From NCBI GenBank assembly GCA_964472445.1, contig CAYYMU010000001.1, forward strand, positions 1 through 57,134: a DNA stretch of 57,134 nucleotides, in the 5' to 3' direction. This DNA is from an uncultured Desulfobacteraceae bacterium. GTDB taxonomy: Bacteria > Desulfobacterota > Desulfobacteria > Desulfobacterales > ETH-SRB1. The notes below the pieces were generated by a model. That model ran no database searches, had not been told where the DNA came from, and saw nothing but the letters and a program-made list of their open reading frames with translations. How positions within the stretch are numbered: position 1 is the stretch's first letter; the number at the start of each line of letters is the position of its first letter. Position numbers and translations under genes: made by a program. Below are positions 1 to 57,134 of the stretch, one piece after another.

Positions 1-68
1 CTTCCTTTCACGACATAAGTATAAAACCACGAAACAGAAAAGCGTAAAAAAACCTGGGAGAAAAAACA

Positions 69-515
69 ATGAATTCATCTAAAAAAAGCCGTAAAATCAT
101 GATAATTCACGGGCCCAATTTAAATATGCTGGGGAAAAGAGAACCTGAAGTATATGGAAAAGAAACCCTTGATGAGATTAATAAAAGGCTGAAAAAGCTG
201 TCCAAAAAACTTAAAATAGATATAGAGACTTTTCAGTCTAATCATGAGGGTGAAATAATAGAAAAAATACAGGAAGCCTCAGGAGACTGTAGCGGGCTTG
301 TTATTAATCCTGCTGCATTTACACATACCAGCGTAGGCATACGTGATGCATTGCTTCTGCTCGACATTCCTGTAATTGAAATACATATTTCAAATATTTA
401 CAAAAGAGAGGCTTTCCGCCACAAATCCATGATAGCAGATGTGGTAACCGCTCAAATCTCAGGTTTCGGCATTCAAGGATATATAATGGCCTTAGAAGCT
501 ATTACTAAAATGTAA
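69..515 (+). CDS. aroQ: Type II 3-dehydroquinate dehydratase
   Basis: 148-aa ORF. IIHGPNLNMLGKREPEVYG N-terminus and HISNIYKREAFRH motif are typical of type II dehydroquinases. GGGAG RBS about 8 nt upstream. Confidence 0.9.
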   Translation: MNSSKKSRKIMIIHGPNLNMLGKREPEVYGKETLDEINKRLKKLSKKLKIDIETFQSNHEGEIIEKIQEASGDCSGLVINPAAFTHTSVGIRDALLLLDIPVIEIHISNIYKREAFRHKSMIADVVTAQISGFGIQGYIMALEAITKM

Positions 516-540
516 TAAAAATGAACTCGGAAGAATATAA

Positions 541-571
541 AACCCCTGTAAATTTCAGATTTACAGGGGTT
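541..571. terminator. Bidirectional terminator-like hairpin between convergent aroQ and the cytochrome c3 gene
   Basis: Perfect 13-bp stem AACCCCTGTAAAT/ATTTACAGGGGTT with a 5-nt loop, located between two convergent stop codons. Confidence 0.7.
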
Positions 572-595
572 TAGTTATATAAGACCTTTACTTTT

Positions 596-976
596 TCATT
601 TTGGATGACATTCACCGCATGTAAGAGGGCCTTGATTCTGCTCTGCATGGCAACCCTTGCAGTTTGCATGAAATGCCTTCATCAAAGGCATTGTCTTGCC
701 ATCAGCCTCAAGCTTGTGACATGCCGCACATTCAGTCTCGGATGAATCATCCCACACATTCTCGCCGTTTTCATATAGATGATGACAAGCCATACAATCA
801 ATTCCAGCGTCATCAGTATGGAGAGCATGAGGAAAAATAGCCGCAGGCCTCTCGCGTTCAATAAAAACATCATGCTTAAGAGATACAATATCATCCTGAG
901 CATATGCCGTTCCAAGAATAAAAAGAAACGCCAACCCTGATATTAATAAAAATAGTGCAGTGTTACTTTTTTTCAT
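596..976 (-). CDS. Periplasmic tetraheme cytochrome c3-family protein (TmcA-like)
   Basis: 126 aa. Signal peptide ends ...GTAYA/QD. Four CxxCH motifs (CMACH, CAACH, CKGCH, CGECH). Size and heme count fit the cytochrome c3 family. Divergent from TmcDCB-like genes. Confidence 0.8.
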   Translation of the reverse strand: MKKSNTALFLLISGLAFLFILGTAYAQDDIVSLKHDVFIERERPAAIFPHALHTDDAGIDCMACHHLYENGENVWDDSSETECAACHKLEADGKTMPLMKAFHANCKGCHAEQNQGPLTCGECHPK

Positions 977-1283
977 TCCAATAGACCTCCAGCTTTTATA
1001 ATTTACTCAGACCTTAGACCCAAATTTTTTAAACATTATTCAGCTAAAACATTAGCAAAAATTTTTAACAAATCAACTTCTTCCTGTCAAGAAAAAACCA
1101 GTAAAGTAATGATTTACTCTTTTGACTTGACCTTTATAAAAAAATAAACTACTGTGCGTTTTGATTTTTGTGCGGTGATATATTATTAACAACAAATAGT
1201 TAATCCGTTGATTATATGAAACATAAGCTTATCAACAGCAGATGTATCTGACTTCCAACAAGAATAAAATAAGGAGGTAGGTA

Positions 1284-2552
1284 ATGGGTAACTCGGAAAA
1301 TTGGGACTGGGAATGTCAAAAAAAATTGGTTGCCGATACAGGAAAATGGAAAAGCCAATTTGAAGATGTATGGGAACCATATATCAGTCCTGATGGTGAA
1401 AAAATAGCCTCTATTGTTAAAGTAGGGGAAGGCGAATTCAACATGGCTGTTAACGGGGGAACGTGGGAAGAACCATTTGAAAAGATATGGTTTTCCAGGT
1501 TTACCCCTGATGGCCGCCTGACAGGTTTGATAACAAAAGACATGGAATGGACCATGGCTGTGGATGGAAAACCATGGGAACAGATGTACGAATATATCTG
1601 GGATACCAAATTCAGTGCTGACGGTAAGGTTATAACTGCGATCACTAAACAGGATGGCGTTTACGGAATAACAGCAAATGAGAAAACATGGGAATGTTCT
1701 GTTCAACTTCAAAGCATTTCCGGTTATGCGGTAAGCAACGACGGTAAAAATATTGCCGCAATCAGCCAAACGGTTGCCATTGCAGAAGCCGATGTTAATG
1801 CGTTTTCTGCTGGCAGCTGGTCGATAGTTGCAAATGGAAAGCCATGGAAAGATAATTTTGTTAATATCTATGGAATAACCATAAGCAATGACAGCAAAAA
1901 TATTGCCGCAGAATACAGAAACAGTATTACTGAATACGGAATTATAGTAAATGGACAACCATGGAATGAAGTTTTTACCTGCACATGGGAACCGGTTTTT
2001 CATCCCACAAACAGCGATGAGGTATCTGCTCCGGTCAGAAAAGACGGACAGTGGTTTCTGGCAACAAACGGCAGAATAGTATGGGACAAAGGTTTTGTTA
2101 ATCTTATGTATCAAACATACAGCCCTGACGGCAACAGTATTGCTGCGGGTGTTGCCCCAAACTTTGCGAACTGGACAATTGCCGTTAATGGACAGCCCTG
2201 GTCAAAGACATTCAATGAATGTATCTTAAAACCGGTTTTCAGCCCTGACGGCAGAAAAGTAGCTGCAATTGCAAAAGACAGCGGCAACTGGTTTCTTGTT
2301 GTTAATGGAAAAGTGCTTGGGAAAGGCTATGATAATATTTGGCCGCCTGTTTTCAGCCCAAATAACGACATGGTAATCTGCAAGGTAGAAAAAAACGGCA
2401 AATTTGGTGTCGCGGTTAACGACAAAATCAAGCATAATGGATATGAGTCCCTCTGGAATCCTGTTATATCGCCTGATGGAACAAAGGTACTGATATCCGG
2501 CGTAAAAGACGGGAAATTTTATCGCGAGGTAGTCCTGTTAAGCGAACTGTAA
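1284..2552 (+). CDS. Trp-rich, 10-repeat (beta-propeller-like) cytoplasmic protein, TmcD-like
   Basis: 422 aa with no signal peptide and about 21 Trp. About ten repeats of roughly 42 aa with the pattern NG.pW...(F/Y)..IW.P.FSPDG..IAA. AAGGAGG RBS. First gene of an operon with the cytochrome b and HdrD-like genes. Confidence 0.5.
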   Translation: MGNSENWDWECQKKLVADTGKWKSQFEDVWEPYISPDGEKIASIVKVGEGEFNMAVNGGTWEEPFEKIWFSRFTPDGRLTGLITKDMEWTMAVDGKPWEQMYEYIWDTKFSADGKVITAITKQDGVYGITANEKTWECSVQLQSISGYAVSNDGKNIAAISQTVAIAEADVNAFSAGSWSIVANGKPWKDNFVNIYGITISNDSKNIAAEYRNSITEYGIIVNGQPWNEVFTCTWEPVFHPTNSDEVSAPVRKDGQWFLATNGRIVWDKGFVNLMYQTYSPDGNSIAAGVAPNFANWTIAVNGQPWSKTFNECILKPVFSPDGRKVAAIAKDSGNWFLVVNGKVLGKGYDNIWPPVFSPNNDMVICKVEKNGKFGVAVNDKIKHNGYESLWNPVISPDGTKVLISGVKDGKFYREVVLLSEL

Positions 2553-2637
2553 CCATATAAACCGATTTTTATTATAGTTAAAATAATTTATAAAAACAAA
2601 TAGATTATAAATAGTATTTTCAAAAGGGGGAAAGCAA

Positions 2638-3285
2638 ATGTATGAATTCGTAAGCGGACCGCTTGTATGGATAGCCTTTATAATATTTATCGGCGGAAGC
2701 CTGTATAGATTATTGTACATGTTGTCCGGCGCTAAAAAGGATATAACTTTGTTCAGGCATATGTCCGTGGAACACAGTTTAGCCTCTCTTTTACACTGGT
2801 TAATACCATTTAACAATCAATATATGAGAAAAAGACCGATATTTACAATTATATCTTTTGCTTTTCATATCTGTTTGTTAGTAACACCTGTTTTTCTGTT
2901 GGCACATGTAATCTTGTTTGATGAATCATGGAATGTAAGCTGGTTGAGCCTTCCCAATGCAGTAGCCGACTGGATGACCATAATAGTTGTCGCAGGGGCT
3001 GTCTTTTATGCATACAGAAGATTAACAGATCCTGTGGTAAAAAATGTTACCGATGGTTCTGACTTTCTTCTGCTGGCGATTACCGCTCTTCCCTTTATAA
3101 CCGGTTTTCTTGCATATCATCAATGGTTCGGTTCAAAAACAATGCTGATACTTCACATCCTTGCCGGCGAGCTTATGCTTATAGCCATCCCATTTACAAG
3201 GCTGAGTCACATGCTCTTTTTTGTTTTCACAAGAGCATTATTCGGAAGTGAACAGGGTTACTGGAAAAATTCAAAGGACTGGTAA
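2638..3285 (+). CDS. Integral-membrane cytochrome b of the NarI/DsrM/HmeC/TmcC family
   Basis: 215 aa with about five hydrophobic helices carrying conserved His. It lies directly upstream of an HdrD-like gene, the classic membrane-anchor/CCG-protein pairing. Confidence 0.7.
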   Translation: MYEFVSGPLVWIAFIIFIGGSLYRLLYMLSGAKKDITLFRHMSVEHSLASLLHWLIPFNNQYMRKRPIFTIISFAFHICLLVTPVFLLAHVILFDESWNVSWLSLPNAVADWMTIIVVAGAVFYAYRRLTDPVVKNVTDGSDFLLLAITALPFITGFLAYHQWFGSKTMLILHILAGELMLIAIPFTRLSHMLFFVFTRALFGSEQGYWKNSKDW

Positions 3286-3319
3286 GATTTAACAGCAAAA
3301 TGATCTTAAGGAGAATATT

Positions 3320-4654
3320 ATGAAACCCACCATAGCTATAAGAGAACCGGTCGTAGATGATCTTATGGACCAGACCGAGAAAAACCTCACTGAAGAACAG
3401 ATAGAAAAAGTTATTAATGAAGTTATAGATAAAGAAACCAGCGTGCGTTTGTGGACCTACGTGAATACATGTATTCACTGCGGGTTATGTTCCGAGGCAT
3501 GCCACTGGTTTTTATCTAATGACAGGGATGTCAGTTTTGCTCCAGTTACAAAAGTAAAAGACACCCTATGGGTAATGCTGGAGAAAAAGGGAAAGGTTGA
3601 CGCTGCATTTATTAAAAGATGCTCTCAAATCTCCCATACCGAATGCAACGTTTGTCGACGCTGCGGTATGTACTGCCCTTTTGGAATAGACATTGCCTAT
3701 ATGATGCTTATAGTTCGCCGGATATGCGCAAGACTCGAGATGGTTCCTCTTTACCTGCAGGATACTGTTAACAGTCATGCTGCCACAATGAACCAGATGT
3801 GGGTAAAGCCTGATGAATGGATAGATACCCTCCAGTGGCAGGAAGAAGAAGGCCAGGGATATGTGCCAAGCGCGCGTTTGCCCCTGGAAAAAGAAGGCTC
3901 TGAGGTCATGTATTCGGTTATTGGCCCTGAGCCGAAGTTTTTAGCCCAGCTTCTTGGCAATATTACAATAATCATGAAAGTCGCAGGTATTGACTGGACG
4001 ATGCCAGCAACTGCTGGCTGGGATAACAGCAACATGGCCATGTATTCAGGAGATTTCGAGGTCATGGCAAGAGTGGAAAGACTTCATTATGAAACAGCTC
4101 AAAGGCTAAAAGTAAAAAAGATAGTCATGGGTGAATGCGGTCATGCATTCAGGGGAGCGGAATATGACGGTCCCACATGGCTGGGCTGGATGAGACCGCC
4201 CATAGAGCTTGTTCATGCTGTATCATTTTATTATGACCTGCTCATGAGCGGCAGAATTAAAATAGCAAAAAAAATTGAAGGGCCGATCACTGCGCAGTAT
4301 CCATGCAATATTATCAGAAATGCAGGATTAGGCTCAAAACTGCGGTATATTATGAATGCAGTGTGTGAAGAGTTTGTAGATCTTGTTCCTAATGACAGGC
4401 ATGCCTTCTGCTGTAATGCAGGCGGTGACACTATTAACTGCGGCCCGCCATGGAAAAAGATCAGGGTCCAGTCAGCCAGGATACAGTCGGAAAATTTTAA
4501 AAGAACCGGAGCTCACACTATTGTGACACCCTGCCATAACTGCCACAGTGGAGTTGAGGATATTGTTGACGGATATAAACTTGGAATGCATGTCAAGTTC
4601 TTCAGCGAATTATTAGTAGAAGCAATGGAAATACCTGAAGACCTGAAGCCTTAA
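3320..4654 (+). CDS. Cytoplasmic Fe-S protein of the HdrD/DsrK/HmeD/TmcB family
   Basis: 444 aa. Two CX2CX2CX3C motifs (CIHCGLCSEAC, CNVCRRCGMYCP). C-terminal Cys clusters of CCG type (CGHAF, FCCNAGG, PCHNCH). AAGGAG RBS. Confidence 0.8.
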   Translation: MKPTIAIREPVVDDLMDQTEKNLTEEQIEKVINEVIDKETSVRLWTYVNTCIHCGLCSEACHWFLSNDRDVSFAPVTKVKDTLWVMLEKKGKVDAAFIKRCSQISHTECNVCRRCGMYCPFGIDIAYMMLIVRRICARLEMVPLYLQDTVNSHAATMNQMWVKPDEWIDTLQWQEEEGQGYVPSARLPLEKEGSEVMYSVIGPEPKFLAQLLGNITIIMKVAGIDWTMPATAGWDNSNMAMYSGDFEVMARVERLHYETAQRLKVKKIVMGECGHAFRGAEYDGPTWLGWMRPPIELVHAVSFYYDLLMSGRIKIAKKIEGPITAQYPCNIIRNAGLGSKLRYIMNAVCEEFVDLVPNDRHAFCCNAGGDTINCGPPWKKIRVQSARIQSENFKRTGAHTIVTPCHNCHSGVEDIVDGYKLGMHVKFFSELLVEAMEIPEDLKP

Positions 4655-4685
4655 CAAAGAAAATACCTGACAGAATAAAACAAAA

Positions 4686-4717
4686 AAGGCGGATAAAAAC
4701 TATCCGCCTTTTTTTTT
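4686..4717. terminator. Bidirectional rho-independent terminator
   Basis: Stem AAGGCGGATA/TATCCGCCTT with a 5-nt loop. A-run upstream and a T9 run downstream. Lies between convergent genes. Confidence 0.8.
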
Positions 4718-4747
4718 ATTTCTTTTTTTACAGCTAACCCCTCAGGA

Positions 4748-5635
4748 TTATGGCACCAAAAGCACAGGGAGTTCCGATGACTCTGTTACACGGTGAGAAA
4801 CACTTCCCAGCCAGAACTGCTTGAGGCGGTCCTTGCCAGTAGTTCCCATAACAATCATGCTGGCCTTGTGCTCCCGCGCCACCCTTGCAATCTCATTAGC
4901 GCTCCGCCCGGAAAACAGGTGTGGTTCGGCATTGATACCATCTCTCTTTAACCTGTCGCAATATTCTTCCAAACGCTCTTTGCTCTCTTTTTCAATACGA
5001 TTTAATTCAGACTTGTCAAGCCCTTTAGAAATTTTGACTCCGATTATGTGCGTTACCATTACCTTGTCGGCTAGTTCTTTAAAAGAGGAAACAAGCTTAA
5101 GGGCTTTTTCTGAGGGCTCGGACCAGTCAGTAGCGAGAAGAGGTCTCGTAAAAATACGATCGTTTACACGGGTAATCAGATGACCCTCCCATTCAAACCG
5201 CACCATATATTTGCTTATCAGGACAGGAACGCTGCTGCGACGAACAAGATCCAAGGTATGTGAGCCAACATGAACCTTGTCCAGAACTGTTCTCTTTTTT
5301 CTTCCAGCCACGATCATATCGACCTTTTCTTCTTCTGCAATAGACATAATTTTTGGGATTGGATTTCCAACCTCAATCCTGATCGTGCTTTTGATTCCGT
5401 GTTTTGATATAGATTGCTGCCAATCTTCAAAACGGATTCTCGCCTGTTCTCTTAATCGTTCTTCCTCATCTTTCATATATCCGCCATACGGCACAAAGGC
5501 GACCTCATCTCTTGGAATAATATAGGTCAGCACAACCTCTTTGAGACCGGCTTTTTTGAGTTCCAAAATGGATTCCAATGAGTTAAATGCCAACTCCCTA
5601 AATTTTGTAGGAAATAAAATCTTTTTAAATTCCAT
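4748..5635 (-). CDS. Tandem-domain universal stress protein (UspA family)
   Basis: 295 aa with two USP-like halves, each ending in a G..G(9)G(S/T)-type ATP-binding stretch (VAGRKKR..., MGTTGKDRL...LGSVS). Paralogous to the ORFs at 23590-24402 and 25158-26024. Confidence 0.85.
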   Translation of the reverse strand: MEFKKILFPTKFRELAFNSLESILELKKAGLKEVVLTYIIPRDEVAFVPYGGYMKDEEERLREQARIRFEDWQQSISKHGIKSTIRIEVGNPIPKIMSIAEEEKVDMIVAGRKKRTVLDKVHVGSHTLDLVRRSSVPVLISKYMVRFEWEGHLITRVNDRIFTRPLLATDWSEPSEKALKLVSSFKELADKVMVTHIIGVKISKGLDKSELNRIEKESKERLEEYCDRLKRDGINAEPHLFSGRSANEIARVAREHKASMIVMGTTGKDRLKQFWLGSVSHRVTESSELPVLLVP

Positions 5636-5650
5636 AATACACTCCTGTCT

Positions 5651-7180
5651 TTAAAAGAAAATAAATGTTACAATTAAAAAGGTTGGAAGCAGATAAACCA
5701 TGGAAAATTTCAGTATATAACCAAAGAAACTCGGCATGGGCGTTCCACTCTCTTCCGCAATTGACCTTACCATAAAGTTTGGTGCATTACCAATATAGCT
5801 GAAAGAACCAAAGAAAACCGCACCTGCAGAAATAGCCTTCAAATAGATAGAGCTTTCAGTCATAAGAAGAGGAACAGCCTGAGCTTCTGGCATTCCGGGA
5901 TAAAATGCTCCAAGAGCTGTATTAAAAAACGTCAGGTAGGTTGGAGCATTATCAAGGAAACCGGAAAGCGCGCCGGTTACCCAGAAATAATGTAAAGGTT
6001 TTTTTACTGCGGCAATCAAAAATGCAAACTCGCCGTTCAAACCTGCCTTGAGTATCAGCAGGCATGGAACCATGGTAATGAATATCCCTATAAAAAGGTA
6101 TCCAACTTCAATAATTGGAAACCAGCCAAACTCATTTTCTTCATGTATTTTTTTCGAAGTAGTCAATAATGAAAGAACACCCATTAAAATAAGAAGGCCA
6201 TCGCGTATCCAGTCCTGTAATCCACGATGTATTCCAAAGGTACTGACACTGCCCCAGTCCACTATACCACTCATAAGAACCGAACCTACAACGCCCCCAA
6301 GAAAGACAAAATTAAGCAGTCCCACTAATTTTAATGGTTGTTTTTCACCTTCTTCTTCTAAAGGAGCCGAGGTAAAGCCCTCTTTTTTGTAGTGATATGA
6401 ATCAAGGATAAAGTATATAACCAAAAGAATTCCAGCTGTTACAAGCATATGCGGCATAATATGCATGGTCCAGAAAAAGGAAACTCCATGAAGAAATCCC
6501 AAGAAGAGCGGTGGATCACCAAGAGGAGTCAGAGAGCCTCCGACATTAGCAACAAGAAAAATGAAAAAGACCACCATAAATGTTCTGTTTTTTCGATAAT
6601 TATTTGCTTTTAAAAAAGGACGGATCATCAGCATGGCAGCTCCTGTGGTACCCATCCACGAAGCAAGCAACGTGCCGATAAGTATCATAATAGTGTTTAC
6701 TACTGGTGTTCCGCGCAATCGACCTTTAAGCATGATGCCGCCGGAAATAGTAAAAAGCGCCCAGAGAAGAATAATAAACGGCACATAATCGGCAAGAATA
6801 ATATGAAGAATTTCATGCACTGCAAGCCATTTAAAAGCAATCAAAAAAGGTATGCCCAGGCAGGCTGCCCAGAATGCGGAAACCTTTCCAAAATGATGAT
6901 GCCAGAACTTAGGCGCTAAAAGTGGGAAAAGAGCTATAGAAAAAAGCATGCATGCAAAAGGAATACAACTCCAGAGAGGCAAGGTTTCTCCTAAATTCAC
7001 ATGTCCGTGTCCACCACCGTGTCCAGCATCAGCAGCACCGTGGGCTGCCTCCTCATGCACGGCTGCTGTATCGTGTGTTGTTCCAGTCTCATGCCCTGAA
7101 GCCATAGCCATGGCCGAAAATAGAAATATACAAAAAACACTCAGCAAAAAAATTTTCAATATCCTGTTCCCGAATTTCAT
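5651..7180 (-). CDS. ArsB/NhaD-superfamily permease (putative Na+/H+ antiporter type) with His-rich N-terminal tail
   Basis: 509 aa, polytopic throughout, with a signal-like N-terminus followed by HETGTTHDTAAVHEEAAHGAADAGHGGGHGH. Family assignment is by overall resemblance only. It ends 16 nt upstream of the USP gene. Confidence 0.55.
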   Translation of the reverse strand: MKFGNRILKIFLLSVFCIFLFSAMAMASGHETGTTHDTAAVHEEAAHGAADAGHGGGHGHVNLGETLPLWSCIPFACMLFSIALFPLLAPKFWHHHFGKVSAFWAACLGIPFLIAFKWLAVHEILHIILADYVPFIILLWALFTISGGIMLKGRLRGTPVVNTIMILIGTLLASWMGTTGAAMLMIRPFLKANNYRKNRTFMVVFFIFLVANVGGSLTPLGDPPLFLGFLHGVSFFWTMHIMPHMLVTAGILLVIYFILDSYHYKKEGFTSAPLEEEGEKQPLKLVGLLNFVFLGGVVGSVLMSGIVDWGSVSTFGIHRGLQDWIRDGLLILMGVLSLLTTSKKIHEENEFGWFPIIEVGYLFIGIFITMVPCLLILKAGLNGEFAFLIAAVKKPLHYFWVTGALSGFLDNAPTYLTFFNTALGAFYPGMPEAQAVPLLMTESSIYLKAISAGAVFFGSFSYIGNAPNFMVRSIAEESGTPMPSFFGYILKFSMVYLLPTFLIVTFIFF

Positions 7181-7408
7181 CTACCAGTTCCCCCTAAAAA
7201 ATAAAACCTTTAAAAAACAGTCTTTTCTGCATTTTTTCTGTCTGTATAAAAACATACTGGCAAAAAAAAGTTCCTGTTAAATACAAAAAAAGTTTAATAA
7301 GGCAGACAAAATTTGAATATTCTTCAAAGGTCTCAGAATAAAAAAAATAAAAAAAGCCTTACTAAACTATTATTTAATTATAATATAAAATTTACAGAGT
7401 ACATTTTT

Positions 7409-7508
7409 GATGGCTTCGTAAGAAGTCATTTGTAAGCGACATTGAGCAGTTTTGAAAATCCCAAAAACGCTCACAGAGCGAACAAATTTTACTTTTTACG
7501 ATTTAATC
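7409..7508. mobile_element. MITE family 1, 100-bp variant
   Basis: Termini GATGGCTTCGTAAGAAGT... and ...ACTTTTTACGATTTAATC are inverted repeats. Flanked by the direct 6-bp duplication ATTTTT (7403-7408 and 7509-7514). Homologous to the elements at 32885 and 39439. Confidence 0.8.
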
Positions 7509-7537
7509 ATTTTTATACTCTATTATACTCTCATATT

Positions 7538-8338
7538 TTAAGCAGGTAGAAGTCGTTGAATAATTCCCGTGGGACATTCTTCAAGACACTTGCCGCATCC
7601 TGTACATTTTTCACCGTCAACCATTGCCAGGAATTTATCAACTATTACAGCCTTTTCCGGGCATACCTTCTTACATTTCCCGCAGCCGATACATCCCGCG
7701 CTGCATATGGCCTTTACAACTTTTCCTCCATCATGAGAACTGCAAATTGTTGCCACTTTCTGAGTTTCTTTTATTAACCTTGGAATATGACGGGGACAAA
7801 TATCTACACATGTGCCGCAGCCGGTACAAAGTTCCTCATCCACAACAGGCAGACCGTCTTCACCCATTTTCAAAGCCCCAAACGGACAATTTGCAACACA
7901 GGTTCCGAGACCGAGGCATCCATAGGTACAGCTCTTGTCTCCTCCAAAAAGAAGTGAAGCAGCGCGGCAATCTGTGATGCCCTGGTAAACATATTTTTTC
8001 TCAGCAGCACTATTAGTGCCACGACAAAAGATATGTGCAACGTCCCTTGCAGATGCATCAGCAGAAACGCCAAGCACAGCAGCAATGGCCTGAGCAACAT
8101 CATCTCCACCAGCCTTGCATGCACTTGGCGAAGCCTCACCCGCCACTATAGCCGCTGCACAATCACTGCAACCAGCATAGCCACATCCACCGCAATTGGC
8201 CCCGGGAAGGCACTCATCTACGGCAACAACCTTTGGATCAACATAAACATAAAAAACCTTTGATGCAACTCCAAGAACAATACTTAAAACAAGGCCAATG
8301 CCTCCCATAGCTAACATTGCATTCAATACAGGTCCCAT
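7538..8338 (-). CDS. rnfB: Rnf complex subunit B (membrane-anchored polyferredoxin)
   Basis: 266 aa. N-terminal TM helix, CGGCGYAGC cluster motif, then several CxxCxxCxxxCP ferredoxin motifs. AGGAGG RBS. Confidence 0.85.
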   Translation of the reverse strand: MGPVLNAMLAMGGIGLVLSIVLGVASKVFYVYVDPKVVAVDECLPGANCGGCGYAGCSDCAAAIVAGEASPSACKAGGDDVAQAIAAVLGVSADASARDVAHIFCRGTNSAAEKKYVYQGITDCRAASLLFGGDKSCTYGCLGLGTCVANCPFGALKMGEDGLPVVDEELCTGCGTCVDICPRHIPRLIKETQKVATICSSHDGGKVVKAICSAGCIGCGKCKKVCPEKAVIVDKFLAMVDGEKCTGCGKCLEECPTGIIQRLLPA

Positions 8339-8945
8339 AAAATTTTCCGCCTCCTGTTTTGCCTATTTTTATAAGATTTTATAAAAAACACTCCCCATCA
8401 GTCATTAGCTGACCCGCATGTTGTGTTTATGTTATTTCATGGCTTGTAGCATATTGAATCAACGGGACTATGGTTTCCCAAGAGGGAGCAACCACTTTAA
8501 AAGTCCTGGAAAAGCTTGAAGCCGCTACAGATAAACAAAAACTGCCGGGGGAAGTAATTAATTTCATCTCTTTCTTCTTAGTTGAATTTTAATGATAAAT
8601 TTATAAAAAAAATAAGGATGTAATTGGCCGCAAATATAATGAACTGCTGATTTTGTCAAGTGAAAAAAGATAATTCAGCCAGCTTAATCAGGAATTACGG
8701 CTTTTATATTTACAGAGTTAAGCTTAAATAACAGTAGGTTATAATTTATATATAACCTGGGTGCGTTAAATCATTCTTTAATGGTTTATCTTCCCTTGTT
8801 TTTTCAAACAGATAAAAGCTTTTATTTATGATTTTTTAAAAAAAGTCTTGAAAGCTTTTTTACATTATGTTACAGGAGCTCAGGTTTATTTATTAGAGAC
8901 AATAAATGCTATTTAAACCAAACCTTGAAAGGATTGCATATAATA

Positions 8946-9326
8946 ATGACTCTTCAAAAAGAATTAAAGCTGGCTTATGGTCTTGCCATTATTTTGTTGA
9001 TTGTGGGTGTTTTAAGTTATGCTGCCTTTTCTTCCAAGAGCCCTACTCCGCCAGCAAGAATAATGTTCAAGTCTGTTGGAGGAAAAGTATTATTTGATCA
9101 TAAGACACATATATCTGATTCAGGCTATGGCATTTCCTGTACTGATTGTCATCATAATCTTGAAGAGGGTGATACAAATCCTCAGACCTGTGGAGAATGT
9201 CATGAATCTGAAAGCGAAGATCCGGATGTTCCCAAAAAGTCTGATGCATTGCACAACCAATGCATAGGCTGCCACAAAGATGCTGGAGCAGGTCCTGAAA
9301 AATGTTCGTCATGCCATGTAATGTAA
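8946..9326 (+). CDS. Membrane-anchored tetraheme cytochrome c encoded upstream of rnfC
   Basis: Four CxxCH motifs (CTDCH, CGECH, CIGCH, CSSCH) after one N-terminal hydrophobic helix. The ORF track starts at TTG 8925. ATG 8946 is preferred, but the start is uncertain. Confidence 0.8.
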   Translation: MTLQKELKLAYGLAIILLIVGVLSYAAFSSKSPTPPARIMFKSVGGKVLFDHKTHISDSGYGISCTDCHHNLEEGDTNPQTCGECHESESEDPDVPKKSDALHNQCIGCHKDAGAGPEKCSSCHVM

Positions 9327-9543
9327 GCAGATAGCATTTATGCCGCCTGCTTTTTTTATATTTATACGTTTGCGTTGCACAAATCTTTTAAGAAATGTCT
9401 GGTTTTGTTACACTGTTAATTACTAAGCTCCGAAGCTGAAAAATATTAGGTTAGATATACATGCTTCGCCTGAGCCCGCCTGATAGTGCTGACCGCCATC
9501 GCTAGCGTTCAGGCGAAGTGTGGTATATTGAAAGGTTAATTGC

Positions 9544-10824
9544 ATGATAAAAAAATCATTTATTGGTTTGGCTAAGCCCCATCTCGAATATGAAAGGCTT
9601 GAGGACACACCAAAAATCGAAAAAATTCCAAATCCGGAAAAGGTTACCTTTCTAATAGACGCTTTATATAACAAAAAGAAAGCTTTATTAAAAAAAGGCG
9701 CGGCAGTAAAAACCGGTCAGAAACTTGCGGTTTACGAAAACAAATATGACTATTTTACATCTTCTGTGGCTGGAAAAGTTTCTTCCCTTTCTTCATACCC
9801 GGGTAATTTTGGCAAGTCTTATACCGCTATTGAGGTTGAGGTTGCTGATGGGGAAACAGACGATCAGTTTTCTCAGGTTGCAAATAAACCTTCCATAGAT
9901 AATATCTCTGATTTCCTTGCCTTTTCTCCTGGAAATCCTTCAATAAAATCTTTTTCAAATTCCGAAAAACCAATAAATTCCATAGTTGTTTGCGGTGTTG
10001 ATCAAGACCTGCTAATCACCACAAATCAATATGTGGTAAAATCAAATATCGAAGCAGTAAAAAAAGGCATCGAAATATTAAAGGCTGTAACCAGAGTTGA
10101 TAATATAATATTGGTTGTATCTGAGGCTCAAGCACAAAGCGTTTCTTCGTCAGGAACAGGAATAAAAATTAAGCAGGTTGATTCAAAATATCCTGCTGCT
10201 CTGCCACAACTTATCGCTAAAAATTTGCTGGGAAAAGTGATACCTGCAGGAAAAACATGTGAAGACATGGGAATATGTTTTATCAGCGCTGAAGCAGTTG
10301 CATCGATTGGAGATGCATTTGAAAAAGGTCATATACCCACTACAAAAATACTGACCCTGATTAAAAAAGACGGTTCCAAAGTTCTTGTATCAGCAAAAAT
10401 TGGAACTCCTGTAGGCAATATTTTCGAAACCCTTAATATAACAGTAAATGAAAAAGATAAAATAATTTTTGGCGGGCCCATGACAGGATCTGCCGTGTAT
10501 TCATTGGATCATCCTGTTCAACCCGACACTGATGCAATTATTGTTCAGGATAAAGAGGATATTCCGGTTTTTTCAAACTATCCATGCATAAACTGCGGTG
10601 AATGCGTAAGAATATGTCCTGCAAATATTCAGATTAATCTGCTTGTTCGGTTTCTTGAAACCGGACAATATCAAGAAGCGGCGGATCAGTACGATCTGTA
10701 TTCATGCATTGAATGCGGTCTTTGCAGTTATGTTTGTGTATCTGGGATGCCGATATTCCAGTATATAAGGTCGGCAAAATATGAGCTTGGCAGGGCTAAT
10801 ACAGCGGAGGCAACTAATGGTTGA
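9544..10824 (+). CDS. rnfC: Rnf complex subunit C (atypical: nucleotide/flavin-binding motifs not recognisable)
   Basis: 426 aa. N-terminal barrel-sandwich-like segment, GGPMTG motif, and two C-terminal 4Fe-4S motifs (CINCGECVRICP, CIECGLCSYVC). First gene of rnfCDGEA. Confidence 0.8.
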   Translation: MIKKSFIGLAKPHLEYERLEDTPKIEKIPNPEKVTFLIDALYNKKKALLKKGAAVKTGQKLAVYENKYDYFTSSVAGKVSSLSSYPGNFGKSYTAIEVEVADGETDDQFSQVANKPSIDNISDFLAFSPGNPSIKSFSNSEKPINSIVVCGVDQDLLITTNQYVVKSNIEAVKKGIEILKAVTRVDNIILVVSEAQAQSVSSSGTGIKIKQVDSKYPAALPQLIAKNLLGKVIPAGKTCEDMGICFISAEAVASIGDAFEKGHIPTTKILTLIKKDGSKVLVSAKIGTPVGNIFETLNITVNEKDKIIFGGPMTGSAVYSLDHPVQPDTDAIIVQDKEDIPVFSNYPCINCGECVRICPANIQINLLVRFLETGQYQEAADQYDLYSCIECGLCSYVCVSGMPIFQYIRSAKYELGRANTAEATNG

Positions 10825-11776
10825 TAATAACAAATTTATAGTTTCACATGCCCCTTTCTGGCACGATGGAAGCAGAATATCTACACGAAATTATAATATG
10901 GCGCTCGCTGCTTTCCCGGCAATACTTCTTGGCATTATTTACTATGGCATGCCGGCTGTTGGCGTTGTGTCACTTTCTATCTCCTCGGCAATTATCTGGG
11001 AATTTATATTTTGTCGTGTAACAAAACGTTCAATTACCATTGGAGACGGTAATGCAGCGATTATTGGTATGATATTGGGCATGCTTTTACCGGCAACAGC
11101 GCCCTGGTGGCTTGTAATAATAGGAACATTTGTTGCCGTTATTATCGGGAAACAGATCTATGGCGGAATCGGTGCTAATCCTTTTAATCCTGTAGTTGTT
11201 GCCATGGCCATTCTCATGATATCATGGACAGACATATTTGATTTTAACGAAGCGCTTATAAATTACGATTTGGATTTTGCCATGGTATATCCGCTTGCCG
11301 CTTTAAAACATTTTGGCGTATCTGCTGTTGATTCATTCAGCATGGGTGATCTTTTAATGGGCAAACAGTCAGGTGGAATAGGCTCGACATTTGGGCTCGG
11401 CCTTATTGCCGGAGGGATCTATCTCATTATCAAAGGAATCATCAGGTGGGAAATAGCTCTTTCCTTTTTAGCCGGTGTTTTTATAACCGCTCTGTTGTTT
11501 AACATAACCGATCCTGCGAGTTATGCGGGCCCGGTTGTCCATCTTTTTGCCGGTTATACTTTGATAGGGGCCTTTTTTCTTGCAACTGAAGATTCCTCTT
11601 CGCCGGTCAATTTTATTCCCATGCTTATTTACGGCGCATGCACGGGTTTTTTGACCGTACTCATCAGAAATATCGGTGTTTATGTTGATGGCGTGATCTT
11701 TGCGATCCTGATTATGAACCTTGTAAATCCGCTTTTAGATAAGATCAGTCCAAAAGCGATTGGAAAGGTAGCTTAA
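10817..11776 (+). CDS. rnfD: Rnf complex subunit D
   Basis: Polytopic NqrB/RnfD-like protein. ATG 10817 overlaps the rnfC stop and has GGAGG 7 nt upstream. The ORF-track start at 10781 is probably an over-extension. Confidence 0.9.
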   Translation: MVDNNKFIVSHAPFWHDGSRISTRNYNMALAAFPAILLGIIYYGMPAVGVVSLSISSAIIWEFIFCRVTKRSITIGDGNAAIIGMILGMLLPATAPWWLVIIGTFVAVIIGKQIYGGIGANPFNPVVVAMAILMISWTDIFDFNEALINYDLDFAMVYPLAALKHFGVSAVDSFSMGDLLMGKQSGGIGSTFGLGLIAGGIYLIIKGIIRWEIALSFLAGVFITALLFNITDPASYAGPVVHLFAGYTLIGAFFLATEDSSSPVNFIPMLIYGACTGFLTVLIRNIGVYVDGVIFAILIMNLVNPLLDKISPKAIGKVA

Positions 11777-11777
11777 A

Positions 11778-12368
11778 ATGCGTGAAATAATAAAAATGAT
11801 CGTGGTTCTGACTGTTCTTAGCTGTTTCTCAGGAGGCCTTCTTGCCGCAATCAGCGGAGGAACAAAAGATAAAATCGAATATCAGCAGTTAGTCTTTGTT
11901 AAAGGGCCTGCAATAAGGAATATTCTTGAAGGATGTTCCAATGATCCTATTGTTGACCGCTTTAAAATCAAGGACGGCGATATTGAAAGAAGCTTCTTTG
12001 TAGGTGTATTCGACGGTAAAGCCGACACTGTGGCATTCGAAAGCTTTGGAAAGGGATTTGGTGGTGATATCGGCATTATGGTTGGTATAAACATAAATGA
12101 TGATAAGATTATCAGTATGGGTGTAACTACCCACAGTGAAACGCCAGGTATAGGTTCCAAGGCAAAAACAGATCCTAAATTTTCAGATCAATTCAAGACA
12201 TTGGATTTGGTTCAATCTTTTAAGGTCAAACCAGACGGCGGAGAAATCGATGCCATATCCGGAGCCTCTGTTACCTCACGTGGAGTTTGTGGTGGCATAA
12301 CAGAAGCTGGTACTGTTTATGAACGCTTAAAACCTCAAATTATTGAAGAAATAAAAAAATTTAGTTAG
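11778..12368 (+). CDS. rnfG: Rnf complex subunit G (FMN-binding)
   Basis: 196 aa with an N-terminal anchor. DAISGASVTS matches the flavinylation motif Dxx(s/t)gA(T/S). Confidence 0.9.
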   Translation: MREIIKMIVVLTVLSCFSGGLLAAISGGTKDKIEYQQLVFVKGPAIRNILEGCSNDPIVDRFKIKDGDIERSFFVGVFDGKADTVAFESFGKGFGGDIGIMVGININDDKIISMGVTTHSETPGIGSKAKTDPKFSDQFKTLDLVQSFKVKPDGGEIDAISGASVTSRGVCGGITEAGTVYERLKPQIIEEIKKFS

Positions 12369-12386
12369 GGATAGGGAGTAAAAAAG

Positions 12387-12980
12387 ATGGCTAAGTCTAT
12401 CACTCAGGAATTTACAAAAGGTTTGTGGGATGAGATACCACCATTCAGGCTTGTGCTTGGCCTCTGTCCCACACTTGCTGTTACTAAATCTGTAGAAAAC
12501 GGACTTGGAATGGGAGTGGCTGTAATCTTTGTTCTTGTATGTTCCAATATACTTGTTTCATTGCTGCGAAATATAATTCCTTCAAAAGTAAGAATAGCCT
12601 GTTTTATCGTAATAATTGCAACATTTGTTATAGTTGTAGAACTTCTTATGCAGGCTTATACATATTCACTCTTTTTAAAGCTTGGAATTTTCATACCTCT
12701 TATTGTCGTTAACTGTATTTTGCTTGGACGCGCCGAGGCATTTGCGTACAAAAACGGCGTTGTCGCCTCAATAGCGGATGGGCTTGGGATAGGTTTCGGG
12801 TTTACCCTTTCCCTGGTTTCCATCGGCGCCCTGCGGGAGGTATTTGGCAGCGGCACCTTTTTCGGAATGTCTGTATTTGGCCCCTCTTATCAGCCTTTTA
12901 CATTCATGGTCGAGGCCCCCGGCGCATTTGTGTGTCTTGGGCTCATGCTCTGTATAATGAACCTTGCAGGAAGTAAATAG
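12387..12980 (+). CDS. rnfE: Rnf complex subunit E
   Basis: 197-aa polytopic protein of the NqrD/RnfE type in the conserved position. GGGAG RBS. Confidence 0.9.
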   Translation: MAKSITQEFTKGLWDEIPPFRLVLGLCPTLAVTKSVENGLGMGVAVIFVLVCSNILVSLLRNIIPSKVRIACFIVIIATFVIVVELLMQAYTYSLFLKLGIFIPLIVVNCILLGRAEAFAYKNGVVASIADGLGIGFGFTLSLVSIGALREVFGSGTFFGMSVFGPSYQPFTFMVEAPGAFVCLGLMLCIMNLAGSK

Positions 12981-12991
12981 GAGAAAATCTA

Positions 12992-13567
12992 ATGGGAGAT
13001 TATATACTCCTCGCTATAAGCTGCATCCTTGTTAACAACATTCTGCTTGCACAGTATCTGGGTTGTTGTCCTTTTATGGGCACATCAAAGAAAATGGAAA
13101 CAGCAATTGGAATGGGTATGGCTGTAATATTTGTTCTTGTTATGGCAGGTTCAATGACGTGGCTTATTGAGGCATATGTTTTAAAACCGTTCAAACTTGA
13201 ATATCTTAGAACCATTGCTTTTATTCTTGTAATAGCATCTCTTGTGCAGTTTGTTGAGATGTTTTTAAGAAAGAGCATCCCTGCTCTGTATAAAGGGCTT
13301 GGAATCTTTTTGCCGCTTATTACAACCAACTGCGCTGTAATGGGGGTTTGTCTTATAAATATTAATGAAGAATATACTTTTGTCCAGAGCCTTGTCACAT
13401 CATTTAGTTATGCGACAGGTTTTGGTCTTGCCCTTGTTCTTTTTGCAGGAGTACGTGAACGCATACTTCTGGCCAGGGTTCCAAAACCGCTCGAGGATAC
13501 TGCTATCGGGCTTGTTACTGCGGGAATGCTTTCCCTTGCGTTTTTTGCATTCAAAGGAATGGTTTAA
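12992..13567 (+). CDS. rnfA: Rnf complex subunit A
   Basis: 191-aa polytopic protein of the NqrE/RnfA type. AGGAG RBS. Confidence 0.9.
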   Translation: MGDYILLAISCILVNNILLAQYLGCCPFMGTSKKMETAIGMGMAVIFVLVMAGSMTWLIEAYVLKPFKLEYLRTIAFILVIASLVQFVEMFLRKSIPALYKGLGIFLPLITTNCAVMGVCLININEEYTFVQSLVTSFSYATGFGLALVLFAGVRERILLARVPKPLEDTAIGLVTAGMLSLAFFAFKGMV

Positions 13568-13580
13568 AAATAGTAAATTC

Positions 13581-13625
13581 CAGGGGGACTTTTGTAAATC
13601 AAACATATTACAAAAAGTTCCCCTG
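13581..13625 (+). terminator. Long hairpin downstream of rnfA (possible terminator)
   Basis: Imperfect 17-18-bp stem CAGGGGGACTTTTGTAA / TTACAAAAAGTTCCCCTG with a 10-nt loop, and no clear T-run. Confidence 0.45.
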
Positions 13626-13739
13626 AGTTGTCTGGAAAAGAAATACCGCTTAAATTTTCTCGCCGCACTAAAGATTCAAAACCTAGAACTTTTTCCTGTT
13701 TCGTGTTTCTGTGATTATTCTATAATTTTTAGAAAAAAG

Positions 13740-13898
13740 ATAATAGTTCAGCCACTAAGTCACTAAGGCACAAAAGGACTTTAGTTTTAAAGTGTTATCA
13801 AAAAGAGAAGAAAAAAGTTGTAGATACGGCATATACTGTATATTAAGAATTATATTATAATCATGGTGTTCTTAGTACCTTTGTGGCTGAACTATTAC
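13740..13898. mobile_element. 159-bp MITE-like element related to the four-helix-bundle element family
   Basis: About 29-bp imperfect terminal inverted repeats (ATAATAGTTCAGCCACTAAGTCACTAAG / CTTAGTACCTTTGTGGCTGAACTATTAC). Flanks GAAAAAAG / GAAAAAGG look like an 8-bp target duplication. The TTCAGCCAC terminus is shared with the elements at 52604 and 56940. Confidence 0.6.
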
Positions 13899-13918
13899 GA
13901 AAAAGGCTATTATATATT

Positions 13919-14365
13919 TTGGCAACTGAAAAAGGCATTGTAACAAAGGTTTATTCTTCTATAGCATGTGTTAAATGCTCCAAATCCGCTGCGTGTGAGT
14001 CATGCTCGGCAAAAGATTTCTGTGATACTGCTAAGGGAGGAGGGTCTGATGATGATGTGGAAGTGGAAGCAATAAATGCTGTGGGAGCAAAGGTCGATGA
14101 CAAAGTTACTATCAGCTTTGAAACATCTTCATTATTAAAATTATCTTTTCTCGTTTATATGGTTCCGGTTTTATTTTTAATCTTTGGGGTGGTTATCGGC
14201 GATAAAATCGCGCCTATATTCAATTACGATCAATCAATGTTTTCGGTACTTGTTGGTTTTTTATTTCTGTTTGCCGCATTTTTCTTTGTTAAAGTAAAAG
14301 GGAAAGAGCTATCTAAAAAAGAAGCATATCAACCCAAAATCATTAGAATCCTAAAACAGCAATAA
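13919..14365 (+). CDS. rseC: RseC/MucC-family (SoxR-reducing system) membrane protein
   Basis: N-terminal ...EKGIVTKV... plus a Cys cluster (CVKCSKSAACESCSAKDFC), then two TM helices. Typical companion of rnf operons. The ORF-track GTG at 13883 lies inside the MITE inverted repeat, so TTG 13919 is preferred. The start is uncertain. Confidence 0.65.
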   Translation: MATEKGIVTKVYSSIACVKCSKSAACESCSAKDFCDTAKGGGSDDDVEVEAINAVGAKVDDKVTISFETSSLLKLSFLVYMVPVLFLIFGVVIGDKIAPIFNYDQSMFSVLVGFLFLFAAFFFVKVKGKELSKKEAYQPKIIRILKQQ

Positions 14366-14418
14366 GTTTGCACATCACTTCGAGATAAAAGCCTTCCCAA
14401 GATATGATTCTCTCCTAT

Positions 14419-14538
14419 GAGCCTCTTGCAGAAACACATAAAATCACATTGCGCACTCTATATATTGCATAGAGGCGTAAGCTGTGGCACATTATGTAGC
14501 CCTGCACTGTCGATCGGAGTTGTTTCTGCAAGAGGCTC
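14419..14538. repeat. Large inverted repeat (18-bp perfect arms, 84-nt spacer)
   Basis: GAGCCTCTTGCAGAAACA at 14419-14436 is the exact reverse complement of 14521-14538. There is only a single copy in the window. Confidence 0.6.
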
Positions 14539-14540
14539 CT

Positions 14541-14590
14541 AATAAAAAAAATAAAAATCCACGCCCCCTCAGAGCAGAGGACGTGGATTT
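14541..14590 (-). terminator. Rho-independent terminator of the mrp-like operon
   Basis: Stem AAATCCACG...CGTGGATTT with inner CCTC/GAGG pairing, followed on the minus strand by a long T-run. It lies about 45 nt downstream of the last mrp-like gene. Confidence 0.7.
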
Positions 14591-14633
14591 AATTTCACCT
14601 ATATAGTAATCTCAAGTCAATGTAATAAAAAAA

Positions 14634-16139
14634 CTATGGGATCGGTATTACCCCTATAACATTATTAAAAAGATTAAGCGCCAGTTTAGGGCATAACCCC
14701 AGTAAGATTGATACGGCTGCTATCATAAGAAGCGGAATGCTCATCGTTAAGGGTGGATCTTTAATTTTATCGTTCGCCAGATTTGGATTTAATGGTCCAA
14801 AAAATATAATTTTTACTGACCTGAATGTATAGGCAACCGTCAGTATAATTGCGCCGGATGCGAAAATCGCAACCATAAGCCCGGTAGGCATTGTCTGAAG
14901 GCCTGTTTTAAATATGCCTGTAAACATAACCCATTCCGCAGGAAAACTGGACATTGGCGGAAAACCGGAAAGCATGGTCGCTCCCATAATCCAGAGTGCT
15001 GCTGTTATCGGCATTTTCTGTGCAAGTCCGCCCATCTGTCTCATATCCCTTGTTCCTGTTGTATAAACCAGTATGCCGGCAGTTGAAAACAGAATGGTTT
15101 TCCCCATAATGTGTCCCAGGAAAAAAAACATTCCGCCCTCAATACTCGCTATAGTGAGAGCTGATATACCAAGAAGCGAATAAGCAAGCTGGCTTATTGT
15201 TGAACAGGCAGCGAAACGTTTTACATCGGTTTGCGCCATAGTTAAAAGGGACCCGTATACCATTGTTATAAGCGCCATTATCATTAGAGGTATTGAAAAT
15301 GCTTTAAAGTCGGCAGGCAGCGGAAAAACTATTACTCGTACCATAACATAGGCCGCAACATTTGCATAAACAGCAAGAAGACCGGCTATACATGTGGGAT
15401 GCTCTGCATGAACCCATGGCATCCAGACATGAAAAGGAAAAGCCGCCATTTTTATCAGTATTGCAATAAGAAGTATAAATATAATCCAGGGAGTCATTGG
15501 ATTTCCCGCAAGATTACTCATATCTGCAATATTAAAACTTCCGATCTGACTATAAGCCATCAGAAATCCTGCAATAAAAAAGGCCGCTCCGATAACCGCC
15601 CACATCAAACAGATCATAGCCACTCTTACTCTGTCAACATACCCAAATGTGGCCATAATAAAATATAGAGGTATGGGCAGCACTTCGAGAAAAAAATACA
15701 TGGCTATCATGTTTTTTACAAGGCATACGCCCATGAAACCCATAGGAAAACCAAGAAACATGGAATAAAAACGTGTATAGTGGTTTAAATATGTACGCTC
15801 ATCCACATCACCGTATATAGCCTCTATCCTGTGATCTATATAGTGTATTGCATAAAATGCAAGAGCAGTGCAAAGGCCGTTAATTATCAACGCAACCGGC
15901 AGGCTTAACCCGTCGCCGAGAAGCCCGAATGTGATTGCCGAATCAATAAATGGATATTCTTCAATAATTACTTCGCCATGATAGACTCTTACACATGCCA
16001 TAAGTAAAAGCACTGTTGAATATAAAAGGCTGCAACCTGCTATCCATCCGGCCTTTCTTCCTATCAGGTGTCTGGTCAACAGTATGAATAAAGAAGCAAT
16101 CGGCGGAACAATTATTATTTGCAAAAGAATATGAGACAT
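14634..16139 (-). CDS. NuoM/N/MrpD-like antiporter-type subunit (third large subunit)
   Basis: 501-aa polytopic protein with proton-conducting membrane-transporter signatures (FPFHVWMPWVHAEHPT, SQLAY, GGL..KMP). Confidence 0.85.
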   Translation of the reverse strand: MSHILLQIIIVPPIASLFILLTRHLIGRKAGWIAGCSLLYSTVLLLMACVRVYHGEVIIEEYPFIDSAITFGLLGDGLSLPVALIINGLCTALAFYAIHYIDHRIEAIYGDVDERTYLNHYTRFYSMFLGFPMGFMGVCLVKNMIAMYFFLEVLPIPLYFIMATFGYVDRVRVAMICLMWAVIGAAFFIAGFLMAYSQIGSFNIADMSNLAGNPMTPWIIFILLIAILIKMAAFPFHVWMPWVHAEHPTCIAGLLAVYANVAAYVMVRVIVFPLPADFKAFSIPLMIMALITMVYGSLLTMAQTDVKRFAACSTISQLAYSLLGISALTIASIEGGMFFFLGHIMGKTILFSTAGILVYTTGTRDMRQMGGLAQKMPITAALWIMGATMLSGFPPMSSFPAEWVMFTGIFKTGLQTMPTGLMVAIFASGAIILTVAYTFRSVKIIFFGPLNPNLANDKIKDPPLTMSIPLLMIAAVSILLGLCPKLALNLFNNVIGVIPIP

Positions 16140-16167
16140 CTTTTTATCTCCGTAATGTCATAAGAAA

Positions 16168-18198
16168 TTATTTTAATACCAGAAATAGCAGACAAATAAA
16201 AACAACAACAACATAGGATATGTTATACAAAAGATCATCCGACTCGGTCCGCAGTTTAAACATCACCGCAGGGGCTCTCTGCGTAAAAAAAGCAGGGATT
16301 TTTCTGTGGACGAAATTGTCAAACCTTTCTTCAAGTGTATAAGCCACAAAATCGGCTAACTTAAATGTTCCGTCCATAAAAAATTTTAAATAAAAAGCAT
16401 CGACGAACCATCTGTTCCAAAAAAATTTATGAAAGATCTGAAGGCTTGATGATCTCTCAAGAATAGCCTTGGGATCCCATTTTTGAGCTATATACATAAA
16501 ATATGCAGGCACTGCTCCAAGAAGTATAGCGGCTATCGACAGCACTGAAACCAGCAAATGGTAATTAAACGGATGTTCTCCGCCATGTGCAACCGGTAAA
16601 GCAAGCGTTCCAACGAGGTTCGAGTGAAACCCCTCTTCTAAAAGATGTTCTACACGTGGACCAACCAGGCCAAGAAATATAATAATTACAGCCAGAACAG
16701 CGCATGCGCCCCACATGGTGAAGGAAACCTCATGAATATGTCCTCCTTCCTGCTTTATATGCTTTATCTGCTTACTCTCCTGGCCATAAAACACCATGCC
16801 GATCATACGGGTTGTGTAAAATGCCGTTAAAACTACGGTAATTACAGCAAGAATAAATATCGGCAACTGATGGGCTTCCAGAGCTGAAAGTAAGATAGCA
16901 TCCTTGCTGAAAAAACCAGGCATAGGCGGAATCCCCATCAAACAAATTGCAGCGATAAGCATGGAAATCCAGGTCAACGGCATATACTTTCTCATTGAAC
17001 CCATATCATTCATATAAATTGAATGAGCGGAATGTATAACAGAACCGGCACACAGAAAGAGGCAGGCCTTGAAAACAGCATGGCTTACAAGGTGAAATAT
17101 GCCTGATGTTGTTCCACCTATCAATACTGCTTCACTTAAACCGGCCATACCCAGGCCCACCCACATGTAACCAATCTGGCTTACAGTAGAAAATGCAAGA
17201 GCTTTTTTAAGCTCTAAGGCGACCATGCCCTGAGTTGCTGCAACAAATGCCGTAATAACCCCTACCCATGCTACAATCGTAAAAAATAAAGAGGCCTCAT
17301 GAACACCGGCCACCCAGTAGCCGTAATAAAACATGGGAATAAACCTGGCGACAAGATAAACCCCGCTTTTAACCATAGTCGCCGCATGAATTAAAGCTGA
17401 AACAGGACCCGGGCCTGCCATGGCCTCCGGAAGCCATTCATGCATGGGAAACTGAGCTGATTTACCAATGGGGCCTGCAAGAAGAAGCACTGTAGTCAGC
17501 ATAATTAGACCCGGGGTCTTAGCCATTTCCGGCATCCAGATAGAGACTGTCGTGTAAAGCTCCATTATATTCAGGGTTTTGGCATAATAAAATATAATTA
17601 ATATGCCGCCTAACATGATAAGATCGCCGACACCCGTTACAACCAGTGCCTTTAACCCGCAATGGCTTGGGGAAACCATTTTGGTGGGTGAAGGACCGCC
17701 TATCCAGTATTTTTCTTCATCTCTATAATAATAACCGATCAAAGCATAACTGCACAAACCAACCAGTTTCCATCCAACAAAAAGAAACAGCAGATTATTT
17801 GTAAGCACCAGCAGGAGCATGCTACCTACAAAAAGGTTTACCAGCATTAAAAACCTGGTTATCCCCGGGTCTCCCTTCATATATCCAAGGCAGTAAACAG
17901 TAATAATACAGCTTATTACGGCAACCACAACTGCCAGGATAATGCTGAGCGGATCTACCAATATCCCGAATTCCACTACAAAAGGTATCTCAAGCCACTT
18001 CACAGAACTTTCGAGAGGCAATGTTTCCGGATGAAACAGGTGCGTCAAGAGCTTCAGGCTGGCGATTGCAGATAAAAAGGGAAAAAGTACGGCCGCGGCA
18101 TTTCTTAGCTTAGGATGTACCCTATCCAGCAAAAATATGAAAACGATCCCAAGAAAAGGGAAAAGCACACATAACCATGCTATTGTCAACGTATCCAC
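16168..18198 (-). CDS. mrpA: NuoL/MrpA-like antiporter-type subunit (N-terminal MrpA part with long C-terminal extension)
   Basis: 676 aa with NuoL-type motifs (FVGWKLVGLCSYALIGYY, AQFPMHEWLPEAMAGP). It lacks the MrpB-like C-terminal domain of full-length MrpA, which is encoded separately here. GTG start with AGGAGG RBS. Confidence 0.8.
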   Translation of the reverse strand: MDTLTIAWLCVLFPFLGIVFIFLLDRVHPKLRNAAAVLFPFLSAIASLKLLTHLFHPETLPLESSVKWLEIPFVVEFGILVDPLSIILAVVVAVISCIITVYCLGYMKGDPGITRFLMLVNLFVGSMLLLVLTNNLLFLFVGWKLVGLCSYALIGYYYRDEEKYWIGGPSPTKMVSPSHCGLKALVVTGVGDLIMLGGILIIFYYAKTLNIMELYTTVSIWMPEMAKTPGLIMLTTVLLLAGPIGKSAQFPMHEWLPEAMAGPGPVSALIHAATMVKSGVYLVARFIPMFYYGYWVAGVHEASLFFTIVAWVGVITAFVAATQGMVALELKKALAFSTVSQIGYMWVGLGMAGLSEAVLIGGTTSGIFHLVSHAVFKACLFLCAGSVIHSAHSIYMNDMGSMRKYMPLTWISMLIAAICLMGIPPMPGFFSKDAILLSALEAHQLPIFILAVITVVLTAFYTTRMIGMVFYGQESKQIKHIKQEGGHIHEVSFTMWGACAVLAVIIIFLGLVGPRVEHLLEEGFHSNLVGTLALPVAHGGEHPFNYHLLVSVLSIAAILLGAVPAYFMYIAQKWDPKAILERSSSLQIFHKFFWNRWFVDAFYLKFFMDGTFKLADFVAYTLEERFDNFVHRKIPAFFTQRAPAVMFKLRTESDDLLYNISYVVVVFICLLFLVLK

Positions 18199-18213
18199 GT
18201 AATGACCTCCTAA

Positions 18214-19707
18214 TTAAAAACCTACAGGTATCACAAATTGAATTGCAGTTGATATAATCTTTGAGCTGAAGATACCTGCCAACAGTATCCCGACAGCCAT
18301 AACCTGTATGGGAATAAGCATACTTAAAGGAACTTCATCCATGCGAACCGACTCGTAAGCCTTATCACGGCCATAATCAGGCATAGGTTTCTCAAATGTG
18401 GCAATCTGTATAACTCTAAAGAAATAGACTACATTCAGGATGCTGCTAAACAACAGAACAGCGACAAAAATCCACTTCCCTGCATCAATTGCACCCATGA
18501 TTAGATATATCTTGCTGAAAAAACCGCAGGTAGGCGGTATGCCGACCATGGAAAAAGCGCCAATAAGAAAGGCTGACATAGTAAACGGCATTTTTCTATA
18601 TAAGTTTTTAAAGTCATATATATTGCAAGCGCCCATTTTATAGACAATAGCCCCTGCGACCAGAAACACACATCCTTTTGTTAACGCTTCATTTAAAATA
18701 TGAAGAACAGCACCGGTAAGACCGTATCTGTTGGCCAGCCCTATACCTAAAGCAATATATCCGATCTGGGCCACAACCGAGTAAGACAGCATCTTCTTCA
18801 GGTCAGTCTGTGCAATAGCATATATTGAACCAAGGACTATCGCAACTGCGGCCATCCAGGTAAGAACAGTTGTCACAGGAATTGTCTCTATGAAAAAAGA
18901 AGGCTTAAAAACAGTAAACATAACCCGTATCATCAGGTAAGCCGCCACCTTGGTCATAAGAGGTGCGATAAGAGCGCTAACTGTAGATGGAGCATCTGCA
19001 TAAGCATTAGGAGCCCATGCATGCAATGGATAAAGTGCCATCTCAATGCTTATGCCAACCACCATAAAAATCCCAGCAGTAAGCACAACTTTTGAATCAT
19101 ATAATTCAGGCAATAATTGAGCCACATCATGCATATTTAGAGAACCTGTGGCCATATACAGGTAACCTACACCTATAAGATAAAATGAAGCTCCAATTGT
19201 ACCCATAATAATGTATCTAAATGCGGCGAAAGGAGCTCCATCCCGTCCAATAGCGATAAGAGCATAACATGAAAGGGCACCAATTTCCAAAAACACAAAG
19301 ACATTAAACAGGTCACCAGTTACAACTATTCCAAAAAGGCCTGTAACAAGAAGCAGAAAAAGCGTGTAAAACGGAACAACCTTCTCAGGCATTTCCTTTT
19401 GAACACTTTTTTTGGAATATATGCCAACAGTAAGAGCTACAAAAGATATTATTATTAAAACAAAAGCATTGAGGTAATCGATTGCATACTCAATTCCCCA
19501 TGGAGGCGACCACCCACCAAGATAATATGAAAATGGGCCACCCGTTATTACCTGGTTTAAAACACCGATCGAGCAAACAACCGTAACAAGAAGAACGGCA
19601 ACGGCCCATGGGTAGCACAATTCTTTTTTCCACCATCCAATAACCGGGGTCAAAAGAGCCGACATCAAAGGTATTACAATCACCATAACAGCAAAGTGCG
19701 TTGCCAT
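18214..19707 (-). CDS. mrpD: MrpD/NuoM-like antiporter-type subunit
   Basis: 497-aa polytopic protein (YPLHAWAPNAYADAPS, AQIGY). Begins 2 nt after the mrpC stop. Confidence 0.85.
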   Translation of the reverse strand: MATHFAVMVIVIPLMSALLTPVIGWWKKELCYPWAVAVLLVTVVCSIGVLNQVITGGPFSYYLGGWSPPWGIEYAIDYLNAFVLIIISFVALTVGIYSKKSVQKEMPEKVVPFYTLFLLLVTGLFGIVVTGDLFNVFVFLEIGALSCYALIAIGRDGAPFAAFRYIIMGTIGASFYLIGVGYLYMATGSLNMHDVAQLLPELYDSKVVLTAGIFMVVGISIEMALYPLHAWAPNAYADAPSTVSALIAPLMTKVAAYLMIRVMFTVFKPSFFIETIPVTTVLTWMAAVAIVLGSIYAIAQTDLKKMLSYSVVAQIGYIALGIGLANRYGLTGAVLHILNEALTKGCVFLVAGAIVYKMGACNIYDFKNLYRKMPFTMSAFLIGAFSMVGIPPTCGFFSKIYLIMGAIDAGKWIFVAVLLFSSILNVVYFFRVIQIATFEKPMPDYGRDKAYESVRMDEVPLSMLIPIQVMAVGILLAGIFSSKIISTAIQFVIPVGF

Positions 19708-19709
19708 AT

Positions 19710-20117
19710 CTAAACTCCCGTGTCTTTTCTTATTTTCATAATTTCATCAAGCTCTAAGGTCTTATATCTCCTGAAAATCAGGATAAGCACCGCAAGTGCA
19801 ACACCTGTCGTGGCAATTGAAACAACTATCGCCGTAAGCATCAGTACATGGGGAAGAGGATTAATATAACTGGCAACATCGATAAGAGCATGTCCATGAC
19901 CGTGAGCCGCATGAGCATCCCCTAAGAATATTGGTACCGTTGCTCCTCCCTTCTTTACGCCGATGGAAATGTAAAAAAGAATCACAGCAGACTGAAATAT
20001 ATTCATCCCAATCAGCTTCTTGACCAGATTCTTCTTGCCCACCATTGCGTAAAGACCAATCAACAGCAAAATGACATACGCCCAGAAGTTGTATTTACTG
20101 ACTATGTACTCAAGCAT
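19710..20117 (-). CDS. mrpC: MrpC/NuoK-like subunit with His-rich loop insertion
   Basis: 135 aa. N-terminal FWAYVILLLIGLYAMVGKKNLVKKLIGMNIFQSAV is typical of MnhC. Extra loop GDAHAAHGHGHA lies between helices 2 and 3. Confidence 0.85.
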   Translation of the reverse strand: MLEYIVSKYNFWAYVILLLIGLYAMVGKKNLVKKLIGMNIFQSAVILFYISIGVKKGGATVPIFLGDAHAAHGHGHALIDVASYINPLPHVLMLTAIVVSIATTGVALAVLILIFRRYKTLELDEIMKIRKDTGV

Positions 20118-20118
20118 A

Positions 20119-20403
20119 TCAGTCTCCTTCTCCCTTGCGTTTTTTTCTTAACATAAGGATACAGGCCATACCTGCTGTAAAAATAACCGTAGTCTCACCC
20201 ATGGTATCGTATCCCCTGTAATCCGCCAAAACAGCGGTAACTATATTGGGTGTCGCTGTTTTTTCCAGCGCTTCCTGAATATACTTAGGTGAAACGTGTG
20301 AATTGGCCGGAGAATTGGGGTCACCCCAATCAGGCATATCTTCAACGCCATATATGAGTAGTGCCCCAGTCAAAATTATTAAGATTGTAGCAACAACTTT
20401 CAA
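20119..20403 (-). CDS. MrpB-family small subunit (MbhE-like; equivalent to the MrpA C-terminal region)
   Basis: 94 aa. IVTAVLADYRGYDTMGETTV is the MnhB-domain signature. TTG start overlaps the upstream stop (TTGA), with GGAGG 8 nt upstream. Confidence 0.7.
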   Translation of the reverse strand: MKVVATILIILTGALLIYGVEDMPDWGDPNSPANSHVSPKYIQEALEKTATPNIVTAVLADYRGYDTMGETTVIFTAGMACILMLRKKRKGEGD

Positions 20404-20645
20404 TCTTTTGACCTCCTTTTTGTTTTACTAACCGCTGCAATAAACAAGACTGTTCCAACCCCTGCGCCAACCGAAGCCTCGGTAAAGGCCACATCAACGG
20501 CCCCCATCTGTGCCCAGAGAATACACATGAAAAAGCTGTAAGCGCCGAGAATAATAACGGCAGCCAGAAGATCTTTGATGGTAATGGCTGCAACCGCACA
20601 GATAATAATCAAAATACAGAGAATAAGATCGAGTTGCCAGATCAT
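20400..20645 (-). CDS. DUF4040/MbhD-like small membrane subunit
   Basis: Three-helix protein with FTEASVGAGV. ATG 20645 overlaps the mrpG stop (ATGA). The ORF-track start at 20666 is probably an over-extension. Confidence 0.7.
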   Translation of the reverse strand: MIWQLDLILCILIIICAVAAITIKDLLAAVIILGAYSFFMCILWAQMGAVDVAFTEASVGAGVGTVLFIAAVSKTKRRSKD

Positions 20646-20965
20646 TTGTTTTCCTCCCTGGTCCACGGTTTAACACCACACCGAAAAGCGGCTCTGGAAA
20701 TTGCATGAGTCGCTGTGGGATTGGCTAAAAAAACGAAAACAGCTATAACAATCAGCTTAATACTGTCTAAAACAGCTCCGTGATAAAAAATGTGATATAA
20801 TGCAATACCCATAAGAGATATAAGCACGGCAAGAGTGTCGCCTTTTCCAGTGGCATGCATCCGGGAATAAAAGTCTGGAAAACGGATCAGACCGATAGTC
20901 CCGGTAGCGAAAAAGAAACATCCTATTAAAACAAACACTATGGATATTATTTTAATAATTTCCAT
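20642..20965 (-). CDS. mrpG: MrpG subunit
   Basis: GTIGLIRFPDFYSRMHATGKGDTLA is the MnhG signature. The start overlaps the mrpF stop. Confidence 0.85.
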   Translation of the reverse strand: MEIIKIISIVFVLIGCFFFATGTIGLIRFPDFYSRMHATGKGDTLAVLISLMGIALYHIFYHGAVLDSIKLIVIAVFVFLANPTATHAISRAAFRCGVKPWTREENK

Positions 20966-21231
20966 CAAATTTCACCTCTTCCTTCAAAGTACTTTGCTGC
21001 TGCCAGAGTACCGATAAAATTTAAAAAGGCGTACACCATAATAATATCAAGGAACATTTCTATTCTCTTATATATAAAACCCATGAGGACGAGGACTATT
21101 AAAGTTTTTGTGCCTATGGCTCCAACACTTACAATTCGATCAATAATAGTTGGCCCGAATACCACCCGATACAGACATATTAAAACAAGCGAGCAAAGAA
21201 AAATGCTTACACCCAAATAAAAACTTTCCAT
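20965..21231 (-). CDS. mrpF: MrpF subunit
   Basis: 88 aa. YRVVFGPTIIDRIVSVGAIGTK is the MnhF signature. Confidence 0.85.
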   Translation of the reverse strand: MESFYLGVSIFLCSLVLICLYRVVFGPTIIDRIVSVGAIGTKTLIVLVLMGFIYKRIEMFLDIIMVYAFLNFIGTLAAAKYFEGRGEI

Positions 21232-21277
21232 ATCTACGCTCCCGAATTTGGTTCACTTACAATTTGAAAAATACGTT

Positions 21278-22228
21278 TCAATCAACTTGATGTTTTGTTG
21301 TTAATTTATATTTTTTAAGCTTTGAATACAAAGTACTCCGGCTTACATCGAGCTGTTTTGCAACCTGCAATTTGTTCCAGTTGCATTCCTGCATAATTTT
21401 TACTAAAAACCTTTTTTCATTTTCTTCAAAAGAGGTTACTGCCTCCTGCTTATGCCCGCTTAAAACTGCATCTAAAATACGGGAAGGCAATAAATCGCTG
21501 CCGATCATTTCTTCTTTTGTCAACAAAAAGGCATGCTGAATAATATTTTCCAGTTCCTTAACATTGCCTGGCCATGAATAGTCCATAAGAAATTGCATTG
21601 TATCAGAGGTAACGCCTTTAACTTTTTTTTTCAGTTCGTCATTCAGCTGTTTTATAAAATATTGAACCAGAAGGGGGATATCTTCTTTTCTCTGTCTTAA
21701 AGAAGGCAGGTGAATATTAATCACATTAAGCATGTAAGAAAATTCTTCGTTAAAAGTTCCCCTTTCAACTTCTCTTCCCAAATCTGTATCAACGGCGGCG
21801 ATTATCCTGATGTCAGTCATTATTTGCTTTTTCCCGCCAAGTCTCATAATTTTCCGGCCCTGCATAAACCTTAAAAGCTTTATCTGGGTCATGGGAGAAA
21901 TTTTGTCTATCGCAGATAAAACAACTGTTCCGCCATCAGCCAGTTCAAGACAACCTTTCTTCTGGCGCACGGCTCCTTCAAACGAACCGATTTCATGGCC
22001 AAAAAGTCCGCTTTCCAGCATGAGCCGAGGACAGGAAGAACAATTATACACCTCAAAAGCATTGCTTTTTCTGTTGCTGTGCAAATGAATGGCCTGTGCA
22101 ACTAATATTTTTTCTGTCCCTTCTTCTCCACGGATCAAAATTGTGGTATCAGTAGGAGCAAGATTCAATATCATATTGTAAACCTGCTTCATTTTTGCGG
22201 ATTGTTTATTTATGTCCTGTATTCTCAA
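21278..22228 (-). CDS. Sigma-54 activator-like AAA+/HTH protein with degenerate catalytic motifs and no N-terminal sensory domain
   Basis: 316 aa and collinear with the AAA+ and Fis-HTH part of the ORF at 30843-32714 (for example SFEENEKRFLVKIMQECNWNKLQVAKQLDVSRSTLYSKLKKYKL). The motifs read GEEGTEK (Walker A), VVLSAIDKI (Walker B), GSFEGA (GAFTGA) and FNEEFSYMLNV (RxDLYYRLNV). TTG start with AAGGA RBS. Confidence 0.75.
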   Translation of the reverse strand: MRIQDINKQSAKMKQVYNMILNLAPTDTTILIRGEEGTEKILVAQAIHLHSNRKSNAFEVYNCSSCPRLMLESGLFGHEIGSFEGAVRQKKGCLELADGGTVVLSAIDKISPMTQIKLLRFMQGRKIMRLGGKKQIMTDIRIIAAVDTDLGREVERGTFNEEFSYMLNVINIHLPSLRQRKEDIPLLVQYFIKQLNDELKKKVKGVTSDTMQFLMDYSWPGNVKELENIIQHAFLLTKEEMIGSDLLPSRILDAVLSGHKQEAVTSFEENEKRFLVKIMQECNWNKLQVAKQLDVSRSTLYSKLKKYKLTTKHQVD

Positions 22229-22244
22229 GCTTAATCCTTAAATG

Positions 22245-22736
22245 TTAATCAGATTGACCCTGCTCTTTGTTTGAAGGAAGGCCTCCTGTAGATATATCCA
22301 AAAAAATTGAGAGCATAACGGCCATAACAGCAATCCCTACACCGGTCTCAACGCCAAGGATACCAAGCGATCTTGCATGGGGAACCTCCACATGCAAAAT
22401 TTTGGCAAGTGCTCCATAGTCTAAAAAATTCCCGCCCAGTATTATACACAATATCCCTATTCCAACATATATTGCGACGCCGAGACTGCATAAAATCGTA
22501 TTTGATCTTTCTGACATCATACGCAAAACATTATCCAACCCATAAGTTATTACAAGTAGAATTAGACTTGCACCCAGAATTACTCCTCCCTGGAAGCCTC
22601 CTCCAGGGCTGTAATGTCCATGCGCAATAACATAAAGAGCATAAATCTGCATAAATGGTATTAATAACCGGGAAAGTGTCTTAACAATAACATCATCCGA
22701 TTGTTTGGTCATGTCTGCTGTCTGTTTGATTGTCAT
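22245..22736 (-). CDS. mrpB: MrpB subunit
   Basis: 163 aa. LLIPFMQIYALYVIAHGHYSPGGGFQGGVILG is the MnhB signature. Confidence 0.85.
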   Translation of the reverse strand: MTIKQTADMTKQSDDVIVKTLSRLLIPFMQIYALYVIAHGHYSPGGGFQGGVILGASLILLVITYGLDNVLRMMSERSNTILCSLGVAIYVGIGILCIILGGNFLDYGALAKILHVEVPHARSLGILGVETGVGIAVMAVMLSIFLDISTGGLPSNKEQGQSD

Positions 22737-22782
22737 ATTTTCAGGCCTTGGTTTTTAAGCGTATGGTTAATAACGATTTTAT

Positions 22783-23496
22783 TTACTTTAACGCCACAAA
22801 AATAGGCGCCATATCGAGAACATCCTGGACATACACATGATCAGCTTCCATAAAAATATGGGCGATCCTGTCCTCCATATCACCGGTCATCAGATCTTCA
22901 GCCACCTTCTTGCTGACAGCATGCACATAATAGACACCGTCTTTAACATCTACTGTAATAGTACCAGGTGTAAGTGTTATCGAATTGGCAAGAGTAACCA
23001 TCGATATATCGCTTTCTAATTTTGACTTAAATTTCATTATCTTCGGATCAAGCAGGCTTCTCGGGCCCAGAGCCAGACGCGCTACATGTAAATTAGACAG
23101 GAAAATCTGGTATAAAAGCCATGGAATGTATATAATAAATCTTTTTACTATTACACGCATATCTCCTGTTCTTGGATTGGCAAACATCAGATCATAAGAC
23201 AAATATGATATCAGCGCACAGCAAAGCATGCCAATTGTGATATGAAATACATCATAGTGACCTGATAAAAGCAGCCAGAAACCCAACAGAATTATGAAAG
23301 CCGATATAAATTTGACAATCTTGGCTTTTGTCTGTTTAGCCCCTGTAAATATTGCCTCTATTCTTTTTCGATGTATAGCCTGAGTCTCAGATGTCAGTTT
23401 GGCGGCAATATCCAATATCTGTTTGGCTCTATCTCTCGCATCATCTAACATTTCAAAGGACTTGTATGTGGCTTGAACCAGTACTGTTACTTCCAT
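22783..23496 (-). CDS. mrpE: MrpE subunit with about 65-aa hydrophilic N-terminal extension
   Basis: The C-terminal 170 aa carry MnhE signatures (WLLLSGHYD, ANSITLTPGTITVDV, YYVHA). GAGGAAAAGG RBS supports the long form. Confidence 0.8.
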   Translation of the reverse strand: MEVTVLVQATYKSFEMLDDARDRAKQILDIAAKLTSETQAIHRKRIEAIFTGAKQTKAKIVKFISAFIILLGFWLLLSGHYDVFHITIGMLCCALISYLSYDLMFANPRTGDMRVIVKRFIIYIPWLLYQIFLSNLHVARLALGPRSLLDPKIMKFKSKLESDISMVTLANSITLTPGTITVDVKDGVYYVHAVSKKVAEDLMTGDMEDRIAHIFMEADHVYVQDVLDMAPIFVALK

Positions 23497-23589
23497 CCTT
23501 TTCCTCTTTCTATGTTTTTAATCCACAGGTTAAGCAGATTCCACAAATTATCGTTAGTTAACCGTTTTATATCGTTTATCAAAATACAG

Positions 23590-24402
23590 TTAAGGAAGCA
23601 GCATAACGGGCGTATGTGATTTTTCCATCACCCTGTATGCCAGCCTGCCTAAAAAAATATCTTTAAATTTATACCTGCGTTTTGCACCTATAATTATCAT
23701 GGTGGAATCATAGTCCTGCGCCGCGCGGAGTATCTCTTCAACAGTTCTTCCCGCATACATGTGATATTCTGCTGAAATACCGAGCTTAATGCATGCATCA
23801 CGGTTATTAACCATTTTATCCATGAGTTGCTGAAGATCGCGCAGGGTTAATTTCTTAAATATTACATTTACAAGTTCGAGTTCGTCTATTAATTCCTTAA
23901 AATCAGCGACACATTTTAATGCTTTTTCATATTCAGTCGACCAGTCTGTGGGCAATAAAACACGTTCAAACATTCCTTTTGAACTAAAATTTAATGTTTT
24001 TTCATCGTTATCAACAGCTATAACAGGAATATTAGCTGATTTAACAATATTATTTAATGTTGAGCCACCAAATATTTTTCGGTCGCTTTGTTTATCAAAA
24101 TGAATAACTATCAGAGAAATCTGGTAATTTTGGATGGTTTTTAAAACGCTTGCAACAAGGTTTTCGGGTTCAATTTTTATGCTCGCATTTATACCGTAAT
24201 CACTCAGTTTCTTTTTCCATGTCTCAAATCGATCAGATACCAGACCCTTTAATCTGCTTTTTTCGATCCCCTTGTCTTTGCCTAAGGCCGAAAGGAGAAC
24301 TATTTCCCGGCATCCAAATTTACTGAGGCCTGATAAACCCTCCAGGACTTTAAAATCGGGTTTATCCAAATTTGTAGCATATAGTATTTTTTTTACGTCC
24401 AT
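23590..24402 (-). CDS. Tandem-domain universal stress protein
   Basis: 270 aa with two USP halves. Same strand as mrpE and 94 nt upstream of it. Confidence 0.8.
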   Translation of the reverse strand: MDVKKILYATNLDKPDFKVLEGLSGLSKFGCREIVLLSALGKDKGIEKSRLKGLVSDRFETWKKKLSDYGINASIKIEPENLVASVLKTIQNYQISLIVIHFDKQSDRKIFGGSTLNNIVKSANIPVIAVDNDEKTLNFSSKGMFERVLLPTDWSTEYEKALKCVADFKELIDELELVNVIFKKLTLRDLQQLMDKMVNNRDACIKLGISAEYHMYAGRTVEEILRAAQDYDSTMIIIGAKRRYKFKDIFLGRLAYRVMEKSHTPVMLLP

Positions 24403-24545
24403 TACCCTACCTTTTCATAAAAATAGCCAGAGTGAAACCTTTGCAAAACGCCCCCTTTTGCCCAATCTCGTTATCAGTCTCAAACTTTAAGCTCCAAAAT
24501 ACTCAACATATCCCTGCAGTTAAAGTTTTTGACTTTCTTGAGATT

Positions 24546-24575
24546 GAATCCCGCTTTTATCGGGATTCGTTTTTC
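24546..24575 (+). other. Stable hairpin plus T-run (orphan plus-strand terminator shape; lies in the leader of the minus-strand USP-mrp transcript)
   Basis: GAATCCCG-CTTTTAT-CGGGATTC followed by GTTTTTC. There is no plus-strand gene upstream. Confidence 0.4.
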
Positions 24576-24655
24576 AAAGGCCTCAGAGTTTCCCTGGGTC
24601 AACTATAGACAAAAATATAAACAATATTATTTTTATGGTTTCAGGCTGAATGTAA

Positions 24656-24671
24656 TGCAACATCCGTGCCT
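24656..24671 (-). promoter_or_regulatory. Sigma-54 (-24/-12) promoter candidate for the USP-mrp-like operon
   Basis: The minus strand reads AGGCACGGATGTTGCAT, against the consensus TGGCACG-N4-TTGCW. GG-N10-GC spacing is exact and only the first T is mismatched. It lies about 255 nt upstream of the USP start codon. Confidence 0.6.
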
Positions 24672-24756
24672 TTTGAGCTATTTTTTGCATTTATCCGTTT
24701 TTCTTAGATAAGATAGAATGTAAAACCAGTATTTAGCCAAAGATACAACACAAATG

Positions 24757-24773
24757 TGTACAATATTTATACA
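24757..24773. promoter_or_regulatory. Candidate enhancer (UAS) dyad TGTA-N9-TACA upstream of the -24/-12 element
   Basis: TGTACAATATTTATACA lies about 100 bp upstream of the -24 element. The 12-mer TGTACAATATTT recurs at 24855-24866. A second dyad, TACAC-N6-GTGTA, is at 24810-24825. Confidence 0.3.
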
Positions 24774-25157
24774 TGCAGGAACCTATTTTCAGAAACCTAT
24801 TCATATCTTTACACAATTGCGTGTATGATATTCAGACATTTTATGTTCAATAACTGTACAATATTTTTCCAGAGTTATCTAAGCCTATGAACTCATAAAA
24901 ACAGACAAATAATATTATCCATAAAAATATCACGACAGACTCGCCTTGAAATATTTTGTGATTTCCTGCAGATTCATTAATATTACAGTTCTGTCTACAT
25001 TTTAACTTGACAATTTAAGCTCTATCTGTTTATTTTGGCAAATATTTATATGCAGAAACAGGGTAAAATATATGCAAAAATAGGGTAAAAGTTGGCAGAT
25101 TATGAATGTCACATTTGCCCTGTGAGCTGAGAACTGTGTTTAAGGAGGATGTTTTTT

Positions 25158-26024
25158 ATGAAATTCAAGAAAATGCTGTTTGTAACCGACTTTGACGAAT
25201 TATGGTTTGATGCCCTTGAATCATTGATGGAACTAAGGAAGGCAGGGCTTAATCATGTGGTTTTTCTCCACGTAATAAGAAAAGAAAGCGTTACAATGCG
25301 ACGCGGAAAAGGCTACCTCAAAGACGAAGATATCAGATTAAGACAAATGGCGGATGTTCGCTTTATTGAATGGGCTGAAAGTATTTTTGAAAAAGGTATG
25401 GAGTGTGGCGCGTATGTTGTCGTTGGTGACCCTCTTCCTAAAATTCTTTCAACAGCTGAAACAGAGGGTATAGACCTGATAGTAACTAAAGCCCATAAAA
25501 CAACAAAATTAGAACGACTGTATGCAGGTTCAACGACCATAGAACTCCTGCGGCGGTCAAAAACGCCTGTTCTGGTTCATAAATATATGCTTCCTTCTGG
25601 AAAGATCAATGATAAGCCTTTTGAAGTTCCTCTGTTTACAACCGACTGGTCATCTCCATGCGAAAGAGCACTGGAACAAATTATTACTCTCAAAAATATC
25701 GTCAAAAAAGTAGTTGTGGTACACGTTGTTAATGATGAAACCGTAAAAGGCAAATCAAAAAACGATCTTATGAAAATTCAAAAAGAAAATAAAAAAAGAC
25801 TGGGAGATGTCTGTGTTGCCTTTGAAGATGAAGGCATAGAGGCGGAATACCATCTTTGCATGGGAGAAACCGTTTCTCAGATCGAAACAGCAGCTCGTGA
25901 ACATGGCGCAACAATGGTTGTTATGGGCGCAACAGGAAAAGGAGCATGGCGGACACGCTGGCTTGGCAGTGTTTCTCAGAAACTTACAGAAATTTCAGAA
26001 TTGCCTACGTTGTTAATACCTTAA
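25158..26024 (+). CDS. Tandem-domain universal stress protein
   Basis: Paralogue of the ORF at 4748-5635 (MKFKKMLF.TDF.EL.F.ALESL.EL+KAGL...). AGGAGG lies 9 nt before ATG 25158, so the ORF-track start at 25149 is probably too early. Confidence 0.85.
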   Translation: MKFKKMLFVTDFDELWFDALESLMELRKAGLNHVVFLHVIRKESVTMRRGKGYLKDEDIRLRQMADVRFIEWAESIFEKGMECGAYVVVGDPLPKILSTAETEGIDLIVTKAHKTTKLERLYAGSTTIELLRRSKTPVLVHKYMLPSGKINDKPFEVPLFTTDWSSPCERALEQIITLKNIVKKVVVVHVVNDETVKGKSKNDLMKIQKENKKRLGDVCVAFEDEGIEAEYHLCMGETVSQIETAAREHGATMVVMGATGKGAWRTRWLGSVSQKLTEISELPTLLIP

Positions 26025-26118
26025 TAAACTACTGGTCGAGTAGTTGAGCGGTCTAATTATCGAGCAATATCAAGCATTCTACAAATTGATCGCTCTAATA
26101 CTCGACCATATATATGGA

Positions 26119-26514
26119 TCAGGCTAAAAATTTTTTCAACATAGCTGCCATCTCTTCCGGCTCAACCGGCTTTTCAATATATACTTCAGGTTCTGGTATA
26201 GTCTGACCTTCAGCCTCGGAAAGAGCTTTCTGCGAACGGATAAAAGTCCTTTTTGCTATTCCTGAAAATACCATCACAGGAATATCGCTTAGGTTGGGAT
26301 CTGTTTTTACTTCACGGTACATTTTAATACCACTTTCCTTTGGCATTAATATGTCTAAAATTATCAGATCGGGCTTTTCTTTCCGTATCTTTTTAAGAGC
26401 TTCTTCGCCGTTAACAGCAACTTCAGGCTTAAAGCCACTATCTTCAACTACAGTTGAACAAAATGTTCTCACATCAGCATCATCATCGACAATTAAAACT
26501 CTTTTCTCCATCAT
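26119..26514 (-). CDS. Single-domain CheY-like response regulator
   Basis: Receiver motifs VLIVDDD, DLIILDILMP and a conserved Lys region. AGGAGG precedes ATG 26514, so the ORF-track start at 26544 was trimmed. Confidence 0.85.
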   Translation of the reverse strand: MMEKRVLIVDDDADVRTFCSTVVEDSGFKPEVAVNGEEALKKIRKEKPDLIILDILMPKESGIKMYREVKTDPNLSDIPVMVFSGIAKRTFIRSQKALSEAEGQTIPEPEVYIEKPVEPEEMAAMLKKFLA

Positions 26515-26662
26515 CGTCCTCCTTTTACTCTGAGACTTTTGCAAAATATACTTAAATTAACAATTTTTATCTACTGAAAACCAGTAAATTTTCGAGTAAG
26601 TTTTTCGTTTGATTGAAAAAAATTTATCTACTATATTGATTTTTAAAATATTACAAGAAAAA

Positions 26663-28231
26663 TTATTTTTTGTCTCCTGGCTCATTATTAGGAAGCTGGA
26701 TAGTAAATTTTGTTCCTTTGCCTGATTGCGATTCAACATCTATGGTTCCGCCATGTTCATGTATTGTTTTTTGGGTGACCAGCAACCCAAGGCCAGTTCC
26801 TCTCGATCCTTTTGTGCTGAAAAATTGAGCAAAAAGTTTTTCCTGCACCTCTTTATCCATGCCACAACCATTATCAACAACTTCAAAAACAACTCCGCCA
26901 TCTTCTTTCTGTAAAACATTTACCTGTACCTGCCAATCCTTCTCAGTATCAGGATCAAAAATACAGGCATCAATTGCATTTGAGACTAAATTGGTAAGGC
27001 TGGTATGTACACCTTTTGGATCTAAATATACCTTTCCAATATCCTTATTGAGATTACATACTATTTCAATATTATTTTCTTTTGCTTTCTCTTCCAAAAG
27101 CTCACAGACTTCACCTGCTATAGTATTTGGATCGCAATTCTCATATTCAGGCTCACGTTCCTTGGAATAGCTTAGCAGGTCCAGAACAAGGCCGGACACC
27201 CTGCCAATATTTCTTTCCACCATATCCCAGCCTGTTTTTAATTTGCTGTCAGGATATCCCTGAGCTAACGCATCTTTCTGGCCGTCTTGAAACATCTTCC
27301 CAAATGCTGAGTTAACAATATAAACTCCGCCTTTAAGCCCGTTGAGAATATTTTTTATGCCATGGGCAAGGCCGGCTACTGTCTGGCCGACAGCCACCAG
27401 TCTTTCCGACTGAATTAATTCTTTTTGCAGTTGTTTAATTTCTCTAAGATCCTGGAAAAAGCCAACACTGCCTATAGGTCTTTCGTCTTCACAAAGTATC
27501 GCGCCTGAAAATCTGACCGGCACCAATTCACCTTTTTTTGCCTTTAAAAACGTATCCTGTCCTGTAAAAATAACATTAGCACAACTTGTCCTGCCTGAAA
27601 AAGCGGCAGAGATCTTCTGCATTATCTCTTCAGGATAAAGATCTTCTGCTTTTTTTTCTCTTTTAACTTCATTCTCGGTATATCCAAAAAGTTTTTCAGC
27701 AGCCTTGTTAAATATTATAATATTATCTTCTCTGTCAGTGGCAATAATTCCATCAATCGACCGCTGTACAAGTTTATTCTCAAATTCATATCTTCTCTTT
27801 ATCTCTTCTGTTTTATCCTTTACCATTTTCCACAATTCATTGGCATACCTGTTCAATATCTTTTTCGTTTTCAGCCGATCCTCAGCCCTTTCAAGAGCAA
27901 CTGAAAGGACCTGATCGCTAACCGGCTTGTTAATGAAATCTGATGCACCCAGATGAAGAGACTGAACTGCGGATTCCATATCACCATGACCGGTAATAAC
28001 AATAACCTCTGTGCTTGGATTAATTTTTTTTATCTCCTTTAAAACCTGTATACCGTTCATGCCGGGCATTTTTATATCGGTAAGCACTATTGGAAAAAAT
28101 TCTTTTTTAAAAAAATTAATGCCCTCTTGTCCGCTCTCAGCGGCTACCACTTCATACCCATCGCTTTTAAGAGACATGCTGAGAAGTTTTCTAATACCTT
28201 CTTCATCGTCAATCAGTAATATTTTTGACAT
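26663..28231 (-). CDS. Hybrid protein: N-terminal receiver, PAS-like domain, HisKA and HATPase histidine kinase
   Basis: ILLIDDEEG...TDIKMPGMNG receiver, H-box LAHGIKNIL, and N/G boxes (NLVSNAID, DNGCGM, GTGLGL). ATG 28231 lies 2 nt after the upstream stop with a GGAG RBS. Confidence 0.85.
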   Translation of the reverse strand: MSKILLIDDEEGIRKLLSMSLKSDGYEVVAAESGQEGINFFKKEFFPIVLTDIKMPGMNGIQVLKEIKKINPSTEVIVITGHGDMESAVQSLHLGASDFINKPVSDQVLSVALERAEDRLKTKKILNRYANELWKMVKDKTEEIKRRYEFENKLVQRSIDGIIATDREDNIIIFNKAAEKLFGYTENEVKREKKAEDLYPEEIMQKISAAFSGRTSCANVIFTGQDTFLKAKKGELVPVRFSGAILCEDERPIGSVGFFQDLREIKQLQKELIQSERLVAVGQTVAGLAHGIKNILNGLKGGVYIVNSAFGKMFQDGQKDALAQGYPDSKLKTGWDMVERNIGRVSGLVLDLLSYSKEREPEYENCDPNTIAGEVCELLEEKAKENNIEIVCNLNKDIGKVYLDPKGVHTSLTNLVSNAIDACIFDPDTEKDWQVQVNVLQKEDGGVVFEVVDNGCGMDKEVQEKLFAQFFSTKGSRGTGLGLLVTQKTIHEHGGTIDVESQSGKGTKFTIQLPNNEPGDKK

Positions 28232-28232
28232 A

Positions 28233-30323
28233 TCAATTCTCCGATGCATGTAAAAAAACAGGAAATCTCAACTCAAAGGTTGTGCCAACACGTTCTGTGC
28301 TACTTACCTCAACTGTTCCTCCATAGTCATGGACAATTCCATAACTTATGGACATGCCAAGCCCTGTACCCTTACCAACATCCTTGGTGGTAAAAAAGGG
28401 CTCAAATATTCTCTCTACGTTGCTGCCAGGAATACCTATACCAGTATCAGCTACAATAACCACAATCTGATTTTCCTGCACAAATGATTTTATTGCCATA
28501 GTTTTTTTAAACTCTGGCCCTATTTTATCGACCTTTTCATCTATAGCATCCACTGCATTAGTTACCAGATTGATAAAAACCTGCTCAAGCCGGTTGTTAT
28601 CAGCCATTATGGGTGGCAAATCTTCGGCTAATTCAAGATCAACTTCTATCTGATGCAATCTTAGCTGCTGGCCCAATACTTTAAATACATCTCTGATGGG
28701 CTTATTAATATCTACCATTGACTGCACAGAAGGAGATATTCGGGAAAACTCCCTTAAATGATTAATAATTGAGGATGCTCTATCCACATAGCTGCTCATT
28801 TCTTCAGACACTGTTTTCAAGTCTTCAATATCTATTTTTTTACCTTGTTTAACTATTTTCTCAATAAAATTACTTCCAATCTTGATAACATTTAAAGGCT
28901 GATTTAATTCATGGGCTATACCAGAAGCCATGGTGCCTATAGTAGTCATTTTGCTGGCCTGTACTAACTGGGCTTCCTTTTGTATGCTTTTTGTAATATC
29001 AGTAGTTGCCACAATTAACACTTTTTTCCCCATATATGTTGACGGGCAAGCCATAATATTTACATAAAACATACTCTTATCCTTATGCACATGCCTTTTT
29101 TTTGTAAAGAAGCCCCTTTGGCCGGAGGAAAGTTTTTGGAACCCGTCTATAACTTCTCCGACTTGTTTATGGCCCAAATCGCTGAAAGACATTTTAATTA
29201 ATTCTTCCCTCGAATAACCGTAAGTATCAATGACCCGTTCATTGATATCCAGAATTTTAAAATTATCCCTGTCTATAATAAAAATTGGATCAGGATTGGT
29301 ATTAAACAACAGTCTATATTTTTCCTCAGATGATCTGAGCTCTTTCTCATAAGCTCTCACCTTATAAAGCATGTGCTGAAAAGAGTCCCCGAGTCTGACG
29401 ATTTCATCTCCTTTATAGTTCTGATAAATGGGACACTCCATACATTGATCTAGCTTTCCCGGAAATTTTCCTGATGGTTCACCAAAGCACAGTGTATCTT
29501 GAACATACCAGCAGGGTATATTGTCATTCTTATAAGCCGGACAATCTGTTTTGTTGCAACGCAGCAATTCCCAGCATGATATGGATCTTTCAGAAAATTT
29601 ATCAAAAACACAGGAATGTTCTTCACGGCTGATCTTATCAACAGCCCTGGTCAGCTTAACAATAGGTCGGATGGCATATCTGTTCAGCCACAGAGTCAGA
29701 AAAAAACCAAGCGCTAATACTGATGTAATAGCTCTGAGTATATTCTGGTTTCGCACAGAGGTAACTGTTTGCTGAATCGGCGCCCAGCTAAAACCAACCG
29801 ACAAAACCCCCAAAAGCTTTTTTTCATTTCCGTGACATTTATAACAGGCCTTTTCATTATAAACAGGAATAGCATAGCTTAATGTTTTTGCCTTACAGCC
29901 TTTACAATATCGCTTTTCAACGCCATGTTCTATTTCTTTTGTCCTGAATGCTGTCAGGGTAACAATAGACTTTGTCTTCCTGTTGATATCATCAGGGGCT
30001 TTCCCGTTACGCTTTATAATACCTATGTCATCGCAGAGATGAACCACCTCCATATCTTCAAGGGTTCCAAGTCGTTCCAGTATAGCCTGAACCTGGTCCA
30101 TTTCGCCGTCAAGCATTGGATACTCTATGCTTTTCATAACAGTATCACTTATTTCCATGGCCATTTTCTTGTGATATTCCGTATAATTACGAATTTGAGT
30201 AAAAACATCAAAATAACTAAATGTGCCCAGCACAATAAGCAGAATTATGCTCATGCCCAGTATTATTCTGATTCTTAAACTTCCTGATATGAATTGTTTT
30301 AAATTTACCCAGCTAAACATCAA
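28233..30323 (-). CDS. Sensor histidine kinase with periplasmic CxxCH (heme c) domain and cytoplasmic 8-Cys module
   Basis: 696 aa with TM helices at about aa 20-38 and 196-214. CYKCH lies in the intervening domain. A Cys-rich stretch at aa 238-297 carries two CW dipeptides. This is followed by a PAS-like domain, the H-box IAHELNQPL, and HATPase motifs. Confidence 0.85.
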
Positions 30324-30400
30324 AAATTCCCTCTCAAACCCAAAAATAAATCCGGGTTTAAATTTCTAAACTTGTCAGGAACAGAGGTTTGCGTCTTCTC

Positions 30401-30832
30401 TCAATATCCTGGATGCTTGTGGCCGCTGTGACAGGCTGTGCAGACATTCTTTGGAATGCTCAGCGTCTTTTGATGCTCGAGTTTGGTAGGTGCCCTGAGA
30501 TGCAGACTGGCTGGACCATGACAGCTTTCACATTGTTTATTAATCATGCCTGGAGTTTCCTGAACGTTTGAAAAACCTCCTGATTTTCCATATCCCGTGG
30601 TATGACATGGAAGACAGTTTGGATCATTATCTTTTTTTCTCATTTGTATAATCCGAAAATTTTTTGAGTATTTCCAGGAATAATAGCTCTCAACATGTTC
30701 CAGATGACATTCTTTACACTTTTTCATTCCTACATATACTGCCTCTGCTGTTTTTTCTTCGCCGGAAAAAACTGTACCAGAAAAAACCATCAAAAAGGAT
30801 ATCGCAATTAAAACAAAGAATCTATCTTTCAT
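30401..30832 (-). CDS. Periplasmic tetraheme cytochrome c (cytochrome c554-like family)
   Basis: Signal peptide MKDRFFVLIAISFLMVFSGTVFS. Four CxxCH motifs (CKECH, CLPCHTTGYG, CESCH, CTACH). The ORF-track start at 30856 overlaps the upstream gene, so ATG 30832 is preferred. Confidence 0.8.
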   Translation of the reverse strand: MKDRFFVLIAISFLMVFSGTVFSGEEKTAEAVYVGMKKCKECHLEHVESYYSWKYSKNFRIIQMRKKDNDPNCLPCHTTGYGKSGGFSNVQETPGMINKQCESCHGPASLHLRAPTKLEHQKTLSIPKNVCTACHSGHKHPGY

Positions 30833-30842
30833 GATAACCGCC

Positions 30843-32714
30843 TTATTCATCCACATGATTGAGATTATATTTTTTCAGCTTTGCATACAACGTGCTTCGG
30901 CTGATGTTAAGCTTTTTTGCGACCTGGGACTTGTTCCACTGATATTCTTCCAAAACCCCGGTTAAAAATTTTCTTTCATTTTCCTGAAAAGAACTTATTG
31001 TATCTTCTTTATCTGCAATAGAAAATATATTTGGGGGGAAATTTTGTTCATTAATATATTCATCCTTAGTAAGAATAAAAGAATGCTCAATAATATTTTC
31101 CAGCTCTCTGACATTGCCAGGCCAGCTGTAATTTATCAGCAAATTCATAGCATTGGAAGAAATCCCTTTGACCTTTTTATCCCCTCGCGAGTTGAGCTTT
31201 TGCAAGAAATATTCTACTAAAAGTGATATATCGCTGCGTCTTACTCTTAAAGGAGGAACATTTACCGGAATAACATTTAAACGATAATACAAATCCTCAC
31301 GAAAGTTTCCTTTTTCCACTTCTTTACTTAAATCCTTGTTCGTAGCTGTTATTACCCTGGCATCGACATCTATGGTTTTTGTTCCGCCCAACCTTTCGAA
31401 TTTTTGGAATTGAAGAAATCTGAGAAGCTTCACCTGTGAAATTAAAGGAATTTCTCCTATTTCATCAAGAAAAAGTGTCCCTTTATTCGCCAACTCAAAG
31501 CGTCCGATCTTTTTATGTGTAGCGCCGGTAAAGGCTCCTTTCTCATGGCCGAACAATTCGCTTTCTAATAATGTGTGAGGGTAAGCTGAACAGTTTACAA
31601 TGACAAAACGGCCTTCTTTTCTACGGCTGTACGAATGTACTGCTTTTGCAATAAGTTCCTTTCCAGATCCGCTTTCTCCCTGAATCAAAACCGTTGCATT
31701 GGTAGGAGCTATATCTAAAATCAAATTATAAATCTGGCGCATCTTATGATCTTTTCCTATTATGCCTCCAAAACCTGAAAATGTTTTAACCTTTTCATCT
31801 AATCCTTTCAGCCTTTCCTCGTTCAGGGCTATTCTTCTGATATCACCGGCAACCTGTGAAAGCATTAGATGAAAAAAACGTGAATCATCTTTTGAAAAAA
31901 CATTAACATCTGATGCCAGCAAAATCACTCCCCCCGCAATATCCTTTTTACCTATCGGAACAACAGATAAGGACTTATAATTTGCATAGTTTTTCAACCA
32001 CCTGCAGCCAAAAGGATTAAGTTCGCCAATATCCATTGGAGTACATATCGAATTGATAAAAGATACAAGCTCCTCTTTATCCTCTACTGACGGGCATCTA
32101 TAACCATCGACATTAACAAATCCGTCTTTTTCCCGGTTAAAAACAAAAGGCATAACTTCTTCAAACAAAAATATATCTTTGATTCGTTCGATTATAAAAT
32201 CAAAGGCATCGGCCAGATATTTTTTATCACCAAGGTTATATGTAACATTGCAAATAGCCTTAATTTCCTTGTGTGATTTCTCAAGCGCTTCGGTCTTTTC
32301 CTTTACAGCCGTTTCAAGATTTAATGTATAACGCTTAAGTTTTTGTCTGGTTTTTAATTTAGCTTCAGCGCGTCGCAGAGCCATTGAAAGCGTGTGTTTG
32401 TTAATAGGTTTTTCTATAAAATCAGAAGCGTCCAACTGTATTGATTTAACGGCCTTTTCCAAATCTCCGTAACCTGTTATTATAATAATTTCTGTATCCG
32501 GATTTATCTGCTTTATTTTTTTTAATACCTCAATTCCGTTCATACCGGGCATTTTAATATCTGTTAAAACAATAGAAGGCTCCTCCTTTTTGAACAGCTC
32601 AATACCTCTTTCCCCATTTTCAGCTGTTATAACATCATATCCGTCATCTCTAAGAGATATGCTCAATAATTTTCTAATGCCTTCTTCATCATCTATAAGT
32701 AACAGTTTCAACAC
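30843..32714 (-). CDS. Sigma-54-dependent response regulator (receiver, GAF-like domain, AAA+, Fis HTH)
   Basis: 623 aa with a canonical receiver. The AAA+ motifs are intact: GESGSGKE, GHEKGAFTGA, LFLDEIGE and FREDLYYRLNV. C-terminal HTH. Confidence 0.9.
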   Translation of the reverse strand: MLKLLLIDDEEGIRKLLSISLRDDGYDVITAENGERGIELFKKEEPSIVLTDIKMPGMNGIEVLKKIKQINPDTEIIIITGYGDLEKAVKSIQLDASDFIEKPINKHTLSMALRRAEAKLKTRQKLKRYTLNLETAVKEKTEALEKSHKEIKAICNVTYNLGDKKYLADAFDFIIERIKDIFLFEEVMPFVFNREKDGFVNVDGYRCPSVEDKEELVSFINSICTPMDIGELNPFGCRWLKNYANYKSLSVVPIGKKDIAGGVILLASDVNVFSKDDSRFFHLMLSQVAGDIRRIALNEERLKGLDEKVKTFSGFGGIIGKDHKMRQIYNLILDIAPTNATVLIQGESGSGKELIAKAVHSYSRRKEGRFVIVNCSAYPHTLLESELFGHEKGAFTGATHKKIGRFELANKGTLFLDEIGEIPLISQVKLLRFLQFQKFERLGGTKTIDVDARVITATNKDLSKEVEKGNFREDLYYRLNVIPVNVPPLRVRRSDISLLVEYFLQKLNSRGDKKVKGISSNAMNLLINYSWPGNVRELENIIEHSFILTKDEYINEQNFPPNIFSIADKEDTISSFQENERKFLTGVLEEYQWNKSQVAKKLNISRSTLYAKLKKYNLNHVDE

Positions 32715-32884
32715 AGCTTTTCTCCCAATTAAAGCAAAAGAAATCCTTTAAAACCCATAACAAATAAAATGAATGCTGAACCCGAGTAAACATCTTATTC
32801 GCCCTTTTAATAGGGCATTACCTCATAACTTGTCAACATAATTAGCAATTAAGTGTGGCTGTAAAAAATAGATGCGTCTTGATT

Positions 32885-33119
32885 GATGGTCTCGTAAAAA
32901 GTCATTTGTAAGCGACATTGAGCAGTTTTGGAAAAAGATTGAAGCTAAAGCTTCCCGGTAAGGAAAATAATCAGTTTTTGGCCGGTCGGATTGAGCCTGG
33001 CGTTAAAAATTGCAAGTTGTTTGAGGGCGTTAGCCCGAGTTCTTGCAATTTAGCCGGGATTAATCTGAATCCCAAAAATGCTCATAGAACGAACAAATCT
33101 TACTTTTTACGACGCCATC
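32885..33119. mobile_element. MITE family 1, 235-bp variant
   Basis: Inverted termini GATGGTCTCGTAAAAAGT / ACTTTTTACGACGCCATC. Flanked by the 6-bp direct duplication TTGATT (32879-32884 and 33120-33125). Internal hairpin AAATTGCAAG...CTTGCAATTT. Confidence 0.85.
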
Positions 33120-33266
33120 TTGATTCAGTAGTATCCACGAACAATAAAACCCTTGAATTAAATATATTTTTTTCGTTGATGTTTTCTGTTTTTTTGATAG
33201 TTTTGTTTAAATAAAAAATTGACCTCAAGAAACAAATCTAAATTTATACCTGAGTGAGACAAAAAA

Positions 33267-34934
33267 ATGAATATAAAACGTGAACACATAGATTTTGACG
33301 TACTTTTTGTTGGAGGTGGACCGGCAAGCCTTGCCGGCGCCATCAGGTTAATGCAGATAGCACGGAAAAATAAAATCAATCTTGATGTGGCTCTTATTGA
33401 AAAAGGGGCTAATATAGGATCTCATGCCCTAAGTGGCGCTATTCTTAATCCTGTTGCATTAAAGGAACTTATTCCGGATTTCCTGGAAAAAGGATGCCCG
33501 ATTGAAACAACCGTAAGGCATGATGAATTCTATTTTTTGACACAAAACAAATGCTACCGTTTTCCATTTATACCCAAATACATGAAAAACAAAGGTTTAT
33601 ATGTTATAAGCCTTTCAAGGTTTACAAAATGGCTTGCGGGAATCGCCGAAGATCTTGGAATAAATATATTTCCTGGTTTTGCTGGTAAAGAGGTTTTATA
33701 TGCCGCGGACAAAAAAAGCATAATCGGAATACGCACAGGAGATAAGGGGCTTGGAAAGAACGGCTCCCGCAGAGACAATTTTGAGCCTGGGATCGATTTG
33801 ATGGCCAAGGCAACTGTGTTTGGTGAAGGAGCCAGAGGAAGCCTTGTTCAGGATGTTACAGACAAGCTTGATATTTTCTCTGGAAGGATGCCACAGGTTT
33901 TTGAAACAGGAATAAAAGAAGTTATTCATCTTCCTGAAAACAATTATTTCACAACCAGCACAGGTAATGACATCCATACACTTGGCTACCCCTTAAGCTT
34001 GGATACTCCGGGAGGCGGGTTTATATATGAAATGGGAGACAACAAAGCAGCTTTGGGTTTTCTTGTAGGTCTTTCATATCAGAACCCTTTGTTCAATGTT
34101 TATGATGAATTCATAAAATTCAAAAAACATCCCTTAATATCAAAAATAATTAAAAACGGGAAAGTAATCGAACAGGGCGCAAGAACAGTCGCCACTGGCG
34201 GATATTATTCCATTCCCAGGATAAGCGTAAATGGGGGAATATTTATAGGCGGCAGTGCATCAATGCAAAACACTCCGGGTCTCAAGGGTATTCATCTATC
34301 TATGAAATCGGGCATGCTCGCGGCAGAAACAATAATAAAAGCCTTTGAAAAAAACAGCTTCACGCAGGAAAATCTTGACTACTATAATAAGCTGGATGAA
34401 AAAAACTGGATGAAAAAAGAGCTCTATGAGGGAAGGAATTTTTCACAGGCTCTATCAAAAAAAGGACCGCTTAAATTTATTCATCTCGGCGCCCAGTATT
34501 TTACCAAAGGCCGTGGAATACAAGACATGATGCCTCTTGAGGAAGATTACAAGACTCTTCGTCCTGCAAGGAAAGGTGAAAACGGTTTTAGTCCTGATAA
34601 AAAGGCTTTTGACAATATTTTATATGTTGACAAACTTACAGGTGTCTATCTGTCCAAGACCATGCACAGGGAGGATCAGCCCTGCCATATTATTATTCAT
34701 AATCAGGATTTGTGTGTTAATGAATGTTTCACAAAATTTCATTGCCCATGCACAAGATTCTGTCCCGGAGATGTATATGAACTCGAAACAGATAGTGAAA
34801 CATCTCAAAAACGGATTAAACTTAATCCTTCCAATTGTCTTCACTGTAAAACCTGCGTTATAAAGGATCCCTACGAAAACATCACATGGACATGCCCTGA
34901 GGGCGGAGATGGGCCGGGTTATACGATACTGTAA
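33267..34934 (+). CDS. Electron-transfer flavoprotein:quinone oxidoreductase (ETF-QO)
   Basis: 555 aa. N-terminal FAD motif VLFVGGGPASLAGA. C-terminal Cys cluster (CPCTRFCP...CLHCKTCVIKDP). Length and layout are typical of ETF-QO. Confidence 0.8.
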   Translation: MNIKREHIDFDVLFVGGGPASLAGAIRLMQIARKNKINLDVALIEKGANIGSHALSGAILNPVALKELIPDFLEKGCPIETTVRHDEFYFLTQNKCYRFPFIPKYMKNKGLYVISLSRFTKWLAGIAEDLGINIFPGFAGKEVLYAADKKSIIGIRTGDKGLGKNGSRRDNFEPGIDLMAKATVFGEGARGSLVQDVTDKLDIFSGRMPQVFETGIKEVIHLPENNYFTTSTGNDIHTLGYPLSLDTPGGGFIYEMGDNKAALGFLVGLSYQNPLFNVYDEFIKFKKHPLISKIIKNGKVIEQGARTVATGGYYSIPRISVNGGIFIGGSASMQNTPGLKGIHLSMKSGMLAAETIIKAFEKNSFTQENLDYYNKLDEKNWMKKELYEGRNFSQALSKKGPLKFIHLGAQYFTKGRGIQDMMPLEEDYKTLRPARKGENGFSPDKKAFDNILYVDKLTGVYLSKTMHREDQPCHIIIHNQDLCVNECFTKFHCPCTRFCPGDVYELETDSETSQKRIKLNPSNCLHCKTCVIKDPYENITWTCPEGGDGPGYTIL

Positions 34935-35100
34935 CCTAAAATGAGCGGTTAGCCATTAGCTTTTAGTCAAACTATATCAAAATGTTATTAAATTCTTATT
35001 TATTTACCTGTTTTACCTGTTGCTTGTTAATAACAAATAATTATACGAATGCACGTTCCATAAGAGCTAACAGCTAATTGCTAATTGCTTAACGCAAAAA

Positions 35101-36798
35101 CTACAATCTTCCTTTTCTTAGAATAGCTATCAAGAGCCATACACCCATTACTGCCGCTGAAACAAAACCTATAATACCGATTATAGATAATCCGTGAAAC
35201 AGGGGAGGAGTTTTAGCAAAAACTATAAGCGCAGAACCGATTATAAGAGATGCTATTACAATTGAAAAGGATATTCTATTGCTTATCTGGTTATAGGTTT
35301 CAAGCACAGGCTCAAATCCCTTGTGCTCAAACTTAATACTTAATTTCTGCTGTTTGATAAGGCGTGTAATTTCAAGAGTATCTTTGGGAAACTGCTGAAC
35401 AAATTGAACGAGGGCAGATATAAGGCCGAGAATATCACCTGCAATCCTTTTTGGATAAAACTTTGCGCGTTTTACCTTTTCAATAAACGGCGCTGCCTGG
35501 GCTATCATATCAAAATCAGGATTAAGCCGAAGACCAACGCCTTCTACAGCGCTGAAGACCTTCATCATAAGAAATATATCTGCCGGTATCCTTAAACGGT
35601 AGCGTGAAAGCATTTCAAGCAGATGCTGAAGCATTTTTCCGATTTTGATATCCTTGAGGGGTTTGTAAAGATGCTGGCCTAAAAATTCCGACACATCTCT
35701 TTCAAGCATCCGAATGTCAGGATCTTCATCACATGAGGTAAGCTTAAGAAGCGCCTGTGTGGTTTTTGCGGCATCTTTATGTACTATATGATCAATAAGA
35801 TCAACAAAATCTTCTCTGGTCTGCAAATCAACGGAACTCACCATTCCATAGTCAAGAAGGCATATCACATTATTTGGCAAAACATAAATGTTTCCTGGAT
35901 GCGGATCTGCATGAAAAAAACCGGACTCAAAAACCTGACGCAAATATAGATCTGCGCCGCGCGAGGTAATAATCTTTCTGTCAAGCCCCGCTTTATCTAT
36001 TTCGTCAATTTCAGATATCTTGATACCTTCCACAAATTCCATGGTCAAAACACGCGATGTTGTTGCATCTTTAAAGACTTTTGGAATATAAACAGTGGAA
36101 TCATCAAAAAATTCGCCGGCAAATCGCTCCATATTTGACGCTTCTATATTATAGTCTATTTCTCTTTCAATTGTTCTTGCAAATTCTTCGACTATTTTAA
36201 CAGGCCGGTGCAGGTCCATCTCCTCTATGTGATTTTCCATAAGGGTCGCCAGATGTAACATAATCTCTAGATCAATCTCTATGATTTTCCTGATACCCGG
36301 GCGCTTAACCTTCACTGCCACATCTTCGCCGTCTTTTAATCTTGCCCTGTAAACCTGGCCTATTGATGCGGAAGCAAGAGGAATATCCTCTATAAAATCA
36401 AACGTCTCTTCAAAAACAGGCCCAAGCTCTGTTTCTATTATTTTTTTTGCTTGATCTGAAGAAAATGGAGGAACCCTGTCCTGAAGTTTGGAAAGTTCGT
36501 TTATAAAATCAATTGATATAAGATCAGGACGTGTGGAAAGTATCTGTCCAAGCTTAATAAAAGTCGGGCCCAGCTCTTCAAAAGCCAGCCTGACTCTTTC
36601 CGCCTTTGAAAGTTTTTCAAGGCGGTCGCGCCGTTTTTTTGAAATCATGTTTAAGCCAATTTCAACATACTGCTCTATCTTTAAAACCTCGACAAGATCG
36701 CCAAATCCATACTTAAAGAAAACGCTCAGTATCTGTCGATAGCGGTTCAGGTTACGATAGGTGCGGCTTAAGACTCCAATTTTTCGTATGCTAAGCAT
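35101..36798 (-). CDS. ubiB: ABC1/UbiB-family atypical kinase
   Basis: 565 aa. LGPTFIKLGQILSTRPD, ASIGQVYRA, and FFHADPHPGNI motifs, with C-terminal TM helices. Confidence 0.85.
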   Translation of the reverse strand: MLSIRKIGVLSRTYRNLNRYRQILSVFFKYGFGDLVEVLKIEQYVEIGLNMISKKRRDRLEKLSKAERVRLAFEELGPTFIKLGQILSTRPDLISIDFINELSKLQDRVPPFSSDQAKKIIETELGPVFEETFDFIEDIPLASASIGQVYRARLKDGEDVAVKVKRPGIRKIIEIDLEIMLHLATLMENHIEEMDLHRPVKIVEEFARTIEREIDYNIEASNMERFAGEFFDDSTVYIPKVFKDATTSRVLTMEFVEGIKISEIDEIDKAGLDRKIITSRGADLYLRQVFESGFFHADPHPGNIYVLPNNVICLLDYGMVSSVDLQTREDFVDLIDHIVHKDAAKTTQALLKLTSCDEDPDIRMLERDVSEFLGQHLYKPLKDIKIGKMLQHLLEMLSRYRLRIPADIFLMMKVFSAVEGVGLRLNPDFDMIAQAAPFIEKVKRAKFYPKRIAGDILGLISALVQFVQQFPKDTLEITRLIKQQKLSIKFEHKGFEPVLETYNQISNRISFSIVIASLIIGSALIVFAKTPPLFHGLSIIGIIGFVSAAVMGVWLLIAILRKGRL

Positions 36799-36819
36799 TA
36801 TATTTTAACAAAGCCCTCA

Positions 36820-37122
36820 TTATTCTTTTTCACTTATAGCCTTTTTAAGATCCCTTATCTCTTTTTTCAATGCATTTAATTCATCGCTTGTTACCATATT
36901 CGCTTTTTTCATAACTTCCTTTACTGTTTGTTCAACTCGTTTTTCCAGCTTTTTTTGCGAGTCTTCATATTTTTTCCTCAGTTCTTTCAAGAACTTTTTT
37001 CCTTCAGTTTCAGATAACTCCCCCTGTTTTATTAAGTCTTCGGCCAGATTTTCCACTTCATCCTTTGTTTTAAGGGCAAGGCCAATGCCTGTTAGCATTG
37101 TTTTTTTCATAAAATCAAACAT
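36820..37122 (-). CDS. Phasin-family (PHA granule-associated-like) small coiled-coil protein
   Basis: 100 aa. MLTGIGLALKTKDEVE...LIKQGE.S..EGKKF is typical of this family. Confidence 0.6.
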   Translation of the reverse strand: MFDFMKKTMLTGIGLALKTKDEVENLAEDLIKQGELSETEGKKFLKELRKKYEDSQKKLEKRVEQTVKEVMKKANMVTSDELNALKKEIRDLKKAISEKE

Positions 37123-37208
37123 TATAACCCCCTTTTTTTATAATTTATCTGTTTATAACCGTAAACTGCGAACTATTATTACACGTATTTTTTGTATTTG
37201 GTACAAAT

Positions 37209-38363
37209 CTACCTGAGCCTGCCTACGACGGCACTCGCAATGGTATTTTTCTGAATTTCTTTTGTTCCTTCATATATCTCAGTAATTTTAGCATCACGGT
37301 AAAATCGTTCAACCTCATAATCAGCCATATATCCATATCCACCCAGCATCTGTATTGCTTCGTCAGAAACCTCCACCGCAGTTCTGGCGGCAAACATCTT
37401 TGCCATGGATGTAAGTTTGGGATCTATACGGCCCTGGTCAAAATTCCAGGCCGCCTTATAGGTTATAAGTCTGGCAAGCTCTATTTTTGTGGCCATGTCA
37501 GCTAATTTATGTTCCGTAACCTGAAATTGTGCTATTTTTTTCCCAAATTGCTCTCTCTGCTTAACATATGCCAGAGCTCTATCAAAAGCCCCCTGAGCTA
37601 TTCCAAGAGCCTGGGCAGCTATCAAAATCCTGCTTTCATCAAAAAATTCAAGTACTTGATAAAAACCTCTTCCCTCTTTTCCAACAAGATGAGATAATGG
37701 CACATGAACATCCTTAAAGGTCACCTCTGCAGTTGGCATCAGATGAATGCCCATCTTATCTCCAACATCCATTGAAGCTACCCCTTTCTGCTCAGCCTCA
37801 ACAAGAAACATACTCATGCCTCTGTAAGAAGGCTTAATATCTGAATCTGTCTGGCAAAGAACAGTATAAAAACCAGCAAGCCCGCCATTAGTAATAAAAG
37901 TTTTAGCGCCGTTAATGATCCACTCTTCTGAATCCTTTACTGCTGTAGTATTCATGAATGTTATGTCAGAACCATGATCAGGTTCAGTAAAAGCTCCGCC
38001 TGAAAGCATTTTCCCTTCTGCTACCGGAGGCAAAAATTTTTCCTTTAAATCATCACTGCCAAAACGCAAGATACATTCAGAAGCAAACGATGAAAGAATT
38101 AAAGCGCTTCCGACACTGGAATCACCGCTGCAAAACTCTTCGGCAACAAGAATGTTTTCCAAAACCCCAAGACCCTGCCCGGAATAATCTTCGGGAAAGT
38201 GAATGCCTATAAATCCAAGATCTGCTGCTTTTCCCCAGATTTTCTTTGGAAATTCATGTTTTTTTACAAGTTCAAGTATAAGCTCTTTTTTGAATTCACC
38301 TTTTACAAAATCCCTTGCTGCTTTCTTAATCTCTTTTTGCGACCTTGACAGCTCAAAATCCAT
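37209..38363 (-). CDS. Acyl-CoA dehydrogenase
   Basis: 384 aa. GAFTEPDHGSD, NGAKTFITNG and a C-terminal YEGT.EIQ motif. Confidence 0.9.
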   Translation of the reverse strand: MDFELSRSQKEIKKAARDFVKGEFKKELILELVKKHEFPKKIWGKAADLGFIGIHFPEDYSGQGLGVLENILVAEEFCSGDSSVGSALILSSFASECILRFGSDDLKEKFLPPVAEGKMLSGGAFTEPDHGSDITFMNTTAVKDSEEWIINGAKTFITNGGLAGFYTVLCQTDSDIKPSYRGMSMFLVEAEQKGVASMDVGDKMGIHLMPTAEVTFKDVHVPLSHLVGKEGRGFYQVLEFFDESRILIAAQALGIAQGAFDRALAYVKQREQFGKKIAQFQVTEHKLADMATKIELARLITYKAAWNFDQGRIDPKLTSMAKMFAARTAVEVSDEAIQMLGGYGYMADYEVERFYRDAKITEIYEGTKEIQKNTIASAVVGRLR

Positions 38364-38679
38364 TTAATCCTCCCATATTTATTCGTAAAAAGCTTTAAAC
38401 AATCAGTCTTTAGTTGTGATTACGTAACTGCTCAGCTTTTTAGCCTGAAGGCTTCGCTATGCCGCTTCGCAGTACTGAAGACTGGAATAATTTTTAGAAC
38501 TTTTTTATAATTTTGTGAAAATTAACATAGACATAAGGCTATTGCAAGGAGTTTAAACCCTTGTAAAAAGGTCTATCCCTTTGTAAATTTTTGGCAAAAG
38601 ACACTTGACTCTTTTATTTATCTGGGCTAGGTATCAAAATTTTACTTTTAACCCTTTAAAAAGAAAAACAGATAATAAT

Positions 38680-39465
38680 ATGCCTTTTTCAATAGCCATC
38701 GCAGGAAAGGGTGGTACAGGAAAAACAACCTTAGCGTGCATGCTGATTAAATACCTGGTCAATAAAGGCAAAACCCCTGTCCTTGCGGTAGATGCTGATG
38801 CAAATGCAAATTTAAACGAAGTACTCGGACTTGAGGTTTTTGATACAATTGGCAATGCCCGCGAAGAAATGAAAAACAACAAAGTCCCTCTTGGGTTAAC
38901 CAAAGATGTCTTTATGTCCATTAAACTGGAACAGGCCATAATTGAGTCAAAAGGTTATGACCTGCTGGTTATGGGGCAGCCCGAAGGAGCCGGCTGTTAT
39001 TGTGCTGTAAATAATCTTCTTGCAGGATTACTGGATCGGCTGACCGGTAATTATTCTTATATTGTAATGGATAATGAAGCTGGAATGGAGCATATAAGCC
39101 GGCTGACTACAAAAAATGTTGATCTGCTTCTCATTGTTTCTGATGCATCAAAACGCGGTCTTCAGACTGCGGCAAGAATTAATGAACTCGCAAAAAATCT
39201 GAACATAGTTGCCGGTAAAAGTTATCTTATCTTAAACAGGACAAAGGAAGCCATATCTGATTTATTCCAAGATATAATAAAAAAGAAAAATCTTGAACTT
39301 GCAGGAATAATACCTGATAATAATATTATATATGAATATGATTTAAATGGACGTCCGACAATAGAACTGACCAGCGAAAATCATGCTGTAAAAGCAGCAT
39401 TTTTAATATTTGATAAAATTATAGGCTCAAATAATATTGATGCACTCGTAAAAAGTCATTTGTAA
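38680..39465 (+). CDS. CooC-type (CO dehydrogenase maturation factor-like) MinD/ParA-family ATPase
   Basis: Deviant Walker A AGKGGTGKTT and a CxC motif (GAGCYCAVN). ATG 38680 is preferred over the ORF-track start at 38605. The last 7 codons and the stop lie inside the MITE at 39439. Confidence 0.7.
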   Translation: MPFSIAIAGKGGTGKTTLACMLIKYLVNKGKTPVLAVDADANANLNEVLGLEVFDTIGNAREEMKNNKVPLGLTKDVFMSIKLEQAIIESKGYDLLVMGQPEGAGCYCAVNNLLAGLLDRLTGNYSYIVMDNEAGMEHISRLTTKNVDLLLIVSDASKRGLQTAARINELAKNLNIVAGKSYLILNRTKEAISDLFQDIIKKKNLELAGIIPDNNIIYEYDLNGRPTIELTSENHAVKAAFLIFDKIIGSNNIDALVKSHL

Positions 39466-39626
39466 GAAACATTGAGCAGTTTTGGAAAAAGATTCGGATT
39501 GAGTCTGGCGTTAAAAATTGCAAGCTGTTTGAGGGCGTTAGCCCGAGTTCTTGCAATTTAGCCAGAATTAATCTGAATCCCGAAAATGCTCACAGAGCGA
39601 ACAAATTCGATTTTTACGAAACCGTC
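39439..39626. mobile_element. MITE family 1, 188-bp variant
   Basis: Same termini as the other copies, flanked by the 6-bp duplication AATATT (39433-39438 and 39627-39632). It lacks a 47-bp internal segment present in the copy at 32885. Confidence 0.85.
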
Positions 39627-39729
39627 AATATTAATTCGTAACAAATCAAGATCCGAAAACATGTGATTTCAACCAGAAGCAATAGGGATTTGAAAAATAC
39701 TCAATCAGGAATGCGTCAAAGAGAGTTAT

Positions 39730-40683
39730 ATGAAAAAGACAGGTTTTTTATTTGATGAAAGATATCTGCTCCATGAGACAGGCCCCTGTCATCCAGAAAC
39801 GCCAGCAAGACTTAAAGCTGTTTATCAGGGGATAAAAGACGCAGGACTTATCCCCAAGCTTACCCCAATTAAAGCCAGTCTGCCGGATTTAAAATGGATC
39901 AGGGCCGTACATGACAAGGAATACATTGAACGATTTGAAAAGGCCTGCCTTTCAGGCGATTCAACATTTGACTGCCCTGACAACCGTATGTGCCCGGAGA
40001 CATATAAAACAGCGCTTCTGGTTGCGGGCGGCATACTTGACACTGCAAATCGTATCATGAATTCAGAAATAATCAATGCCTTCTGCGCTGTAAGACCTCC
40101 CGGCCACCATGCGGAAATTAACAAGGCAATGGGATTTTGCTATTTTAATAATGCAGCAATTACAGCAAGATATCTACAAAAGGAATGGGGCATAAAAAGG
40201 GTTGGTATTGCCGATTTCGATGTTCATCACGGCAATGGTACGCAGCATATATTTGAAGACGACCCGGATGTTTTTTATTATTCAATCCATCAGCATCCTT
40301 CATTTGCATATCCAGGAACTGGACGAGAATTCGAAAAAGGTGAAGGAGCAGGATTGGGATTTACCAAAAATTCTCCGGTTTTGCCGGGCAAAGGGGATGG
40401 TGAATACAAGCAGTTTATAGAAAAGGACCTTTGCTCTGCCTTTGAATCATTTAAGCCGGAGGTAATTATTGTGTCGTGCGGCTTTGACGGCCATATTGAT
40501 GATGATATGTCGGATATCAAGCTGTCCACTGAATTTTTTTCATGGATAATTAAACGCCTGCTTAAATTGGCGGACAAATACTCAAACAAAAGGTTAATTT
40601 CCATTCTTGAGGGCGGTTATTCCATTAAACGCCTTCCAGAACTCGCTAAAAACCATGTTGATATTTTGATAAATCATAGATAA
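39730..40683 (+). CDS. Histone-deacetylase-family (AcuC-like) Zn-dependent deacetylase
   Basis: 317 aa. RPPGHHA, DFDVHHGNGTQ and EGGY motifs. Confidence 0.85.
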   Translation: MKKTGFLFDERYLLHETGPCHPETPARLKAVYQGIKDAGLIPKLTPIKASLPDLKWIRAVHDKEYIERFEKACLSGDSTFDCPDNRMCPETYKTALLVAGGILDTANRIMNSEIINAFCAVRPPGHHAEINKAMGFCYFNNAAITARYLQKEWGIKRVGIADFDVHHGNGTQHIFEDDPDVFYYSIHQHPSFAYPGTGREFEKGEGAGLGFTKNSPVLPGKGDGEYKQFIEKDLCSAFESFKPEVIIVSCGFDGHIDDDMSDIKLSTEFFSWIIKRLLKLADKYSNKRLISILEGGYSIKRLPELAKNHVDILINHR

Positions 40684-40721
40684 TAAATAAAAAATATTGA
40701 ACACAAGCAGTGGAGGAAAAA

Positions 40722-41402
40722 ATGTTTATCAGCAAATCGATGACTAAAAATGTTATCACAATCAATAAAGACGCTGATATTTTAGAGGCAAGAGAAAAAA
40801 TGGATGAACATCGAATACGTCATATTCCTGTTATAACCAAAGATCGTCACCTGATTGGAATTATTTCGGATCGTGATATTAGAAGCGCCATGCCTTCAAA
40901 ACCTTTAAACGATTACAAAAATAAAAAAATAAATGATAAGGTTTTAAACCTCAAAGTAAAAGACGTAATGACAATAGATCCTGTTACCATTTCTCCATTA
41001 AATACTATTCAAGACGCTCTTGTGCTTATCCAGAAGACACGTGTTGGAGCTTTTCCTGTTGTAGATGAAAAAGAAAAACTCAGAGGAATGATATCTGTAC
41101 GAGATCTTCTTCGAGCATTTATCAATGTAATGGGCATGGAAGACCCCGGAACATTAATTTGTGTTATTGTGGACGAAAAGCTCGGTCAGATGAAAAAAAT
41201 CGTCGACGCAATAACTGAAGAACATGTTTCCCTTGGAAGTGTTATGGTGGCAAGATGCTGGGATGAAGGGAAACGCGCTGTTTTTCCGTATTTATTGACT
41301 CAAAACACAACTATTTTAAAAAGAAAATTCAAGAAAATGGGCTTTGAAGTGCTTGACCCGATGCAATGGTATATTGATCAACAGCCTAAAACGCACAATT
41401 GA
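40722..41402 (+). CDS. CBS-pair plus ACT-like domain protein (AcuB-like)
   Basis: Two CBS repeats (M...VITI...HIPV; VMT.DPVTI...FPVV) and a C-terminal ACT-like segment. The GGAGG inside the ORF-track extension serves ATG 40722. Confidence 0.7.
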   Translation: MFISKSMTKNVITINKDADILEAREKMDEHRIRHIPVITKDRHLIGIISDRDIRSAMPSKPLNDYKNKKINDKVLNLKVKDVMTIDPVTISPLNTIQDALVLIQKTRVGAFPVVDEKEKLRGMISVRDLLRAFINVMGMEDPGTLICVIVDEKLGQMKKIVDAITEEHVSLGSVMVARCWDEGKRAVFPYLLTQNTTILKRKFKKMGFEVLDPMQWYIDQQPKTHN

Positions 41403-41408
41403 AAAATT

Positions 41409-42764
41409 TTAAATAATGCTTTTTAGTTTTTTAGATAAATAACTATTTTCGACGCCTATTGATTTGGCTGTTTTTGTAATATTGTTATTATTCTGAGAAA
41501 GCCTTCTTTGGATAAACTCCCTTTCAAAAGTTTTTTTTGCGTCCTTTAAGTTGTCAATTGCAAACAATCGAGACTCAACAGTTCCCAAACCCCTCTCAAA
41601 ATTTGGATTGTATTGAACCGGTATATCGGAAACATTAATTACATCTTTTTCTGCCATGATAGCCATACGCTCTACAAGGTTTTTCAGTTCTCTTACATTC
41701 CCGGGCCACGAATAGCTGCATAATATATCAAGAGCCTCATCTGTAATTTCCTTCTTTTTACTGTGATTTTGTCTTGCGCTTTCATTAAAAAAGTTTTCAA
41801 TTAAAAATGGAATATCTTCGCAACGATCTCTCAAACTCGGAACCTCGATAGGTATTACATTCAACCGAAAATAAAGATCCTCTCTAAAACTTTTCTTCTC
41901 AATCTCTTTTTCAAGATCTTTGTTGCTAGACGCAATTATCCTGACATTAACACTTAGTATTCTACTCCCTCCGACGCGATGGAAATTCTGTTCCTGAAGC
42001 ACGCGAAGAATCTTGGCCTGGGTCTTTAAACTCATATCACCTACTTCATCGAGAAAAATCGTTCCATTGCTTGCCAATTCAAATTTGCCCCTTTTCTTTC
42101 TGGTCGCTTCTGTAAATACCCCTTTCTCATGGCCGAACAGCTCGCTTTCAATCATATCCTCTGGAATTGCCGCACAACTGACATCAATAAAAGGCTTGTC
42201 GGCTCTTGGGCTTAGCTGATGAATAGTACGCGCTACAAGTTCCTTGCCTGTGCCGTTTTCTCCTGTAATAAGAATCCCGGCATCTGTCGGAGCTGCAATC
42301 GCTATCTGTTTTTTAAGCGCTATGGTTAAAGGACTGTTTCCATTTATCGAGTTTTTTTCTATTGTTTTTTTACGAAGATATCTATTCTCCTCTTCAAGCC
42401 TCCTGAAATTCAGCGCATTATTAATAGCAACAATAATTTTATCAATTGAAAGCGGTTTTTCAATTAAATCAAACGCTCCGATCTTTGTGGCATTGACAGC
42501 GGTTTCTATTGTTCCATGTCCTGATATTATTATTACCTGGATAAAAGCATTCTTTTTTTTTATTTCCTTTAGGGTTTCAATTCCGTCGATGCCCGGCATC
42601 CATATATCAAGCAAAACAAGATCCGGTGATTCGCTTTCGATAATCTTTAAGGCTTCATAGCCATTGTTGGCGGTTATAATTTCAAACCCTTCATCAGAAA
42701 GCAGTCCGCTTAAAGACTGGAGTATGGATGGCTCATCGTCAACAATCAAAATAGATGGAAACAT
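41409..42764 (-). CDS. NtrC-family response regulator, NtrX-like (variant GAFTGA loop)
   Basis: 451 aa with receiver, AAA+ (GENGTGKE, IFLDEVGD) and HTH domains. The GAFTGA position reads GVFTEA. Lies downstream of the NtrY-like kinase. Confidence 0.8.
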   Translation of the reverse strand: MFPSILIVDDEPSILQSLSGLLSDEGFEIITANNGYEALKIIESESPDLVLLDIWMPGIDGIETLKEIKKKNAFIQVIIISGHGTIETAVNATKIGAFDLIEKPLSIDKIIVAINNALNFRRLEEENRYLRKKTIEKNSINGNSPLTIALKKQIAIAAPTDAGILITGENGTGKELVARTIHQLSPRADKPFIDVSCAAIPEDMIESELFGHEKGVFTEATRKKRGKFELASNGTIFLDEVGDMSLKTQAKILRVLQEQNFHRVGGSRILSVNVRIIASSNKDLEKEIEKKSFREDLYFRLNVIPIEVPSLRDRCEDIPFLIENFFNESARQNHSKKKEITDEALDILCSYSWPGNVRELKNLVERMAIMAEKDVINVSDIPVQYNPNFERGLGTVESRLFAIDNLKDAKKTFEREFIQRRLSQNNNNITKTAKSIGVENSYLSKKLKSII

Positions 42765-42862
42765 ATTGCAAAACTCCTATATAAAAATTAGTAATCGTTC
42801 ACGGTTGTCAGTTCACAGTTTTTTTTAACTGTGAACCGATAACTGTAAACTGTTAACGATTA

Positions 42863-45100
42863 TTATTGTACCGGCAGCTCTATTACAAATTTAGCCCCCT
42901 GTGGCTTATTATCCTGCACCCGTATCACACCCTTATGATCAGCAATGATCGTACTTACAATTGTCAGGCCTAACCCCATACCCGACTTCTTTGTTGAAAA
43001 ATAAGGCTCAAAAAGATGTGTCTTCTCTTCATCGGAAATACCCTGTCCATTATCTGCCACCTCTATACGAATAAGCTTTAGAATAGAATCATTGGTTAAT
43101 GTTATCGAAATCCTGCCATTCCCCTTAATAGAAGCAATGGCATTAATAACAAGATTAATCATAGCCTGCTTAATCTGCTGACGGTCAATATTTAAAGAAG
43201 GAATGTCATCGCTTGCGTTTATTTCAAAATCTATATTTTCATGGCTTCCACTGTATAAAGAGACAGTCTCTTCAATGATAGGCAGCAAATTACAGACAGT
43301 GGGATTTGCTGATGGAAACCTTGCAAACGCGGAAAACTCATTTACCAGATTTCTAATCAAATCAACATGATCGATTATCATCTTAACACATTCCTCAAAA
43401 ACCGGTTCATTTATCCTGGCTGAATATTTTCTTTTTAGACGCTGGGCTGAAAGAGAAACAGGAGTTAATGGATTTTTAACTTCATGAGCGATTCTGCGTG
43501 CAACTTCACGCCAGGCTGCCATACGCTGCCCCTTTTCCAGCTCCGTAAGATCATCAAAAACCATTACTATTCCCAAATGTTTTCCTGTATCATCTTTAAG
43601 CGCATTAATATGCATCATAAAACTGCGCGGCCTTCCATCTATGGTTAATTTAAGAGGAAGAATCACATCATTCCTGCTGGGTCTGGTCAGGCTATCCATT
43701 ACTTCTTCTGCAAGATCCAGGTGTTGCCCCTTGAGCAGATTCTTATAGTTTTTATTCAGGATGTCCTTAGGATTGAGATTAAGCATCTTTTCGGCTGACT
43801 TGTTTATTGTTGATACAAGACCGGTTGGCCCAAGAGTTATTACACCGGCAGAAACATTTTTTAATACTATTTCCATATGCTGACGTCTTTTTTCTATCTC
43901 AACATTTTGTTCGCGAAGCATCTGCGCGGAAAGTTCCAGCTGTTCTCTGCTGGTTCTTAAATCACGTGTCATCATGTTAAATGAATCAACAAGAGTGCCC
44001 ATTTCAGCATCAGCTACAAGACTGATACTGAAACCCAAGTCTCCTTCAGCTACCCTTCTTGTTCCCTCTGCCAGCTCCATGATCGGTATTGTGATAGATT
44101 TTGCCAGATAAAATCCAAACCATATTGCACAAAAAACAACCAGAAGCGCCACAATTGAAAGTGTAATATAATAGGTTGTCTGGATTGGTTTTTTAAGGAG
44201 TGTTATTTGCTGATATTCCTCAAAACCTCTTGATATGGATGCCATATTTTCAGAAAGGTCGGCAGGGATTAAAACAGATACTACAATAAAAGCTTTTGCG
44301 TCTGTATTTTTTATGCCAAAAGGAATGGTCCCGATAGTTCTTATAATCTCTCCTTTTGGATTTTTTTCAAAAACCGATCTCACACCTTTAAGTTCTATGT
44401 CCTTCTGAAAATTATCCACAGAAACAACTCGAAAGGGTTTATCTTCCAGTTCCTTGGCAAGGGCGAATGTAAGACGGTTCGCATTGGGGCTGTAAATTTC
44501 AACAGCATCAACATTAAATGCCCTTTGAACAACCTGAACATAGTGGGAAAGAGCTTTCTTTTTCTGTTCATCTAAAAGTTTTCTGGTATTTATCTGATAA
44601 GCGATTCTTTCCAGATAAAAACTGTTGTTTTCTTCTGCATTATTATACAGGTGCCGTCCAACAAGCAACGAATTTTCAAGAGCCTTTTCCACTGGAACAT
44701 TAAACCAGAATTCAATGCTGGTTGTAATAAAGCTTATCGAAAAGAAAAAAAGTACAATAGTAGGTAAAAGAGTAAGTGTAACAAAGGCTGCAACAAGTCT
44801 TGTGCGAAGCTTTGCACCCATCACCTTGCGCTTCCTGTCATAAAGAAGCTTTACCAGATTTCTGAATACAAGAAATATCAAAAGGAGAAGCAGCAACATA
44901 TTGATGTTAATCAATATGAACATCAATATTGTATTAGAAATTGGTATTTCCGCCCCAAAATGTATTACCCTGTTTTCAACAAAAGCCAGGACAATAACAA
45001 CAAGAATAATAACAACAATCAGTATGCCTTCACGTTTACGTCTTTTGCGTTCTTGTTCTGGAATAAAAGGTTTTGGGCTTTTGAATATATTATTACTCAT
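42863..45100 (-). CDS. NtrY-like sensor histidine kinase (multi-TM, HAMP, PAS, HisKA, HATPase)
   Basis: 745 aa. H-box IAHEVKNPLTP. N/G boxes. N-terminal membrane domain with four helices. Confidence 0.8.
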   Translation of the reverse strand: MSNNIFKSPKPFIPEQERKRRKREGILIVVIILVVIVLAFVENRVIHFGAEIPISNTILMFILININMLLLLLLIFLVFRNLVKLLYDRKRKVMGAKLRTRLVAAFVTLTLLPTIVLFFFSISFITTSIEFWFNVPVEKALENSLLVGRHLYNNAEENNSFYLERIAYQINTRKLLDEQKKKALSHYVQVVQRAFNVDAVEIYSPNANRLTFALAKELEDKPFRVVSVDNFQKDIELKGVRSVFEKNPKGEIIRTIGTIPFGIKNTDAKAFIVVSVLIPADLSENMASISRGFEEYQQITLLKKPIQTTYYITLSIVALLVVFCAIWFGFYLAKSITIPIMELAEGTRRVAEGDLGFSISLVADAEMGTLVDSFNMMTRDLRTSREQLELSAQMLREQNVEIEKRRQHMEIVLKNVSAGVITLGPTGLVSTINKSAEKMLNLNPKDILNKNYKNLLKGQHLDLAEEVMDSLTRPSRNDVILPLKLTIDGRPRSFMMHINALKDDTGKHLGIVMVFDDLTELEKGQRMAAWREVARRIAHEVKNPLTPVSLSAQRLKRKYSARINEPVFEECVKMIIDHVDLIRNLVNEFSAFARFPSANPTVCNLLPIIEETVSLYSGSHENIDFEINASDDIPSLNIDRQQIKQAMINLVINAIASIKGNGRISITLTNDSILKLIRIEVADNGQGISDEEKTHLFEPYFSTKKSGMGLGLTIVSTIIADHKGVIRVQDNKPQGAKFVIELPVQ

Positions 45101-45125
45101 AATAGATGCGGAACAATTAAGATTT

Positions 45126-45695
45126 TCAGTATATAAAATCTAATGTGTACCAATCTGTTTCAACATCCCATAAAGAGACGAAAAACAGAATATAGTGCAG
45201 ATAAAATGGAAGGGTTAATTTGCCGACTTCTGCCTTGGCTCTTATTTGATAGTAATCGCCTTTTTGGAGACTGTTGAGTTCAATAATTTTCAGGCTGTTA
45301 ATCTCCGCCATCAGCTTTTGAGCCTCTTCAAAAGATTGCGTAACCAGGGGTTTATCCTTTTCCCATGACCGTGTAATAACAAATTCCTTCTTCAAATTAT
45401 TATATTTAATCATGTGTGTTATTTTTATATCGGCAATCTTATTATCAAACCACATATTGCGTTTCTGATAAAGATCGATATAAAAGAAGAAGGTCGTTTC
45501 CACCCCCTTTAGAATACCTTTTTTCATCTTATCGTTAAAAGCCCCGTCAATATTAAGAAAAACCAGAAGATCATCGCGTGTGTTACTGACAATTATATCT
45601 GTAAGTTTTACCTCATAAGCAAACGCAGGGCAGGGCAGTGTAATAAACAGACAAAGAAGTATGATAATAATTCTGCGGCAAGTCATTGATAACAT
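45126..45695 (-). CDS. DUF4390-like exported protein (conserved NtrY neighbour)
   Basis: 189 aa with a signal peptide. The pattern ...LP.YL......W.....W at the C-terminus and the position directly upstream of an NtrY-like gene match what I recall for DUF4390. Confidence 0.6.
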   Translation of the reverse strand: MLSMTCRRIIIILLCLFITLPCPAFAYEVKLTDIIVSNTRDDLLVFLNIDGAFNDKMKKGILKGVETTFFFYIDLYQKRNMWFDNKIADIKITHMIKYNNLKKEFVITRSWEKDKPLVTQSFEEAQKLMAEINSLKIIELNSLQKGDYYQIRAKAEVGKLTLPFYLHYILFFVSLWDVETDWYTLDFIY

Positions 45696-45864
45696 AATAT
45701 ATAAAAGATTCTTATCTCAACCTGGTTAATGGACAGGGTTTCACAAGTTTAATCGCACCCATTAAGAGAGACTTTTGCAAAACCATCATTATCTGTCATT
45801 TTCACCGTAGGAAAAAATCTTAACGGACTTGGATTATTAAGAAATTAAACCCTTATAACCCTGC

Positions 45865-46728
45865 TTAACTGCCCATTACTCTGGTTTCCCATGATTCTTT
45901 CTGTGCAAATATTTTTTTTAAAAACGCATGATTAAAAAAATGACCTGATCTGCTAACTTTAATGTGGCCTAAAATCGGCATACCTAAAAGCGCAAAATCG
46001 CCTATACAATCAAGGAGTTTATGCCGCACAAATTCATCTTTGTATCGCAAACCATCCTTGTTTAGTATCTTATTTTCATCTATTACAACAACATTATCCA
46101 GCGAACAGCCGCATCCGAGTCCCAAACGCTTCAGTTCTTCATATTCATGAAAAAAACCAAAAGTTCTTGCCCTGCATATTTCGCGCTCAAACACCTCCTC
46201 AGAAAAATCTATTGTATAAGATTGTCTTTGAACCAGAGGGTGCTCATAATTGATATCGCAGGTTATTTTAAATGAAGATGCTGGATATATTCCGACAAAT
46301 TTTTCACCTTTTTCTAACTCAATGGGATTTTTTATTACAAAAAAGCAGCGCTTGGCATCCTGCTTCTTTATGCCTGCCTCCATTATTAAAGATGTGAAAA
46401 TCCCAGCGCTGCCGTCCATTATGGGCATCTCGTAGCTGTCAATCTCAACAAGAGCATTATCAATCGACAGTCCGGCAAAGGTTGACATAAGATGCTCTAT
46501 TGTTGAAACAATAAATCCATCATATCCTATTACAGTTGCAAGGCTCGTATCCACAACCATATTAAAATGTGCGGATATGCTAGGGCTGTCTGGAAGATCT
46601 ACTCTTTTAAATTTTATGCCGTGATTTACCGGCGCAGGTTTGATTGTCAGATTAACCTTTTTGCCCGAATGAATACCTACACCAGAGCATTTGATTAATC
46701 CAGCAACGGTCCTTTGATTAAAATGCAT
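45865..46728 (-). CDS. lpxC: UDP-3-O-acyl-N-acetylglucosamine deacetylase
   Basis: 287 aa. QRT...G.GIHSGK, TIEHLMS, and HKLLD.IGD motifs. Confidence 0.9.
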   Translation of the reverse strand: MHFNQRTVAGLIKCSGVGIHSGKKVNLTIKPAPVNHGIKFKRVDLPDSPSISAHFNMVVDTSLATVIGYDGFIVSTIEHLMSTFAGLSIDNALVEIDSYEMPIMDGSAGIFTSLIMEAGIKKQDAKRCFFVIKNPIELEKGEKFVGIYPASSFKITCDINYEHPLVQRQSYTIDFSEEVFEREICRARTFGFFHEYEELKRLGLGCGCSLDNVVVIDENKILNKDGLRYKDEFVRHKLLDCIGDFALLGMPILGHIKVSRSGHFFNHAFLKKIFAQKESWETRVMGS

Positions 46729-46812
46729 ATATATAATCCTGAGGCCTGATTAAAATATATTTTCATATGAATTTCATATTTACATACTTAATCAAATAAA
46801 AACAATGCTAAA

Positions 46813-49800
46813 TTATCTGATATCCGCATGATAGGCCTGAAGCGATTTCACCATGGATTTGCCTGCTCTTCGTGCGGCAATTCCCTTTGCAGCAGCCAGA
46901 GCGGCTGCAGAAGTAGTAATATTTAGAATTTTGTACTCTATCGCAGCCTTCCGGATATATGAATCATCATCCTTGCTCTCTTTGCCACTTGGCGTATTTA
47001 TAATCAACTGGATTTCTCCGTTTTTAACAGCATCAACGATATGTGGTCTGCCATATCCCAGCTTGCGGATGGTTTCTGACTCAATACCATGCTTTTTTAA
47101 AAAATCATGCGTTCCATTTGTAGATAAAATCTTAAACCCCAAATCTGAGAATAGCCTGGAGGGCTCCAAAACACTCGGCTTATCTTTGTTGGCAACAGTA
47201 ATAAGAACTGTCCCTTCAAGCGGAAGTGAAAGCTGGGTTGCTTTCTGAGATTTGAAAAAAGCGAGTCCAAATGAATCGGCCAAGCCTAAAACTTCTCCGG
47301 TAGACCTCATCTCCGGCCCTAAAAGAGGGTCAACCTCAGGAAACATTTTAAATGGCAGGACAGCTTCCTTAACACCAAAATAAGGTATTTGCTTTTGTTT
47401 AAGATTTAAATCAGAAATCTTTTGGCCCATAACTATCTGGGTTGCAAGCCGTGCCATGGAAAAATTGCATACTTTGGAAACAATCGGCACGGTTCGTGAT
47501 GCCCTTGGATTGGCCTCAAGAATATAAACAGTATTATTTGCAATAGCATACTGGATATTCATAAGCCCGACTACGTTTAGCTCAACAGCAATTTTTCTTG
47601 TGTATTCATTAATAGTCTCTATATGCTTTAAAGGAATACTTACAGGAGGAATCACGCAGGCAGAATCGCCTGAATGCACACCTGCCAGTTCAATATGCTC
47701 CATAACAGCTGGAACAAATGCATCTGCTCCATCTGAAATCGCATCTGCTTCGGCTTCAATGGCGTTTTCAAGAAATTTATCTATCAGTATGGGTCTGTCC
47801 GGTGAAATATCTACAGCCGCAGACATATAATGCAAAAGCATCTCTTCATCATAAACAATTTCCATGGCCCGTCCGCCAAGAACGTAAGATGGCCTGACCA
47901 TTAACGGGTATCCGATTCTTTTGGCTATTTCCAGCGCTTTTTCCATGGTACTGGCCATGCCTGATTCTGGTTGAGGAATTCCAAGTTTCTGCATAACCTT
48001 GCGGAATCTATCCCTGTCCTCTGCAAGATCTATTGCATCAGGAGAGGTCCCCAAAATTATGACACCTGCTTTTTCAAGTTCACTGGCAATATTAAGGGGT
48101 GTCTGCCCTCCAAACTGAACAATAACCCCTTCCGGCTTTTCCTTTTCGTAAATACTTAAAACATCTTCAACAGTAAGGGGTTCAAAATAAAGCCTGTCTG
48201 AGGTGTCATAATCAGTAGAAACTGTCTCAGGGTTACAATTAACCATAATTGATTCATACCCTGCATCACGAATTGCAAATGCAGCATGCACGCAACAGTA
48301 ATCAAATTCAATCCCCTGTCCTATACGATTAGGACCACCGCCAAGCACCATAATTTTTTTGCGGTCGCTTACCTTGGTCTTATCCACCGCATTATAGGTA
48401 GAATAATAATAAGCTGCATTTTCAACACCGCTTACCGGCACTGATTCCCATGCCTCGACAACCCCTAACAGAGCGCGTTTCTTCCTTATATCCTTTTCTG
48501 GAATTCCAATAAGAAAGGAAAGATATCTGTCTGAAAATCCGTCCTTTTTCGCGCTGACAAGCAGATCATCCGGAAGCATTTTCTCTTTATATGCTAAAAT
48601 CTTTTCTTCAAAATCAACCAGCTCCTTCATCTGTTTAATAAACCATGATTTAATATGTGTAAGCTTGTAAAGATCCTGAATTTTGGCTCCCTTTCGCAGA
48701 GCCTCATACATCATAAACTGTCGCTCGCTTGTTGGAACAGCCAGCATGCTCATTAATTCATTTAGAGATTTTTTGTTAAAGTCCTTAGCAAAACCAAGGC
48801 CATAGCGATTAATCTCAAGAGATCTGATTGCTTTTTGAAAAGCCTCCTTATAGTTTTTACCAATACTCATGGCTTCGCCAACAGCACGCATCTGGGTTCC
48901 AAGTTTATCTTCAACACCTTTAAATTTTTCGAAAGCCCATCTCGCAAATTTTACAACCACATAGTCACCCGAAGGTGTATATTTTTCAAGGGTTCCATCA
49001 CGCCAGTAGGGAATTTCATCCAGAGTTAAACCACATGCCAGCATGGAAGAGATCAAGGCGATTGGAAAACCGGTTGCCTTGGATGCCAGGGCTGAGGATC
49101 TGGAAGTTCTCGGGTTGATTTCAATTACAACAACTCTGTCTGTATCAGGGTCATGGGCAAATTGAATGTTTGTTCCACCTATTACCTCAATTGCTTCAAC
49201 AATAGCATAGGAATATTTTTCAAGACGCTTTTGCAAACCAGGCTCAATAGTCATCATAGGCGCGGTGCAGAAAGAATCACCAGTGTGTACACCCATGGCA
49301 TCGACATTTTCAATAAAGCAAACCGTAACCATTTGATTTTTAGCGTCTCTTACTACTTCCAGCTCGAGTTCTTCCCAGCCTAAAACCGATTCCTCCACAA
49401 GAATCTGGTTTACAAGACTTTCAGACAAACCCCTCGCAGCGACTGTACGAAGCTCTTCAATATTATACACCAGGCCGCCTCCGGTTCCACCCATGGTATA
49501 GGCAGGGCGAATCACAACAGGATAACCTATTTCTGCGGCAATTTTCTCAGCATCTTCAACCTTGTTTACTGTTTGACTCTCCGGCATTTCAATACCAAGG
49601 CTATTCATGGTTTCCTTGAAAGCTGTACGGTCTTCTCCCCTTTTAATAGCATCAATATTTACACCAATAACCTTTACATTGTATTCATCAAGCACACCTG
49701 ACTCCGCCAGCTCAGATGATAAATTAAGAGCTGACTGACCTCCTAAATTTGGAAGCAGGGCATCTGGTCGTTCTGCTTTAATAATTTCTGTCAGCACTTT

Positions 49801-50013
49801 AAGGTTAAGAGGCTCAATATATGTAACATCGGCCATACCAGGATCTGTCATAATTGTTGCAGGATTCGAGTTTACAAGAACAATTTCATAGCCAAGAGAA
49901 CGCAGTGCCTTGCATGCCTGAGTGCCTGAATAGTCAAATTCACATGCCTGGCCAATGATTATAGGGCCCGAACCAATAATAAGTATCTTTTTTATATCGT
50001 TGCGTTTTGGCAT
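46813..50013 (-). CDS. carB: Carbamoyl-phosphate synthase large subunit
   Basis: 1066 aa with duplicated ATP-grasp halves. ILIIGSGPIIIGQACEFDYSG and IMVLGGGPNRIGQGIEFDYC. Confidence 0.95.
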   Translation of the reverse strand: MPKRNDIKKILIIGSGPIIIGQACEFDYSGTQACKALRSLGYEIVLVNSNPATIMTDPGMADVTYIEPLNLKVLTEIIKAERPDALLPNLGGQSALNLSSELAESGVLDEYNVKVIGVNIDAIKRGEDRTAFKETMNSLGIEMPESQTVNKVEDAEKIAAEIGYPVVIRPAYTMGGTGGGLVYNIEELRTVAARGLSESLVNQILVEESVLGWEELELEVVRDAKNQMVTVCFIENVDAMGVHTGDSFCTAPMMTIEPGLQKRLEKYSYAIVEAIEVIGGTNIQFAHDPDTDRVVVIEINPRTSRSSALASKATGFPIALISSMLACGLTLDEIPYWRDGTLEKYTPSGDYVVVKFARWAFEKFKGVEDKLGTQMRAVGEAMSIGKNYKEAFQKAIRSLEINRYGLGFAKDFNKKSLNELMSMLAVPTSERQFMMYEALRKGAKIQDLYKLTHIKSWFIKQMKELVDFEEKILAYKEKMLPDDLLVSAKKDGFSDRYLSFLIGIPEKDIRKKRALLGVVEAWESVPVSGVENAAYYYSTYNAVDKTKVSDRKKIMVLGGGPNRIGQGIEFDYCCVHAAFAIRDAGYESIMVNCNPETVSTDYDTSDRLYFEPLTVEDVLSIYEKEKPEGVIVQFGGQTPLNIASELEKAGVIILGTSPDAIDLAEDRDRFRKVMQKLGIPQPESGMASTMEKALEIAKRIGYPLMVRPSYVLGGRAMEIVYDEEMLLHYMSAAVDISPDRPILIDKFLENAIEAEADAISDGADAFVPAVMEHIELAGVHSGDSACVIPPVSIPLKHIETINEYTRKIAVELNVVGLMNIQYAIANNTVYILEANPRASRTVPIVSKVCNFSMARLATQIVMGQKISDLNLKQKQIPYFGVKEAVLPFKMFPEVDPLLGPEMRSTGEVLGLADSFGLAFFKSQKATQLSLPLEGTVLITVANKDKPSVLEPSRLFSDLGFKILSTNGTHDFLKKHGIESETIRKLGYGRPHIVDAVKNGEIQLIINTPSGKESKDDDSYIRKAAIEYKILNITTSAAALAAAKGIAARRAGKSMVKSLQAYHADIR

Positions 50014-50156
50014 TAAAAATTCCTTTCGCTTGATAATTTAATTATAACTGTTACGATAACCCGAAAAAACTACATATCATTTCCCGTCATTCAGACGAAA
50101 GCCGTACCTGAGGCGAACAAGCTCAGTAGATGGGGCTTTTTACGACGCCATCAGGT

Positions 50157-51563
50157 TTACTTATAATAACTGGATCCATCCCAGCAGTGAGTACACAGTT
50201 TTTCCTTTGGCAAACCAATAGCTTTTACAAGGTCTTCCAGTTTTTGCATTTTTAATGAGGTAAGCTTCAACCTTTTCCTTATTGTATCTATCATAGCATT
50301 ACTTCTTTCCGATCCGGCAATTGCATATTCATCCAGAAACTTATCATCACTCCCTTCAAGTTCTTTAATTGCTTTACGGCCTGCAAGATCGAGTGTCGAT
50401 CGAGATGCAGAAAAATTTAGAAACTCACAGGGATAAATTAAAGTAGGGCAGGCTGGGCGCATGTGCACCTCTTTTGCGCCGTAATCAAATAATATTTGAA
50501 CATTATCCTCCAACTGAGTACCTCTTACAATTGAATCTTCACAAAAAAGAATTTTCTTGTTTTCAATCATCGATCTTACCGGGATAAGCTTCATTTTTGC
50601 AATAATATCTCTCCGCTCCTGGTTTTGAGGCATAAAACTTCTGGGCCAGGTCGGGGTATATTTAACAAATGGTCGTGTATATGGAATTTTCTTTTTATTT
50701 GCATAGCCAATTGCATGAGCAATTCCCGAATCTGGTACTCCTGCAACACAATCTACATCTATATCGTCATTTTCTGCAAGATAGCGTCCGCACCTGTATC
50801 TGACAGACTCTACGTTTATTCCTTCATAATAAGATGCAGGATAACCATAATAAATCCAGAGAAAAGAGCATATCTGCATCTTACTTTCCGGCTTTTTTTT
50901 CTGTTCACATCCCTCTGGTGTCAAAAGGACAATCTCCCCCGGCCCAAGATATTTTTCAACATCGTATCCAAGATTAGGAAATGCGCATGTTTCAGAAGAT
51001 ACTGCATACGCACCTTCTTTTTTTCCAATGGCAACAGGGGTTCTGCCCAATCTGTCCCTTGCAGCAAAAATCCCTTTTTCTGTAAGCAAAAGCATTGAAC
51101 ATGAACCTTTAATGAGTTTTTGAGCATTTTCAATGCCCTCCTCATAAGATCCTTTTCCACAGATCAGCATTGCCGCCAGTTCTGTAGGATTTGTTATCCC
51201 TCCGGTTGTTTCTGAAAAATGCAGTTTATCTGAAAATGCTTTGGCAACAAGCTCTTCGATATTGACAATTTTGCCAACAGTTACAATTGCGAATGTACCC
51301 AGATGGGAACCGATAATAAGAGGCTGTGAATCATTATCGCTGATAACTCCAATTCCTTTATTGCCTTTTAATTTAGGAAGATCTGACTCAAATTTGGACC
51401 TGAAATAGTCATTTTCAATATTATGAATAGACCTTGTAAATTCTTTGGAATTTTTAACAGCAAGTCCACCGCGTTTTGTACCAAGATGTGAATGATAATC
51501 AGTCCCGTAAAACAAATCATTTACACAATCCTGTTTTGAAACACTTCCGAATAAACCACCCAT
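50157..51563 (-). CDS. Amidophosphoribosyltransferase (PurF)-like protein lacking the N-terminal Cys nucleophile
   Basis: 468 aa with a class-II amidotransferase-like N-domain and a PRTase motif (LFCEDSIVRGTQ). The N-terminus reads MGGLFG where PurF has M(pro)CG(V/I)(F/V)G. GAGGGG RBS fixes the start. Confidence 0.7.
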   Translation of the reverse strand: MGGLFGSVSKQDCVNDLFYGTDYHSHLGTKRGGLAVKNSKEFTRSIHNIENDYFRSKFESDLPKLKGNKGIGVISDNDSQPLIIGSHLGTFAIVTVGKIVNIEELVAKAFSDKLHFSETTGGITNPTELAAMLICGKGSYEEGIENAQKLIKGSCSMLLLTEKGIFAARDRLGRTPVAIGKKEGAYAVSSETCAFPNLGYDVEKYLGPGEIVLLTPEGCEQKKKPESKMQICSFLWIYYGYPASYYEGINVESVRYRCGRYLAENDDIDVDCVAGVPDSGIAHAIGYANKKKIPYTRPFVKYTPTWPRSFMPQNQERRDIIAKMKLIPVRSMIENKKILFCEDSIVRGTQLEDNVQILFDYGAKEVHMRPACPTLIYPCEFLNFSASRSTLDLAGRKAIKELEGSDDKFLDEYAIAGSERSNAMIDTIRKRLKLTSLKMQKLEDLVKAIGLPKEKLCTHCWDGSSYYK

Positions 51564-51576
51564 AAAAACCCCTCAA

Positions 51577-52182
51577 TTAAAAAAATATTGAATACCCTAT
51601 TGTCCCAAAATGGCTTTCGATACCATTATTAGGCTGTGATAGATTGGCGCTGGACATATGCCTGAATCTGTATCCTATGATTATGGCTGATTTTCCATTA
51701 AGAAAATAATAGAACCCTGCCCCTATAATATCGGAAAATGCAAAACCATTGGCCTGTTTTGCTGTATTCACCGATATATAATGAGGGCTTGCGCCAGCCA
51801 GTATATATGGAGACAATCTTTCTGTAAGCCGATACATGAATCCTTAACCCAGACCTATTCCACATTCAATGTCTGTCTCAGGATTTAGAACCGGATTAAT
51901 CTGTGGTTCCATATAAAATGTAATTTTACCTTTGCTGTGTTCTGGCACGCTAAAATATTGATTAGGACCAATTGCCAGATGCCAGATAAACAAAACAGGC
52001 TGATAATCACCTTCATCAATGTTCCCGCTGCCAAAGCCTGTAATAAAACCGGATTCTGCCAACTGTGCAGCCTTTGAGTCGAATGTTTCAGAAAGGTTCT
52101 CATCTGCGTATGCCGAGTGGGGTATAAAAACCGCCGGAATCGAAAAAATCATAATTGCTATTACAATTTTAAAAGATTCCAC
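51577..52182 (-). pseudogene. PagL/acyloxyacyl-hydrolase-like outer-membrane protein gene interrupted by an in-frame TAA
   Basis: The ORFs at 51844-52182 (signal peptide plus N-terminal half) and 51577-51837 (GYRFRHMSSANL..PNNGI..., C-terminal Phe) are in the same frame. They are separated only by the TAA at 51844-51846. Confidence 0.55.
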
Positions 52183-52603
52183 TTAACTCTCCGTATGAGG
52201 CCTTTGAAAAATGCTCAATTTCTAAAAAGTCTCCCTGTTTAATTTAGACAGTTACAAAACCGCTGATTTGTAAAATTAAATTGAGCCTTATGTCAATAAT
52301 CTTTAATCAAATCAAAAAATTTTGTAACAATCGTGGTAAATTCTAAGGAGCGCAACGCGATGTTTTTACCACAAATCACACAAAAATTGATTGTCTTAAA
52401 AAAAATCAAAGATGACCGGAATCAAGCGAAATAATTTTATCTGTGAAGCAAGCAAAAGACATTGTATAAGAAAAAGGCTATAAAACTATAGACCCTTAAA
52501 CCGCAAATGTTAAGTGTATTCCGAAAATTTTCCTGACTGCCGACATGCCTCTCAGCAGGGTTGAGATATTTGCGTTTATGTTATTTTTTATGTTAGAATT
52601 ATT

Positions 52604-53031
52604 GTAACTATTCAGCCACGGATTAACACAGACTTGTCCGCCTCAGGAGGATGAACGCAGATAGGTTTAAATACAGTAACTACTCAGGCACAGAGGGGCA
52701 AAGGCACAGTGGCACAAAGCAAAATAAAAACATATAGAGATTTGCAGGTCTGGCAAAAATCAATGCCCCTCTGTTCCTGATGAATTGCAAACCCAGATAG
52801 AAATTTCTATGAACCTGTATTATTTGAAAAGATACGAATTCGATAAGTTATCTGAATTAAGCCGAGAGATAAAACGAATGCTTAGCAGCTTAATCAGGAA
52901 GTTAAGCGGCAACAAATAGGCAAGACAACTATGCCCCTCTGTGCCCTTGCCCCTCTGTGCCTGAGTGGTTATATGATAATAAAAGAAAAAATATCAGTGA
53001 TGATCAGCGTAGATAGGCGGCTGAATAGTTA
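52604..53031. mobile_element. 428-bp non-autonomous element carrying a degraded four-helix-bundle (23S rRNA IVS-type) gene
   Basis: Termini GTAACTATTCAGCC / GGCTGAATAGTTAC. Flanked by the 8-bp direct duplication GAATTATT (52596-52603 and 53032-53039). Inner inverted repeats ACTCAGGCACAGAGGGGCAAAGGCACAG / CTGTGCCCTTGCCCCTCTGTGCCTGAGT. Confidence 0.8.
52709..52919 (+). pseudogene. Four-helix-bundle protein gene remnant (internal deletion plus frameshift)
   Basis: An N-terminal fragment ...KTYRDLQVWQKSM stops at 52778-52780. A C-terminal fragment ELQTQIEISMNLYYLKRYEFDKLSELSREIKRMLSSLIRKLSGNK sits in another frame. Both resemble the ends of 23S-IVS/four-helix-bundle proteins. Confidence 0.65.
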
Positions 53032-53090
53032 CGAATTATTAAAGTAATTAACTGTATCTTGATTAAAAGGTTTTATGGAGAATAAATAAT

Positions 53091-53432
53091 ATGAATTCTT
53101 ATATTATAATTAGCATTTTCACTCTGCTCGCCAGTTTTTCGTGGGTCGTGCTTTCCTATGATCATTATGCTAAACTTAAAAATTGGCATATTAGCAACCG
53201 GTATGAAAAAAATACTTCTCTGATAAAAATTGCCGGTTTTATTTCTTTACCAAGTTCAGCACTCGCTACTGCTTACATGTTTAAGTGGTGGAGTCCATTT
53301 ATAGTACTTATTATTGGTTTCTGCTTAGCTCAAATAATGACAAGTATATTTAAAAAGAATGTGCAGTACATAGCATTAGTGGGTGTTCCGATTTTCCTTT
53401 TTATAGGCATAATAATTTTACACAATATTTAA
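53091..53432 (+). CDS. Hypothetical small membrane protein (3-4 TM)
   Basis: 113-aa hydrophobic ORF with a GGAGA RBS. No recognisable motif. Confidence 0.5.
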   Translation: MNSYIIISIFTLLASFSWVVLSYDHYAKLKNWHISNRYEKNTSLIKIAGFISLPSSALATAYMFKWWSPFIVLIIGFCLAQIMTSIFKKNVQYIALVGVPIFLFIGIIILHNI

Positions 53433-53592
53433 ATTGATATGCCAGGATATAAAGTTTTTAAGTTTAAGCACTTGGCATCGAATTATAACGGAACCCTTGC
53501 TTGTGATGGGCAGTTAATGTCTGGAGTAAAAAAAATTACAAACCCTCAGAATTCAGGATTATCCCTGAGTTCTATATTAGAAGGCCAACAAA

Positions 53593-54384
53593 ATGACATA
53601 TCCTTGCCTCTTGGATGAAAAGATCAGAGCCGTGGCAGAAATGATTTCAATTTCTGAACGGATCGTTGTTTTTACCGGAGCAGGTATCAGCACGGAATCG
53701 GGAATTCCTGATTTTCGCAGTTCCGGAGGAATCTGGACCAAATTCGAGCCTGATGATTTTACCATACAAAAATTTTTAAGCAGTGAAGAAACAAGAAAAA
53801 AGCAATGGAAAATTCTCGTTGAAGGAGGCCTTTTTTCAAACATCATGCCTAATCAGGCTCACTATGCTGTCGCAGAATTAGAAAAACTGGACAAGCTTGA
53901 TTGCGTTATTACACAGAACATAGACGATCTTCATCAGAAGGCAGGGAATTCTCCTGATAAGGTTTTTGAATTACATGGAACCATGAAATTAGTCAGATGC
54001 CTGAGTTGCGGTGAACAGTATGATATTGAATATATCAAAGAAAAACTAAAAAAGGGGATTGAAATTCCAGACTGTGAAAAATGTCACGGTATTTTAAAGC
54101 CGGATATCATCTTCTTTGGCGAAGCTCTTCCATCAATAACAATGGACGCTGCTATAAAACACTCTGGGAATTGCGATCTTTTGATTGCCATAGGTTCTTC
54201 ACTTGTAGTACATCCGGCAGCTTTTATGCCGGTATATGCAAAAGAAACAGGCGCAAAACTGGTTATCATCAACATCGGCGAGACGTCATGTGACAAGATT
54301 GCGGACATAGTCATAAATGGCAAGGCTGGCGAGACAATGGCGGGAATAGTAAAGTTGTTGCATGAAGAACTTCTATGCATATAA
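53593..54384 (+). CDS. cobB: NAD-dependent protein deacylase (sirtuin, CobB/Sir2 family)
   Basis: GAGISTESGIPDFRS, TQNIDDLH, Zn ribbon CLSCG...CEKCHG, and GSSLVVHPA. Confidence 0.85.
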   Translation: MTYPCLLDEKIRAVAEMISISERIVVFTGAGISTESGIPDFRSSGGIWTKFEPDDFTIQKFLSSEETRKKQWKILVEGGLFSNIMPNQAHYAVAELEKLDKLDCVITQNIDDLHQKAGNSPDKVFELHGTMKLVRCLSCGEQYDIEYIKEKLKKGIEIPDCEKCHGILKPDIIFFGEALPSITMDAAIKHSGNCDLLIAIGSSLVVHPAAFMPVYAKETGAKLVIINIGETSCDKIADIVINGKAGETMAGIVKLLHEELLCI

Positions 54385-54430
54385 TACTAATTGCTTTAGA
54401 TCATAAATCGTGGTTTAGAGGTCAAGAATT

Positions 54431-55627
54431 ATGAAATCTTTTAATGGTAAAAACACGCCGATCCAAACAGGTCTTGAAAACTTTATTAAGAGTCCGCCTG
54501 AATGGATAACAAAAAAGCTCCTGGGTCTTTTAAGTAATTCTGCTTCAGTTGATAAAAACCTGTCTTCTTCCCGTGCATTAATAGAAAAACATTTTCCAGG
54601 TAAACTCACAGCCCTGTTTTCACCTCAGCATGGATTTTTTGCGGAAAAACAGGATAATATGATAGAATCACAAAATGTGGTTGATTCATTGTTGAAAATT
54701 CCTGTTTTCAGCCTTTACGGTAAAACCAGAATTCCTGCCAAAGAGATGTTTGATTTAATCGATGTTATCATTATTGACCTGCAGGATGCAGGGACAAGGG
54801 TTTATACCTTTATTTACACCATGTCCTTTTGCCTTGAAGCAGCGAAAAAGTTCGGGAAAAAAGTACTGATCCTTGACAGGCCAAATCCCATAAACGGTTT
54901 AATGGTGGAAGGAAATTGTCTGTCTCCTGAATATTCATCATTTGTAGGCAGATACCCAATACCAATGCGACATGGATTAACCATAGGCGAGCTGGCACTT
55001 ATGTTTAACAACCATTTTAAGATTAGCTGCGATCTAACGGTTATCCCAATGAAAGGCTGGCGCAGAAGTATGTATTTTCAAGACACAGGCCTTCCATGGA
55101 TTCCACCATCACCCAACCTGCCGACACCTGTATCTGCAATGGTTTACCCTGGCCAGGTATTATGGGAAGGAACCAATATTTCCGAGGGCAGGGGGACAAC
55201 TCAGCCCTTTGAACTTTTTGGAGCTCCGTTTATCAATACAGAAAAGATTTTATCTGAATCTGACTTAAACAGGCTGCCGGGCATGGTTCTAAGGCAAACC
55301 GTATTTGAACCCACATCAAACAAATGGCAGGGAAAACAATGCAAGGGCTTCCAGATCCATATAACCGAGCCAGATAAATACCGGCCTTATATAACCACAC
55401 TCAAGTTGCTCCGAGCTGTAATTTTTTATAATAAAAATCAGTTTGATTGGAAACCGCCGCCATATGAGTATGAATTTGAGAAATTTCCGATTGATCTTAT
55501 AATCGGCGACAAGAAAATACGAAAACAAATAGAAAATTTTGACAACATTGATGAGATGGCGGCATCCTGGGAGGATGATATAAATAAGTTTATTAAGGTG
55601 AGTCGCCAATTTTATCTTTACAGTTAA
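54431..55627 (+). CDS. DUF1343 family protein (NamZ-type exo-beta-N-acetylmuramidase family)
   Basis: 398 aa. Layout and motifs (LLSN.ASVD, FSPQHGF, DLQDAGTRVYT, DRPNP) match my recollection of DUF1343/YzbB proteins. Confidence 0.65.
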   Translation: MKSFNGKNTPIQTGLENFIKSPPEWITKKLLGLLSNSASVDKNLSSSRALIEKHFPGKLTALFSPQHGFFAEKQDNMIESQNVVDSLLKIPVFSLYGKTRIPAKEMFDLIDVIIIDLQDAGTRVYTFIYTMSFCLEAAKKFGKKVLILDRPNPINGLMVEGNCLSPEYSSFVGRYPIPMRHGLTIGELALMFNNHFKISCDLTVIPMKGWRRSMYFQDTGLPWIPPSPNLPTPVSAMVYPGQVLWEGTNISEGRGTTQPFELFGAPFINTEKILSESDLNRLPGMVLRQTVFEPTSNKWQGKQCKGFQIHITEPDKYRPYITTLKLLRAVIFYNKNQFDWKPPPYEYEFEKFPIDLIIGDKKIRKQIENFDNIDEMAASWEDDINKFIKVSRQFYLYS

Positions 55628-55737
55628 ACAAATAAATCAACCATTTTTAATTTATTTTGTGTGTTCTTAGTGGTAATTCATGTAACAATAAATTTTTGTT
55701 GGATAAAACAAAATATTACGGTCTCAGGAGATCTGAA

Positions 55738-56436
55738 GTGGAAAAAAAGCAACCAGCCTGGAAACGGATGGTATTTAAAAAAAACAAGGTATGGATGGCA
55801 ACAGAACAAAATGGAAAACCAATTATAACAAATGGTAAGGTCCTGATAAAATATCAGCTTGATCAGGATCATGAATACTGGGTTCACGAAAACGGGGTCA
55901 GACCTGTTGAGTCATTGCAACCTGAGAATAAAGAACTTAAAAAAAACAGACCAGACAAAAACTCTACAGTTAAGCTTGATACAAAAACAGAGCACAACGC
56001 AGAATTCAATAAAGAAGCTGTAAGCGAGAATACAATTTTTATTTATACAGACGGCGCATCTTCCGGTAATCCAGGGCCTTCAGGAGCAGGAGTTTTGCTG
56101 CGTTTCAAAGACCACGAAAAGGAAATATCGAAAAATATAGGGGTTGCAACCAACAACATCGCAGAGCTTGAAGCAATTAAAACAGCCCTCTTGGAGCTGA
56201 AACATTATGATTATCCTGTAAGAATTTTTACAGACAGCAGTTATTCGTACGGGGTTCTTACGCTTGGGTGGAAGGCAAAAAAAAACATACAATTAATAGA
56301 ATCGATCAAAAAACTGATTGCGAAATTCAGCGATCTGAAATTAATCAAGGTAAAAGGCCACGACGGCCTTGAGGGAAACGAAAGAGCGGATTTTCTTGCT
56401 ACTTCAGCTATAAAAAAGACTATTGAAAAATCATGA
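55738..56436 (+). CDS. rnhA: RNase HI with an uncharacterised about 100-aa N-terminal extension
   Basis: The C-terminal 145 aa carry RNase HI catalytic motifs (YTDGAS.GNPGP.G, NN.AELEA, TDS.Y, H.G..GNE.AD). GTG 55738 has an AGGAG RBS 7 nt upstream. The alternatives TTG 55657 and ATG 55768 cannot be excluded. Confidence 0.75.
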   Translation: MEKKQPAWKRMVFKKNKVWMATEQNGKPIITNGKVLIKYQLDQDHEYWVHENGVRPVESLQPENKELKKNRPDKNSTVKLDTKTEHNAEFNKEAVSENTIFIYTDGASSGNPGPSGAGVLLRFKDHEKEISKNIGVATNNIAELEAIKTALLELKHYDYPVRIFTDSSYSYGVLTLGWKAKKNIQLIESIKKLIAKFSDLKLIKVKGHDGLEGNERADFLATSAIKKTIEKS

Positions 56437-56495
56437 AGCCCCTGAAAAGCAAGACATTGCAATGGTCTCAAAGGTTTCATGATTACATTAGCCAA

Positions 56496-56783
56496 TTATT
56501 TTTCTTGTGTTTTTAATGTATCGATTTCTTTTTTCAGATCATCTATTTCTTTTTTGTATTTTTCTTCATCTTCGGGGTTATTTGACACATTGCTCGCCGG
56601 CACATCCTCTTTCTGCCATCTGTCCTTGAGTTCATCAAACCCCAGATAAAGTGCTAATCCACCTCCCAATAAAAGCATTATTGGTATAGCGCCTGCTAAA
56701 AGCTGCAAAAATGGTTTCCACCATATAGATATGCCTATAATACCCAGTACCGCCGTGATGGCTCCTCCAATTAATGTTTTCAT
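56496..56783 (-). CDS. Hypothetical 2-TM protein with acidic coiled-coil tail
   Basis: 95 aa with a GGAGGA RBS. Two Gly-rich helices, then EDEEKYKKEIDDLKKEIDTLK. Confidence 0.5.
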   Translation of the reverse strand: MKTLIGGAITAVLGIIGISIWWKPFLQLLAGAIPIMLLLGGGLALYLGFDELKDRWQKEDVPASNVSNNPEDEEKYKKEIDDLKKEIDTLKTQEK

Positions 56784-56939
56784 AAATAACTATCCTCCAT
56801 AAAACTTAAATGTATTAGAATATGTTTTATTTTTTTATGTTGAATTATATTTTTTTAGAAATTATCATAACAGGCATTACAACGCAAGGTTAATTTTTAA
56901 GAATTCACTCGTTTTGAAGAACTCGACCTTTAAATAATT

Positions 56940-57134
56940 GTAACTATTCAGCCACAGATTTACAAAGATGACCGCAGATAGGTTTAAATACAGTAACTAC
57001 TCAGGCACACAGGGACAAAGGCACAGTGGCACAAAGCAAAATAAGAACATATAGAGATTTGCAGGTCTGGCAAAAATCAATGCCCCTCTGTGCCTGAATA
57101 GTTATATGATAACAAAAGAAAAAATATCCGTGAT
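56940..57134. mobile_element. Second, more deleted copy of the four-helix-bundle element (runs off the window edge)
   Basis: Same left terminus GTAACTATTCAGCCAC and same orientation as the copy at 52604. After ...WQKSM it jumps directly to the right-arm sequence GCCCCTCTGTGCCTGA. Confidence 0.75.

What the first reader, a model, noticed from the sequence alone, without database searches (positions are those of the whole stretch)
9904..10029. RnfC lacks recognisable NADH/FMN-binding signatures
Seen in sequence: where RnfC and NuoF-type proteins normally carry a Gly-rich G(L/M)GGAGFP segment and an (N)GAECEPY segment, this RnfC reads ISDFLAFSPGNPSIKSF and SIVVCGVDQDLLITTN. The N-terminal barrel-like region, the GGPM(T/M)G motif and both 4Fe-4S motifs are retained.

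Established knowledge: RnfC is considered the NAD(H)-interacting subunit. In Methanosarcina, an Rnf complex co-encoded with a multiheme cytochrome passes electrons to the membrane/cytochrome side rather than to NAD+.

Inference: a membrane-anchored tetraheme cytochrome is encoded immediately upstream. Together, this suggests the complex links ferredoxin to a periplasm-facing cytochrome pool rather than to NAD+.
Basis: partly seen in the sequence, partly recalled or inferred. Interest (0 to 1): 0.6.

Follow-up and report, generated by a model that had tools for sequence, protein, structure and literature searches.

The report
Cytochrome-linked Rnf pump lacking NAD site
This sulfate-reducer-type Rnf membrane redox pump has lost the pocket that normally hands electrons to NAD+ and also one flavin site in RnfD, while keeping its ferredoxin side and carrying its own small cytochrome c, so it most likely links ferredoxin to periplasmic cytochromes; the same losses occur in the model strains Desulfovibrio vulgaris Hildenborough and D. 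alaskensis G20.

Summary
RnfC (9544-10824) aligns end to end with the three structurally solved, NAD+-reducing RnfCs. It lacks all three NuoF-like FMN/NADH motifs: the Gly-rich loop is deleted, ECEPY reads VDQDL, and YPQGAEKQ reads YPAALPQL. It keeps the N-terminal barrel, GGPMTG and both 4Fe-4S motifs.

I add a second loss. RnfD has Tyr where canonical RnfDs have the FMN-bearing Thr. The RnfG flavinylation motif, the RnfA/E cysteines and a ferredoxin-type small RnfB are intact.

The same pattern holds in every cytochrome-led rnf operon sampled: 23 of 23 in a 300-genome phylum sample and 12 of 12 in Desulfovibrionaceae, including DVU2792 and the G20 operon. None of 27 canonical operons has a cytochrome. 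On the RnfC tree this is a single split, so the association is not statistically independent.

The best reading (about 0.6) is a reversible, ion-translocating ferredoxin:cytochrome c3 oxidoreductase. The universally retained RnfC iron-sulfur clusters remain unexplained.

The kind is partly known. The Tol2-type "Rnf2" RnfC was noted in genome papers, and cytochrome-led rnf operons are known in sulfate reducers and Methanosarcina. None has been tested biochemically in bacteria. This locus differs from Rnf2 in having a small, divergently encoded RnfB.

The parts
7538..8338 (-). rnfB. Small (266 aa) ferredoxin-type RnfB with an N-terminal TM helix, an FeS domain and 2x2[4Fe-4S]. It is encoded divergently from the rest of the locus.
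   Evidence: It matches PF04060 plus Fer4 domains and TIGR01944 at 116.8 bits, above the 68.7 cut-off. Its closest named relatives are three Desulfobacterota MAGs (60-81% identity), followed by canonical Clostridia/Bacteroidales RnfB at 43-52%. It is the only RnfB homologue in the genome.
8925..9326 (+). Membrane-anchored tetraheme cytochrome c3-family protein. The probable true start is the ATG at 8946, the anchor helix is at 8949-9029, and the hemes are at 9138, 9189, 9261 and 9303.
   Evidence: It has four CxxCH motifs. It matches PF02085 at 52 bits and is TmcA-like at 66 bits, below the cut-off. The N-terminal anchor followed by P..P.RI.F..GG.V.F.H is conserved in the cytochromes of all cytochrome-led rnf operons, including the Desulfovibrio decaheme protein.
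9544..10824 (+). rnfC, a 426-aa RnfC without the NuoF-like FMN/NAD(H) site.
   Evidence: It scores 183.9 bits on TIGR01945, below the 245.95 cut-off. The AF2 model has pTM 0.76; the best Foldseek hits are 9eri_C (TM 0.69), 8ahx_C and 7zc6_C, then NqrA at 0.54-0.56.
9904..10029 (+). Remodelled segment that replaces the Gly-rich loop (G[ML]GGA.FP, 7 residues deleted) and the ECEPY motif.
   Evidence: The segment is conserved at the family average in 64 homologues, with P129, G130 and D155 invariant.
10186..10215 (+). Third lost motif: canonical KYPQG(A/S)EKQL reads KYPAALPQLI.
10585..10737 (+). Two complete CxxCxxCxxxC(P) motifs for [4Fe-4S] clusters.
   Evidence: The cysteines are invariant in 64 homologues. 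Both motifs are present in 35 of 35 motif-less and 27 of 27 canonical RnfCs.
10781..11776 (+). rnfD. The flavinylation site is lost: DFAMVYPL at 11273-11296 stands where canonical RnfD has D..[ST].ATPL.
   Evidence: HMMER aligns the Tyr with the Thr of TTATPL in A. woodii and C. tetanomorphum RnfD. My count of the alignment makes this A. woodii residue 156; Thr156 is the FMN-bearing residue per PMC11889175. The motif is present in 23 of 23 canonical RnfDs. It is absent in all motif-less operons except L058 and L060.
11778..12368 (+). rnfG, the periplasmic FMN subunit. The flavinylation motif DAISGAS at 12249-12269 is retained.
   Evidence: It scores 246.6 bits on NF045876 (RnfG_DVU2794), above the 205 cut-off. 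The motif fits the ApbE consensus D-x-x-[S/T]-G-A-[S/T]. It is retained in nearly all of the 55 RnfGs aligned. ApbE is present on contig C181.
12387..12980 (+). rnfE. The cluster-ligand cysteines C27 and C110 are retained.
   Evidence: It matches PF02508 and TIGR01948. The cysteines are 96-100% conserved in 55 operons.
12992..13567 (+). rnfA. The cluster-ligand cysteines C26 and C114 are retained.
   Evidence: It scores 256.8 bits on TIGR01943, above the cut-off. The cysteines are invariant in 56 operons.
13883..14365 (+). RseC/MucC-family gene that accompanies the rnf genes.
   Evidence: It matches PF04246 at 111 bits. An RseC gene lies next to many of the related rnf operons.

Best explanation
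The locus encodes a seven-subunit, cytochrome-c3-led Rnf complex that works as a reversible, ion-translocating ferredoxin:cytochrome c oxidoreductase rather than a ferredoxin:NAD+ oxidoreductase.

Shown:
- RnfC has lost all three NuoF-like FMN/NAD(H) motifs.
- RnfD has lost the Thr that carries covalent FMN.
- The ferredoxin-type RnfB, the RnfA/E cluster cysteines and the RnfG flavinylation motif are intact.
- A membrane-anchored tetraheme c3-type cytochrome heads the operon.

Inferred:
- Electrons from reduced ferredoxin pass RnfB, the RnfA/E centre and the periplasmic RnfG-FMN.
- They leave there to the anchored cytochrome and on to the periplasmic c3 network. A Tmc-like complex lies 5 kb upstream, and the genome holds six c3-type loci.
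- In reverse, reduced cytochrome plus ion-motive force would reduce ferredoxin.
- RnfC and RnfD stay as structural or ion-path subunits.

The role of the conserved RnfC [4Fe-4S] clusters is not explained.
For: RnfC motif loss:
- The loss is shown by alignment to solved RnfCs.
- All three NAD+-reducing structures carry the motifs.

RnfD and the outward path:
- Thr is replaced by Tyr at the FMN site.
- RnfG reads DAISGAS, which fits the ApbE motif, and ApbE is present.
- RnfA C26/C114 and RnfE C27/C110 are invariant.
- RnfB is a small ferredoxin-type protein, 43-52% identical to Clostridia RnfB.
- The genome has no RnfB::GltD fusion and only one RnfC. The 100%-complete same-family genome G078 also has only one.

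Distribution:
- In the phylum sample, 23 of 23 cytochrome-led operons are motif-less and 0 of 27 canonical operons have a cytochrome.
- 12 of 12 Desulfovibrionaceae operons show the same RnfC and RnfD losses. These include N. vulgaris (AAS97264.1) and O. alaskensis G20.
- The cytochrome N-terminal anchor is conserved across all these operons, which suggests a true subunit.
- The remodelled segments are under ordinary purifying selection, not decaying.

Literature:
- Attempts to show Fd:NAD+-coupled ion transport in G20 vesicles failed (PMC4841214).
- M. acetivorans Rnf with a co-encoded cytochrome does not use NAD(P) (PMC4023990).
- The Tol2-type RnfC was noted to need a partner other than NAD (PMC5109826).
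Against: - No biochemical data exist for any bacterial member.
- In G20, dhcA mutants showed no fitness defect under the conditions where rnf mutants did. Those authors concluded that the cytochrome is not needed for Rnf electron transport (PMC4215793).
- Both RnfC [4Fe-4S] motifs are kept in 35 of 35 motif-less RnfCs and in 107 of 109 cluster representatives. This argues that RnfC still carries electrons somewhere.
- On the RnfC tree the motif state needs only one change, so the link between cytochrome and motif loss rests on one evolutionary event, not on repeated ones.
- 12 of 35 motif-less operons have no adjacent cytochrome.
- Non-covalent flavin binding in RnfD or RnfC cannot be excluded from sequence.
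Confidence: 0.6

Rival explanations
1. The U-shaped path is kept, but it ends at a different cytoplasmic partner. Electrons would still return through RnfD (non-covalent flavin or riboflavin) to the RnfC [4Fe-4S] clusters. From there they would go to an unknown acceptor that docks on the remodelled RnfC pocket, for example a DsrC/Hdr-type or flavodoxin-like protein. The cytochrome would be a side branch or an alternative entry.
For: - The RnfC Fe-S motifs are universally conserved.
- The remodelled segments are conserved at the family average, with invariant P129, G130 and D155.
- dhcA is dispensable in G20 while rnf is not.
- 12 motif-less operons lack a cytochrome.
Against: - The RnfD FMN-bearing Thr is lost, which breaks the known RnfG-to-RnfD relay.
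- No candidate partner gene is conserved next to the operon apart from RseC.
Confidence: 0.2
2. The complex is an Nqr-like quinone reductase. Electrons from ferredoxin would end on menaquinone bound at RnfD/RnfC. RnfC would play the cofactor-poor role of NqrA, and the cytochrome would be accessory.
For: - RnfC hits the NqrA second-domain model PF24836 and an NqrA NCBIfam model at 88.6 bits.
- NqrA structures are the second-best Foldseek group, at TM 0.54-0.56.
- NqrA is known to have lost FMN (PMC11889175).
Against: - NqrB keeps its covalent FMN Thr, whereas this RnfD has lost it.
- NqrA lost its Fe-S clusters, whereas this RnfC keeps both.
- Canonical RnfC structures are clearly closer than NqrA.
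Confidence: 0.1
3. The complex is still a ferredoxin:NAD(P)+ oxidoreductase. It would use a non-canonical nucleotide site in RnfC, or a separately encoded NAD(P)H-binding partner that docks on the complex.
For: - The literature assigns this function to Desulfovibrio Rnf from mutant phenotypes.
- The Rossmann-like fold of RnfC is retained with good confidence.
- Two acidic residues (D153, D155) stand where the E-x-E of ECEPY is.
- GltD-like proteins exist elsewhere in the genome.
Against: - The phosphate-binding Gly-rich loop is deleted and all three motifs are gone.
- The RnfD flavin site is also lost.
- Relatives that do use NAD(P)H appear to have needed a GltD-type module fused to RnfB. This genome lacks that fusion.
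- Vesicle assays in G20 failed.
Confidence: 0.07

Closest known systems
Cytochrome-led Rnf of Desulfovibrionaceae: dhcA-rnfCDGEAB(-apbE/rnfF), e.g. DVU2791-2798 and Dde_0580-0587
   Same: - A c3-family multiheme cytochrome with the same N-terminal anchor sits in front of rnfC.
- RnfB is small in D. vulgaris and G20.
- RnfG is of the DVU2794 type.
- RnfC lacks all three FMN/NADH motifs and RnfD lacks the flavinylation Thr.
   Different: - The cytochrome here has four hemes, not ten.
- RnfC is only about 30% identical and belongs to the Desulfobacterales (Tol2-type) branch.
- rnfB is divergent and upstream rather than last in the operon.
- apbE is on another contig.
- The literature calls the Desulfovibrio enzyme a ferredoxin:NADH oxidoreductase.
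Rnf2 / Desulfobacula toluolica Tol2-type Rnf of Desulfobacteraceae (Woehlbrand 2013, as cited in PMC5109826; D. multivorans Rnf2)
   Same: - The window RnfC sits inside this clade (support 99) and is 49% identical to D. multivorans Rnf2 RnfC.
- The order is the same: 4-8-heme cytochrome followed by rnfCDGEA.
- RnfC has no NADH/FMN site, as already noted in print.
   Different: - Rnf2 has a RnfB of about 690 aa fused to a GltD-like Fer4_20 plus Pyr_redox_2 NAD(P)H module.
- The window and its same-family relatives have a 266-aa ferredoxin-type RnfB instead, and no such fusion anywhere in the genome.
- The expected cytoplasmic substrate is therefore ferredoxin, not NAD(P)H.
Rnf of Methanosarcina acetivorans (mmcA-rnfCDGEAB)
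   Same: - It has a co-encoded multiheme cytochrome c and a small RnfB.
- The complex is Na+-translocating, ferredoxin-dependent and does not use NAD(P) (PMC4023990; PMC12174285).
- Canonical motif peptides do not hit the Methanosarcinales RnfC model NF041837. This hints at the same loss.
   Different: - It is archaeal, and its acceptor is methanophenazine via MmcA.
- All window subunits score below the Methanosarcina equivalog cut-offs.
- I could not obtain the M. acetivorans RnfC sequence for a direct alignment.
Canonical Rnf ferredoxin:NAD+ oxidoreductase (A. woodii 9ERI, C. tetanomorphum 7ZC6, A. vinelandii 8AHX)
   Same: - It has the same six core subunits and the same folds.
- It shares the RnfB polyferredoxin, the RnfA/E cysteines, the RnfG flavinylation site and the two RnfC [4Fe-4S] clusters.
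   Different: - Canonical Rnf has the RnfC FMN/NADH motifs and the RnfD FMN Thr, both absent here.
- It has no cytochrome gene.
NqrA of Na+-NQR
   Same: It is an RnfC homologue that has lost the FMN/NADH site, and the fold similarity is TM 0.54-0.56.
   Different: NqrA also lost both Fe-S clusters, whereas this RnfC keeps them. NqrB keeps its covalent FMN, whereas this RnfD does not.

Membership tests
Canonical Rnf (ferredoxin:NAD+ oxidoreductase) | Six core subunits RnfA, B, C, D, G and E | tested here: met
   Pfam and NCBIfam hits cover all six. RnfA, D, E and B score above the TIGR subfamily cut-offs.
Canonical Rnf (ferredoxin:NAD+ oxidoreductase) | RnfC NuoF-like FMN/NAD(H) site: G[ML]GGA.FP, ECEP[YF] and YPQG.EK | tested here: not met
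   All three motifs are absent and the Gly-rich loop is deleted. RnfC scores 183.9 bits on TIGR01945 against a 245.95 cut-off.
Canonical Rnf (ferredoxin:NAD+ oxidoreductase) | RnfD threonine carrying covalent FMN (D..[ST].ATPL) | tested here: not met
   The window reads DFAMVYPL, with Tyr at the Thr position. The motif is present in 23 of 23 canonical RnfDs.
Canonical Rnf (ferredoxin:NAD+ oxidoreductase) | RnfG flavinylation motif, RnfA/E cluster cysteines and two RnfC [4Fe-4S] motifs | tested here: met
   RnfG reads DAISGAS. The cysteines are invariant. Two CxxCxxCxxxC motifs are present.
Canonical Rnf (ferredoxin:NAD+ oxidoreductase) | Ferredoxin-dependent NAD+ reduction coupled to ion transport | not testable with these tools
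   This needs a membrane or purified-enzyme assay.
Rnf2 / Tol2-type Rnf of Desulfobacteraceae | RnfC without the NADH-ubiquinone-oxidoreductase-type site, in the same RnfC clade | tested here: met
   The window falls in a clade of 16 with support 99 and is 49% identical to D. multivorans Rnf2 RnfC.
Rnf2 / Tol2-type Rnf of Desulfobacteraceae | Large (~700 aa) RnfB with an NAD(P)-binding module | tested here: not met
   The window RnfB is 266 aa with no Pyr_redox or Fer4_20 domain. No such fusion exists in the genome. The reference fusion was characterised.
Rnf2 / Tol2-type Rnf of Desulfobacteraceae | Small multiheme cytochrome c gene directly upstream of rnfC | tested here: met
   The gene at 8925-9326 has four CxxCH motifs and lies 218 nt upstream.
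Desulfovibrio-type cytochrome-led Rnf (dhcA-rnfCDGEAB-apbE) | c3-family multiheme cytochrome with an N-terminal anchor as the first gene | tested here: met
   The gene matches PF02085. The anchor and first-heme region are shared with the decaheme proteins of L046 and L144. The heme count differs: 4 versus 10.
Desulfovibrio-type cytochrome-led Rnf (dhcA-rnfCDGEAB-apbE) | Gene order rnfCDGEAB with apbE (rnfF) at the end | tested here: not met
   rnfB is divergent and upstream. apbE is on contig C181.
Desulfovibrio-type cytochrome-led Rnf (dhcA-rnfCDGEAB-apbE) | RnfG of the DVU2794 type | tested here: met
   RnfG scores 246.6 bits on NF045876, above the 205 cut-off.
Methanosarcina Rnf (MmcA-RnfCDGEAB) | Subunits reach the Methanosarcinales equivalog models | tested here: not met
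   All subunits fall below the cut-offs. For example, rnfC_Methano scores 128.9 against 650 and rnfB_Methano scores 280 against 445.
Methanosarcina Rnf (MmcA-RnfCDGEAB) | RnfC lacking the FMN/NADH motifs | tested here: inconclusive
   Canonical motif peptides hit the TIGR01945, RsxC, PrdC and NuoF models but not NF041837. No direct sequence was available.
NqrA | RnfC homologue devoid of both FMN and Fe-S clusters | tested here: not met
   The Fe-S motifs are intact. The NqrA models score 88.6 against a 450 cut-off.

The most novel reading that the evidence does not exclude
The whole cytochrome-led, motif-less Rnf branch is not a ferredoxin:NAD+ oxidoreductase at all. The branch includes the model sulfate reducers D. 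vulgaris Hildenborough and D. alaskensis G20. It would instead be a separate enzyme class: an ion-pumping ferredoxin:cytochrome c3 oxidoreductase. Electrons would leave or enter at the periplasmic RnfG flavin. Current energy-conservation schemes for sulfate reducers that route Rnf electrons to NADH would then need revising.
Probability: 0.45. Interest if true: 0.75.

Novelty: new member of a known kind. Interest (0 to 1): 0.5.

Why it matters
Rnf is essential for growth of Desulfovibrio on H2, formate and ethanol, and it is drawn in current models as a ferredoxin:NAD+ pump. The sequences show that this branch lacks the NAD(H)/FMN pocket in RnfC and the FMN threonine in RnfD, while always carrying a cytochrome gene. 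The branch includes the window's complex and those of the two main model strains.

This gives a concrete, testable alternative: a direct, energy-conserving link between cytoplasmic ferredoxin and the periplasmic cytochrome c3 pool. It may also explain why Fd:NAD+ assays failed in G20 vesicles.

There is also an annotation consequence. These RnfCs score below the TIGR01945 cut-off, and NCBI names them only "4Fe-4S dicluster domain-containing protein". Automated metabolic reconstructions either miss them or mislabel them as NAD-dependent.

Tried and rejected
- **Decay or pseudogene: rejected.** The remodelled segments are conserved at the family average. The Fe-S and GGPMTG motifs are the best-conserved parts in 64-120 homologues.
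- **Displaced motifs: rejected.** The alignments are full-length, and the remodelled fragment hits no family model.
- **A second, canonical Rnf in the genome: not found.** The genome is 90.7% complete. The 100%-complete same-family genome G078 also has a single RnfC.
- **Statistical test of cytochrome versus motif loss.** A raw Fisher test gives p = 1.7e-8. The tree shows that the motif state needs only one change, and independent-pairs analysis has n = 1. I do not claim an independent association.
- **M. acetivorans RnfC sequence: not obtained.** The single genome-contig scan, run with RnfB, returned no Methanosarcina. Ten distant cluster representatives all fell below the NF041837 cut-off. 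Only the indirect peptide-versus-model test was possible.
- **Papers not held:** Pereira 2011, Biegel 2011 and Li 2006.
- **Pocket inspection:** the AF2 model cannot be inspected at atom level with these tools, so pocket geometry was not assessed.
Full report
**The locus.** The window carries the following genes:
- rnfB (7538-8338, minus strand, 266 aa)
- a 586-bp divergent spacer
- a tetraheme c3-family cytochrome (8925-9326)
- rnfC (9544-10824)
- rnfD (10781-11776)
- rnfG (11778-12368)
- rnfE (12387-12980)
- rnfA (12992-13567)
- an RseC-family gene (13883-14365)

RnfG reaches the NCBIfam model RnfG_DVU2794 (246.6 bits, cut-off 205). RnfC stays below the TIGR01945 cut-off (183.9 against 245.95). 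The genome is 2.27 Mb and 90.7% complete, and it holds only this RnfC. The closest homologues are named Desulfobacterales or Desulfobacteraceae MAG proteins.

**Checking the observation.** FSPGNPS lies opposite GMGGATFP, and CGVDQDL lies opposite AAECEPY. A MAFFT alignment shows a 7-residue deletion of the glycine-rich loop. It also shows a third lost motif: KYPQGAEKQL has become KYPAALPQLI.

A canonical RnfC from the same phylum (D. multivorans Rnf1) aligns with all three solved, NAD+-reducing RnfCs. All of them carry AG(I/V)VG(M/L)GGA.FP, NG.ECEPYLT and YP.G..KQL. By my own recollection of complex I subunit Nqo1/NuoF, these correspond to the FMN-phosphate loop, the NADESEP segment and the YICGEE segment. 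The structure papers state that the RnfC FMN site resembles NuoF.

The barrel domain, GGPMTG and both CxxCxxCxxxC motifs are retained.

**Fold.** An AlphaFold2 model built from 64 homologues has pTM 0.76. pLDDT is 82-90 over residues 121-150; the Fe-S domain is poorly modelled. Foldseek ranks canonical RnfC structures first (9eri_C TM 0.69, 8ahx_C, 7zc6_C). NqrA follows at 0.54-0.56, and NuoF-like subunits at about 0.4. The Rossmann-like scaffold therefore persists, as it does in cofactor-free NqrA. The tools do not allow inspection of the pocket.

**A second loss, in RnfD.** HMMER aligns window RnfD DFAMVYPL with TTATPL of A. woodii and C. tetanomorphum RnfD. The Tyr stands at the Thr position, which is residue 156 in A. 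woodii by my count of the alignment. Thr156 carries the covalent FMN according to PMC11889175.

Across 58 operons, D..[ST].ATPL is present in 23 of 23 canonical RnfDs. It is absent from all motif-less operons except two of a different gene order.

By contrast, the RnfG motif is kept almost everywhere. The window reads D-A-I-S-G-A-S, which fits the published ApbE consensus D-x-x-[S/T]-G-A-[S/T]. An ApbE gene is present in the genome. RnfA C26/C114 and RnfE C27/C110 are invariant.

The outward half of the Rnf electron path is therefore intact. The return half is interrupted at two separate cofactor sites.

**Distribution.**
- In the top 120 homologues (55-100% identity), the altered sequences are themselves conserved: (Y/F)LAFAPGNPP.KLF and IVVC(C/G).D.DLLITT.
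- Of the 109 full-length 50%-identity cluster representatives nearest to the window RnfC, 107 lack the motifs, and 107 keep both Fe-S motifs.
- A scan of 300 genomes of the phylum gave 62 RnfC loci. Of these, 27 have all three motifs and 35 have none.
- All 23 operons headed by a 4-10-heme cytochrome are motif-less. None of the 27 canonical operons has a cytochrome.

On an RnfC tree built without the motif columns, the canonical proteins form one clade (support 96) and the motif state needs a single change. This is one deep split and not a repeated correlation. I give the raw Fisher p (1.7e-8) no weight as evidence of independence.

**Model organisms.** A family-level scan found the Desulfovibrio-type RnfC in 54 of 81 Desulfovibrionaceae genomes. 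Twelve fetched loci all show the same pattern:
- the order cytochrome (5 or 10 hemes) followed by rnfCDGEAB
- no RnfC motif
- two Fe-S motifs in RnfC
- no RnfD Thr motif
- an RnfG flavinylation motif in 11 of the 12 (the pattern search found none in L149)

Exact-sequence look-ups name several of them:
- Nitratidesulfovibrio vulgaris (RnfC AAS97264.1, on a 3,570,858-bp chromosome)
- Oleidesulfovibrio alaskensis G20 (RnfA ABB37386.1)
- Megalodesulfovibrio gigas
- D. ferrophilus
- Taurinivorans muris

Their RnfCs have a 10-residue deletion of the Gly-rich loop, and ECEPY reads NPDPG. A further 116 Desulfovibrionaceae homologues are all motif-less.

The literature treats the G20 complex as a ferredoxin:NADH oxidoreductase (PMC4215793). 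It also reports that vesicle experiments meant to show Fd:NAD+-coupled ion transport were unsuccessful (PMC4841214).

**Position of this locus among known types.** The window RnfC lies inside the clade of the Tol2-type or "Rnf2" complexes (support 99). It is 49% identical to D. multivorans Rnf2 RnfC. Those complexes have a RnfB of about 690 aa fused to a GltD-like Fer4_20 plus Pyr_redox_2 module. [quoted passage not shown]

The window and its same-family relatives differ. They have a 266-aa RnfB whose nearest named relatives, after three Desulfobacterota MAGs, are canonical Clostridia and Bacteroidales RnfBs at 43-52% identity. The genome has no RnfB::GltD fusion.

Close relatives show other placements of the same small rnfB. 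L064 has rnfB-cyt-rnfCDGE in one direction, and L065 has cyt-rnfCDGEAB. In composition the window complex therefore resembles the Desulfovibrio and Methanosarcina types (cytochrome plus small RnfB), on a Tol2-type core.

**The cytochrome.** All operon cytochromes share a short charged N-terminus, a hydrophobic helix of about 20 residues without a good signal-peptidase site, and then P..P.RI.F..GG.V.F.H before the first heme. The Desulfovibrio decaheme protein shares this too. This fits a membrane-anchored, periplasm-facing subunit of common origin.

The genome holds six c3-type loci. A Tmc-like complex lies at 596-4654 in the window. A periplasmic cytochrome network is therefore available.

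**Mechanism.**

Shown:
- two flavin sites of the return path are lost
- the outward path and the ferredoxin-type RnfB are retained
- a conserved anchored cytochrome is present

Inferred:
- electrons run from ferredoxin through RnfB, the RnfA/E centre and RnfG-FMN to the cytochrome, and then to the c3 pool
- the route is reversible and coupled to ion translocation
- from my own knowledge of the midpoint potentials, the ferredoxin-to-c3 span is similar to ferredoxin-to-NAD+

Three facts do not fit fully:
- dhcA is dispensable in G20 where rnf is not
- both RnfC Fe-S clusters are always kept
- 12 motif-less operons have no adjacent cytochrome

I therefore keep a rival in which RnfC still passes electrons to an unknown cytoplasmic partner. 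I keep two smaller rivals as well: an Nqr-like quinone reductase and a non-canonical NAD(P)H site.

**Methanosarcina.** I could not fetch the M. acetivorans RnfC sequence. Peptides carrying each canonical motif hit TIGR01945, RsxC and, for the Gly-rich loop, PrdC and NuoF models. None of them hits the Methanosarcinales RnfC equivalog NF041837. A 72-residue canonical segment scores 116 bits on TIGR01945 but 34 bits on NF041837. This suggests the archaeal RnfC lacks the motifs too, but it is indirect evidence.

**Earlier notes of this scan.** Notes read after my own analysis of RnfC and RnfD describe the same Rnf2-type and motif-less Rnf operons in other genomes. They also describe the split layout of this locus. 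They agree with the results above. I did not use them as evidence.

**Verdict.** The system belongs to a kind that is already partly described but never tested biochemically in bacteria. Its particular combination (Tol2-type core, small divergent RnfB) is a minor variant.

The most useful output concerns the model sulfate reducers. They lack both the RnfC NAD(H)/FMN site and the RnfD FMN site, which turns the open question of what Rnf does in these organisms into a simple assay.

Noticed in passing
window 12249-12269: The RnfG flavinylation motif ends in Ser (DAISGAS). Almost all of the other RnfGs aligned, including the 68%-identical relative L004, end in Thr. ApbE accepts Ser but with lower efficiency according to PMC12052999.
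   Followed up: partly
window 596-4654: A Tmc-like redox complex lies 5 kb upstream of the rnf genes. It comprises a tetraheme c3 (596-976, minus strand), a PD40-repeat protein, a NarI-like membrane protein and an Fe-S/CCG protein. It is a possible downstream partner of the periplasmic cytochrome pool.
   Followed up: partly
L064:1973-7134 and L065:4387-9800: Close relatives carry the same small rnfB in other positions. L064 has rnfB-cyt-rnfCDGE all on one strand, and L065 has cyt-rnfCDGEAB. The divergent layout in the window is therefore one of several rearrangements of the same gene set.
   Followed up: partly
L036, L037, L039, L041, L052, L062: These are motif-less RnfC operons with a large (~690 aa) RnfB fusion but no adjacent cytochrome gene. 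The electron partner on the far side of these complexes is unknown.
   Followed up: no
L058 and L060: These rnf operons have the order GEABCD. Their RnfC lacks the three motifs (one keeps EPY), but their RnfD keeps the T(T/S)ATPL flavinylation site. They are an intermediate state between canonical and motif-less complexes.
   Followed up: no
L145, L146 (D. ferrophilus), L149, L150, L154, L155: Several Desulfovibrionaceae have a protein of ~700-730 aa at the rnfB position that still matches RnfB. A published survey (PMC11434368) describes these operons as having lost rnfB in favour of an FAD-dependent oxidoreductase. They look like RnfB fusions of the Tol2 type instead. In four of these loci the large RnfB goes with a 5-heme cytochrome, and in two with a 10-heme one.
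   Followed up: partly
G000:C33:992-7689 (L002 and neighbour): The window's genome encodes a NuoF/HydB-like flavoprotein of 629 aa (Complex1_51K, NADH_4Fe-4S). About 4 kb away lies a GltD-like 484-aa protein. Together they are a separate candidate route between NAD(P)H and ferredoxin.
   Followed up: no
window 10781-10824: The longest rnfD ORF overlaps the end of rnfC by 44 nt. The real RnfD start is probably further downstream.
   Followed up: no
L144 (N. vulgaris AAS97264.1) and L005 (D. multivorans): NCBI names these RnfCs only '4Fe-4S dicluster domain-containing protein'. The window RnfC scores below the TIGR01945 cut-off, so a sub-cut-off score is the likely reason; I did not score these two proteins. 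Genome-based metabolic reconstructions can miss this Rnf type or treat it as NAD-dependent.
   Followed up: partly

Follow-up and report, generated by a model that had tools for sequence, protein, structure and literature searches.

The window, a stretch of 57,134 nucleotides, carries within a Mrp-like operon a gene for a catalytically degenerate relative of the bacterial enhancer-binding proteins (bEBPs), which serve as the standard textbook example of how ATP drives the activation of transcription. We propose with moderate confidence that this pseudo-bEBP (PS) is an ATPase-dead and sigma-54-blind paralogue that modulates, probably by dampening it, the activation exerted by an intact bEBP (FL), so that the operon would encode its own feedback. 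Since the fold and the DNA-binding domain appear to be kept whereas the motifs for ATP hydrolysis and sigma-54 contact are lost, PS most likely tunes the expression of the operon rather than driving it.

Gene context and domain structure of the pseudo-bEBP

According to the ORF listing of the window, PS is encoded by an open reading frame of 316 aa with a TTG start. The gene and its surroundings comprise the following features:

14634..21231, minus strand: remaining Mrp-like cluster (MrpF, MnhG, MbhD, MbhE, NuoK/MnhC-like and three Proton_antipo_M genes)
21278..22228, minus strand: PS gene, coding for a degenerate AAA+ sigma-54-interaction domain, an AAA lid and HTH_8; a regulatory domain is absent
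22235..22239, minus strand: Shine-Dalgarno-like AAGGA, 6 nt 5' of the PS TTG, read from the sequence
22245..22736, minus strand: MnhB-domain subunit (PF04039, Pfam), directly 5' of PS
22783..23496, minus strand: MnhE/MrpE-like subunit (Pfam)
23590..24402, minus strand: tandem-domain universal stress protein (USP), first gene of the operon (Pfam)
25149..26024, plus strand: second USP gene, divergent, sharing the regulatory intergenic region
26119-26544, minus strand: single-domain response regulator
26663-28249, minus strand: REC-PAS-HATPase protein
28233-30323, minus strand: sensor histidine kinase
30843..32714, minus strand: FL, an intact response-regulator bEBP of 623 aa with all catalytic motifs canonical

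A preliminary description of this DNA had placed a same-strand gene of 316 aa between mrpB and mrpF, and this is what the ORF and its Pfam neighbours show: an MnhB-domain gene on one side and, downstream of PS, a gene of the MrpF_PhaF family (PF04066). The spacer of 46 nt on the MrpF side was given correctly, the one on the MnhB side measures 16 nt and not 17. The cluster contains co-directional MrpA/D-like, B, C, E, F and G genes recognized by Pfam and is thus of the Mrp type, its transport function being predicted. On the minus strand no terminator-like site was detected between 20900 and 24400. Around PS no internal promoter or terminator stands out either, sigma-70-like and terminator-like matches occurring there at shuffle expectation.

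The orthologues of PS keep the N-terminus M[RK]IQ[DE]INKQS and likewise conserve the segment (MRIQDINKQSAK) encoded from the TTG up to the first internal ATGs. This speaks for the 316-aa form rather than the public gene call, a 298-aa form (P0001) starting at M19. As public gene calls begin at M19, an exact-sequence look-up of the 316-aa form returned no match, and P0001 served as query in its place.

Homology to the bEBP family is apparent from profile and fold. Pfam assigns residues 7-173 to Sigma54_activat (PF00158) with 171 bits at a cutoff of 20.2, followed by AAA_lid_14 (93.6 bits) and HTH_8 (46.3 bits), the latter being a C-terminal Fis-type HTH domain predicted to bind DNA. With the AAA+ match starting at residue 7, Pfam detected no N-terminal sensory or receiver domain, in agreement with what had been noticed before. 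The match to ZraR (1ojl) reaches E = 1e-69. The AF2 model (pLDDT 84.7) superimposes in Foldseek on the AAA+ domains of LuxO, FlrC, NtrC1 and FleQ with an rmsd of 1.2-1.8 A, NtrX being another of the structural matches. Judged from the model, PS retains the AAA+ fold.

Catalytic motifs, ancestry and selection

We aligned PS with FL, with the solved ZraR, NtrC1 and NifA, and with 24 canonical relatives; all alignments are gap-free across the motifs. Walker A reads GEEGTEK in PS (canonical GESGSGK), departing from the GxxxxGK pattern of functional bEBPs, and Walker B reads VVLSAIDK (canonical LFLDEIGE), departing from hhhhDE. The L1 loop is GSFEGA in place of the sigma-54-contacting GAFTGA, and in the arginine-finger segment FNEEFSYMLNV replaces FREDLYYRLNV, altering both fingers (R160N, R166M). 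These four alterations had been described before and were all recovered. In addition, sensor I has changed from ATN to AVD (TN->VD) and sensor II from GNVRELEN to GNVKELEN (R224K), so that the arginine fingers, sensor I and the sensor II Arg of a functional bEBP are all missing; the two sensor changes had been absent from the earlier list. The suggestion that the motifs might merely be shifted was rejected, as the gap-free alignments to ZraR, NtrC1, NifA and the 24 canonical relatives place substituted residues at the motif positions. The Walker A Lys (K40) and the switch Asn are kept.

In bEBPs the hydrolysis of ATP and the engagement of sigma-54 depend on the Walker motifs, the arginine fingers and GAFTGA (PMC7175178). 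In terms of sequence, the best explanation for the changes in Walker A (G->E), Walker B, both sensors and the arginine fingers is a loss of nucleotide binding and hydrolysis, and for those in the L1 loop a loss of sigma-54 contact. Given that the Walker A Lys is still present, some binding of a nucleotide or of another ligand may persist. One could argue from this Lys, the switch Asn and the intact overall fold that PS is still an active ATPase and sigma-54 activator working through non-canonical motifs. We consider this very improbable, because the Walker A Gly->Glu and Walker B DE->SA replacements, the loss of both arginine fingers and the changes in sensors I and II occur together, because L1 is variable or deleted among the orthologues, and because most GAFTGA mutants fail to activate transcription (PMC7175178). 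The joint loss of motifs and the free drift of L1 make sigma-54 activation by PS very unlikely.

PS is collinear with residues 324-619 of FL, with 52% identity over 299 residues in BLASTP, which bears out the collinearity with the AAA+ and HTH part of the 30843-32714 regulator reported initially. The HTH regions had been called nearly identical; this does not hold, since they share only about 70-71% of their residues. Within the recognition helix, SRSTLYxKLKKY, PS equals FL at all but one variable position. HTH identity is 78% between PS proteins, 78% between FL proteins, 71% between PS and FL and 54% between PS and other bEBPs. The DNA-binding domain of PS is thus conserved like that of the active paralogue; the AAA+ core, by comparison, has changed more quickly in PS (61% identity) than in FL (79%).

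An NJ tree built from the AAA+-HTH region recovers the PS proteins as monophyletic in 200/200 bootstraps. Together with the co-located FLs and FL orthologues they form a clade that excludes other canonical bEBPs, again in 200/200. The FL next door is never nearer to a given PS than the FLs of other genomes are, which points to a single ancient duplication with no ongoing conversion; repeated independent duplication of, or gene conversion with, the neighbouring bEBP was rejected on these grounds. According to this tree PS derives from a single duplication, that of the AAA+/HTH part of the cluster's intact bEBP.

A search covering 5.8 billion proteins recovered about 97 protein clusters of the PS family, roughly 300-320 aa long, 49-79% identical and with the same degeneracy. 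Look-ups and a scan of 185,579 species genomes yielded 34 copies, 25 of them from species-level MAGs. The hosts are Ca. Desulfaltia, Eth-SRB1, Desulfofervidaceae and cold-seep and hydrothermal Desulfobacterales and Thermodesulfobacteriota. A profile search of 1.84 billion representatives, in which clustering at 50% reduces the family to a single representative (P0078), revealed no further degenerate single-domain clades; it did bring up tandem double-AAA+ bEBP-like proteins in which one module is degenerate. Annotation pipelines label PS proteins 'sigma-54-dependent transcriptional regulator' or 'HydG', labels which are functionally misleading.

Across the family Walker A follows GxxGTEK, with GExGTEK in every clustered protein and GAEGTEK at one genomic locus. 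The second Walker A Gly is replaced by Glu in 34/34 loci and in the about 97 clusters, and the sensor II Arg by Lys in nearly all members. The Walker B Asp has become S, T, C or N, except in one clade, which retains Asp but shows DR for DE. Loop L1 reads GAFEGA, GAFDGA, GAFNGA or xxxKGA or is partly deleted. Of the columns invariant in canonical relatives 76/147 are kept in PS, and those lost include Walker A, L1, Walker B, sensor I, the arginine fingers and sensor II. Several derived residues are themselves fixed among orthologues of only 49-79% identity: E39 (for Gly) and Q231 are invariant, K224 (for Arg) is found at a frequency of 0.96, and T158 is likewise (nearly) invariant. By this measure the degenerate state of PS itself is constrained.

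Calculated according to Nei-Gojobori for 15 orthologues, the median dN/dS of PS is 0.10 (range 0.056-0.195), compared with 0.08-0.125 for flanking Mrp genes and 0.15 for intact FL. PS is under purifying selection. The loss of all catalytic motifs, taken alone, would fit a non-functional relic of the duplication, a pseudogene in the making, and a strain-specific decaying fragment had been named as an outcome that would overturn the initial interpretation. We rejected decay on the basis of the family-wide orthologues (about 97 clusters, 25 species-level genomes), the reading frame being intact in 34/34 loci and a dN/dS of about 0.10, equal to that of the neighbouring membrane subunits. Derived residues are moreover invariant, and PS is conserved across lineages whose intergenic DNA no longer aligns. 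A relic is thus extremely improbable.

Regulatory DNA and the proposed feedback

Mrp-type genes are found within 6 kb of PS in 34/34 copies versus 4/87 canonical matches, and in all 34 copies examined PS lies inside, or heads, a co-directional USP-Mrp-like operon. An intact bEBP is located upstream of PS in every locus with enough flank, and the signalling set at 26119..30323 on the minus strand recurs in orthologous loci. We distinguished three arrangements:

Arrangement A (Desulfofervidaceae): FL(PAS-GAF); USP USP PS MnhE F G MbhD MbhE MnhB C D...
Arrangement B: HK FL(REC) ... USP USP; PS small-ORF USP MnhE MnhB F G...
Arrangement C (window): FL(REC) ...; USP MnhE MnhB PS MrpF G...

The position between mrpB and mrpF emphasized in the preliminary description therefore applies only to the arrangement of the window; elsewhere PS is situated directly 5' of mnhE, or 5' of a USP gene. 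The more general pattern, of which the mrpB-mrpF position is a special case, is that PS lies in or heads a USP-Mrp-like operon with its intact sister upstream.

Upstream of the operon the following elements were identified:

24656..24671, minus strand: predicted sigma-54 -24/-12 element AGGCACGgatgTTGCA, 254 nt 5' of the USP gene, from consensus and conservation
24757..24773, minus strand: promoter-proximal enhancer-like dyad TGTAT-N7-GTACA, conserved in all three arrangements
24794..24812, minus strand: conserved AT-rich box GTAAAGATATgAATAgGTT between the dyads
24822..24838, minus strand: second enhancer-like dyad TGTCT-N7-ATACA
24844..24860, minus strand: third, weaker dyad TGTAC-N7-GAACA, just outside the strict pattern

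Sigma-54 sites of the quality of AGGCACGgatgTTGCA occur three times in the window, the other two (6662-6677 and 8006-8021) inside ORFs. An equivalent GG-N10-GC element is present at the corresponding place in 24/26 orthologous loci, which include all three arrangements. In arrangement B it lies directly in front of PS, where gene callers translate it into a spurious N-terminal 'HFGTKVA'. Two or three dyads of 17 bp with the consensus TGTMY-N7-RKACA are positioned upstream of the sigma-54 promoter in all three arrangements; in the window the second and third are separated by 22 bp centre-to-centre. The strict consensus has three matches in the 57-kb window, two at the operon and one elsewhere. 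The region 24700-24900 had been flagged before, and the enhancer-like dyads are located within it, in the stretch 24750-24860, next to a conserved sigma-54 promoter for the PS operon. At the AT-rich box AAAGATATAAATATGTT recurs in most loci of the window's arrangement, and the box is possibly the site of a bending protein.

The HTH of PS is as constrained as that of FL, which implies that DNA binding is probably retained. The similarity of the two HTHs and the presence of a single set of conserved dyads suggest that both proteins share enhancer sites. The recognition helix ISRSTLYxKLKKY is also found in unrelated bEBPs among the matches, so the same specificity of PS and FL is plausible rather than proven. 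If PS acted only by competing for DNA, it would have no use for an entire AAA+ domain and lid maintained by selection. A role in protein-protein contact is therefore favoured, most simply co-assembly with FL, and we infer that PS interacts with FL.

We therefore envisage that the sigma-54 promoter of the operon that FL is predicted to activate also drives transcription of PS, and that PS, as a product of this promoter, would accumulate as the operon is induced. PS would occupy the TGTMY-N7-RKACA dyads shared with FL, and/or the two would co-assemble into mixed oligomers unable to hydrolyse ATP or to engage sigma-54. With PS expressed from the same sigma-54 promoter that it helps to regulate, feedback would result, and negative feedback is on balance judged its most likely sign. 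The inactive form of a bEBP co-expressed with an active paralogue has been shown to abolish activation via preferred hetero-oligomers (RedR1/RedR2, PMC10084136), and NtrC mutants that bind DNA and do not activate are referred to as 'repressor forms' (North et al. 1996, as cited in PMC12754779).

Feedback of the opposite sign would result if PS were an obligate positive partner that scaffolds an FL hetero-hexamer on the three-dyad enhancer. Paralogous bEBP pairs such as HrpR/HrpS and FleQ/FleT can indeed be co-activators. The strict co-occurrence of PS with an intact paralogue, the selection on its AAA+ core, the three dyads, which could seat three dimers, and the tandem double-AAA+ proteins with one degenerate module are in line with this possibility. 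HrpR, HrpS and FleT, however, are described as active and not as motif-dead bEBPs. In the clade of the window both arginine fingers are lost, so that a PS subunit could not complete the ATP site of its neighbour. Heteromeric bEBP pairs are known, but RedR1/RedR2 hetero-oligomers are active only if both partners are (PMC10084136). Taking both sides together we regard a positive partner as rather unlikely.

Another reading, which we keep as a tentative one of low probability, treats PS as a dummy protomer with a repurposed nucleotide pocket. Glu39 beside Lys40, together with Lys224, Gln231 and Thr158, would lock the AAA+ domain in one state in which no nucleotide is needed, and PS would co-assemble with FL on the three-dyad enhancer such that promoter output would be graded, as by a rheostat, according to the ratio of dummy to active protomers. 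PS may then be controlled in trans by the tandem-USP proteins, whose genes always accompany it, which would resemble PspA-PspF or HrpV-HrpS. If this were true, expression of the Mrp-like complex would be coupled to the energetic status of sulfate reducers living in syntrophy.

Finally, PS might work independently of FL as an atypical EBP of the TyrR/NtrX/VpsR kind, that is, as a sigma-70-type repressor or activator at targets of its own. EBPs with altered GAFTGA or Walker motifs regulate sigma-70 promoters (PMC6158489; bioRxiv 10.1101/2023.06.06.543975), and NtrX is among the structural matches to PS. Against this stand the strict linkage of PS to an intact sister bEBP with a similar HTH, the lack of a sensory domain, which the listed atypical EBPs possess, and the promoter signals. 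Sigma-70-like matches near the locus are no commoner than in shuffles, and the sole conserved promoter element is of the sigma-54 type. We therefore consider independent action improbable.

On the preferred reading of a dampening paralogue, the PS family would represent a naturally selected, ancient and catalytically dead bEBP beside its active sister in a presumptive target operon. Inactive or mixed bEBP rings have so far been studied mostly via engineered mutants. The system bears on the number of active protomers that a bEBP ring needs and on how pseudo-enzymes come to be recruited into regulation. A further implication is that sigma-54 would control, with feedback built in, a Mrp-like ion-translocating complex of sulfate reducers. 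Several hosts (Eth-SRB1, Desulfofervidaceae) are labelled partners of alkane-oxidising archaea, a setting in which energy-conserving membrane complexes attract central interest.

Comparison with known systems

The operon resembles Mrp (Mnh/Pha) antiporter operons with a Mbh module in its co-directional MnhE, MnhB, MrpF, MnhG, MbhD, MbhE, NuoK-like and NuoL/M/N-like genes. Unlike known Mrp operons it has a transcription-factor gene inside or heading the cluster, is led by USP genes and carries a predicted sigma-54 promoter. Full-text searches of the literature collection used found in it no description of an enhancer-binding protein linked with Mrp, in keeping with the earlier impression that an embedded mrp regulator had not been reported, and no prior account of pseudo-ATPase bEBPs.

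Like the group 4 bEBPs (PspF; HrpR/HrpS), PS consists of AAA+ and HTH only and has no N-terminal sensor. PspF is negatively regulated by PspA, whose gene lies in the operon that PspF targets, a feedback layout comparable to that of PS. In contrast to PS, PspF, HrpR and HrpS keep working Walker, arginine-finger and GAFTGA motifs and activate sigma-54. bEBPs lacking a regulatory domain are controlled in trans by protein partners (PMC7175178).

Atypical EBPs are bEBP homologues with altered or missing GAFTGA, some also with non-consensus Walker motifs, which act as repressors or sigma-70 activators (PMC6158489; 10.1101/2023.06.06.543975); TyrR, PhhR, HupR, HsfA, NtrX, VpsR and the NtrC proteins of Rhodobacter and Caulobacter are named among them. 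PS shares the non-consensus GAFTGA by which they are defined (PMC6158489), but lacks the N-terminal sensory or receiver domain that they keep. Its degeneracy is fuller, extending to the Walker A Gly, Walker B, sensors I and II and both arginine fingers. Atypical EBPs are stand-alone regulators, whereas PS is a shadow copy of an adjacent intact paralogue, and the PS operon carries a predicted sigma-54 promoter.

With the heteromeric pairs HrpR/HrpS, FleQ/FleT and RedR1/RedR2 PS has paralogy and linkage in common, co-assembly being predicted. HrpR and HrpS are duplicated paralogues forming hetero-hexamers (PMC10084136). RedR1 and RedR2 of Aromatoleum anaerobium are 97% identical and both catalytically competent, their inactivity being conditional; that of PS appears from its sequence to be hard-wired, ancient and under selection.

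By descent PS is a member of the bEBP family, and as read from its motifs one that lacks every catalytic hallmark of membership. It differs from group 4, atypical and heteromeric bEBPs by a combination of four traits: complete and ancient degeneracy, the absence of a sensor, a strict genomic association with its intact sister, and a location within a Mrp-like operon predicted to be driven by sigma-54.

Gene order and gene calls in the compared loci

The MnhB-domain gene occupies different positions between lineages, lying at 22245-22736 in the window versus about 12670-13140 in the compared loci L008 and L009. In the window clade the gene order is E-B-(PS)-F-G-MbhD-MbhE-C-D, with PS denoting the pseudo-bEBP, the motif-degenerate sigma-54 activator paralogue, and in Desulfofervidaceae it is E-F-G-MbhD-MbhE-B-C-D. 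Since the MnhB-domain gene moved between lineages, the operon was rearranged around the regulator gene PS.

Public gene calls over-extend the N-terminus of the database proteins P0068-P0074 by about 40-65 residues (loci L005, 10001-10130, and L006, 8229-8355). The conserved peptide HFGTKVA found there is the translated sigma-54 promoter TGGCAC-N5-TTGC. A full-length bEBP is encoded by a 923-aa open frame at 5165-8003 of L009, a Desulfofervidaceae MAG. This frame is missing from the L009 gene table, whose sole entry there is a 64-aa HTH_8 fragment at 7809-8003.

Regulatory DNA and neighboring genes in the window

The following features were located near the operon start and in its surroundings:

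25047-25090, pair of 22-bp direct repeats arranged in tandem, TTTTACCCTRTTTYTGCATATA as written on the minus strand
24545-24569, hairpin with a 9-bp stem including 5 G-C pairs, terminator-like score on the plus strand only
30401-30856, small multihaem cytochrome c gene, Cytochrome_C554/C7 matches
about 9500-14400 (L001 17810-20897), Rnf/Nqr-type cluster of RnfD, FMN_bind and two Rnf-Nqr subunits

The direct repeats are situated approximately 60-100 nt upstream of the divergent universal stress protein (USP) gene, which starts at 25149 on the plus strand, and may represent a candidate site for another regulator. No obvious counterpart to them was seen in locus L004. The hairpin falls within the leader of the operon, the 254 nt that separate the sigma-54 promoter from the start codon of the USP gene.

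The cytochrome c gene is placed between the genes of the sensor kinase and the full-length bEBP, overlapping the 3' end of the latter by 14 nt. It is found in the window's genome and is absent from the same position in loci L004 and L007. Immediately past the Mrp-like operon the Rnf/Nqr-type cluster follows in opposite orientation, adjoined by a RseC_MucC gene.

Carriers of the pseudo-bEBP and multi-module proteins

Nearly all PS carriers (loci L010-L037) are uncultured Desulfobacterales and Thermodesulfobacteriota from seeps or hydrothermal sites, among them Eth-SRB1 and Desulfofervidaceae, whose known partners are alkane-oxidising archaea. One partial copy each was assigned to Methanosarcinaceae (P0095) and Anaerolineae (P0037), probably as a result of binning errors.

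Long bEBP-like chains carrying two or three Sigma54_activat modules were also detected (P0121, P0123, P0138, P0151, P0169, P0170, P0182 and P0222). Within the same chain one module is near-canonical and another is degenerate in Walker A, Walker B or L1. These proteins would represent the pairing of an active with an inactive module in fused form.

What the first reader, a model, noticed from the sequence alone, without database searches (positions are those of the whole stretch)
24546..24870. Near-consensus -24/-12 promoter with upstream dyads and a structured leader ahead of the USP-Mrp cluster
Seen in sequence:
- In the 746-bp AT-rich gap, the minus strand reads AGGCACGGATGTTGCAT (24656-24671). 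This is 15 of 16 matches to TGGCACG-N4-TTGCW, with exact GG-N10-GC spacing.
- About 100 and 200 bp further upstream are two copies of TGTACAATATTT. The first forms TGTA-N9-TACA.
- A TACAC-N6-GTGTA dyad lies at 24810-24825.
- The predicted leader of about 240 nt contains the hairpin at 24546-24568. Read on the plus strand, that hairpin looks like an orphan terminator (T-run at 24569-24575).

Established knowledge: sigma-54 promoters need an enhancer-binding protein bound about 80-200 bp upstream.

Inference: the tandem-USP gene and the Mrp-like cluster form a sigma-54 regulon unit. It would be controlled by the intact regulator at 30843-32714, the degenerate one at 21278-22228, or both. The plus-strand terminator shape could instead mark a short cis-antisense RNA against the leader.
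Basis: partly seen in the sequence, partly recalled or inferred. Interest (0 to 1): 0.6.

Follow-up and report, generated by a model that had tools for sequence, protein, structure and literature searches.

The report
Conserved sigma-54 promoter; leader is a MITE
The stress-protein/Mrp ion-pump operon of this uncultured sulfate reducer very probably has a genuine sigma-54 promoter with a three-site enhancer, both conserved across four genera, but the long "structured leader" and its terminator-like hairpin are a 151-bp mobile-element insertion.

Summary

**Promoter.** AGGCACGGATGTTGCA (24656-24671, minus strand) is weak evidence on its own. A window this size gives about 0.4 such matches by chance, and most equally good sites in the genome lie inside genes. 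Conservation is what makes it convincing:
- 15 of the 16 relatives with a USP orthologue (three further genera of the family) carry GGCAYR-N4-TTGC upstream of it, in the gene's orientation. In the 16th, the contig ends first.
- GGCA and TTGC never vary, while the flanking sequence does.

**Enhancer.** About 190 bp upstream aligns almost without gaps. It holds three 17-bp TGT-N11-ACA dyads, centred near -120, -185 and -207, and one invariant box.

**Supporting context.**
- rpoN is intact.
- A neighbouring response-regulator activator co-occurs with the locus.
- The ATPase-dead activator copy inside the operon has almost the same DNA-recognition helix as that activator.

**Leader.** Window 24434-24584 is a 151-bp MITE with 15-bp inverted ends and a 5-bp target duplication (ACTCT), one of roughly 100 copies in the genome. 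The "orphan terminator" lies inside it.

**Verdict.** This is a well-supported new instance of a known regulatory design. The regulatory-leader and antisense-RNA readings are not supported. No transcript data could be consulted.

The parts
24656..24671 (-). Sigma-54 (-24/-12) promoter AGGCACGGATGTTGCA. GG is at 24670-24669 and GC at 24658-24657. Predicted start about 24645.
   Evidence: GGCA and TTGC are invariant in 16 genomes, and the A at -26 is conserved too. Ranks 5th in the genome with an approximate matrix.
24757..24773 (-). Enhancer dyad D (minus strand TGTATAAATATTGTACA), centre about -120.
   Evidence: Best dyad-matrix score in the whole genome. Half-sites change symmetrically in relatives (TGTCCA..TGGACA, TGCCCG..CGGTCA).
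24786..24813 (-). Box C, TGTAAAGATATGAATAGGTTTCTGAAAA. The core AAAGATA (24804-24810) is invariant. The factor that binds it is unknown.
   Evidence: spacing B-C 28 bp, C-D 36-37 bp. Unique in the genome.
24822..24838 (-). Enhancer dyad B (TGTCTGAATATCATACA), centre about -185.
   Evidence: TGT and ACA are invariant in 16 genomes. 7th best dyad score in the genome.
24844..24860 (-). Enhancer dyad A (TGTACAGTTATTGAACA), centre about -207.
   Evidence: 2nd best score in the genome with a matrix that did not include A sites. A-B spacing is 22 bp in 15 of 16 genomes.
24434..24584 (.). 151-bp MITE copy inside the 5' leader. Inverted ends GAAACCTTTGCAAAA (24434-24448) and TTTTTCAAAGGCCTC (24570-24584). 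5-bp target-site duplication AGAGT at 24429-24433 and 24585-24589.
   Evidence: 25 near full-length copies aligned, each with its own 5-bp duplication. (more than 220 end matches per strand; size classes 142-210 bp). (80 of 84 copies are intergenic).
24546..24568 (+). Hairpin read as an 'orphan terminator'. It is internal to the MITE copy, and its T-run (24570-24574) belongs to the MITE's inverted end.
   Evidence: A second MITE copy (contig C78) has the same CCCG-loop-CGGG hairpin next to its end.
23590..24402 (-). Tandem-USP gene (USP1, 270 aa), first gene downstream of the promoter.
   Evidence: Orthologues at 49-67% identity in 15 relatives, and one at 36%.
14634..23496 (-). Mrp/Mbh-like membrane module: MnhE, MnhB, short degenerate activator (21278-22228), MrpF, MnhG, MbhD, MbhE, NuoK-like, and three antiporter-like subunits.
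   Evidence: The same order is found in other genera. No second -24/-12 motif in the 1.5 kb downstream in relatives.
21278..22228 (-). Short activator paralogue (316 aa, AAA+ and HTH only) with conserved loss of Walker A (GEEGTEK), Walker B (LS[AE]), GAFTGA (G/A-x-F/Y-E-G-A) and arginine-finger motifs.
   Evidence: Its nearest paralogue is the REC-activator. HTH tail score 170, against 95 or less for the other 11 activators.
14555..14590 (-). Strong intrinsic terminator (15-bp stem, then TTATTTTTTT) just after the last gene. Likely end of the operon.
30843..32714 (-). Intact response-regulator sigma-54 activator (REC, linker, AAA+, HTH; GESGSGK, GAFTGA, DEIGE). Proposed cognate activator.
   Evidence: Syntenic in every relative examined. 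Co-occurs with USP1.
25007..25036 (+). Sigma-70-like promoter TTGACA-18-TATTTT for the divergent tandem-USP gene (USP2, 25149-26024).
   Evidence: CTTGAC is invariant in 7 genomes.

Best explanation
Window 24656-24671 (minus strand) is a functional sigma-54 promoter. The predicted start is about 24645.

Its enhancer is three 17-bp dyads of the form TGT-N11-ACA: D at 24757-24773, B at 24822-24838 and A at 24844-24860. Together they would seat three dimers, enough for a hexamer, of the neighbouring response-regulator activator (30843-32714).

The proposed sequence of events is as follows. The adjacent kinases phosphorylate the activator. It assembles on the enhancer, loops to the promoter and opens the sigma-54 closed complex. 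Transcription then runs about 10 kb through the tandem-USP gene and the Mrp-like module to the terminator at 14555-14590.

The ATPase-dead paralogue inside the operon has nearly the same recognition helix as the activator. It probably binds the same dyads or mixes into the oligomer, and so damps its own operon.

The long, strongly folding leader is not a regulatory device. A 151-bp MITE landed between the promoter and the ribosome-binding site. Without it the leader would be about 87 nt. The terminator-like hairpin on the + strand is part of that element.

Shown here: motifs, conservation, spacing, synteny, MITE anatomy. Inferred: sigma-54 dependence, which protein binds the dyads, a single transcription unit, and feedback by the dead paralogue.
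For: **Promoter conservation**
- 15 of 16 relatives with a USP1 orthologue have GGYAYR-N4-TTGC upstream in the gene's orientation. The 16th contig ends 53 bp upstream of the gene.
- In alignment A1, GGCA and TTGC are invariant, while mean column identity is 59%.

**Enhancer**
- Alignment A2 is nearly gapless over about 190 bp.
- Spacing is A-B 22 bp in 15 of 16 genomes, B-D 64-65 bp in 15 of 16, and D to GG 103-108 bp in 14 of 16.
- Information content is 1.7-1.8 bits at the dyad triplets, the promoter core and box C, against 1.12 bits for the remaining columns.
- The dyad matrix ranks D first, A second and B seventh in 2.27 Mb.

**Machinery**
- rpoN is a 476-aa gene with its activator-interacting, core-binding and DNA-binding domains.
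- The genome has 13 activator genes.
- Of 15 intergenic matrix hits at 14 bits or more, 5 lie within 5 kb of an activator gene, where 4.5% is expected (p = 4e-4). For hits inside genes the figure is 2 of 70.

**Regulator assignment**
- Synteny is conserved in four genera.
- All 16 genomes with USP1 have the REC-activator. 7 of 9 without USP1 lack it (Fisher p = 7e-5).
- The recognition helix SRSTLY[AS]KLKKY is shared only by the two paralogues.

**No rival promoter**
- No sigma-70-like site lies on the minus strand between 24403 and 25010.
- USP2 has its own conserved TTGACA promoter.

**MITE**
- Inverted ends, a 5-bp duplication and about 90 blast copies on 75 contigs.

**Published pattern**
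- Multiple dyad-symmetric enhancer sites upstream of sigma-54 promoters are the pattern described for NtrC-like regulators (PMC11841059).
- Conserved promoter plus co-localised activator was the criterion used for Desulfovibrio vulgaris (PMC4641369).
Against: - There are no transcript data.
- The -24/-12 match alone is not statistically unusual. High-scoring sites are not enriched overall in intergenic DNA.
- -26 is A rather than the usual T, although this is conserved.
- Dyad A is only weakly symmetric in genus g3.
- Nothing shows which protein binds the dyads. Box C has no assigned factor, and no canonical IHF site was seen.
- An internal promoter in the USP1-MnhE gap cannot be excluded. That gap is 93 bp here and 230-250 bp in some relatives.
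- 2 of 9 genomes without a detected USP1 do have the REC-activator. Both are fragmented assemblies.
Confidence: 0.82

Rival explanations
1. The -24/-12 match is a chance or non-functional resemblance. USP1/Mrp is transcribed from a sigma-70-type promoter, and the conserved dyads bind an ordinary repressor or activator.
For: The motif alone is expected about 0.4 times per window. Most equally good matches in the genome are inside genes. The box C region reads as a weak sigma-70-like pair on the + strand here and in one relative.
Against: GGCA-N6-TTGC is invariant in 16 genomes while the flanks diverge. The distance to the dyads is held within a few bp. No sigma-70-like site lies on the minus strand between the gene and position 25010. 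Intact rpoN and a syntenic activator co-occur with the locus. Two sigma-54 activator paralogues flank the locus in every genome.
Confidence: 0.07
2. The leader of about 240 nt is a selected cis-regulatory RNA (attenuator, thermometer or riboswitch-like element), or the + strand hairpin terminates a short cis-antisense RNA against it.
For: The leader folds much better than shuffles (-71.1 kcal/mol, z = -4.6). A terminator-shaped hairpin lies on the + strand. MITE copies are biased toward one orientation relative to downstream gene starts (51 against 22, p = 9e-4), so the family may affect expression.
Against: 151 nt of the leader are a MITE with inverted ends and a target duplication, so the fold reflects the element's palindromic build. 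The leader is not conserved. The motif-to-ATG distance is about 60-110 nt in genus g3, and other relatives carry unrelated insertions. Rfam has no match at E <= 1. No + strand promoter-like site lies upstream of the hairpin. The T-run is the MITE's inverted end.
Confidence: 0.06
3. The promoter is sigma-54-dependent, but its cognate activator is a different protein: another of the 13 activators, or the short paralogue acting with a partner. The REC-activator would then serve another target.
For: No binding data exist. The short paralogue shares the recognition helix. A third activator gene lies in the window at 41409-42764.
Against: The short paralogue lacks Walker A, Walker B, GAFTGA and arginine-finger residues in all four genera examined, so it cannot remodel sigma-54 alone. 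No other good dyad cluster exists in the genome for the REC-activator to use. The REC-activator is syntenic and co-occurs with the locus. The other activators have unrelated HTH tails.
Confidence: 0.12

Closest known systems
glnAp2 / NtrC enhancer of Escherichia coli and Salmonella (from my own knowledge of the textbook system)
   Same: A -24/-12 promoter activated from a distance by a response-regulator AAA+ activator. The activator binds several 17-bp dyad-symmetric sites 100-200 bp upstream and oligomerises there. The sites sit on a conserved helical register relative to the promoter.
   Different: The half-site here is TGT(A/C)CA rather than TGCACC. There are three sites plus an extra invariant box of unknown function. 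The target is a USP/Mrp-like operon, not nitrogen assimilation. An ATPase-dead paralogue of the activator is encoded inside the target operon.
NmpRSTU / NmpR regulon of Myxococcus xanthus (PMC11841059)
   Same: A multi-component phosphorelay ends in an NtrC-like regulator. That regulator binds paired dyads (GCGCA-N5-TGCGC) upstream of sigma-54 promoters in intergenic regions. The paper also discusses universal stress proteins.
   Different: The dyad sequence is different. NmpR was tested by gel shift and reporter assays, whereas nothing here has been tested experimentally. No embedded dead paralogue is described there.
Sigma-54 regulome of Desulfovibrio vulgaris Hildenborough (PMC4641369)
   Same: Regulons were predicted from conserved -24/-12 promoters next to co-localised activator genes with conserved upstream palindromes. 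The organisms are sulfate reducers with many activators.
   Different: That paper does not mention a USP or an antiporter regulon. The present lineage is uncultured, related to Ca. Desulfaltia, Eth-SRB1 and seep Desulfobacterales MAGs.
MITEs co-transcribed in 5' leaders, such as Correia elements of Neisseria (from my own knowledge)
   Same: A short non-autonomous element with inverted ends and a target duplication, present in about 100 copies. It is almost always intergenic, is often inserted between a promoter and a start codon, and gives the mRNA a long hairpin.
   Different: The sequence family is unrelated: ends GAGACCTTTGCAAAA, a 5-bp duplication, and size classes of 142-210 bp. No effect on expression has been shown. 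No parent transposase was identified.

Membership tests
Sigma-54-dependent (-24/-12) promoter | GG and GC dinucleotides exactly 10 bp apart within a TGGCAC-N5-TTGCW-like context, oriented toward a gene | tested here: met
   AGGCACGGATGTTGCA, 15 of 16 matches, 254 nt upstream of the USP1 ATG on the same strand
Sigma-54-dependent (-24/-12) promoter | The genome encodes sigma-54 (rpoN) and AAA+ activators | tested here: met
   rpoN of 476 aa with AID, CBD and DBD. 13 activator genes.
Sigma-54-dependent (-24/-12) promoter | The element is conserved at orthologous loci beyond the background level | tested here: met
   Present in all 15 testable relatives. GGCA and TTGC are invariant against 59% mean column identity.
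Sigma-54-dependent (-24/-12) promoter | Transcription starts about 12 nt downstream of the GC and requires rpoN and an activator | not testable with these tools
NtrC-type upstream enhancer | Multiple dyad-symmetric sites about 80-200 bp upstream of the promoter | tested here: met
   Three TGT-N11-ACA dyads centred at about -120, -185 and -207, with conserved spacing
NtrC-type upstream enhancer | The sites are bound by the HTH of the cognate activator | not testable with these tools
   Indirect evidence only: synteny, co-occurrence, a unique shared recognition helix, and no other dyad cluster in the genome
MITE (non-autonomous transposable element) | Terminal inverted repeats | tested here: met
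   GAAACCTTTGCAAAA and the reverse complement of TTTTTCAAAGGCCTC match at 12 of 15 positions. Family consensus GAGACCTTTG(A/C)AAAA.
MITE (non-autonomous transposable element) | A target-site duplication flanks each copy | tested here: met
   ACTCT on both sides here. Different 5-bp duplications flank other copies, such as GAATA, ACATT, TCTGT and ACATC.
MITE (non-autonomous transposable element) | Many dispersed short copies without coding capacity | tested here: met
   About 90 blast copies on 75 contigs, 80 of 84 intergenic, sizes 142-210 bp
MITE (non-autonomous transposable element) | An autonomous partner element with the same ends | tested here: inconclusive
   End pairs 1.4-3.8 kb apart exist, but their ORFs were not examined for a transposase
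Intrinsic terminator of a cis-antisense RNA | G+C-rich hairpin followed by a T-run | tested here: met
   9-bp stem with 5 G-C pairs, then GTTTTTC
Intrinsic terminator of a cis-antisense RNA | A promoter on the same strand upstream, and conservation of the unit | tested here: not met
   No + strand promoter-like site between 24300 and 24546. The hairpin lies inside a MITE and is absent from relatives' leaders.
Known leader RNA or riboswitch (Rfam) | A match to a curated covariance model | tested here: not met
   No match at E <= 1 on either strand of 24300-25250

The most novel reading that the evidence does not exclude
The enhancer is a shared docking platform for two paralogues with the same DNA-recognition helix: an active phospho-dependent activator, and an ATPase-dead copy that cannot contact sigma-54 and is encoded inside the target operon. 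Induction would then produce its own competitor or poison subunit, giving a self-limiting pulse. The invariant box C would bind a further, unknown factor. Through the adjacent heme-sensor kinase and tetraheme cytochrome, the circuit would couple periplasmic redox state to an Mrp-type ion module. This would occur in bacteria that live as electron-accepting partners of alkane- and methane-oxidising archaea.
Probability: 0.3. Interest if true: 0.6.

Novelty: new member of a known kind. Interest (0 to 1): 0.35.

Why it matters
- It gives a concrete, testable regulatory map for one of the few conserved signalling loci of the uncultured Desulfobacterales related to Eth-SRB1, Ca. Desulfaltia and seep SRB. 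The map names the promoter, three enhancer sites, the likely activator and the extent of the operon.
- It links a heme-based sensor relay to a USP/Mrp-like membrane module.
- It supplies the DNA target needed to test what the conserved dead activator paralogue does.
- It is also a caution. A strongly folding leader with a terminator-like hairpin can be a transposon scar. In this genome MITE ends even produce spurious sigma-54 matrix hits, for example TGGCGAGACCTTTGCA on contig C106.

Tried and rejected
- **Rfam:** no match on 24300-25250.
- **Genome-wide motif statistics:** neither the consensus with 2 or fewer mismatches nor an approximate weight matrix shows overall enrichment in intergenic DNA. 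I therefore dropped the motif's score as an argument. I kept only the enrichment of intergenic hits near activator genes.
- **Family-wide pattern search for box C plus dyad D:** I mis-counted the spacer, and the window's own genome gave no hit. That search is uninformative and is not used.
- **Script on relatives' loci:** I used the DNA search and DNA alignment instead.
- **IHF:** no WATCAA-N4-TTR site was seen between the dyads and the promoter or in box C. Four HU/IHF-family genes exist. Box C is unique in the genome, so it is not a general bending-protein site.
- **Box C as a sigma-70 promoter:** a weak pair on the + strand appears here and in G022 but not in G001. This is left open.
- **Second -24/-12 match at 6662-6677:** it lies inside a CitMHS_2 transporter gene and is treated as chance.
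- **Link to the MITE family another reader noted at 7409, 32885 and 39439:** the ends do not match, so it is a different family.
- **Internal promoter in the USP1-MnhE gap:** the alignment was inconclusive.
Full report
**Setting**

The window is the whole of contig C1 of a 2.27-Mb, 272-contig assembly with about 40% GC. Relatives retrieved with a locus protein are MAGs labelled Ca. Desulfaltia, Desulfobacteraceae Eth-SRB1 and seep "Deltaproteobacteria"/Desulfobacterales.

The 746-bp gap 24403-25148 (33% GC) separates two divergent tandem-USP genes:
- USP1, 23590-24402, minus strand
- USP2, 25149-26024, plus strand

Downstream of USP1 on the minus strand lie, in order: MnhE, MnhB, a 316-aa AAA+/HTH protein, MrpF, MnhG, MbhD, MbhE, a NuoK-like gene and three antiporter-like subunits, ending at 14634. 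Beyond USP2 lie a receiver protein, a hybrid kinase, a PAS kinase with a periplasmic sensor, a multiheme cytochrome and a 623-aa REC-AAA+-HTH activator at 30843-32714.

**Checking the observation**

- The motif is AGGCACGGATGTTGCA, with one mismatch to TGGCACG-N4-TTGCW.
- Taken alone it is not remarkable. 0.44 such matches are expected per window and 2 are found.
- The genome holds 8, of which 6 lie in ORFs.
- With an approximate matrix written from the published consensus, the site ranks 5th. Three of the four higher-scoring sites are intragenic.

**What makes the promoter convincing**

USP1 orthologues at 49-67% identity occur in 15 genomes of three other genera of the family, and one more distant copy at 36% identity occurs in a sixteenth genome. 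Wherever the contigs extend that far, the divergent USP2 lies beside them.
- GGYAYR-N4-TTGC is found once per locus, upstream of USP1 and in its orientation, in every relative whose contig reaches that far. The one exception ends 53 bp upstream.
- In the alignment, GGCA and TTGC are invariant and the A at -26 is conserved, while the flanks average 59% identity.
- The genome has a complete rpoN and 13 activator genes.
- Intergenic matrix hits of 14 bits or more cluster near activator genes: 5 of 15 against 4.5% expected (p = 4e-4). Hits inside genes do not: 2 of 70. The organism therefore uses canonical sigma-54 promoters.

**The enhancer**

The roughly 190 bp upstream of the promoter aligns almost without gaps across the four genera. 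It contains three 17-bp TGT-N11-ACA dyads. In window coordinates, read on the minus strand, they are:

| Site | Coordinates | Sequence |
|---|---|---|
| A | 24844-24860 | TGTACAGTTATTGAACA |
| B | 24822-24838 | TGTCTGAATATCATACA |
| D | 24757-24773 | TGTATAAATATTGTACA |

An invariant box C (core AAAGATA, 24804-24810) lies between B and D.

- Spacing is rigid: A-B 22 bp, B-C 28 bp, C-D 36-37 bp, and D to GG 103-108 bp in 14 of 16 genomes.
- Relative to a start at about 24645, the centres lie near -120, -185 and -207.
- Half-sites change symmetrically between genomes (TGTCCA..TGGACA, TGCCCG..CGGTCA, TGTACA..TGTACA), as expected for a dimer-binding site.
- A symmetrised matrix from sites B and D of all 16 genomes ranks D first, A second (A sites were not used to build it) and B seventh in the whole genome. 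This locus is therefore probably the activator's only strong target.

**Which regulator**

The gene order is kept in genera g2, g3 and g5: REC-activator, (cytochrome), kinase, hybrid kinase, receiver, then USP2 facing USP1-MnhE-MnhB-short activator-MrpF and onward.
- All 16 genomes with USP1 have the REC-activator. 7 of 9 family genomes without USP1 lack it. The two exceptions are fragmented assemblies (Fisher p = 7e-5).
- The short protein's nearest paralogue is the REC-activator, at 52-56% identity against 44% or less for all others.
- In four genera the short protein carries the same losses:
  - Walker A: GEEGTEK for GESGSGK
  - Walker B: LS(A/E) for LDE
  - GAFTGA: G/A-x-F/Y-E-G-A
  - REDLYYRL replaced by NEEFSYML
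- Its recognition helix is nearly identical (SRSTLYSKLKKY against SRSTLYAKLKKY). No other activator in the genome resembles it: tail score 170 against 95 or less.
- This agrees with an earlier follow-up note on that gene.

I infer that the REC-activator drives the promoter and that the dead paralogue competes at, or co-assembles on, the same dyads.

**Extent of the unit**

- No intrinsic terminator lies in an intergenic gap on the minus strand between 24402 and 14634.
- A 15-bp-stem terminator with a T-run follows at 14555-14590.
- No second -24/-12 motif occurs in the 1.5 kb downstream of USP1 in relatives.
- An internal promoter in the USP1-MnhE gap cannot be excluded.
- USP2 has its own conserved TTGACA-18-TATTTT promoter at 25007-25036.

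**The leader**

The predicted 243-nt leader folds at -71.1 kcal/mol, z = -4.6. A blast of the gap against the genome shows that 24431-24549 matches dozens of loci.

Aligning near full-length copies with their flanks shows a MITE:
- inverted ends GAGACCTTTG(A/C)AAAA
- a 5-bp target duplication that differs at each copy
- about 90 blast copies on 75 contigs
- more than 220 end matches per strand, in size classes from 142 to about 210 bp
- 80 of 84 copies intergenic

The copy here spans 24434-24584 and is flanked by ACTCT on both sides. Removing it leaves a leader of about 87 nt, which is in the range of relatives. The motif-to-ATG distance is about 60-110 nt in g3, and other relatives carry unrelated insertions.

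The hairpin at 24546-24568 is internal to the copy. Its T-run is the first bases of the inverted end. Another copy, on contig C78, has the same CCCG-loop-CGGG hairpin beside its end. No + strand promoter-like site precedes it, and Rfam has no match. The regulatory-leader and antisense-RNA readings are therefore not supported.

The family's orientation bias toward downstream gene starts (51 against 22, p = 9e-4) remains unexplained.

**Comparison with known systems**

- The design is that of NtrC-type enhancers, such as glnAp2 (my own knowledge) and the NmpR dyads GCGCA-N5-TGCGC of Myxococcus (PMC11841059).
- The method of inference is the one used for the Desulfovibrio vulgaris sigma-54 regulome (PMC4641369). 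That paper lists no USP or antiporter regulon.
- What is new is the instance: the half-site, the target operon, the lineage, box C, and the dead paralogue encoded in the target.

I therefore rate it a new member of a known kind and of moderate interest.

**Limits**

- There are no transcript or binding data.
- The sigma-54 matrix values are my approximations of a published consensus.
- Gene calls used for the genome-wide statistics are simple longest-ORF calls.
- One pattern search was mis-specified and is discarded.

Noticed in passing
window 24434-24584, and about 90 further copies genome-wide (e.g. C146:1425-1625, C5:6905-7105): An abundant MITE superfamily with ends GAGACCTTTG(A/C)AAAA, a 5-bp target duplication and size classes of 142, 155, 161, 175, 188 and about 205 bp. 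Copies are almost all intergenic and biased toward one orientation relative to the downstream gene start (51 against 22). No parent transposase was identified.
   Followed up: partly
window 24786-24813: Box C, TGTAAAGATAT(A/G)AATA(T/G)GTT, is nearly invariant in 16 genomes and sits at fixed spacing between enhancer dyads B and D. It is unique in the genome and is not an IHF consensus. On the + strand it overlaps a weak sigma-70-like pair (TTCATA-18-TATGAT, 24800-24829).
   Followed up: partly
window 25007-25036 and 25048-25090: USP2 has a conserved sigma-70-like promoter (the TTGACA is invariant in 7 genomes). In this genome only, a tandem 21-bp repeat (ATATGCAGAAACAGGGTAAAA / TATATGCAAAAATAGGGTAAAA) lies between it and the ribosome-binding site.
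   Followed up: partly
window 21278-22228 and orthologues (L032:4614-5561, L033:4556-5491, L035:10898-11836): The short activator paralogue keeps the same set of catalytic-motif losses in four genera, yet shares 72-79% identity with its orthologues and a recognition helix with the REC-activator. This points to purifying selection on a non-catalytic role.
   Followed up: yes
L006 (G009) leader, about 190 bp between the promoter and USP1; L003 (G021) leader: Relatives carry unrelated repeat insertions at the same place in the leader: a G+C-rich palindromic block in G009, and GTTCA/CCCTGAAC-type short repeats in G021. The promoter-to-start interval appears to be a tolerated landing site for mobile repeats.
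   Followed up: no
window 6662-6677 (minus strand): A second one-mismatch sigma-54 match, CGGCACGTTGCTTGCT, lies inside a CitMHS_2 transporter gene (5651-7180), about 1 kb upstream of a third tandem-USP gene (4748-5635). A similar match sits about 1 kb upstream of that USP's orthologue in G003 (L020). This is probably coding conservation.
   Followed up: partly
contig C106:2721-2736 of the same genome: A sigma-54 matrix hit, TGGCGAGACCTTTGCA, is produced by a MITE inverted end. This is a source of false positives for promoter scans in this genome.
   Followed up: no
window 26532-26546, 45768-45782, 52197-52211, 7320-7334: Solitary matches to the MITE inverted end. One overlaps the start of the receiver gene at 26119-26544. 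They may be partial or decayed copies.
   Followed up: no

Follow-up and report, generated by a model that had tools for sequence, protein, structure and literature searches.

A secreted tetraheme cytochrome c and a histidine kinase with a predicted heme-c sensor domain are encoded next to each other on the minus strand of the window, the 57,134-nucleotide stretch of Desulfobacteraceae DNA analysed here. Many relatives, among them partners of methane- and ethane-oxidising archaea, have the same pairing of a four-heme cytochrome with a heme-sensing kinase, a recurrence that suggests a way of sensing the periplasmic redox state that has not been described. We regard the two genes as the core of a sensory module in which the cytochrome and the sensor heme would form a redox relay, a reading that we hold tentatively, as plausible rather than probable. 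The sensor family itself, sCache_heme, is already known; what appears to be new is the dedicated, co-encoded tetraheme cytochrome.

The cluster and its two heme proteins

An earlier note on this DNA described five closely packed minus-strand genes, and all five open reading frames were found where it had placed them (Table 1). The spacing, measured again, is indeed tight. The regulator gene ends 14 nt inside the cytochrome reading frame, or 10 nt away if translation begins at ATG 30832, the likely true start; the cytochrome and kinase genes are 80 nt apart; and the kinase and hybrid kinase genes are separated by 1 nt or overlap by 17 nt, the likely start of the latter being ATG 28231. The gap of 148 nt reported before the CheY-like gene holds for a start at ATG 26514, which is preceded by a ribosome-binding site (AAAGGAGGA), rather than at the alternative TTG 26544. 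A search for terminators within the five-gene cluster yielded none that was convincing. The neighbors of the cluster are ETF-QO, Usp, Mrp and Rnf genes.

Table 1. Positions of the genes, domains and sites discussed in the text
Feature	Position	Strand	Basis
Candidate sigma-54 -24/-12 promoter, upstream of the Usp-Mrp operon	24656..24671	-	GGCAC-N5-TTGCA
Block conserved some 120 nt upstream of the sigma-54 element; contains TACAC-N6-(A)TGTA	24791..24827	-	four-locus intergenic alignment
Single-domain receiver, DivK/DVU0259-like, 11-residue insert	26119..26514 (ORF to 26544)	-	Pfam, alignment
Soluble REC-PAS-histidine kinase (hybrid), 528 aa	26663..28249	-	Pfam
Sensor histidine kinase, 696 aa	28233..30323	-	Pfam, transmembrane segments, PDB profile
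Two-CW domain, seven conserved Cys, between the two HAMP helices of the kinase	29403..29585	-	NF045718
Periplasmic heme-c sensor domain of the kinase	29742..30197	-	PF21563
Sensor CYKCH (kinase aa 160-164)	29832-29846	-	motif
Sensor EYPML motif with candidate distal Met	30111-30125	-	alignment to GSU0935
Secreted soluble tetraheme c-type cytochrome (c554-type heme motifs), 151 aa	30401..30856	-	PF13435, CxxCH
Sigma-54-dependent response regulator, 623 aa	30843..32714	-	Pfam, motifs

The N-terminus of the cytochrome is a hydrophobic signal segment, after which the protein has no transmembrane segment, and members of its family carry cleavable signal peptides with AxA-type signal-peptidase sites. 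Its four CxxCH motifs (aa 47, 81, 109 and 139) are invariant, and about 90 clusters reach an identity of at least 48%; its earlier description as a tetraheme cytochrome c with a signal peptide is borne out. It belongs to PF13435 (Cytochrome_C554; 48.6 bits, cut-off 20.8), and its best PDB match is the cytochrome c554 of Nitrosomonas (1BVB, E = 2.8e-10). Both it and the Nitrosomonas europaea protein (PDB 1BVB/1FT5; PF13435) are tetraheme, and the first three heme motifs and the heme II segment (CxxCHxxGxGxxGG) align, whereas the mature protein is half as long here (about 115 aa against 211 aa), its fourth-heme region is unaligned, one distal His position of c554 is Tyr or Arg, and its setting is a sensor kinase operon rather than hydroxylamine oxidation. 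Orthology to Nitrosomonas c554 was rejected, the NCBIfam equivalog model NF043010 giving 40.7 bits against a cut-off of 400. Outside the CxxCH motifs, two His residues are invariant in the family and one nearly so (H119, H146 and H148); since these are three for four hemes, at least one heme is not bis-His and could be open or Met-ligated. The AlphaFold model has a pLDDT of 60, at which a fold search is meaningless. The cytochromes are basic (median pI 8.9, against 6.25 for the sensors), but the ranges overlap so widely that charge is a weak argument for their pairing.

The kinase runs from a first transmembrane segment through a periplasmic sCache_heme domain and a second transmembrane segment into a HAMP domain with a two-CW insert, followed by PAS, HisKA and HATPase_c domains. 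Its hydrophobic segments, at about aa 11-44 and 195-213, flank the sensor and give it the extracytoplasmic location typical of sCache_heme. The sensor is a member of PF21563 (Mcp40H-20_sensor), scoring 30.5 bits in the whole kinase and 34.3 bits as a domain alone (cut-off 27). A profile built from 15 orthologues found 3B47 and 3B42 as its best PDB matches (E = 1.8e-4 and 3.5e-4), with CYKCH aligned to the CQSCH of both of these Geobacter structures. A CxxCH in the periplasmic domain of the kinase, and a link to heme-c sensors of the Geobacter type, had both been put forward in the earlier note; CYKCH does lie between the two transmembrane segments, and the family assignment agrees. The note also made its reading depend on conservation of this motif: it is invariant in the approximately 20 kinases found only through adjacency to the cytochrome, and all 92 unique sensors compared have it as well, although motif conservation among loci from the kinase-side search is biased because the retrieval patterns included CxxCH and EYPMLDG. 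The Met of EYPML, which in the alignment falls on Met60, the distal ligand of GSU0935, varies hardly or not at all among orthologues. By analogy with that protein, the domain is predicted to carry one covalent c-heme with His and Met as axial ligands.

The closest described relatives are the Geobacter sulfurreducens chemoreceptors GSU0582 and GSU0935 (PF21563, 'sCache_heme', PMC12889525), in which, as in the kinase, a Cache/PAS-like domain flanked by two transmembrane helices has a single CxxCH for heme, and whose distal Met aligns. When the Geobacter sensors are reduced, Met becomes a ligand of the iron and the spin state changes. Fusions to kinases are already known in the sCache_heme family; unlike the Geobacter chemoreceptors, however, the protein described here has as its output a histidine kinase whose HAMP domain holds a two-CW insert, and it is accompanied by a dedicated, co-encoded tetraheme cytochrome. 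The papers on the family that we consulted make no mention of a co-encoded cytochrome partner.

Conservation of the pair and the signalling genes around it

When loci were collected from the cytochrome side, the kinase gene followed the cytochrome gene directly in 19 of 21 GTDB species-level loci, with gaps of -8 to 85 nt in nearly all and stop/start overlaps in four (L015-L018). Loci with the pair span Eth-SRB1, Ca. Desulfaltia, Seep-SRB2, Desulfatiglandales and others; Ca. Desulfofervidus auxilii, additional to the 19, has the pair with a 3-nt gap. From the kinase side, the cytochrome lies directly upstream in 51 of the 69 metagenome loci with enough upstream sequence, and in several of the other loci the sensor gene is the second member of a tandem pair that follows a single cytochrome gene. 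The earlier note had looked to synteny across the Desulfobacterales. The five-gene order is kept only in close relatives, within the ETH-SRB1 family (L001, L002, L083, L086 and L088), whereas the adjacency of cytochrome and kinase reaches far beyond that family. Seep-SRB2 has a second, deeply diverged module, again with a tetraheme cytochrome, a heme sensor and a two-CW domain (cytochrome about 35% and sensor about 26% identical to those of the window). A search around 59 loci of more distant c554-like cytochromes revealed no such kinase. Operons of the same order that lack the cytochrome (L085, L089/90/93 and L128/134/135/154/158), one of them from a close relative with a sensor 76% identical (L085), indicate that the cytochrome is not obligatory for the relay. 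The cytochrome also occurs without the kinase, in L003 beside another multiheme cytochrome and in L014 (Seep-SRB1g).

The regulator at the head of the cluster consists of a receiver, an AAA+ domain and a Fis-type HTH, with a weakly GAF-like middle domain of about 190 aa between the first two (Pfam Response_reg, Sigma54_activat, AAA_lid_14 and HTH_8). Its phospho-acceptor Asp (TDIKMPG), Walker A (GESGSGKE) and GAFTGA motifs, at aa 51, 346 and 393, are intact, and together with the C-terminal HTH they make it an NtrC-class sigma-54 enhancer-binding response regulator; as it reaches none of the NCBIfam equivalog cut-offs, it falls outside every named subfamily. The earlier identification of a sigma-54 regulator is thereby upheld, whereas the GAF-like nature claimed for its insert is weakly supported. 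Searches of Pfam and NCBIfam with the middle domain (aa ~125-310) returned zero matches, and the PDB matches of a profile of 12 orthologues were for the most part GAF domains, with E-values of 1e-3 to 5e-2 that are marginal (3CI6 at 1.3e-3, 4MCW, SpoVT, cyanobacteriochrome GAFs and Nlh1 4G3K). A single-sequence AlphaFold model of the domain is unusable (pLDDT 41). Regulator orthologues in L001, L002, L083, L085, L086, L088, L121 and other loci have the middle domain as well. With the NtrC-family sigma-54 two-component regulators that act in branched or multistep phosphorelays, the protein has in common the REC-AAA+-HTH arrangement, the intact GAFTGA and a nearby GG-N10-GC promoter; it departs from them in the extra domain between REC and AAA+ and in having a near-identical receiver in the co-encoded REC-PAS-kinase.

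That second kinase (REC-PAS-HATPase_c) accompanies the cytochrome-kinase pair at most loci, and Pfam agrees with the earlier account of a receiver-PAS-kinase hybrid followed by a single CheY-like receiver. The best NCBIfam match of the single receiver, NF045717 (DVU0259/DivK-type), scores 93.9 bits, below its cut-off of 160, making the protein a relative of that family only. The receivers of the regulator and the hybrid are close paralogues, 66% identical and with an almost identical alpha-1 helix. From this likeness the idea of a branched relay, with its putative phosphotransfer routes, gains support.

A sigma-54 promoter had been suggested at 24656. The minus-strand site at 24656-24671, AGGCACGGATGTTGCA, is a GG-N10-GC element whose position and sequence, as AAAGGCAyrrAynTTGCA, are shared by three relatives with synteny (L001, L002 and L083), which favors the suggestion; the number of GG-N10-GC sites in the window as a whole is not above chance. 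The conserved block upstream of it is a candidate activator-binding site. The Usp-Mrp promoter is a possible target of the sigma-54 regulator of the cluster, but the window also holds another sigma-54 activator and an NtrX-like regulator, either of which could drive it.

How the cytochrome might act

In the redox relay that we tentatively favor, the cytochrome would exchange electrons with both the periplasmic carrier pool and the sensor heme, so that the oxidation and coordination state of the latter would track the periplasmic electron supply. A Geobacter-like change in Met ligation and spin state could then pass through the second transmembrane segment to the HAMP domain, where the two-CW domain in the connector may supply a further input, a cytoplasmic metal or thiol signal. 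The kinase would phosphorylate both near-identical receivers, one activating the sigma-54 regulator, with the conserved promoter of the Usp-Mrp antiporter operon as a plausible target, and the other controlling the soluble PAS-kinase and, through it, the DivK-like single receiver. We infer the electron transfer from cytochrome to sensor heme, the phosphotransfer routes and the control of the 24656 promoter. In favor of the redox relay we count the adjacency of the pair, the second module of Seep-SRB2, the lack of such a kinase at the 59 more distant cytochrome loci, the invariant CxxCH and the conserved Met, the signal peptides and basic charge of the cytochromes, the 66% identity of the receivers, and the conserved sigma-54 element with its upstream block; against it we count the cytochrome-less operons, the lone cytochromes, the overlapping pI values, the bias of the motif-based retrieval, the other regulators that could drive the 24656 promoter and the report of NO sensing (PMC12889525).

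Gene adjacency would be equally expected were the cytochrome simply a regulated product, and regulated genes often sit inside two-component operons. Such cargo would be an ordinary periplasmic electron carrier, autoregulated by its place in the sensor operon, while the general cytochrome pool or a small ligand poised the sensor heme. The intact heme sensor of cytochrome-less operons and the cytochromes that stand alone in L003 and L014 would fit this account, which we nevertheless think unlikely: in at least five orders the cytochrome is upstream of the kinase, often translationally coupled, and not with respiratory genes; Seep-SRB2 has duplicated the pair or retained it as a pair; and the two genes stay together while the remaining operon varies. 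It is more doubtful still that the cluster is a response module for NO, in which the kinase heme would sense the gas by displacement of Met and the co-expressed c554-type cytochrome would be an effector or buffer that binds, reduces or scavenges the same ligand. GSU0582 and GSU0935 do take up NO and CO in place of Met60 (PMC8396549), and signalling-fused sCache_heme proteins bind NO tightly and have been proposed as NO sensors (2026 preprint, PMC12889525). The likeness of the cytochrome to the c554 structure, its well-conserved heme II region and its shortage of His ligands point in the same direction. The hosts, however, are strict anaerobes of sulfidic seep and vent sediments, a setting in which NO would not obviously exert selection, the genes flanking the cluster include none for NO detoxification, and a five-coordinate heme is not readable from a cytochrome model of such low pLDDT.

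Proteins that modulate a membrane kinase from outside the cytoplasm have precedents in TorT/TorS with apo-TorC and in HbpS-SenS-SenR, to neither of which the present proteins are related in sequence. The first has a multiheme c-type cytochrome as its modulator (PMC10845959), the second a heme-binding protein whose action depends on redox state (PMC8396549). TorC, unlike the cytochrome described here, is encoded with a reductase and acts as an apo-protein; according to the summary in PMC10845959 of Gon et al. 2001, apo-TorC, a pentaheme cytochrome, binds TorS and lowers the phosphorylation of TorR. A similar feedback, in which apo-cytochrome bound to the periplasmic domain of the kinase would damp signalling and so report how far heme can be attached, not the redox state, strikes us as very improbable. 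The Tor cytochrome belongs to the regulated respiratory operon and not to the sensor operon, and nothing in our analysis favors such a reading; moreover, the sensor itself depends on the same heme-attachment machinery, which makes an apo/holo read-out less informative here. In HbpS the heme is not covalently bound, and SenS itself carries none. Both partners in the redox relay would carry covalent heme, which allows for electron transfer from heme to heme.

Electron supply and the two-CW insert

We also entertain, as an improbable extension of the redox relay, that the module serves sulfate reducers fed with electrons by archaeal partners as a dedicated electron-supply sensor. The cytochrome would tap the periplasmic and extracellular cytochrome network and report delivery by the partner, heme to heme; the relay would set genes for energy conservation (Usp-Mrp), and the uncharacterised two-CW domain would be a second, cytoplasmic input. 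If this were true, the kinase would be the first described for which a dedicated cytochrome acts as the adaptor in reading a pool of multiheme cytochromes, and the module would be a candidate mechanism for sensing the partner in methane- and alkane-oxidising consortia.

The two-CW domain had been overlooked in the earlier note. It matches NCBIfam NF045718 with 39.9 bits (cut-off 35), and the pattern CW...C...CP...CW...C...C..C is kept across 150 representatives. In the alignment the insert is missing from the plain-HAMP orthologues (L016-L018 and L021). The domain occurs in 702 representative clusters, mostly HAMP-containing kinases, chemoreceptors and GGDEF proteins, and in the present kinase it may serve as a second input, from the cytoplasm, that responds to a metal or to thiols.

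The cluster and the conservation of its cytochrome-kinase pair

Open reading frames, Pfam and NCBIfam domain matches and the junctions between genes confirmed the earlier note's account of five packed minus-strand genes with a sigma-54 regulator, a tetraheme cytochrome, a heme-sensor kinase, a hybrid kinase and a single receiver (26119-32714). The regulator and cytochrome genes overlap or are separated by 10 nt, the kinase follows the cytochrome after 80 nt, and the junction between kinase and hybrid kinase is a 1-nt gap or a 17-nt overlap; 148 nt then precede the single-receiver gene, which has a strong ribosome-binding site. A terminator scan found no convincing internal terminator in the cluster, although the sigma-70 promoter and terminator scans both ran at background level and operon boundaries were not obtained. 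The regulator is a sigma-54 response regulator with its phospho-acceptor aspartate, Walker A (GESGSGKE) and GAFTGA motifs intact. The GAF-like label that the earlier note gave its insert fared less well: residues ~125-310 match no Pfam or NCBIfam family model, and a 12-sequence profile searched against the PDB returned mostly GAF structures at weak E-values (1e-3 to 5e-2). As a protein-search query this middle domain gave a single partial match, an alignment too shallow for structure prediction, and a single-sequence AlphaFold model (pLDDT 41) was discarded.

Features of the cluster and its surroundings in the window
Feature	Coordinates	Strand	Description
Sigma-54 regulator	30843-32714	-	Response_reg, Sigma54_activat, AAA_lid_14, HTH_8
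Cytochrome	30401-30856	-	Four CxxCH, hydrophobic N-terminal signal segment, match to PF13435 (cytochrome c554)
Heme-sensor kinase	28233-30323	-	PF21563 domain between two transmembrane segments; then PAS, HisKA, HATPase_c
Two-CW domain of the kinase	29403-29585	-	NCBIfam NF045718, 39.9 bits against a cut-off of 35
Hybrid kinase	26663-28249	-	REC-PAS-kinase
Single receiver	26119-26514	-	Best match DVU0259/DivK-like family, score under the family cut-off
Tandem Usp gene	25149-26024	+	Two universal-stress-protein domains
Conserved block	24791-24827		~37 nt, some 120 nt upstream of the sigma-54 element
Candidate sigma-54 element	24656-24671	-	GG-N10-GC; AAAGGCAyrrAynTTGCA conserved in the corresponding intergenic stretch of L001, L002, L083
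Mrp-type operon	14634-24402	-	Tandem-Usp, MnhE, MnhB, degenerate activator, MrpF, MrpG, MbhE-like, NuoK-like, three MrpA/D-type antiporter subunits
Degenerate activator	21278-22228	-	Receiverless sigma-54-activator paralogue; HTH_8 retained
Rnf-type operon	9544-14365	+	RnfC, D and G-like, Rnf-Nqr membrane subunits
RnfB-like polyferredoxin	7538-8338	-
NarI-like and CCG/HdrD-like (DsrMK-like) genes	2638-4654
ETF-QO region	33267-38363		ETF-ubiquinone oxidoreductase (ETF-QO) divergent from the regulator; then UbiB/ABC1 kinase-like protein, acyl-CoA dehydrogenase
Second sigma-54 two-component system	41409-45695	-	NtrY-like kinase (NtrY_N, HAMP, PAS, HisKA), NtrX/NtrC-like regulator, upstream DUF4390 gene

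Conservation of gene order was examined from both sides of the pair. With one genome scanned per GTDB species, 21 loci had close orthologues of the cytochrome, and in 19 of these the heme-sensor kinase is the next gene, almost always at gaps of -8 to 85 nt and with stop/start overlap in L015-L018. The exceptions are L003, where another multiheme cytochrome follows, and L014 (Seep-SRB1g), where a flavodoxin-like protein does. Hosts of the pair include Eth-SRB1, Ca. Desulfaltia, several Seep-SRB2 genomes (UBA3076, E20), Desulfatiglandales, unclassified Thermodesulfobacteriota and Ca. Desulfofervidus auxilii (gap 3 nt). No heme-sensor kinase lies near the more distant c554-like genes (29-43% identity; 0 of 59 loci). 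From the kinase side, a sensor-domain profile run against metagenomes recovered 80 loci. In 69 of them 450 nt or more of sequence precedes the kinase, and the cytochrome is immediately upstream in 51 of the 69. Several loci are exceptions in appearance only, their sensor gene being the second of a tandem pair behind one cytochrome (L020, L112, L116, L136, L152, L153, L156, L161). Others genuinely lack it: L085, whose sensor is 76% identical to the window's, has a regulator-kinase spacing of just 58 nt; in L089, L090 and L093 the gap measures 80 nt; and the regulator-kinase-hybrid-CheY order persists in L128, L134, L135, L154 and L158. The link between cytochrome and kinase is therefore strong, not universal.

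The synteny expected by the earlier note thus holds for the adjacent pair but not for the complete five-gene order, which turned up in the closest relatives alone (L001, L002, L083, L086, L088). In L001, L002 and L083 the flanks equal the window's, with ETF-QO beside the regulator and two Usp genes on the other side; L083 also has UbiB and the first Mrp genes. Because gene order and flanks match these relatives, the window was assigned to the ETH-SRB1 family, whose other members include Seep-SRB1a and Ca. Desulfaltia, a candidate partner of ANME (bioRxiv 10.1101/2025.02.04.636526).

The cytochrome family comprises ~90 clusters at 48% identity or above, with the four CxxCH motifs invariant throughout. 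None of the 120 homologues listed, all 89-208 aa long, is fused to a sensor. An AlphaFold model of the cytochrome from 34 sequences reached pLDDT 60, and Foldseek against the PDB gave one meaningless match (OmcZ, E = 8). Charge complementarity between a basic cytochrome and an acidic sensor was set aside as a weak trend with overlapping ranges.

In Ca. Desulfofervidus auxilii (L081) a sigma-54 regulator of unusual architecture (4572-6737; REC, AAA+, HTH, second REC and PilZ domains) is transcribed divergently from the pair. Tandem Usp genes recur beside the pair in L011, L012, L015, L016, L018 and many of L096-L139; in lineages without the sigma-54 regulator such a gene, at 45-58% identity, often immediately precedes that of the cytochrome.

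The heme sensor and the two-CW insertion of the kinase

Periplasmic heme-c sensors have been known since 2006-2008. They were re-defined in 2026 as sCache_heme (PMC12889525). The kinase sensor belongs to this known family, and the regulator and the kinases are of ordinary types. Residues 160-164 of the kinase read CYKCH and lie within the PF21563 domain, the family of the Geobacter sensors GSU0582 and GSU0935. Conservation of this CxxCH, on which the earlier note had staked its proposal, is borne out: C[YFH]KCHG and a second stretch of 10 residues are kept in all ~20 kinases found via cytochrome adjacency, a sample chosen solely by the adjoining cytochrome and so free of motif bias. With both scans pooled, CxxCH occurs in 92 of 92 unique sensors and EYPML in 89, although the second scan's search patterns included these motifs and that share of the count is biased accordingly. 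A profile-to-PDB alignment places the EYPML methionine opposite Met26 of chain 3B42, a structure of such a domain; its offset from Cys140, Cys143 and His144 identifies Met26 as Met60, the distal ligand of GSU0935. On reduction, the high-spin heme of the Geobacter sensors becomes a low-spin His-Met heme, and the methionine is displaced by NO and CO (PMC8396549). The window's sensor domain also contains a CKGC, which was set aside as non-conserved, since orthologues lack it.

After the second transmembrane segment the kinase carries a cysteine-rich stretch that the earlier note overlooked, a two-CW domain. Alignment of orthologues places it as an insertion between the two HAMP helices; the equivalent place is a plain HAMP in L016-L018, in L021 and in the short protein of L020. 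Since a word-indexed protein database returned no candidates for the 61-aa segment, an exhaustive representative search was used instead, and it gave 702 representative clusters at 50% identity. A Pfam scan of the best 92 of these found HAMP (38 proteins), HATPase_c (36), the chemoreceptor signalling domain (17), GGDEF (8) and the heme sensor PF21563 (7), along with assorted other Cache sensors, and such varied partners mark the two-CW domain as a general cytoplasmic signalling module rather than one specific to heme sensors. Its position can be N-terminal, C-terminal or internal to HAMP in kinases, chemoreceptors, GGDEF and HD proteins, and some proteins of 60-150 aa consist of it alone; C, W, C, CP, CW, T, C, K and C..C are nearly invariant across 150 representatives (P0122-P0271). 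Nothing on the two-CW domain or on DVU0259 turned up in literature searches. We regard the domain as a widespread, unstudied, cysteine-rich signalling module able to reside within HAMP, an insertion that appears undescribed.

In some lineages the cytochrome is followed by a protein of ~265-272 aa (L020, 986-1804; L021, 6558-7355; also L112, L116, L136, L152, L153, L156, L161) consisting of a transmembrane segment, the heme sensor, a second transmembrane segment and a plain HAMP, without kinase output. A full-length heme-sensor kinase comes next in L020. These proteins resemble the output-less Cache_heme-HAMP receptors described in 2026.

Possible modes of action

The best-supported reading, which we advance tentatively and at somewhat less than even probability, is a cytochrome-poised heme kinase with a two-CW input that feeds two receivers. 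The soluble cytochrome would bring the sensor heme into equilibrium with the electron pool of the periplasm, a transmembrane signal would be driven by heme reduction and methionine ligation, the two-CW insert would contribute a cytoplasmic input, and the kinase would pass the signal to two receivers. For the poise or ligand of sCache_heme hemes in vivo, redox state and NO have both been proposed. A rival reading is NO sensing in which the c554-like protein deals with the ligand; signalling-fused sCache_heme proteins were reported in 2026 as NO sensors (PMC12889525), and the cytochrome has too few conserved distal histidines for four bis-His hemes. The cytochrome could also be merely co-regulated cargo, a reading that the operons without it support, or act by apo-cytochrome feedback of the TorC-TorS type (PMC10845959).

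The strongest comparative argument for joint function comes from a second, long-diverged module in which cytochrome, heme sensor and two-CW domain again occur together. In Seep-SRB2 loci L006-L010 a second pair lies on the opposite strand; its 159-aa cytochrome has four CxxCH and is ~35% identical to the window's, and its kinase sensor, at ~26% identity, retains CxxCH (CHHCHG) and ITYPMHIG. That kinase has a plain HAMP, the two-CW domain standing between the ATPase domain and a receiver.

The sCache_heme papers describe Ser/Thr-kinase neighbours and stand-alone or cytochrome-associated forms; a dedicated tetraheme cytochrome paired with this sensor is not in them, and the conserved pairing appears to be undescribed. 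The main comparative-genomics paper on syntrophic sulfate reducers never mentions kinases or sensors, and a literature search for Seep-SRB2 with histidine kinase and cytochrome found nothing. The module's occurrence in several clades of electron-accepting syntrophs likewise appears undescribed, which we offer as a lead only; with Eth-SRB1, Ca. Desulfaltia, Seep-SRB2 and Ca. Desulfofervidus among its hosts, it may bear on how electron delivery from archaeal partners is perceived. A conserved, translationally coupled tetraheme partner would make the redox-relay hypothesis directly testable with two small expressible proteins.

The sigma-54 branch and its surroundings

The receivers of the regulator and the hybrid kinase are 66% identical, with almost identical alpha-1 helices (DDEEGIRKLLS), and the single receiver shares only 23-27% identity with each of them. 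A single kinase that feeds both paralogous receivers fits this pattern; the phosphotransfer we infer from the sequences. At loci without the regulator, the receiver that best matches the regulator's is that of the hybrid kinase. The comparison suggests that the sigma-54 branch was added at family level to an older set made up of cytochrome, kinase, hybrid kinase and CheY.

The promoter at 24656 that the earlier note had named as a target is a qualified case. Sigma-54-like sites in the window are not above chance (25 observed against 31 expected), and we take this one seriously only because the element is conserved in relatives. Downstream of it are a Usp gene and the Mrp-type antiporter operon. 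Candidate activators within the window are the cluster's regulator, the degenerate receiverless paralogue and the NtrX-like regulator of the second two-component system.

The paralogue, encoded within the Mrp operon, shares ~51% identity with the main regulator's AAA+ part and has degenerate motifs (GEEGTEK for Walker A, GSFEGA for GAFTGA, LSAID for LDEIG in Walker B), which L001 and L002 share at 74-79% identity. It may be a DNA-binding competitor or anti-activator with a dead ATPase. The surroundings of the Mrp operon are rich in energy-conservation genes, the Rnf-type operon and the RnfB-like gene lying just upstream of it and the NarI-like and DsrMK-like genes further upstream.
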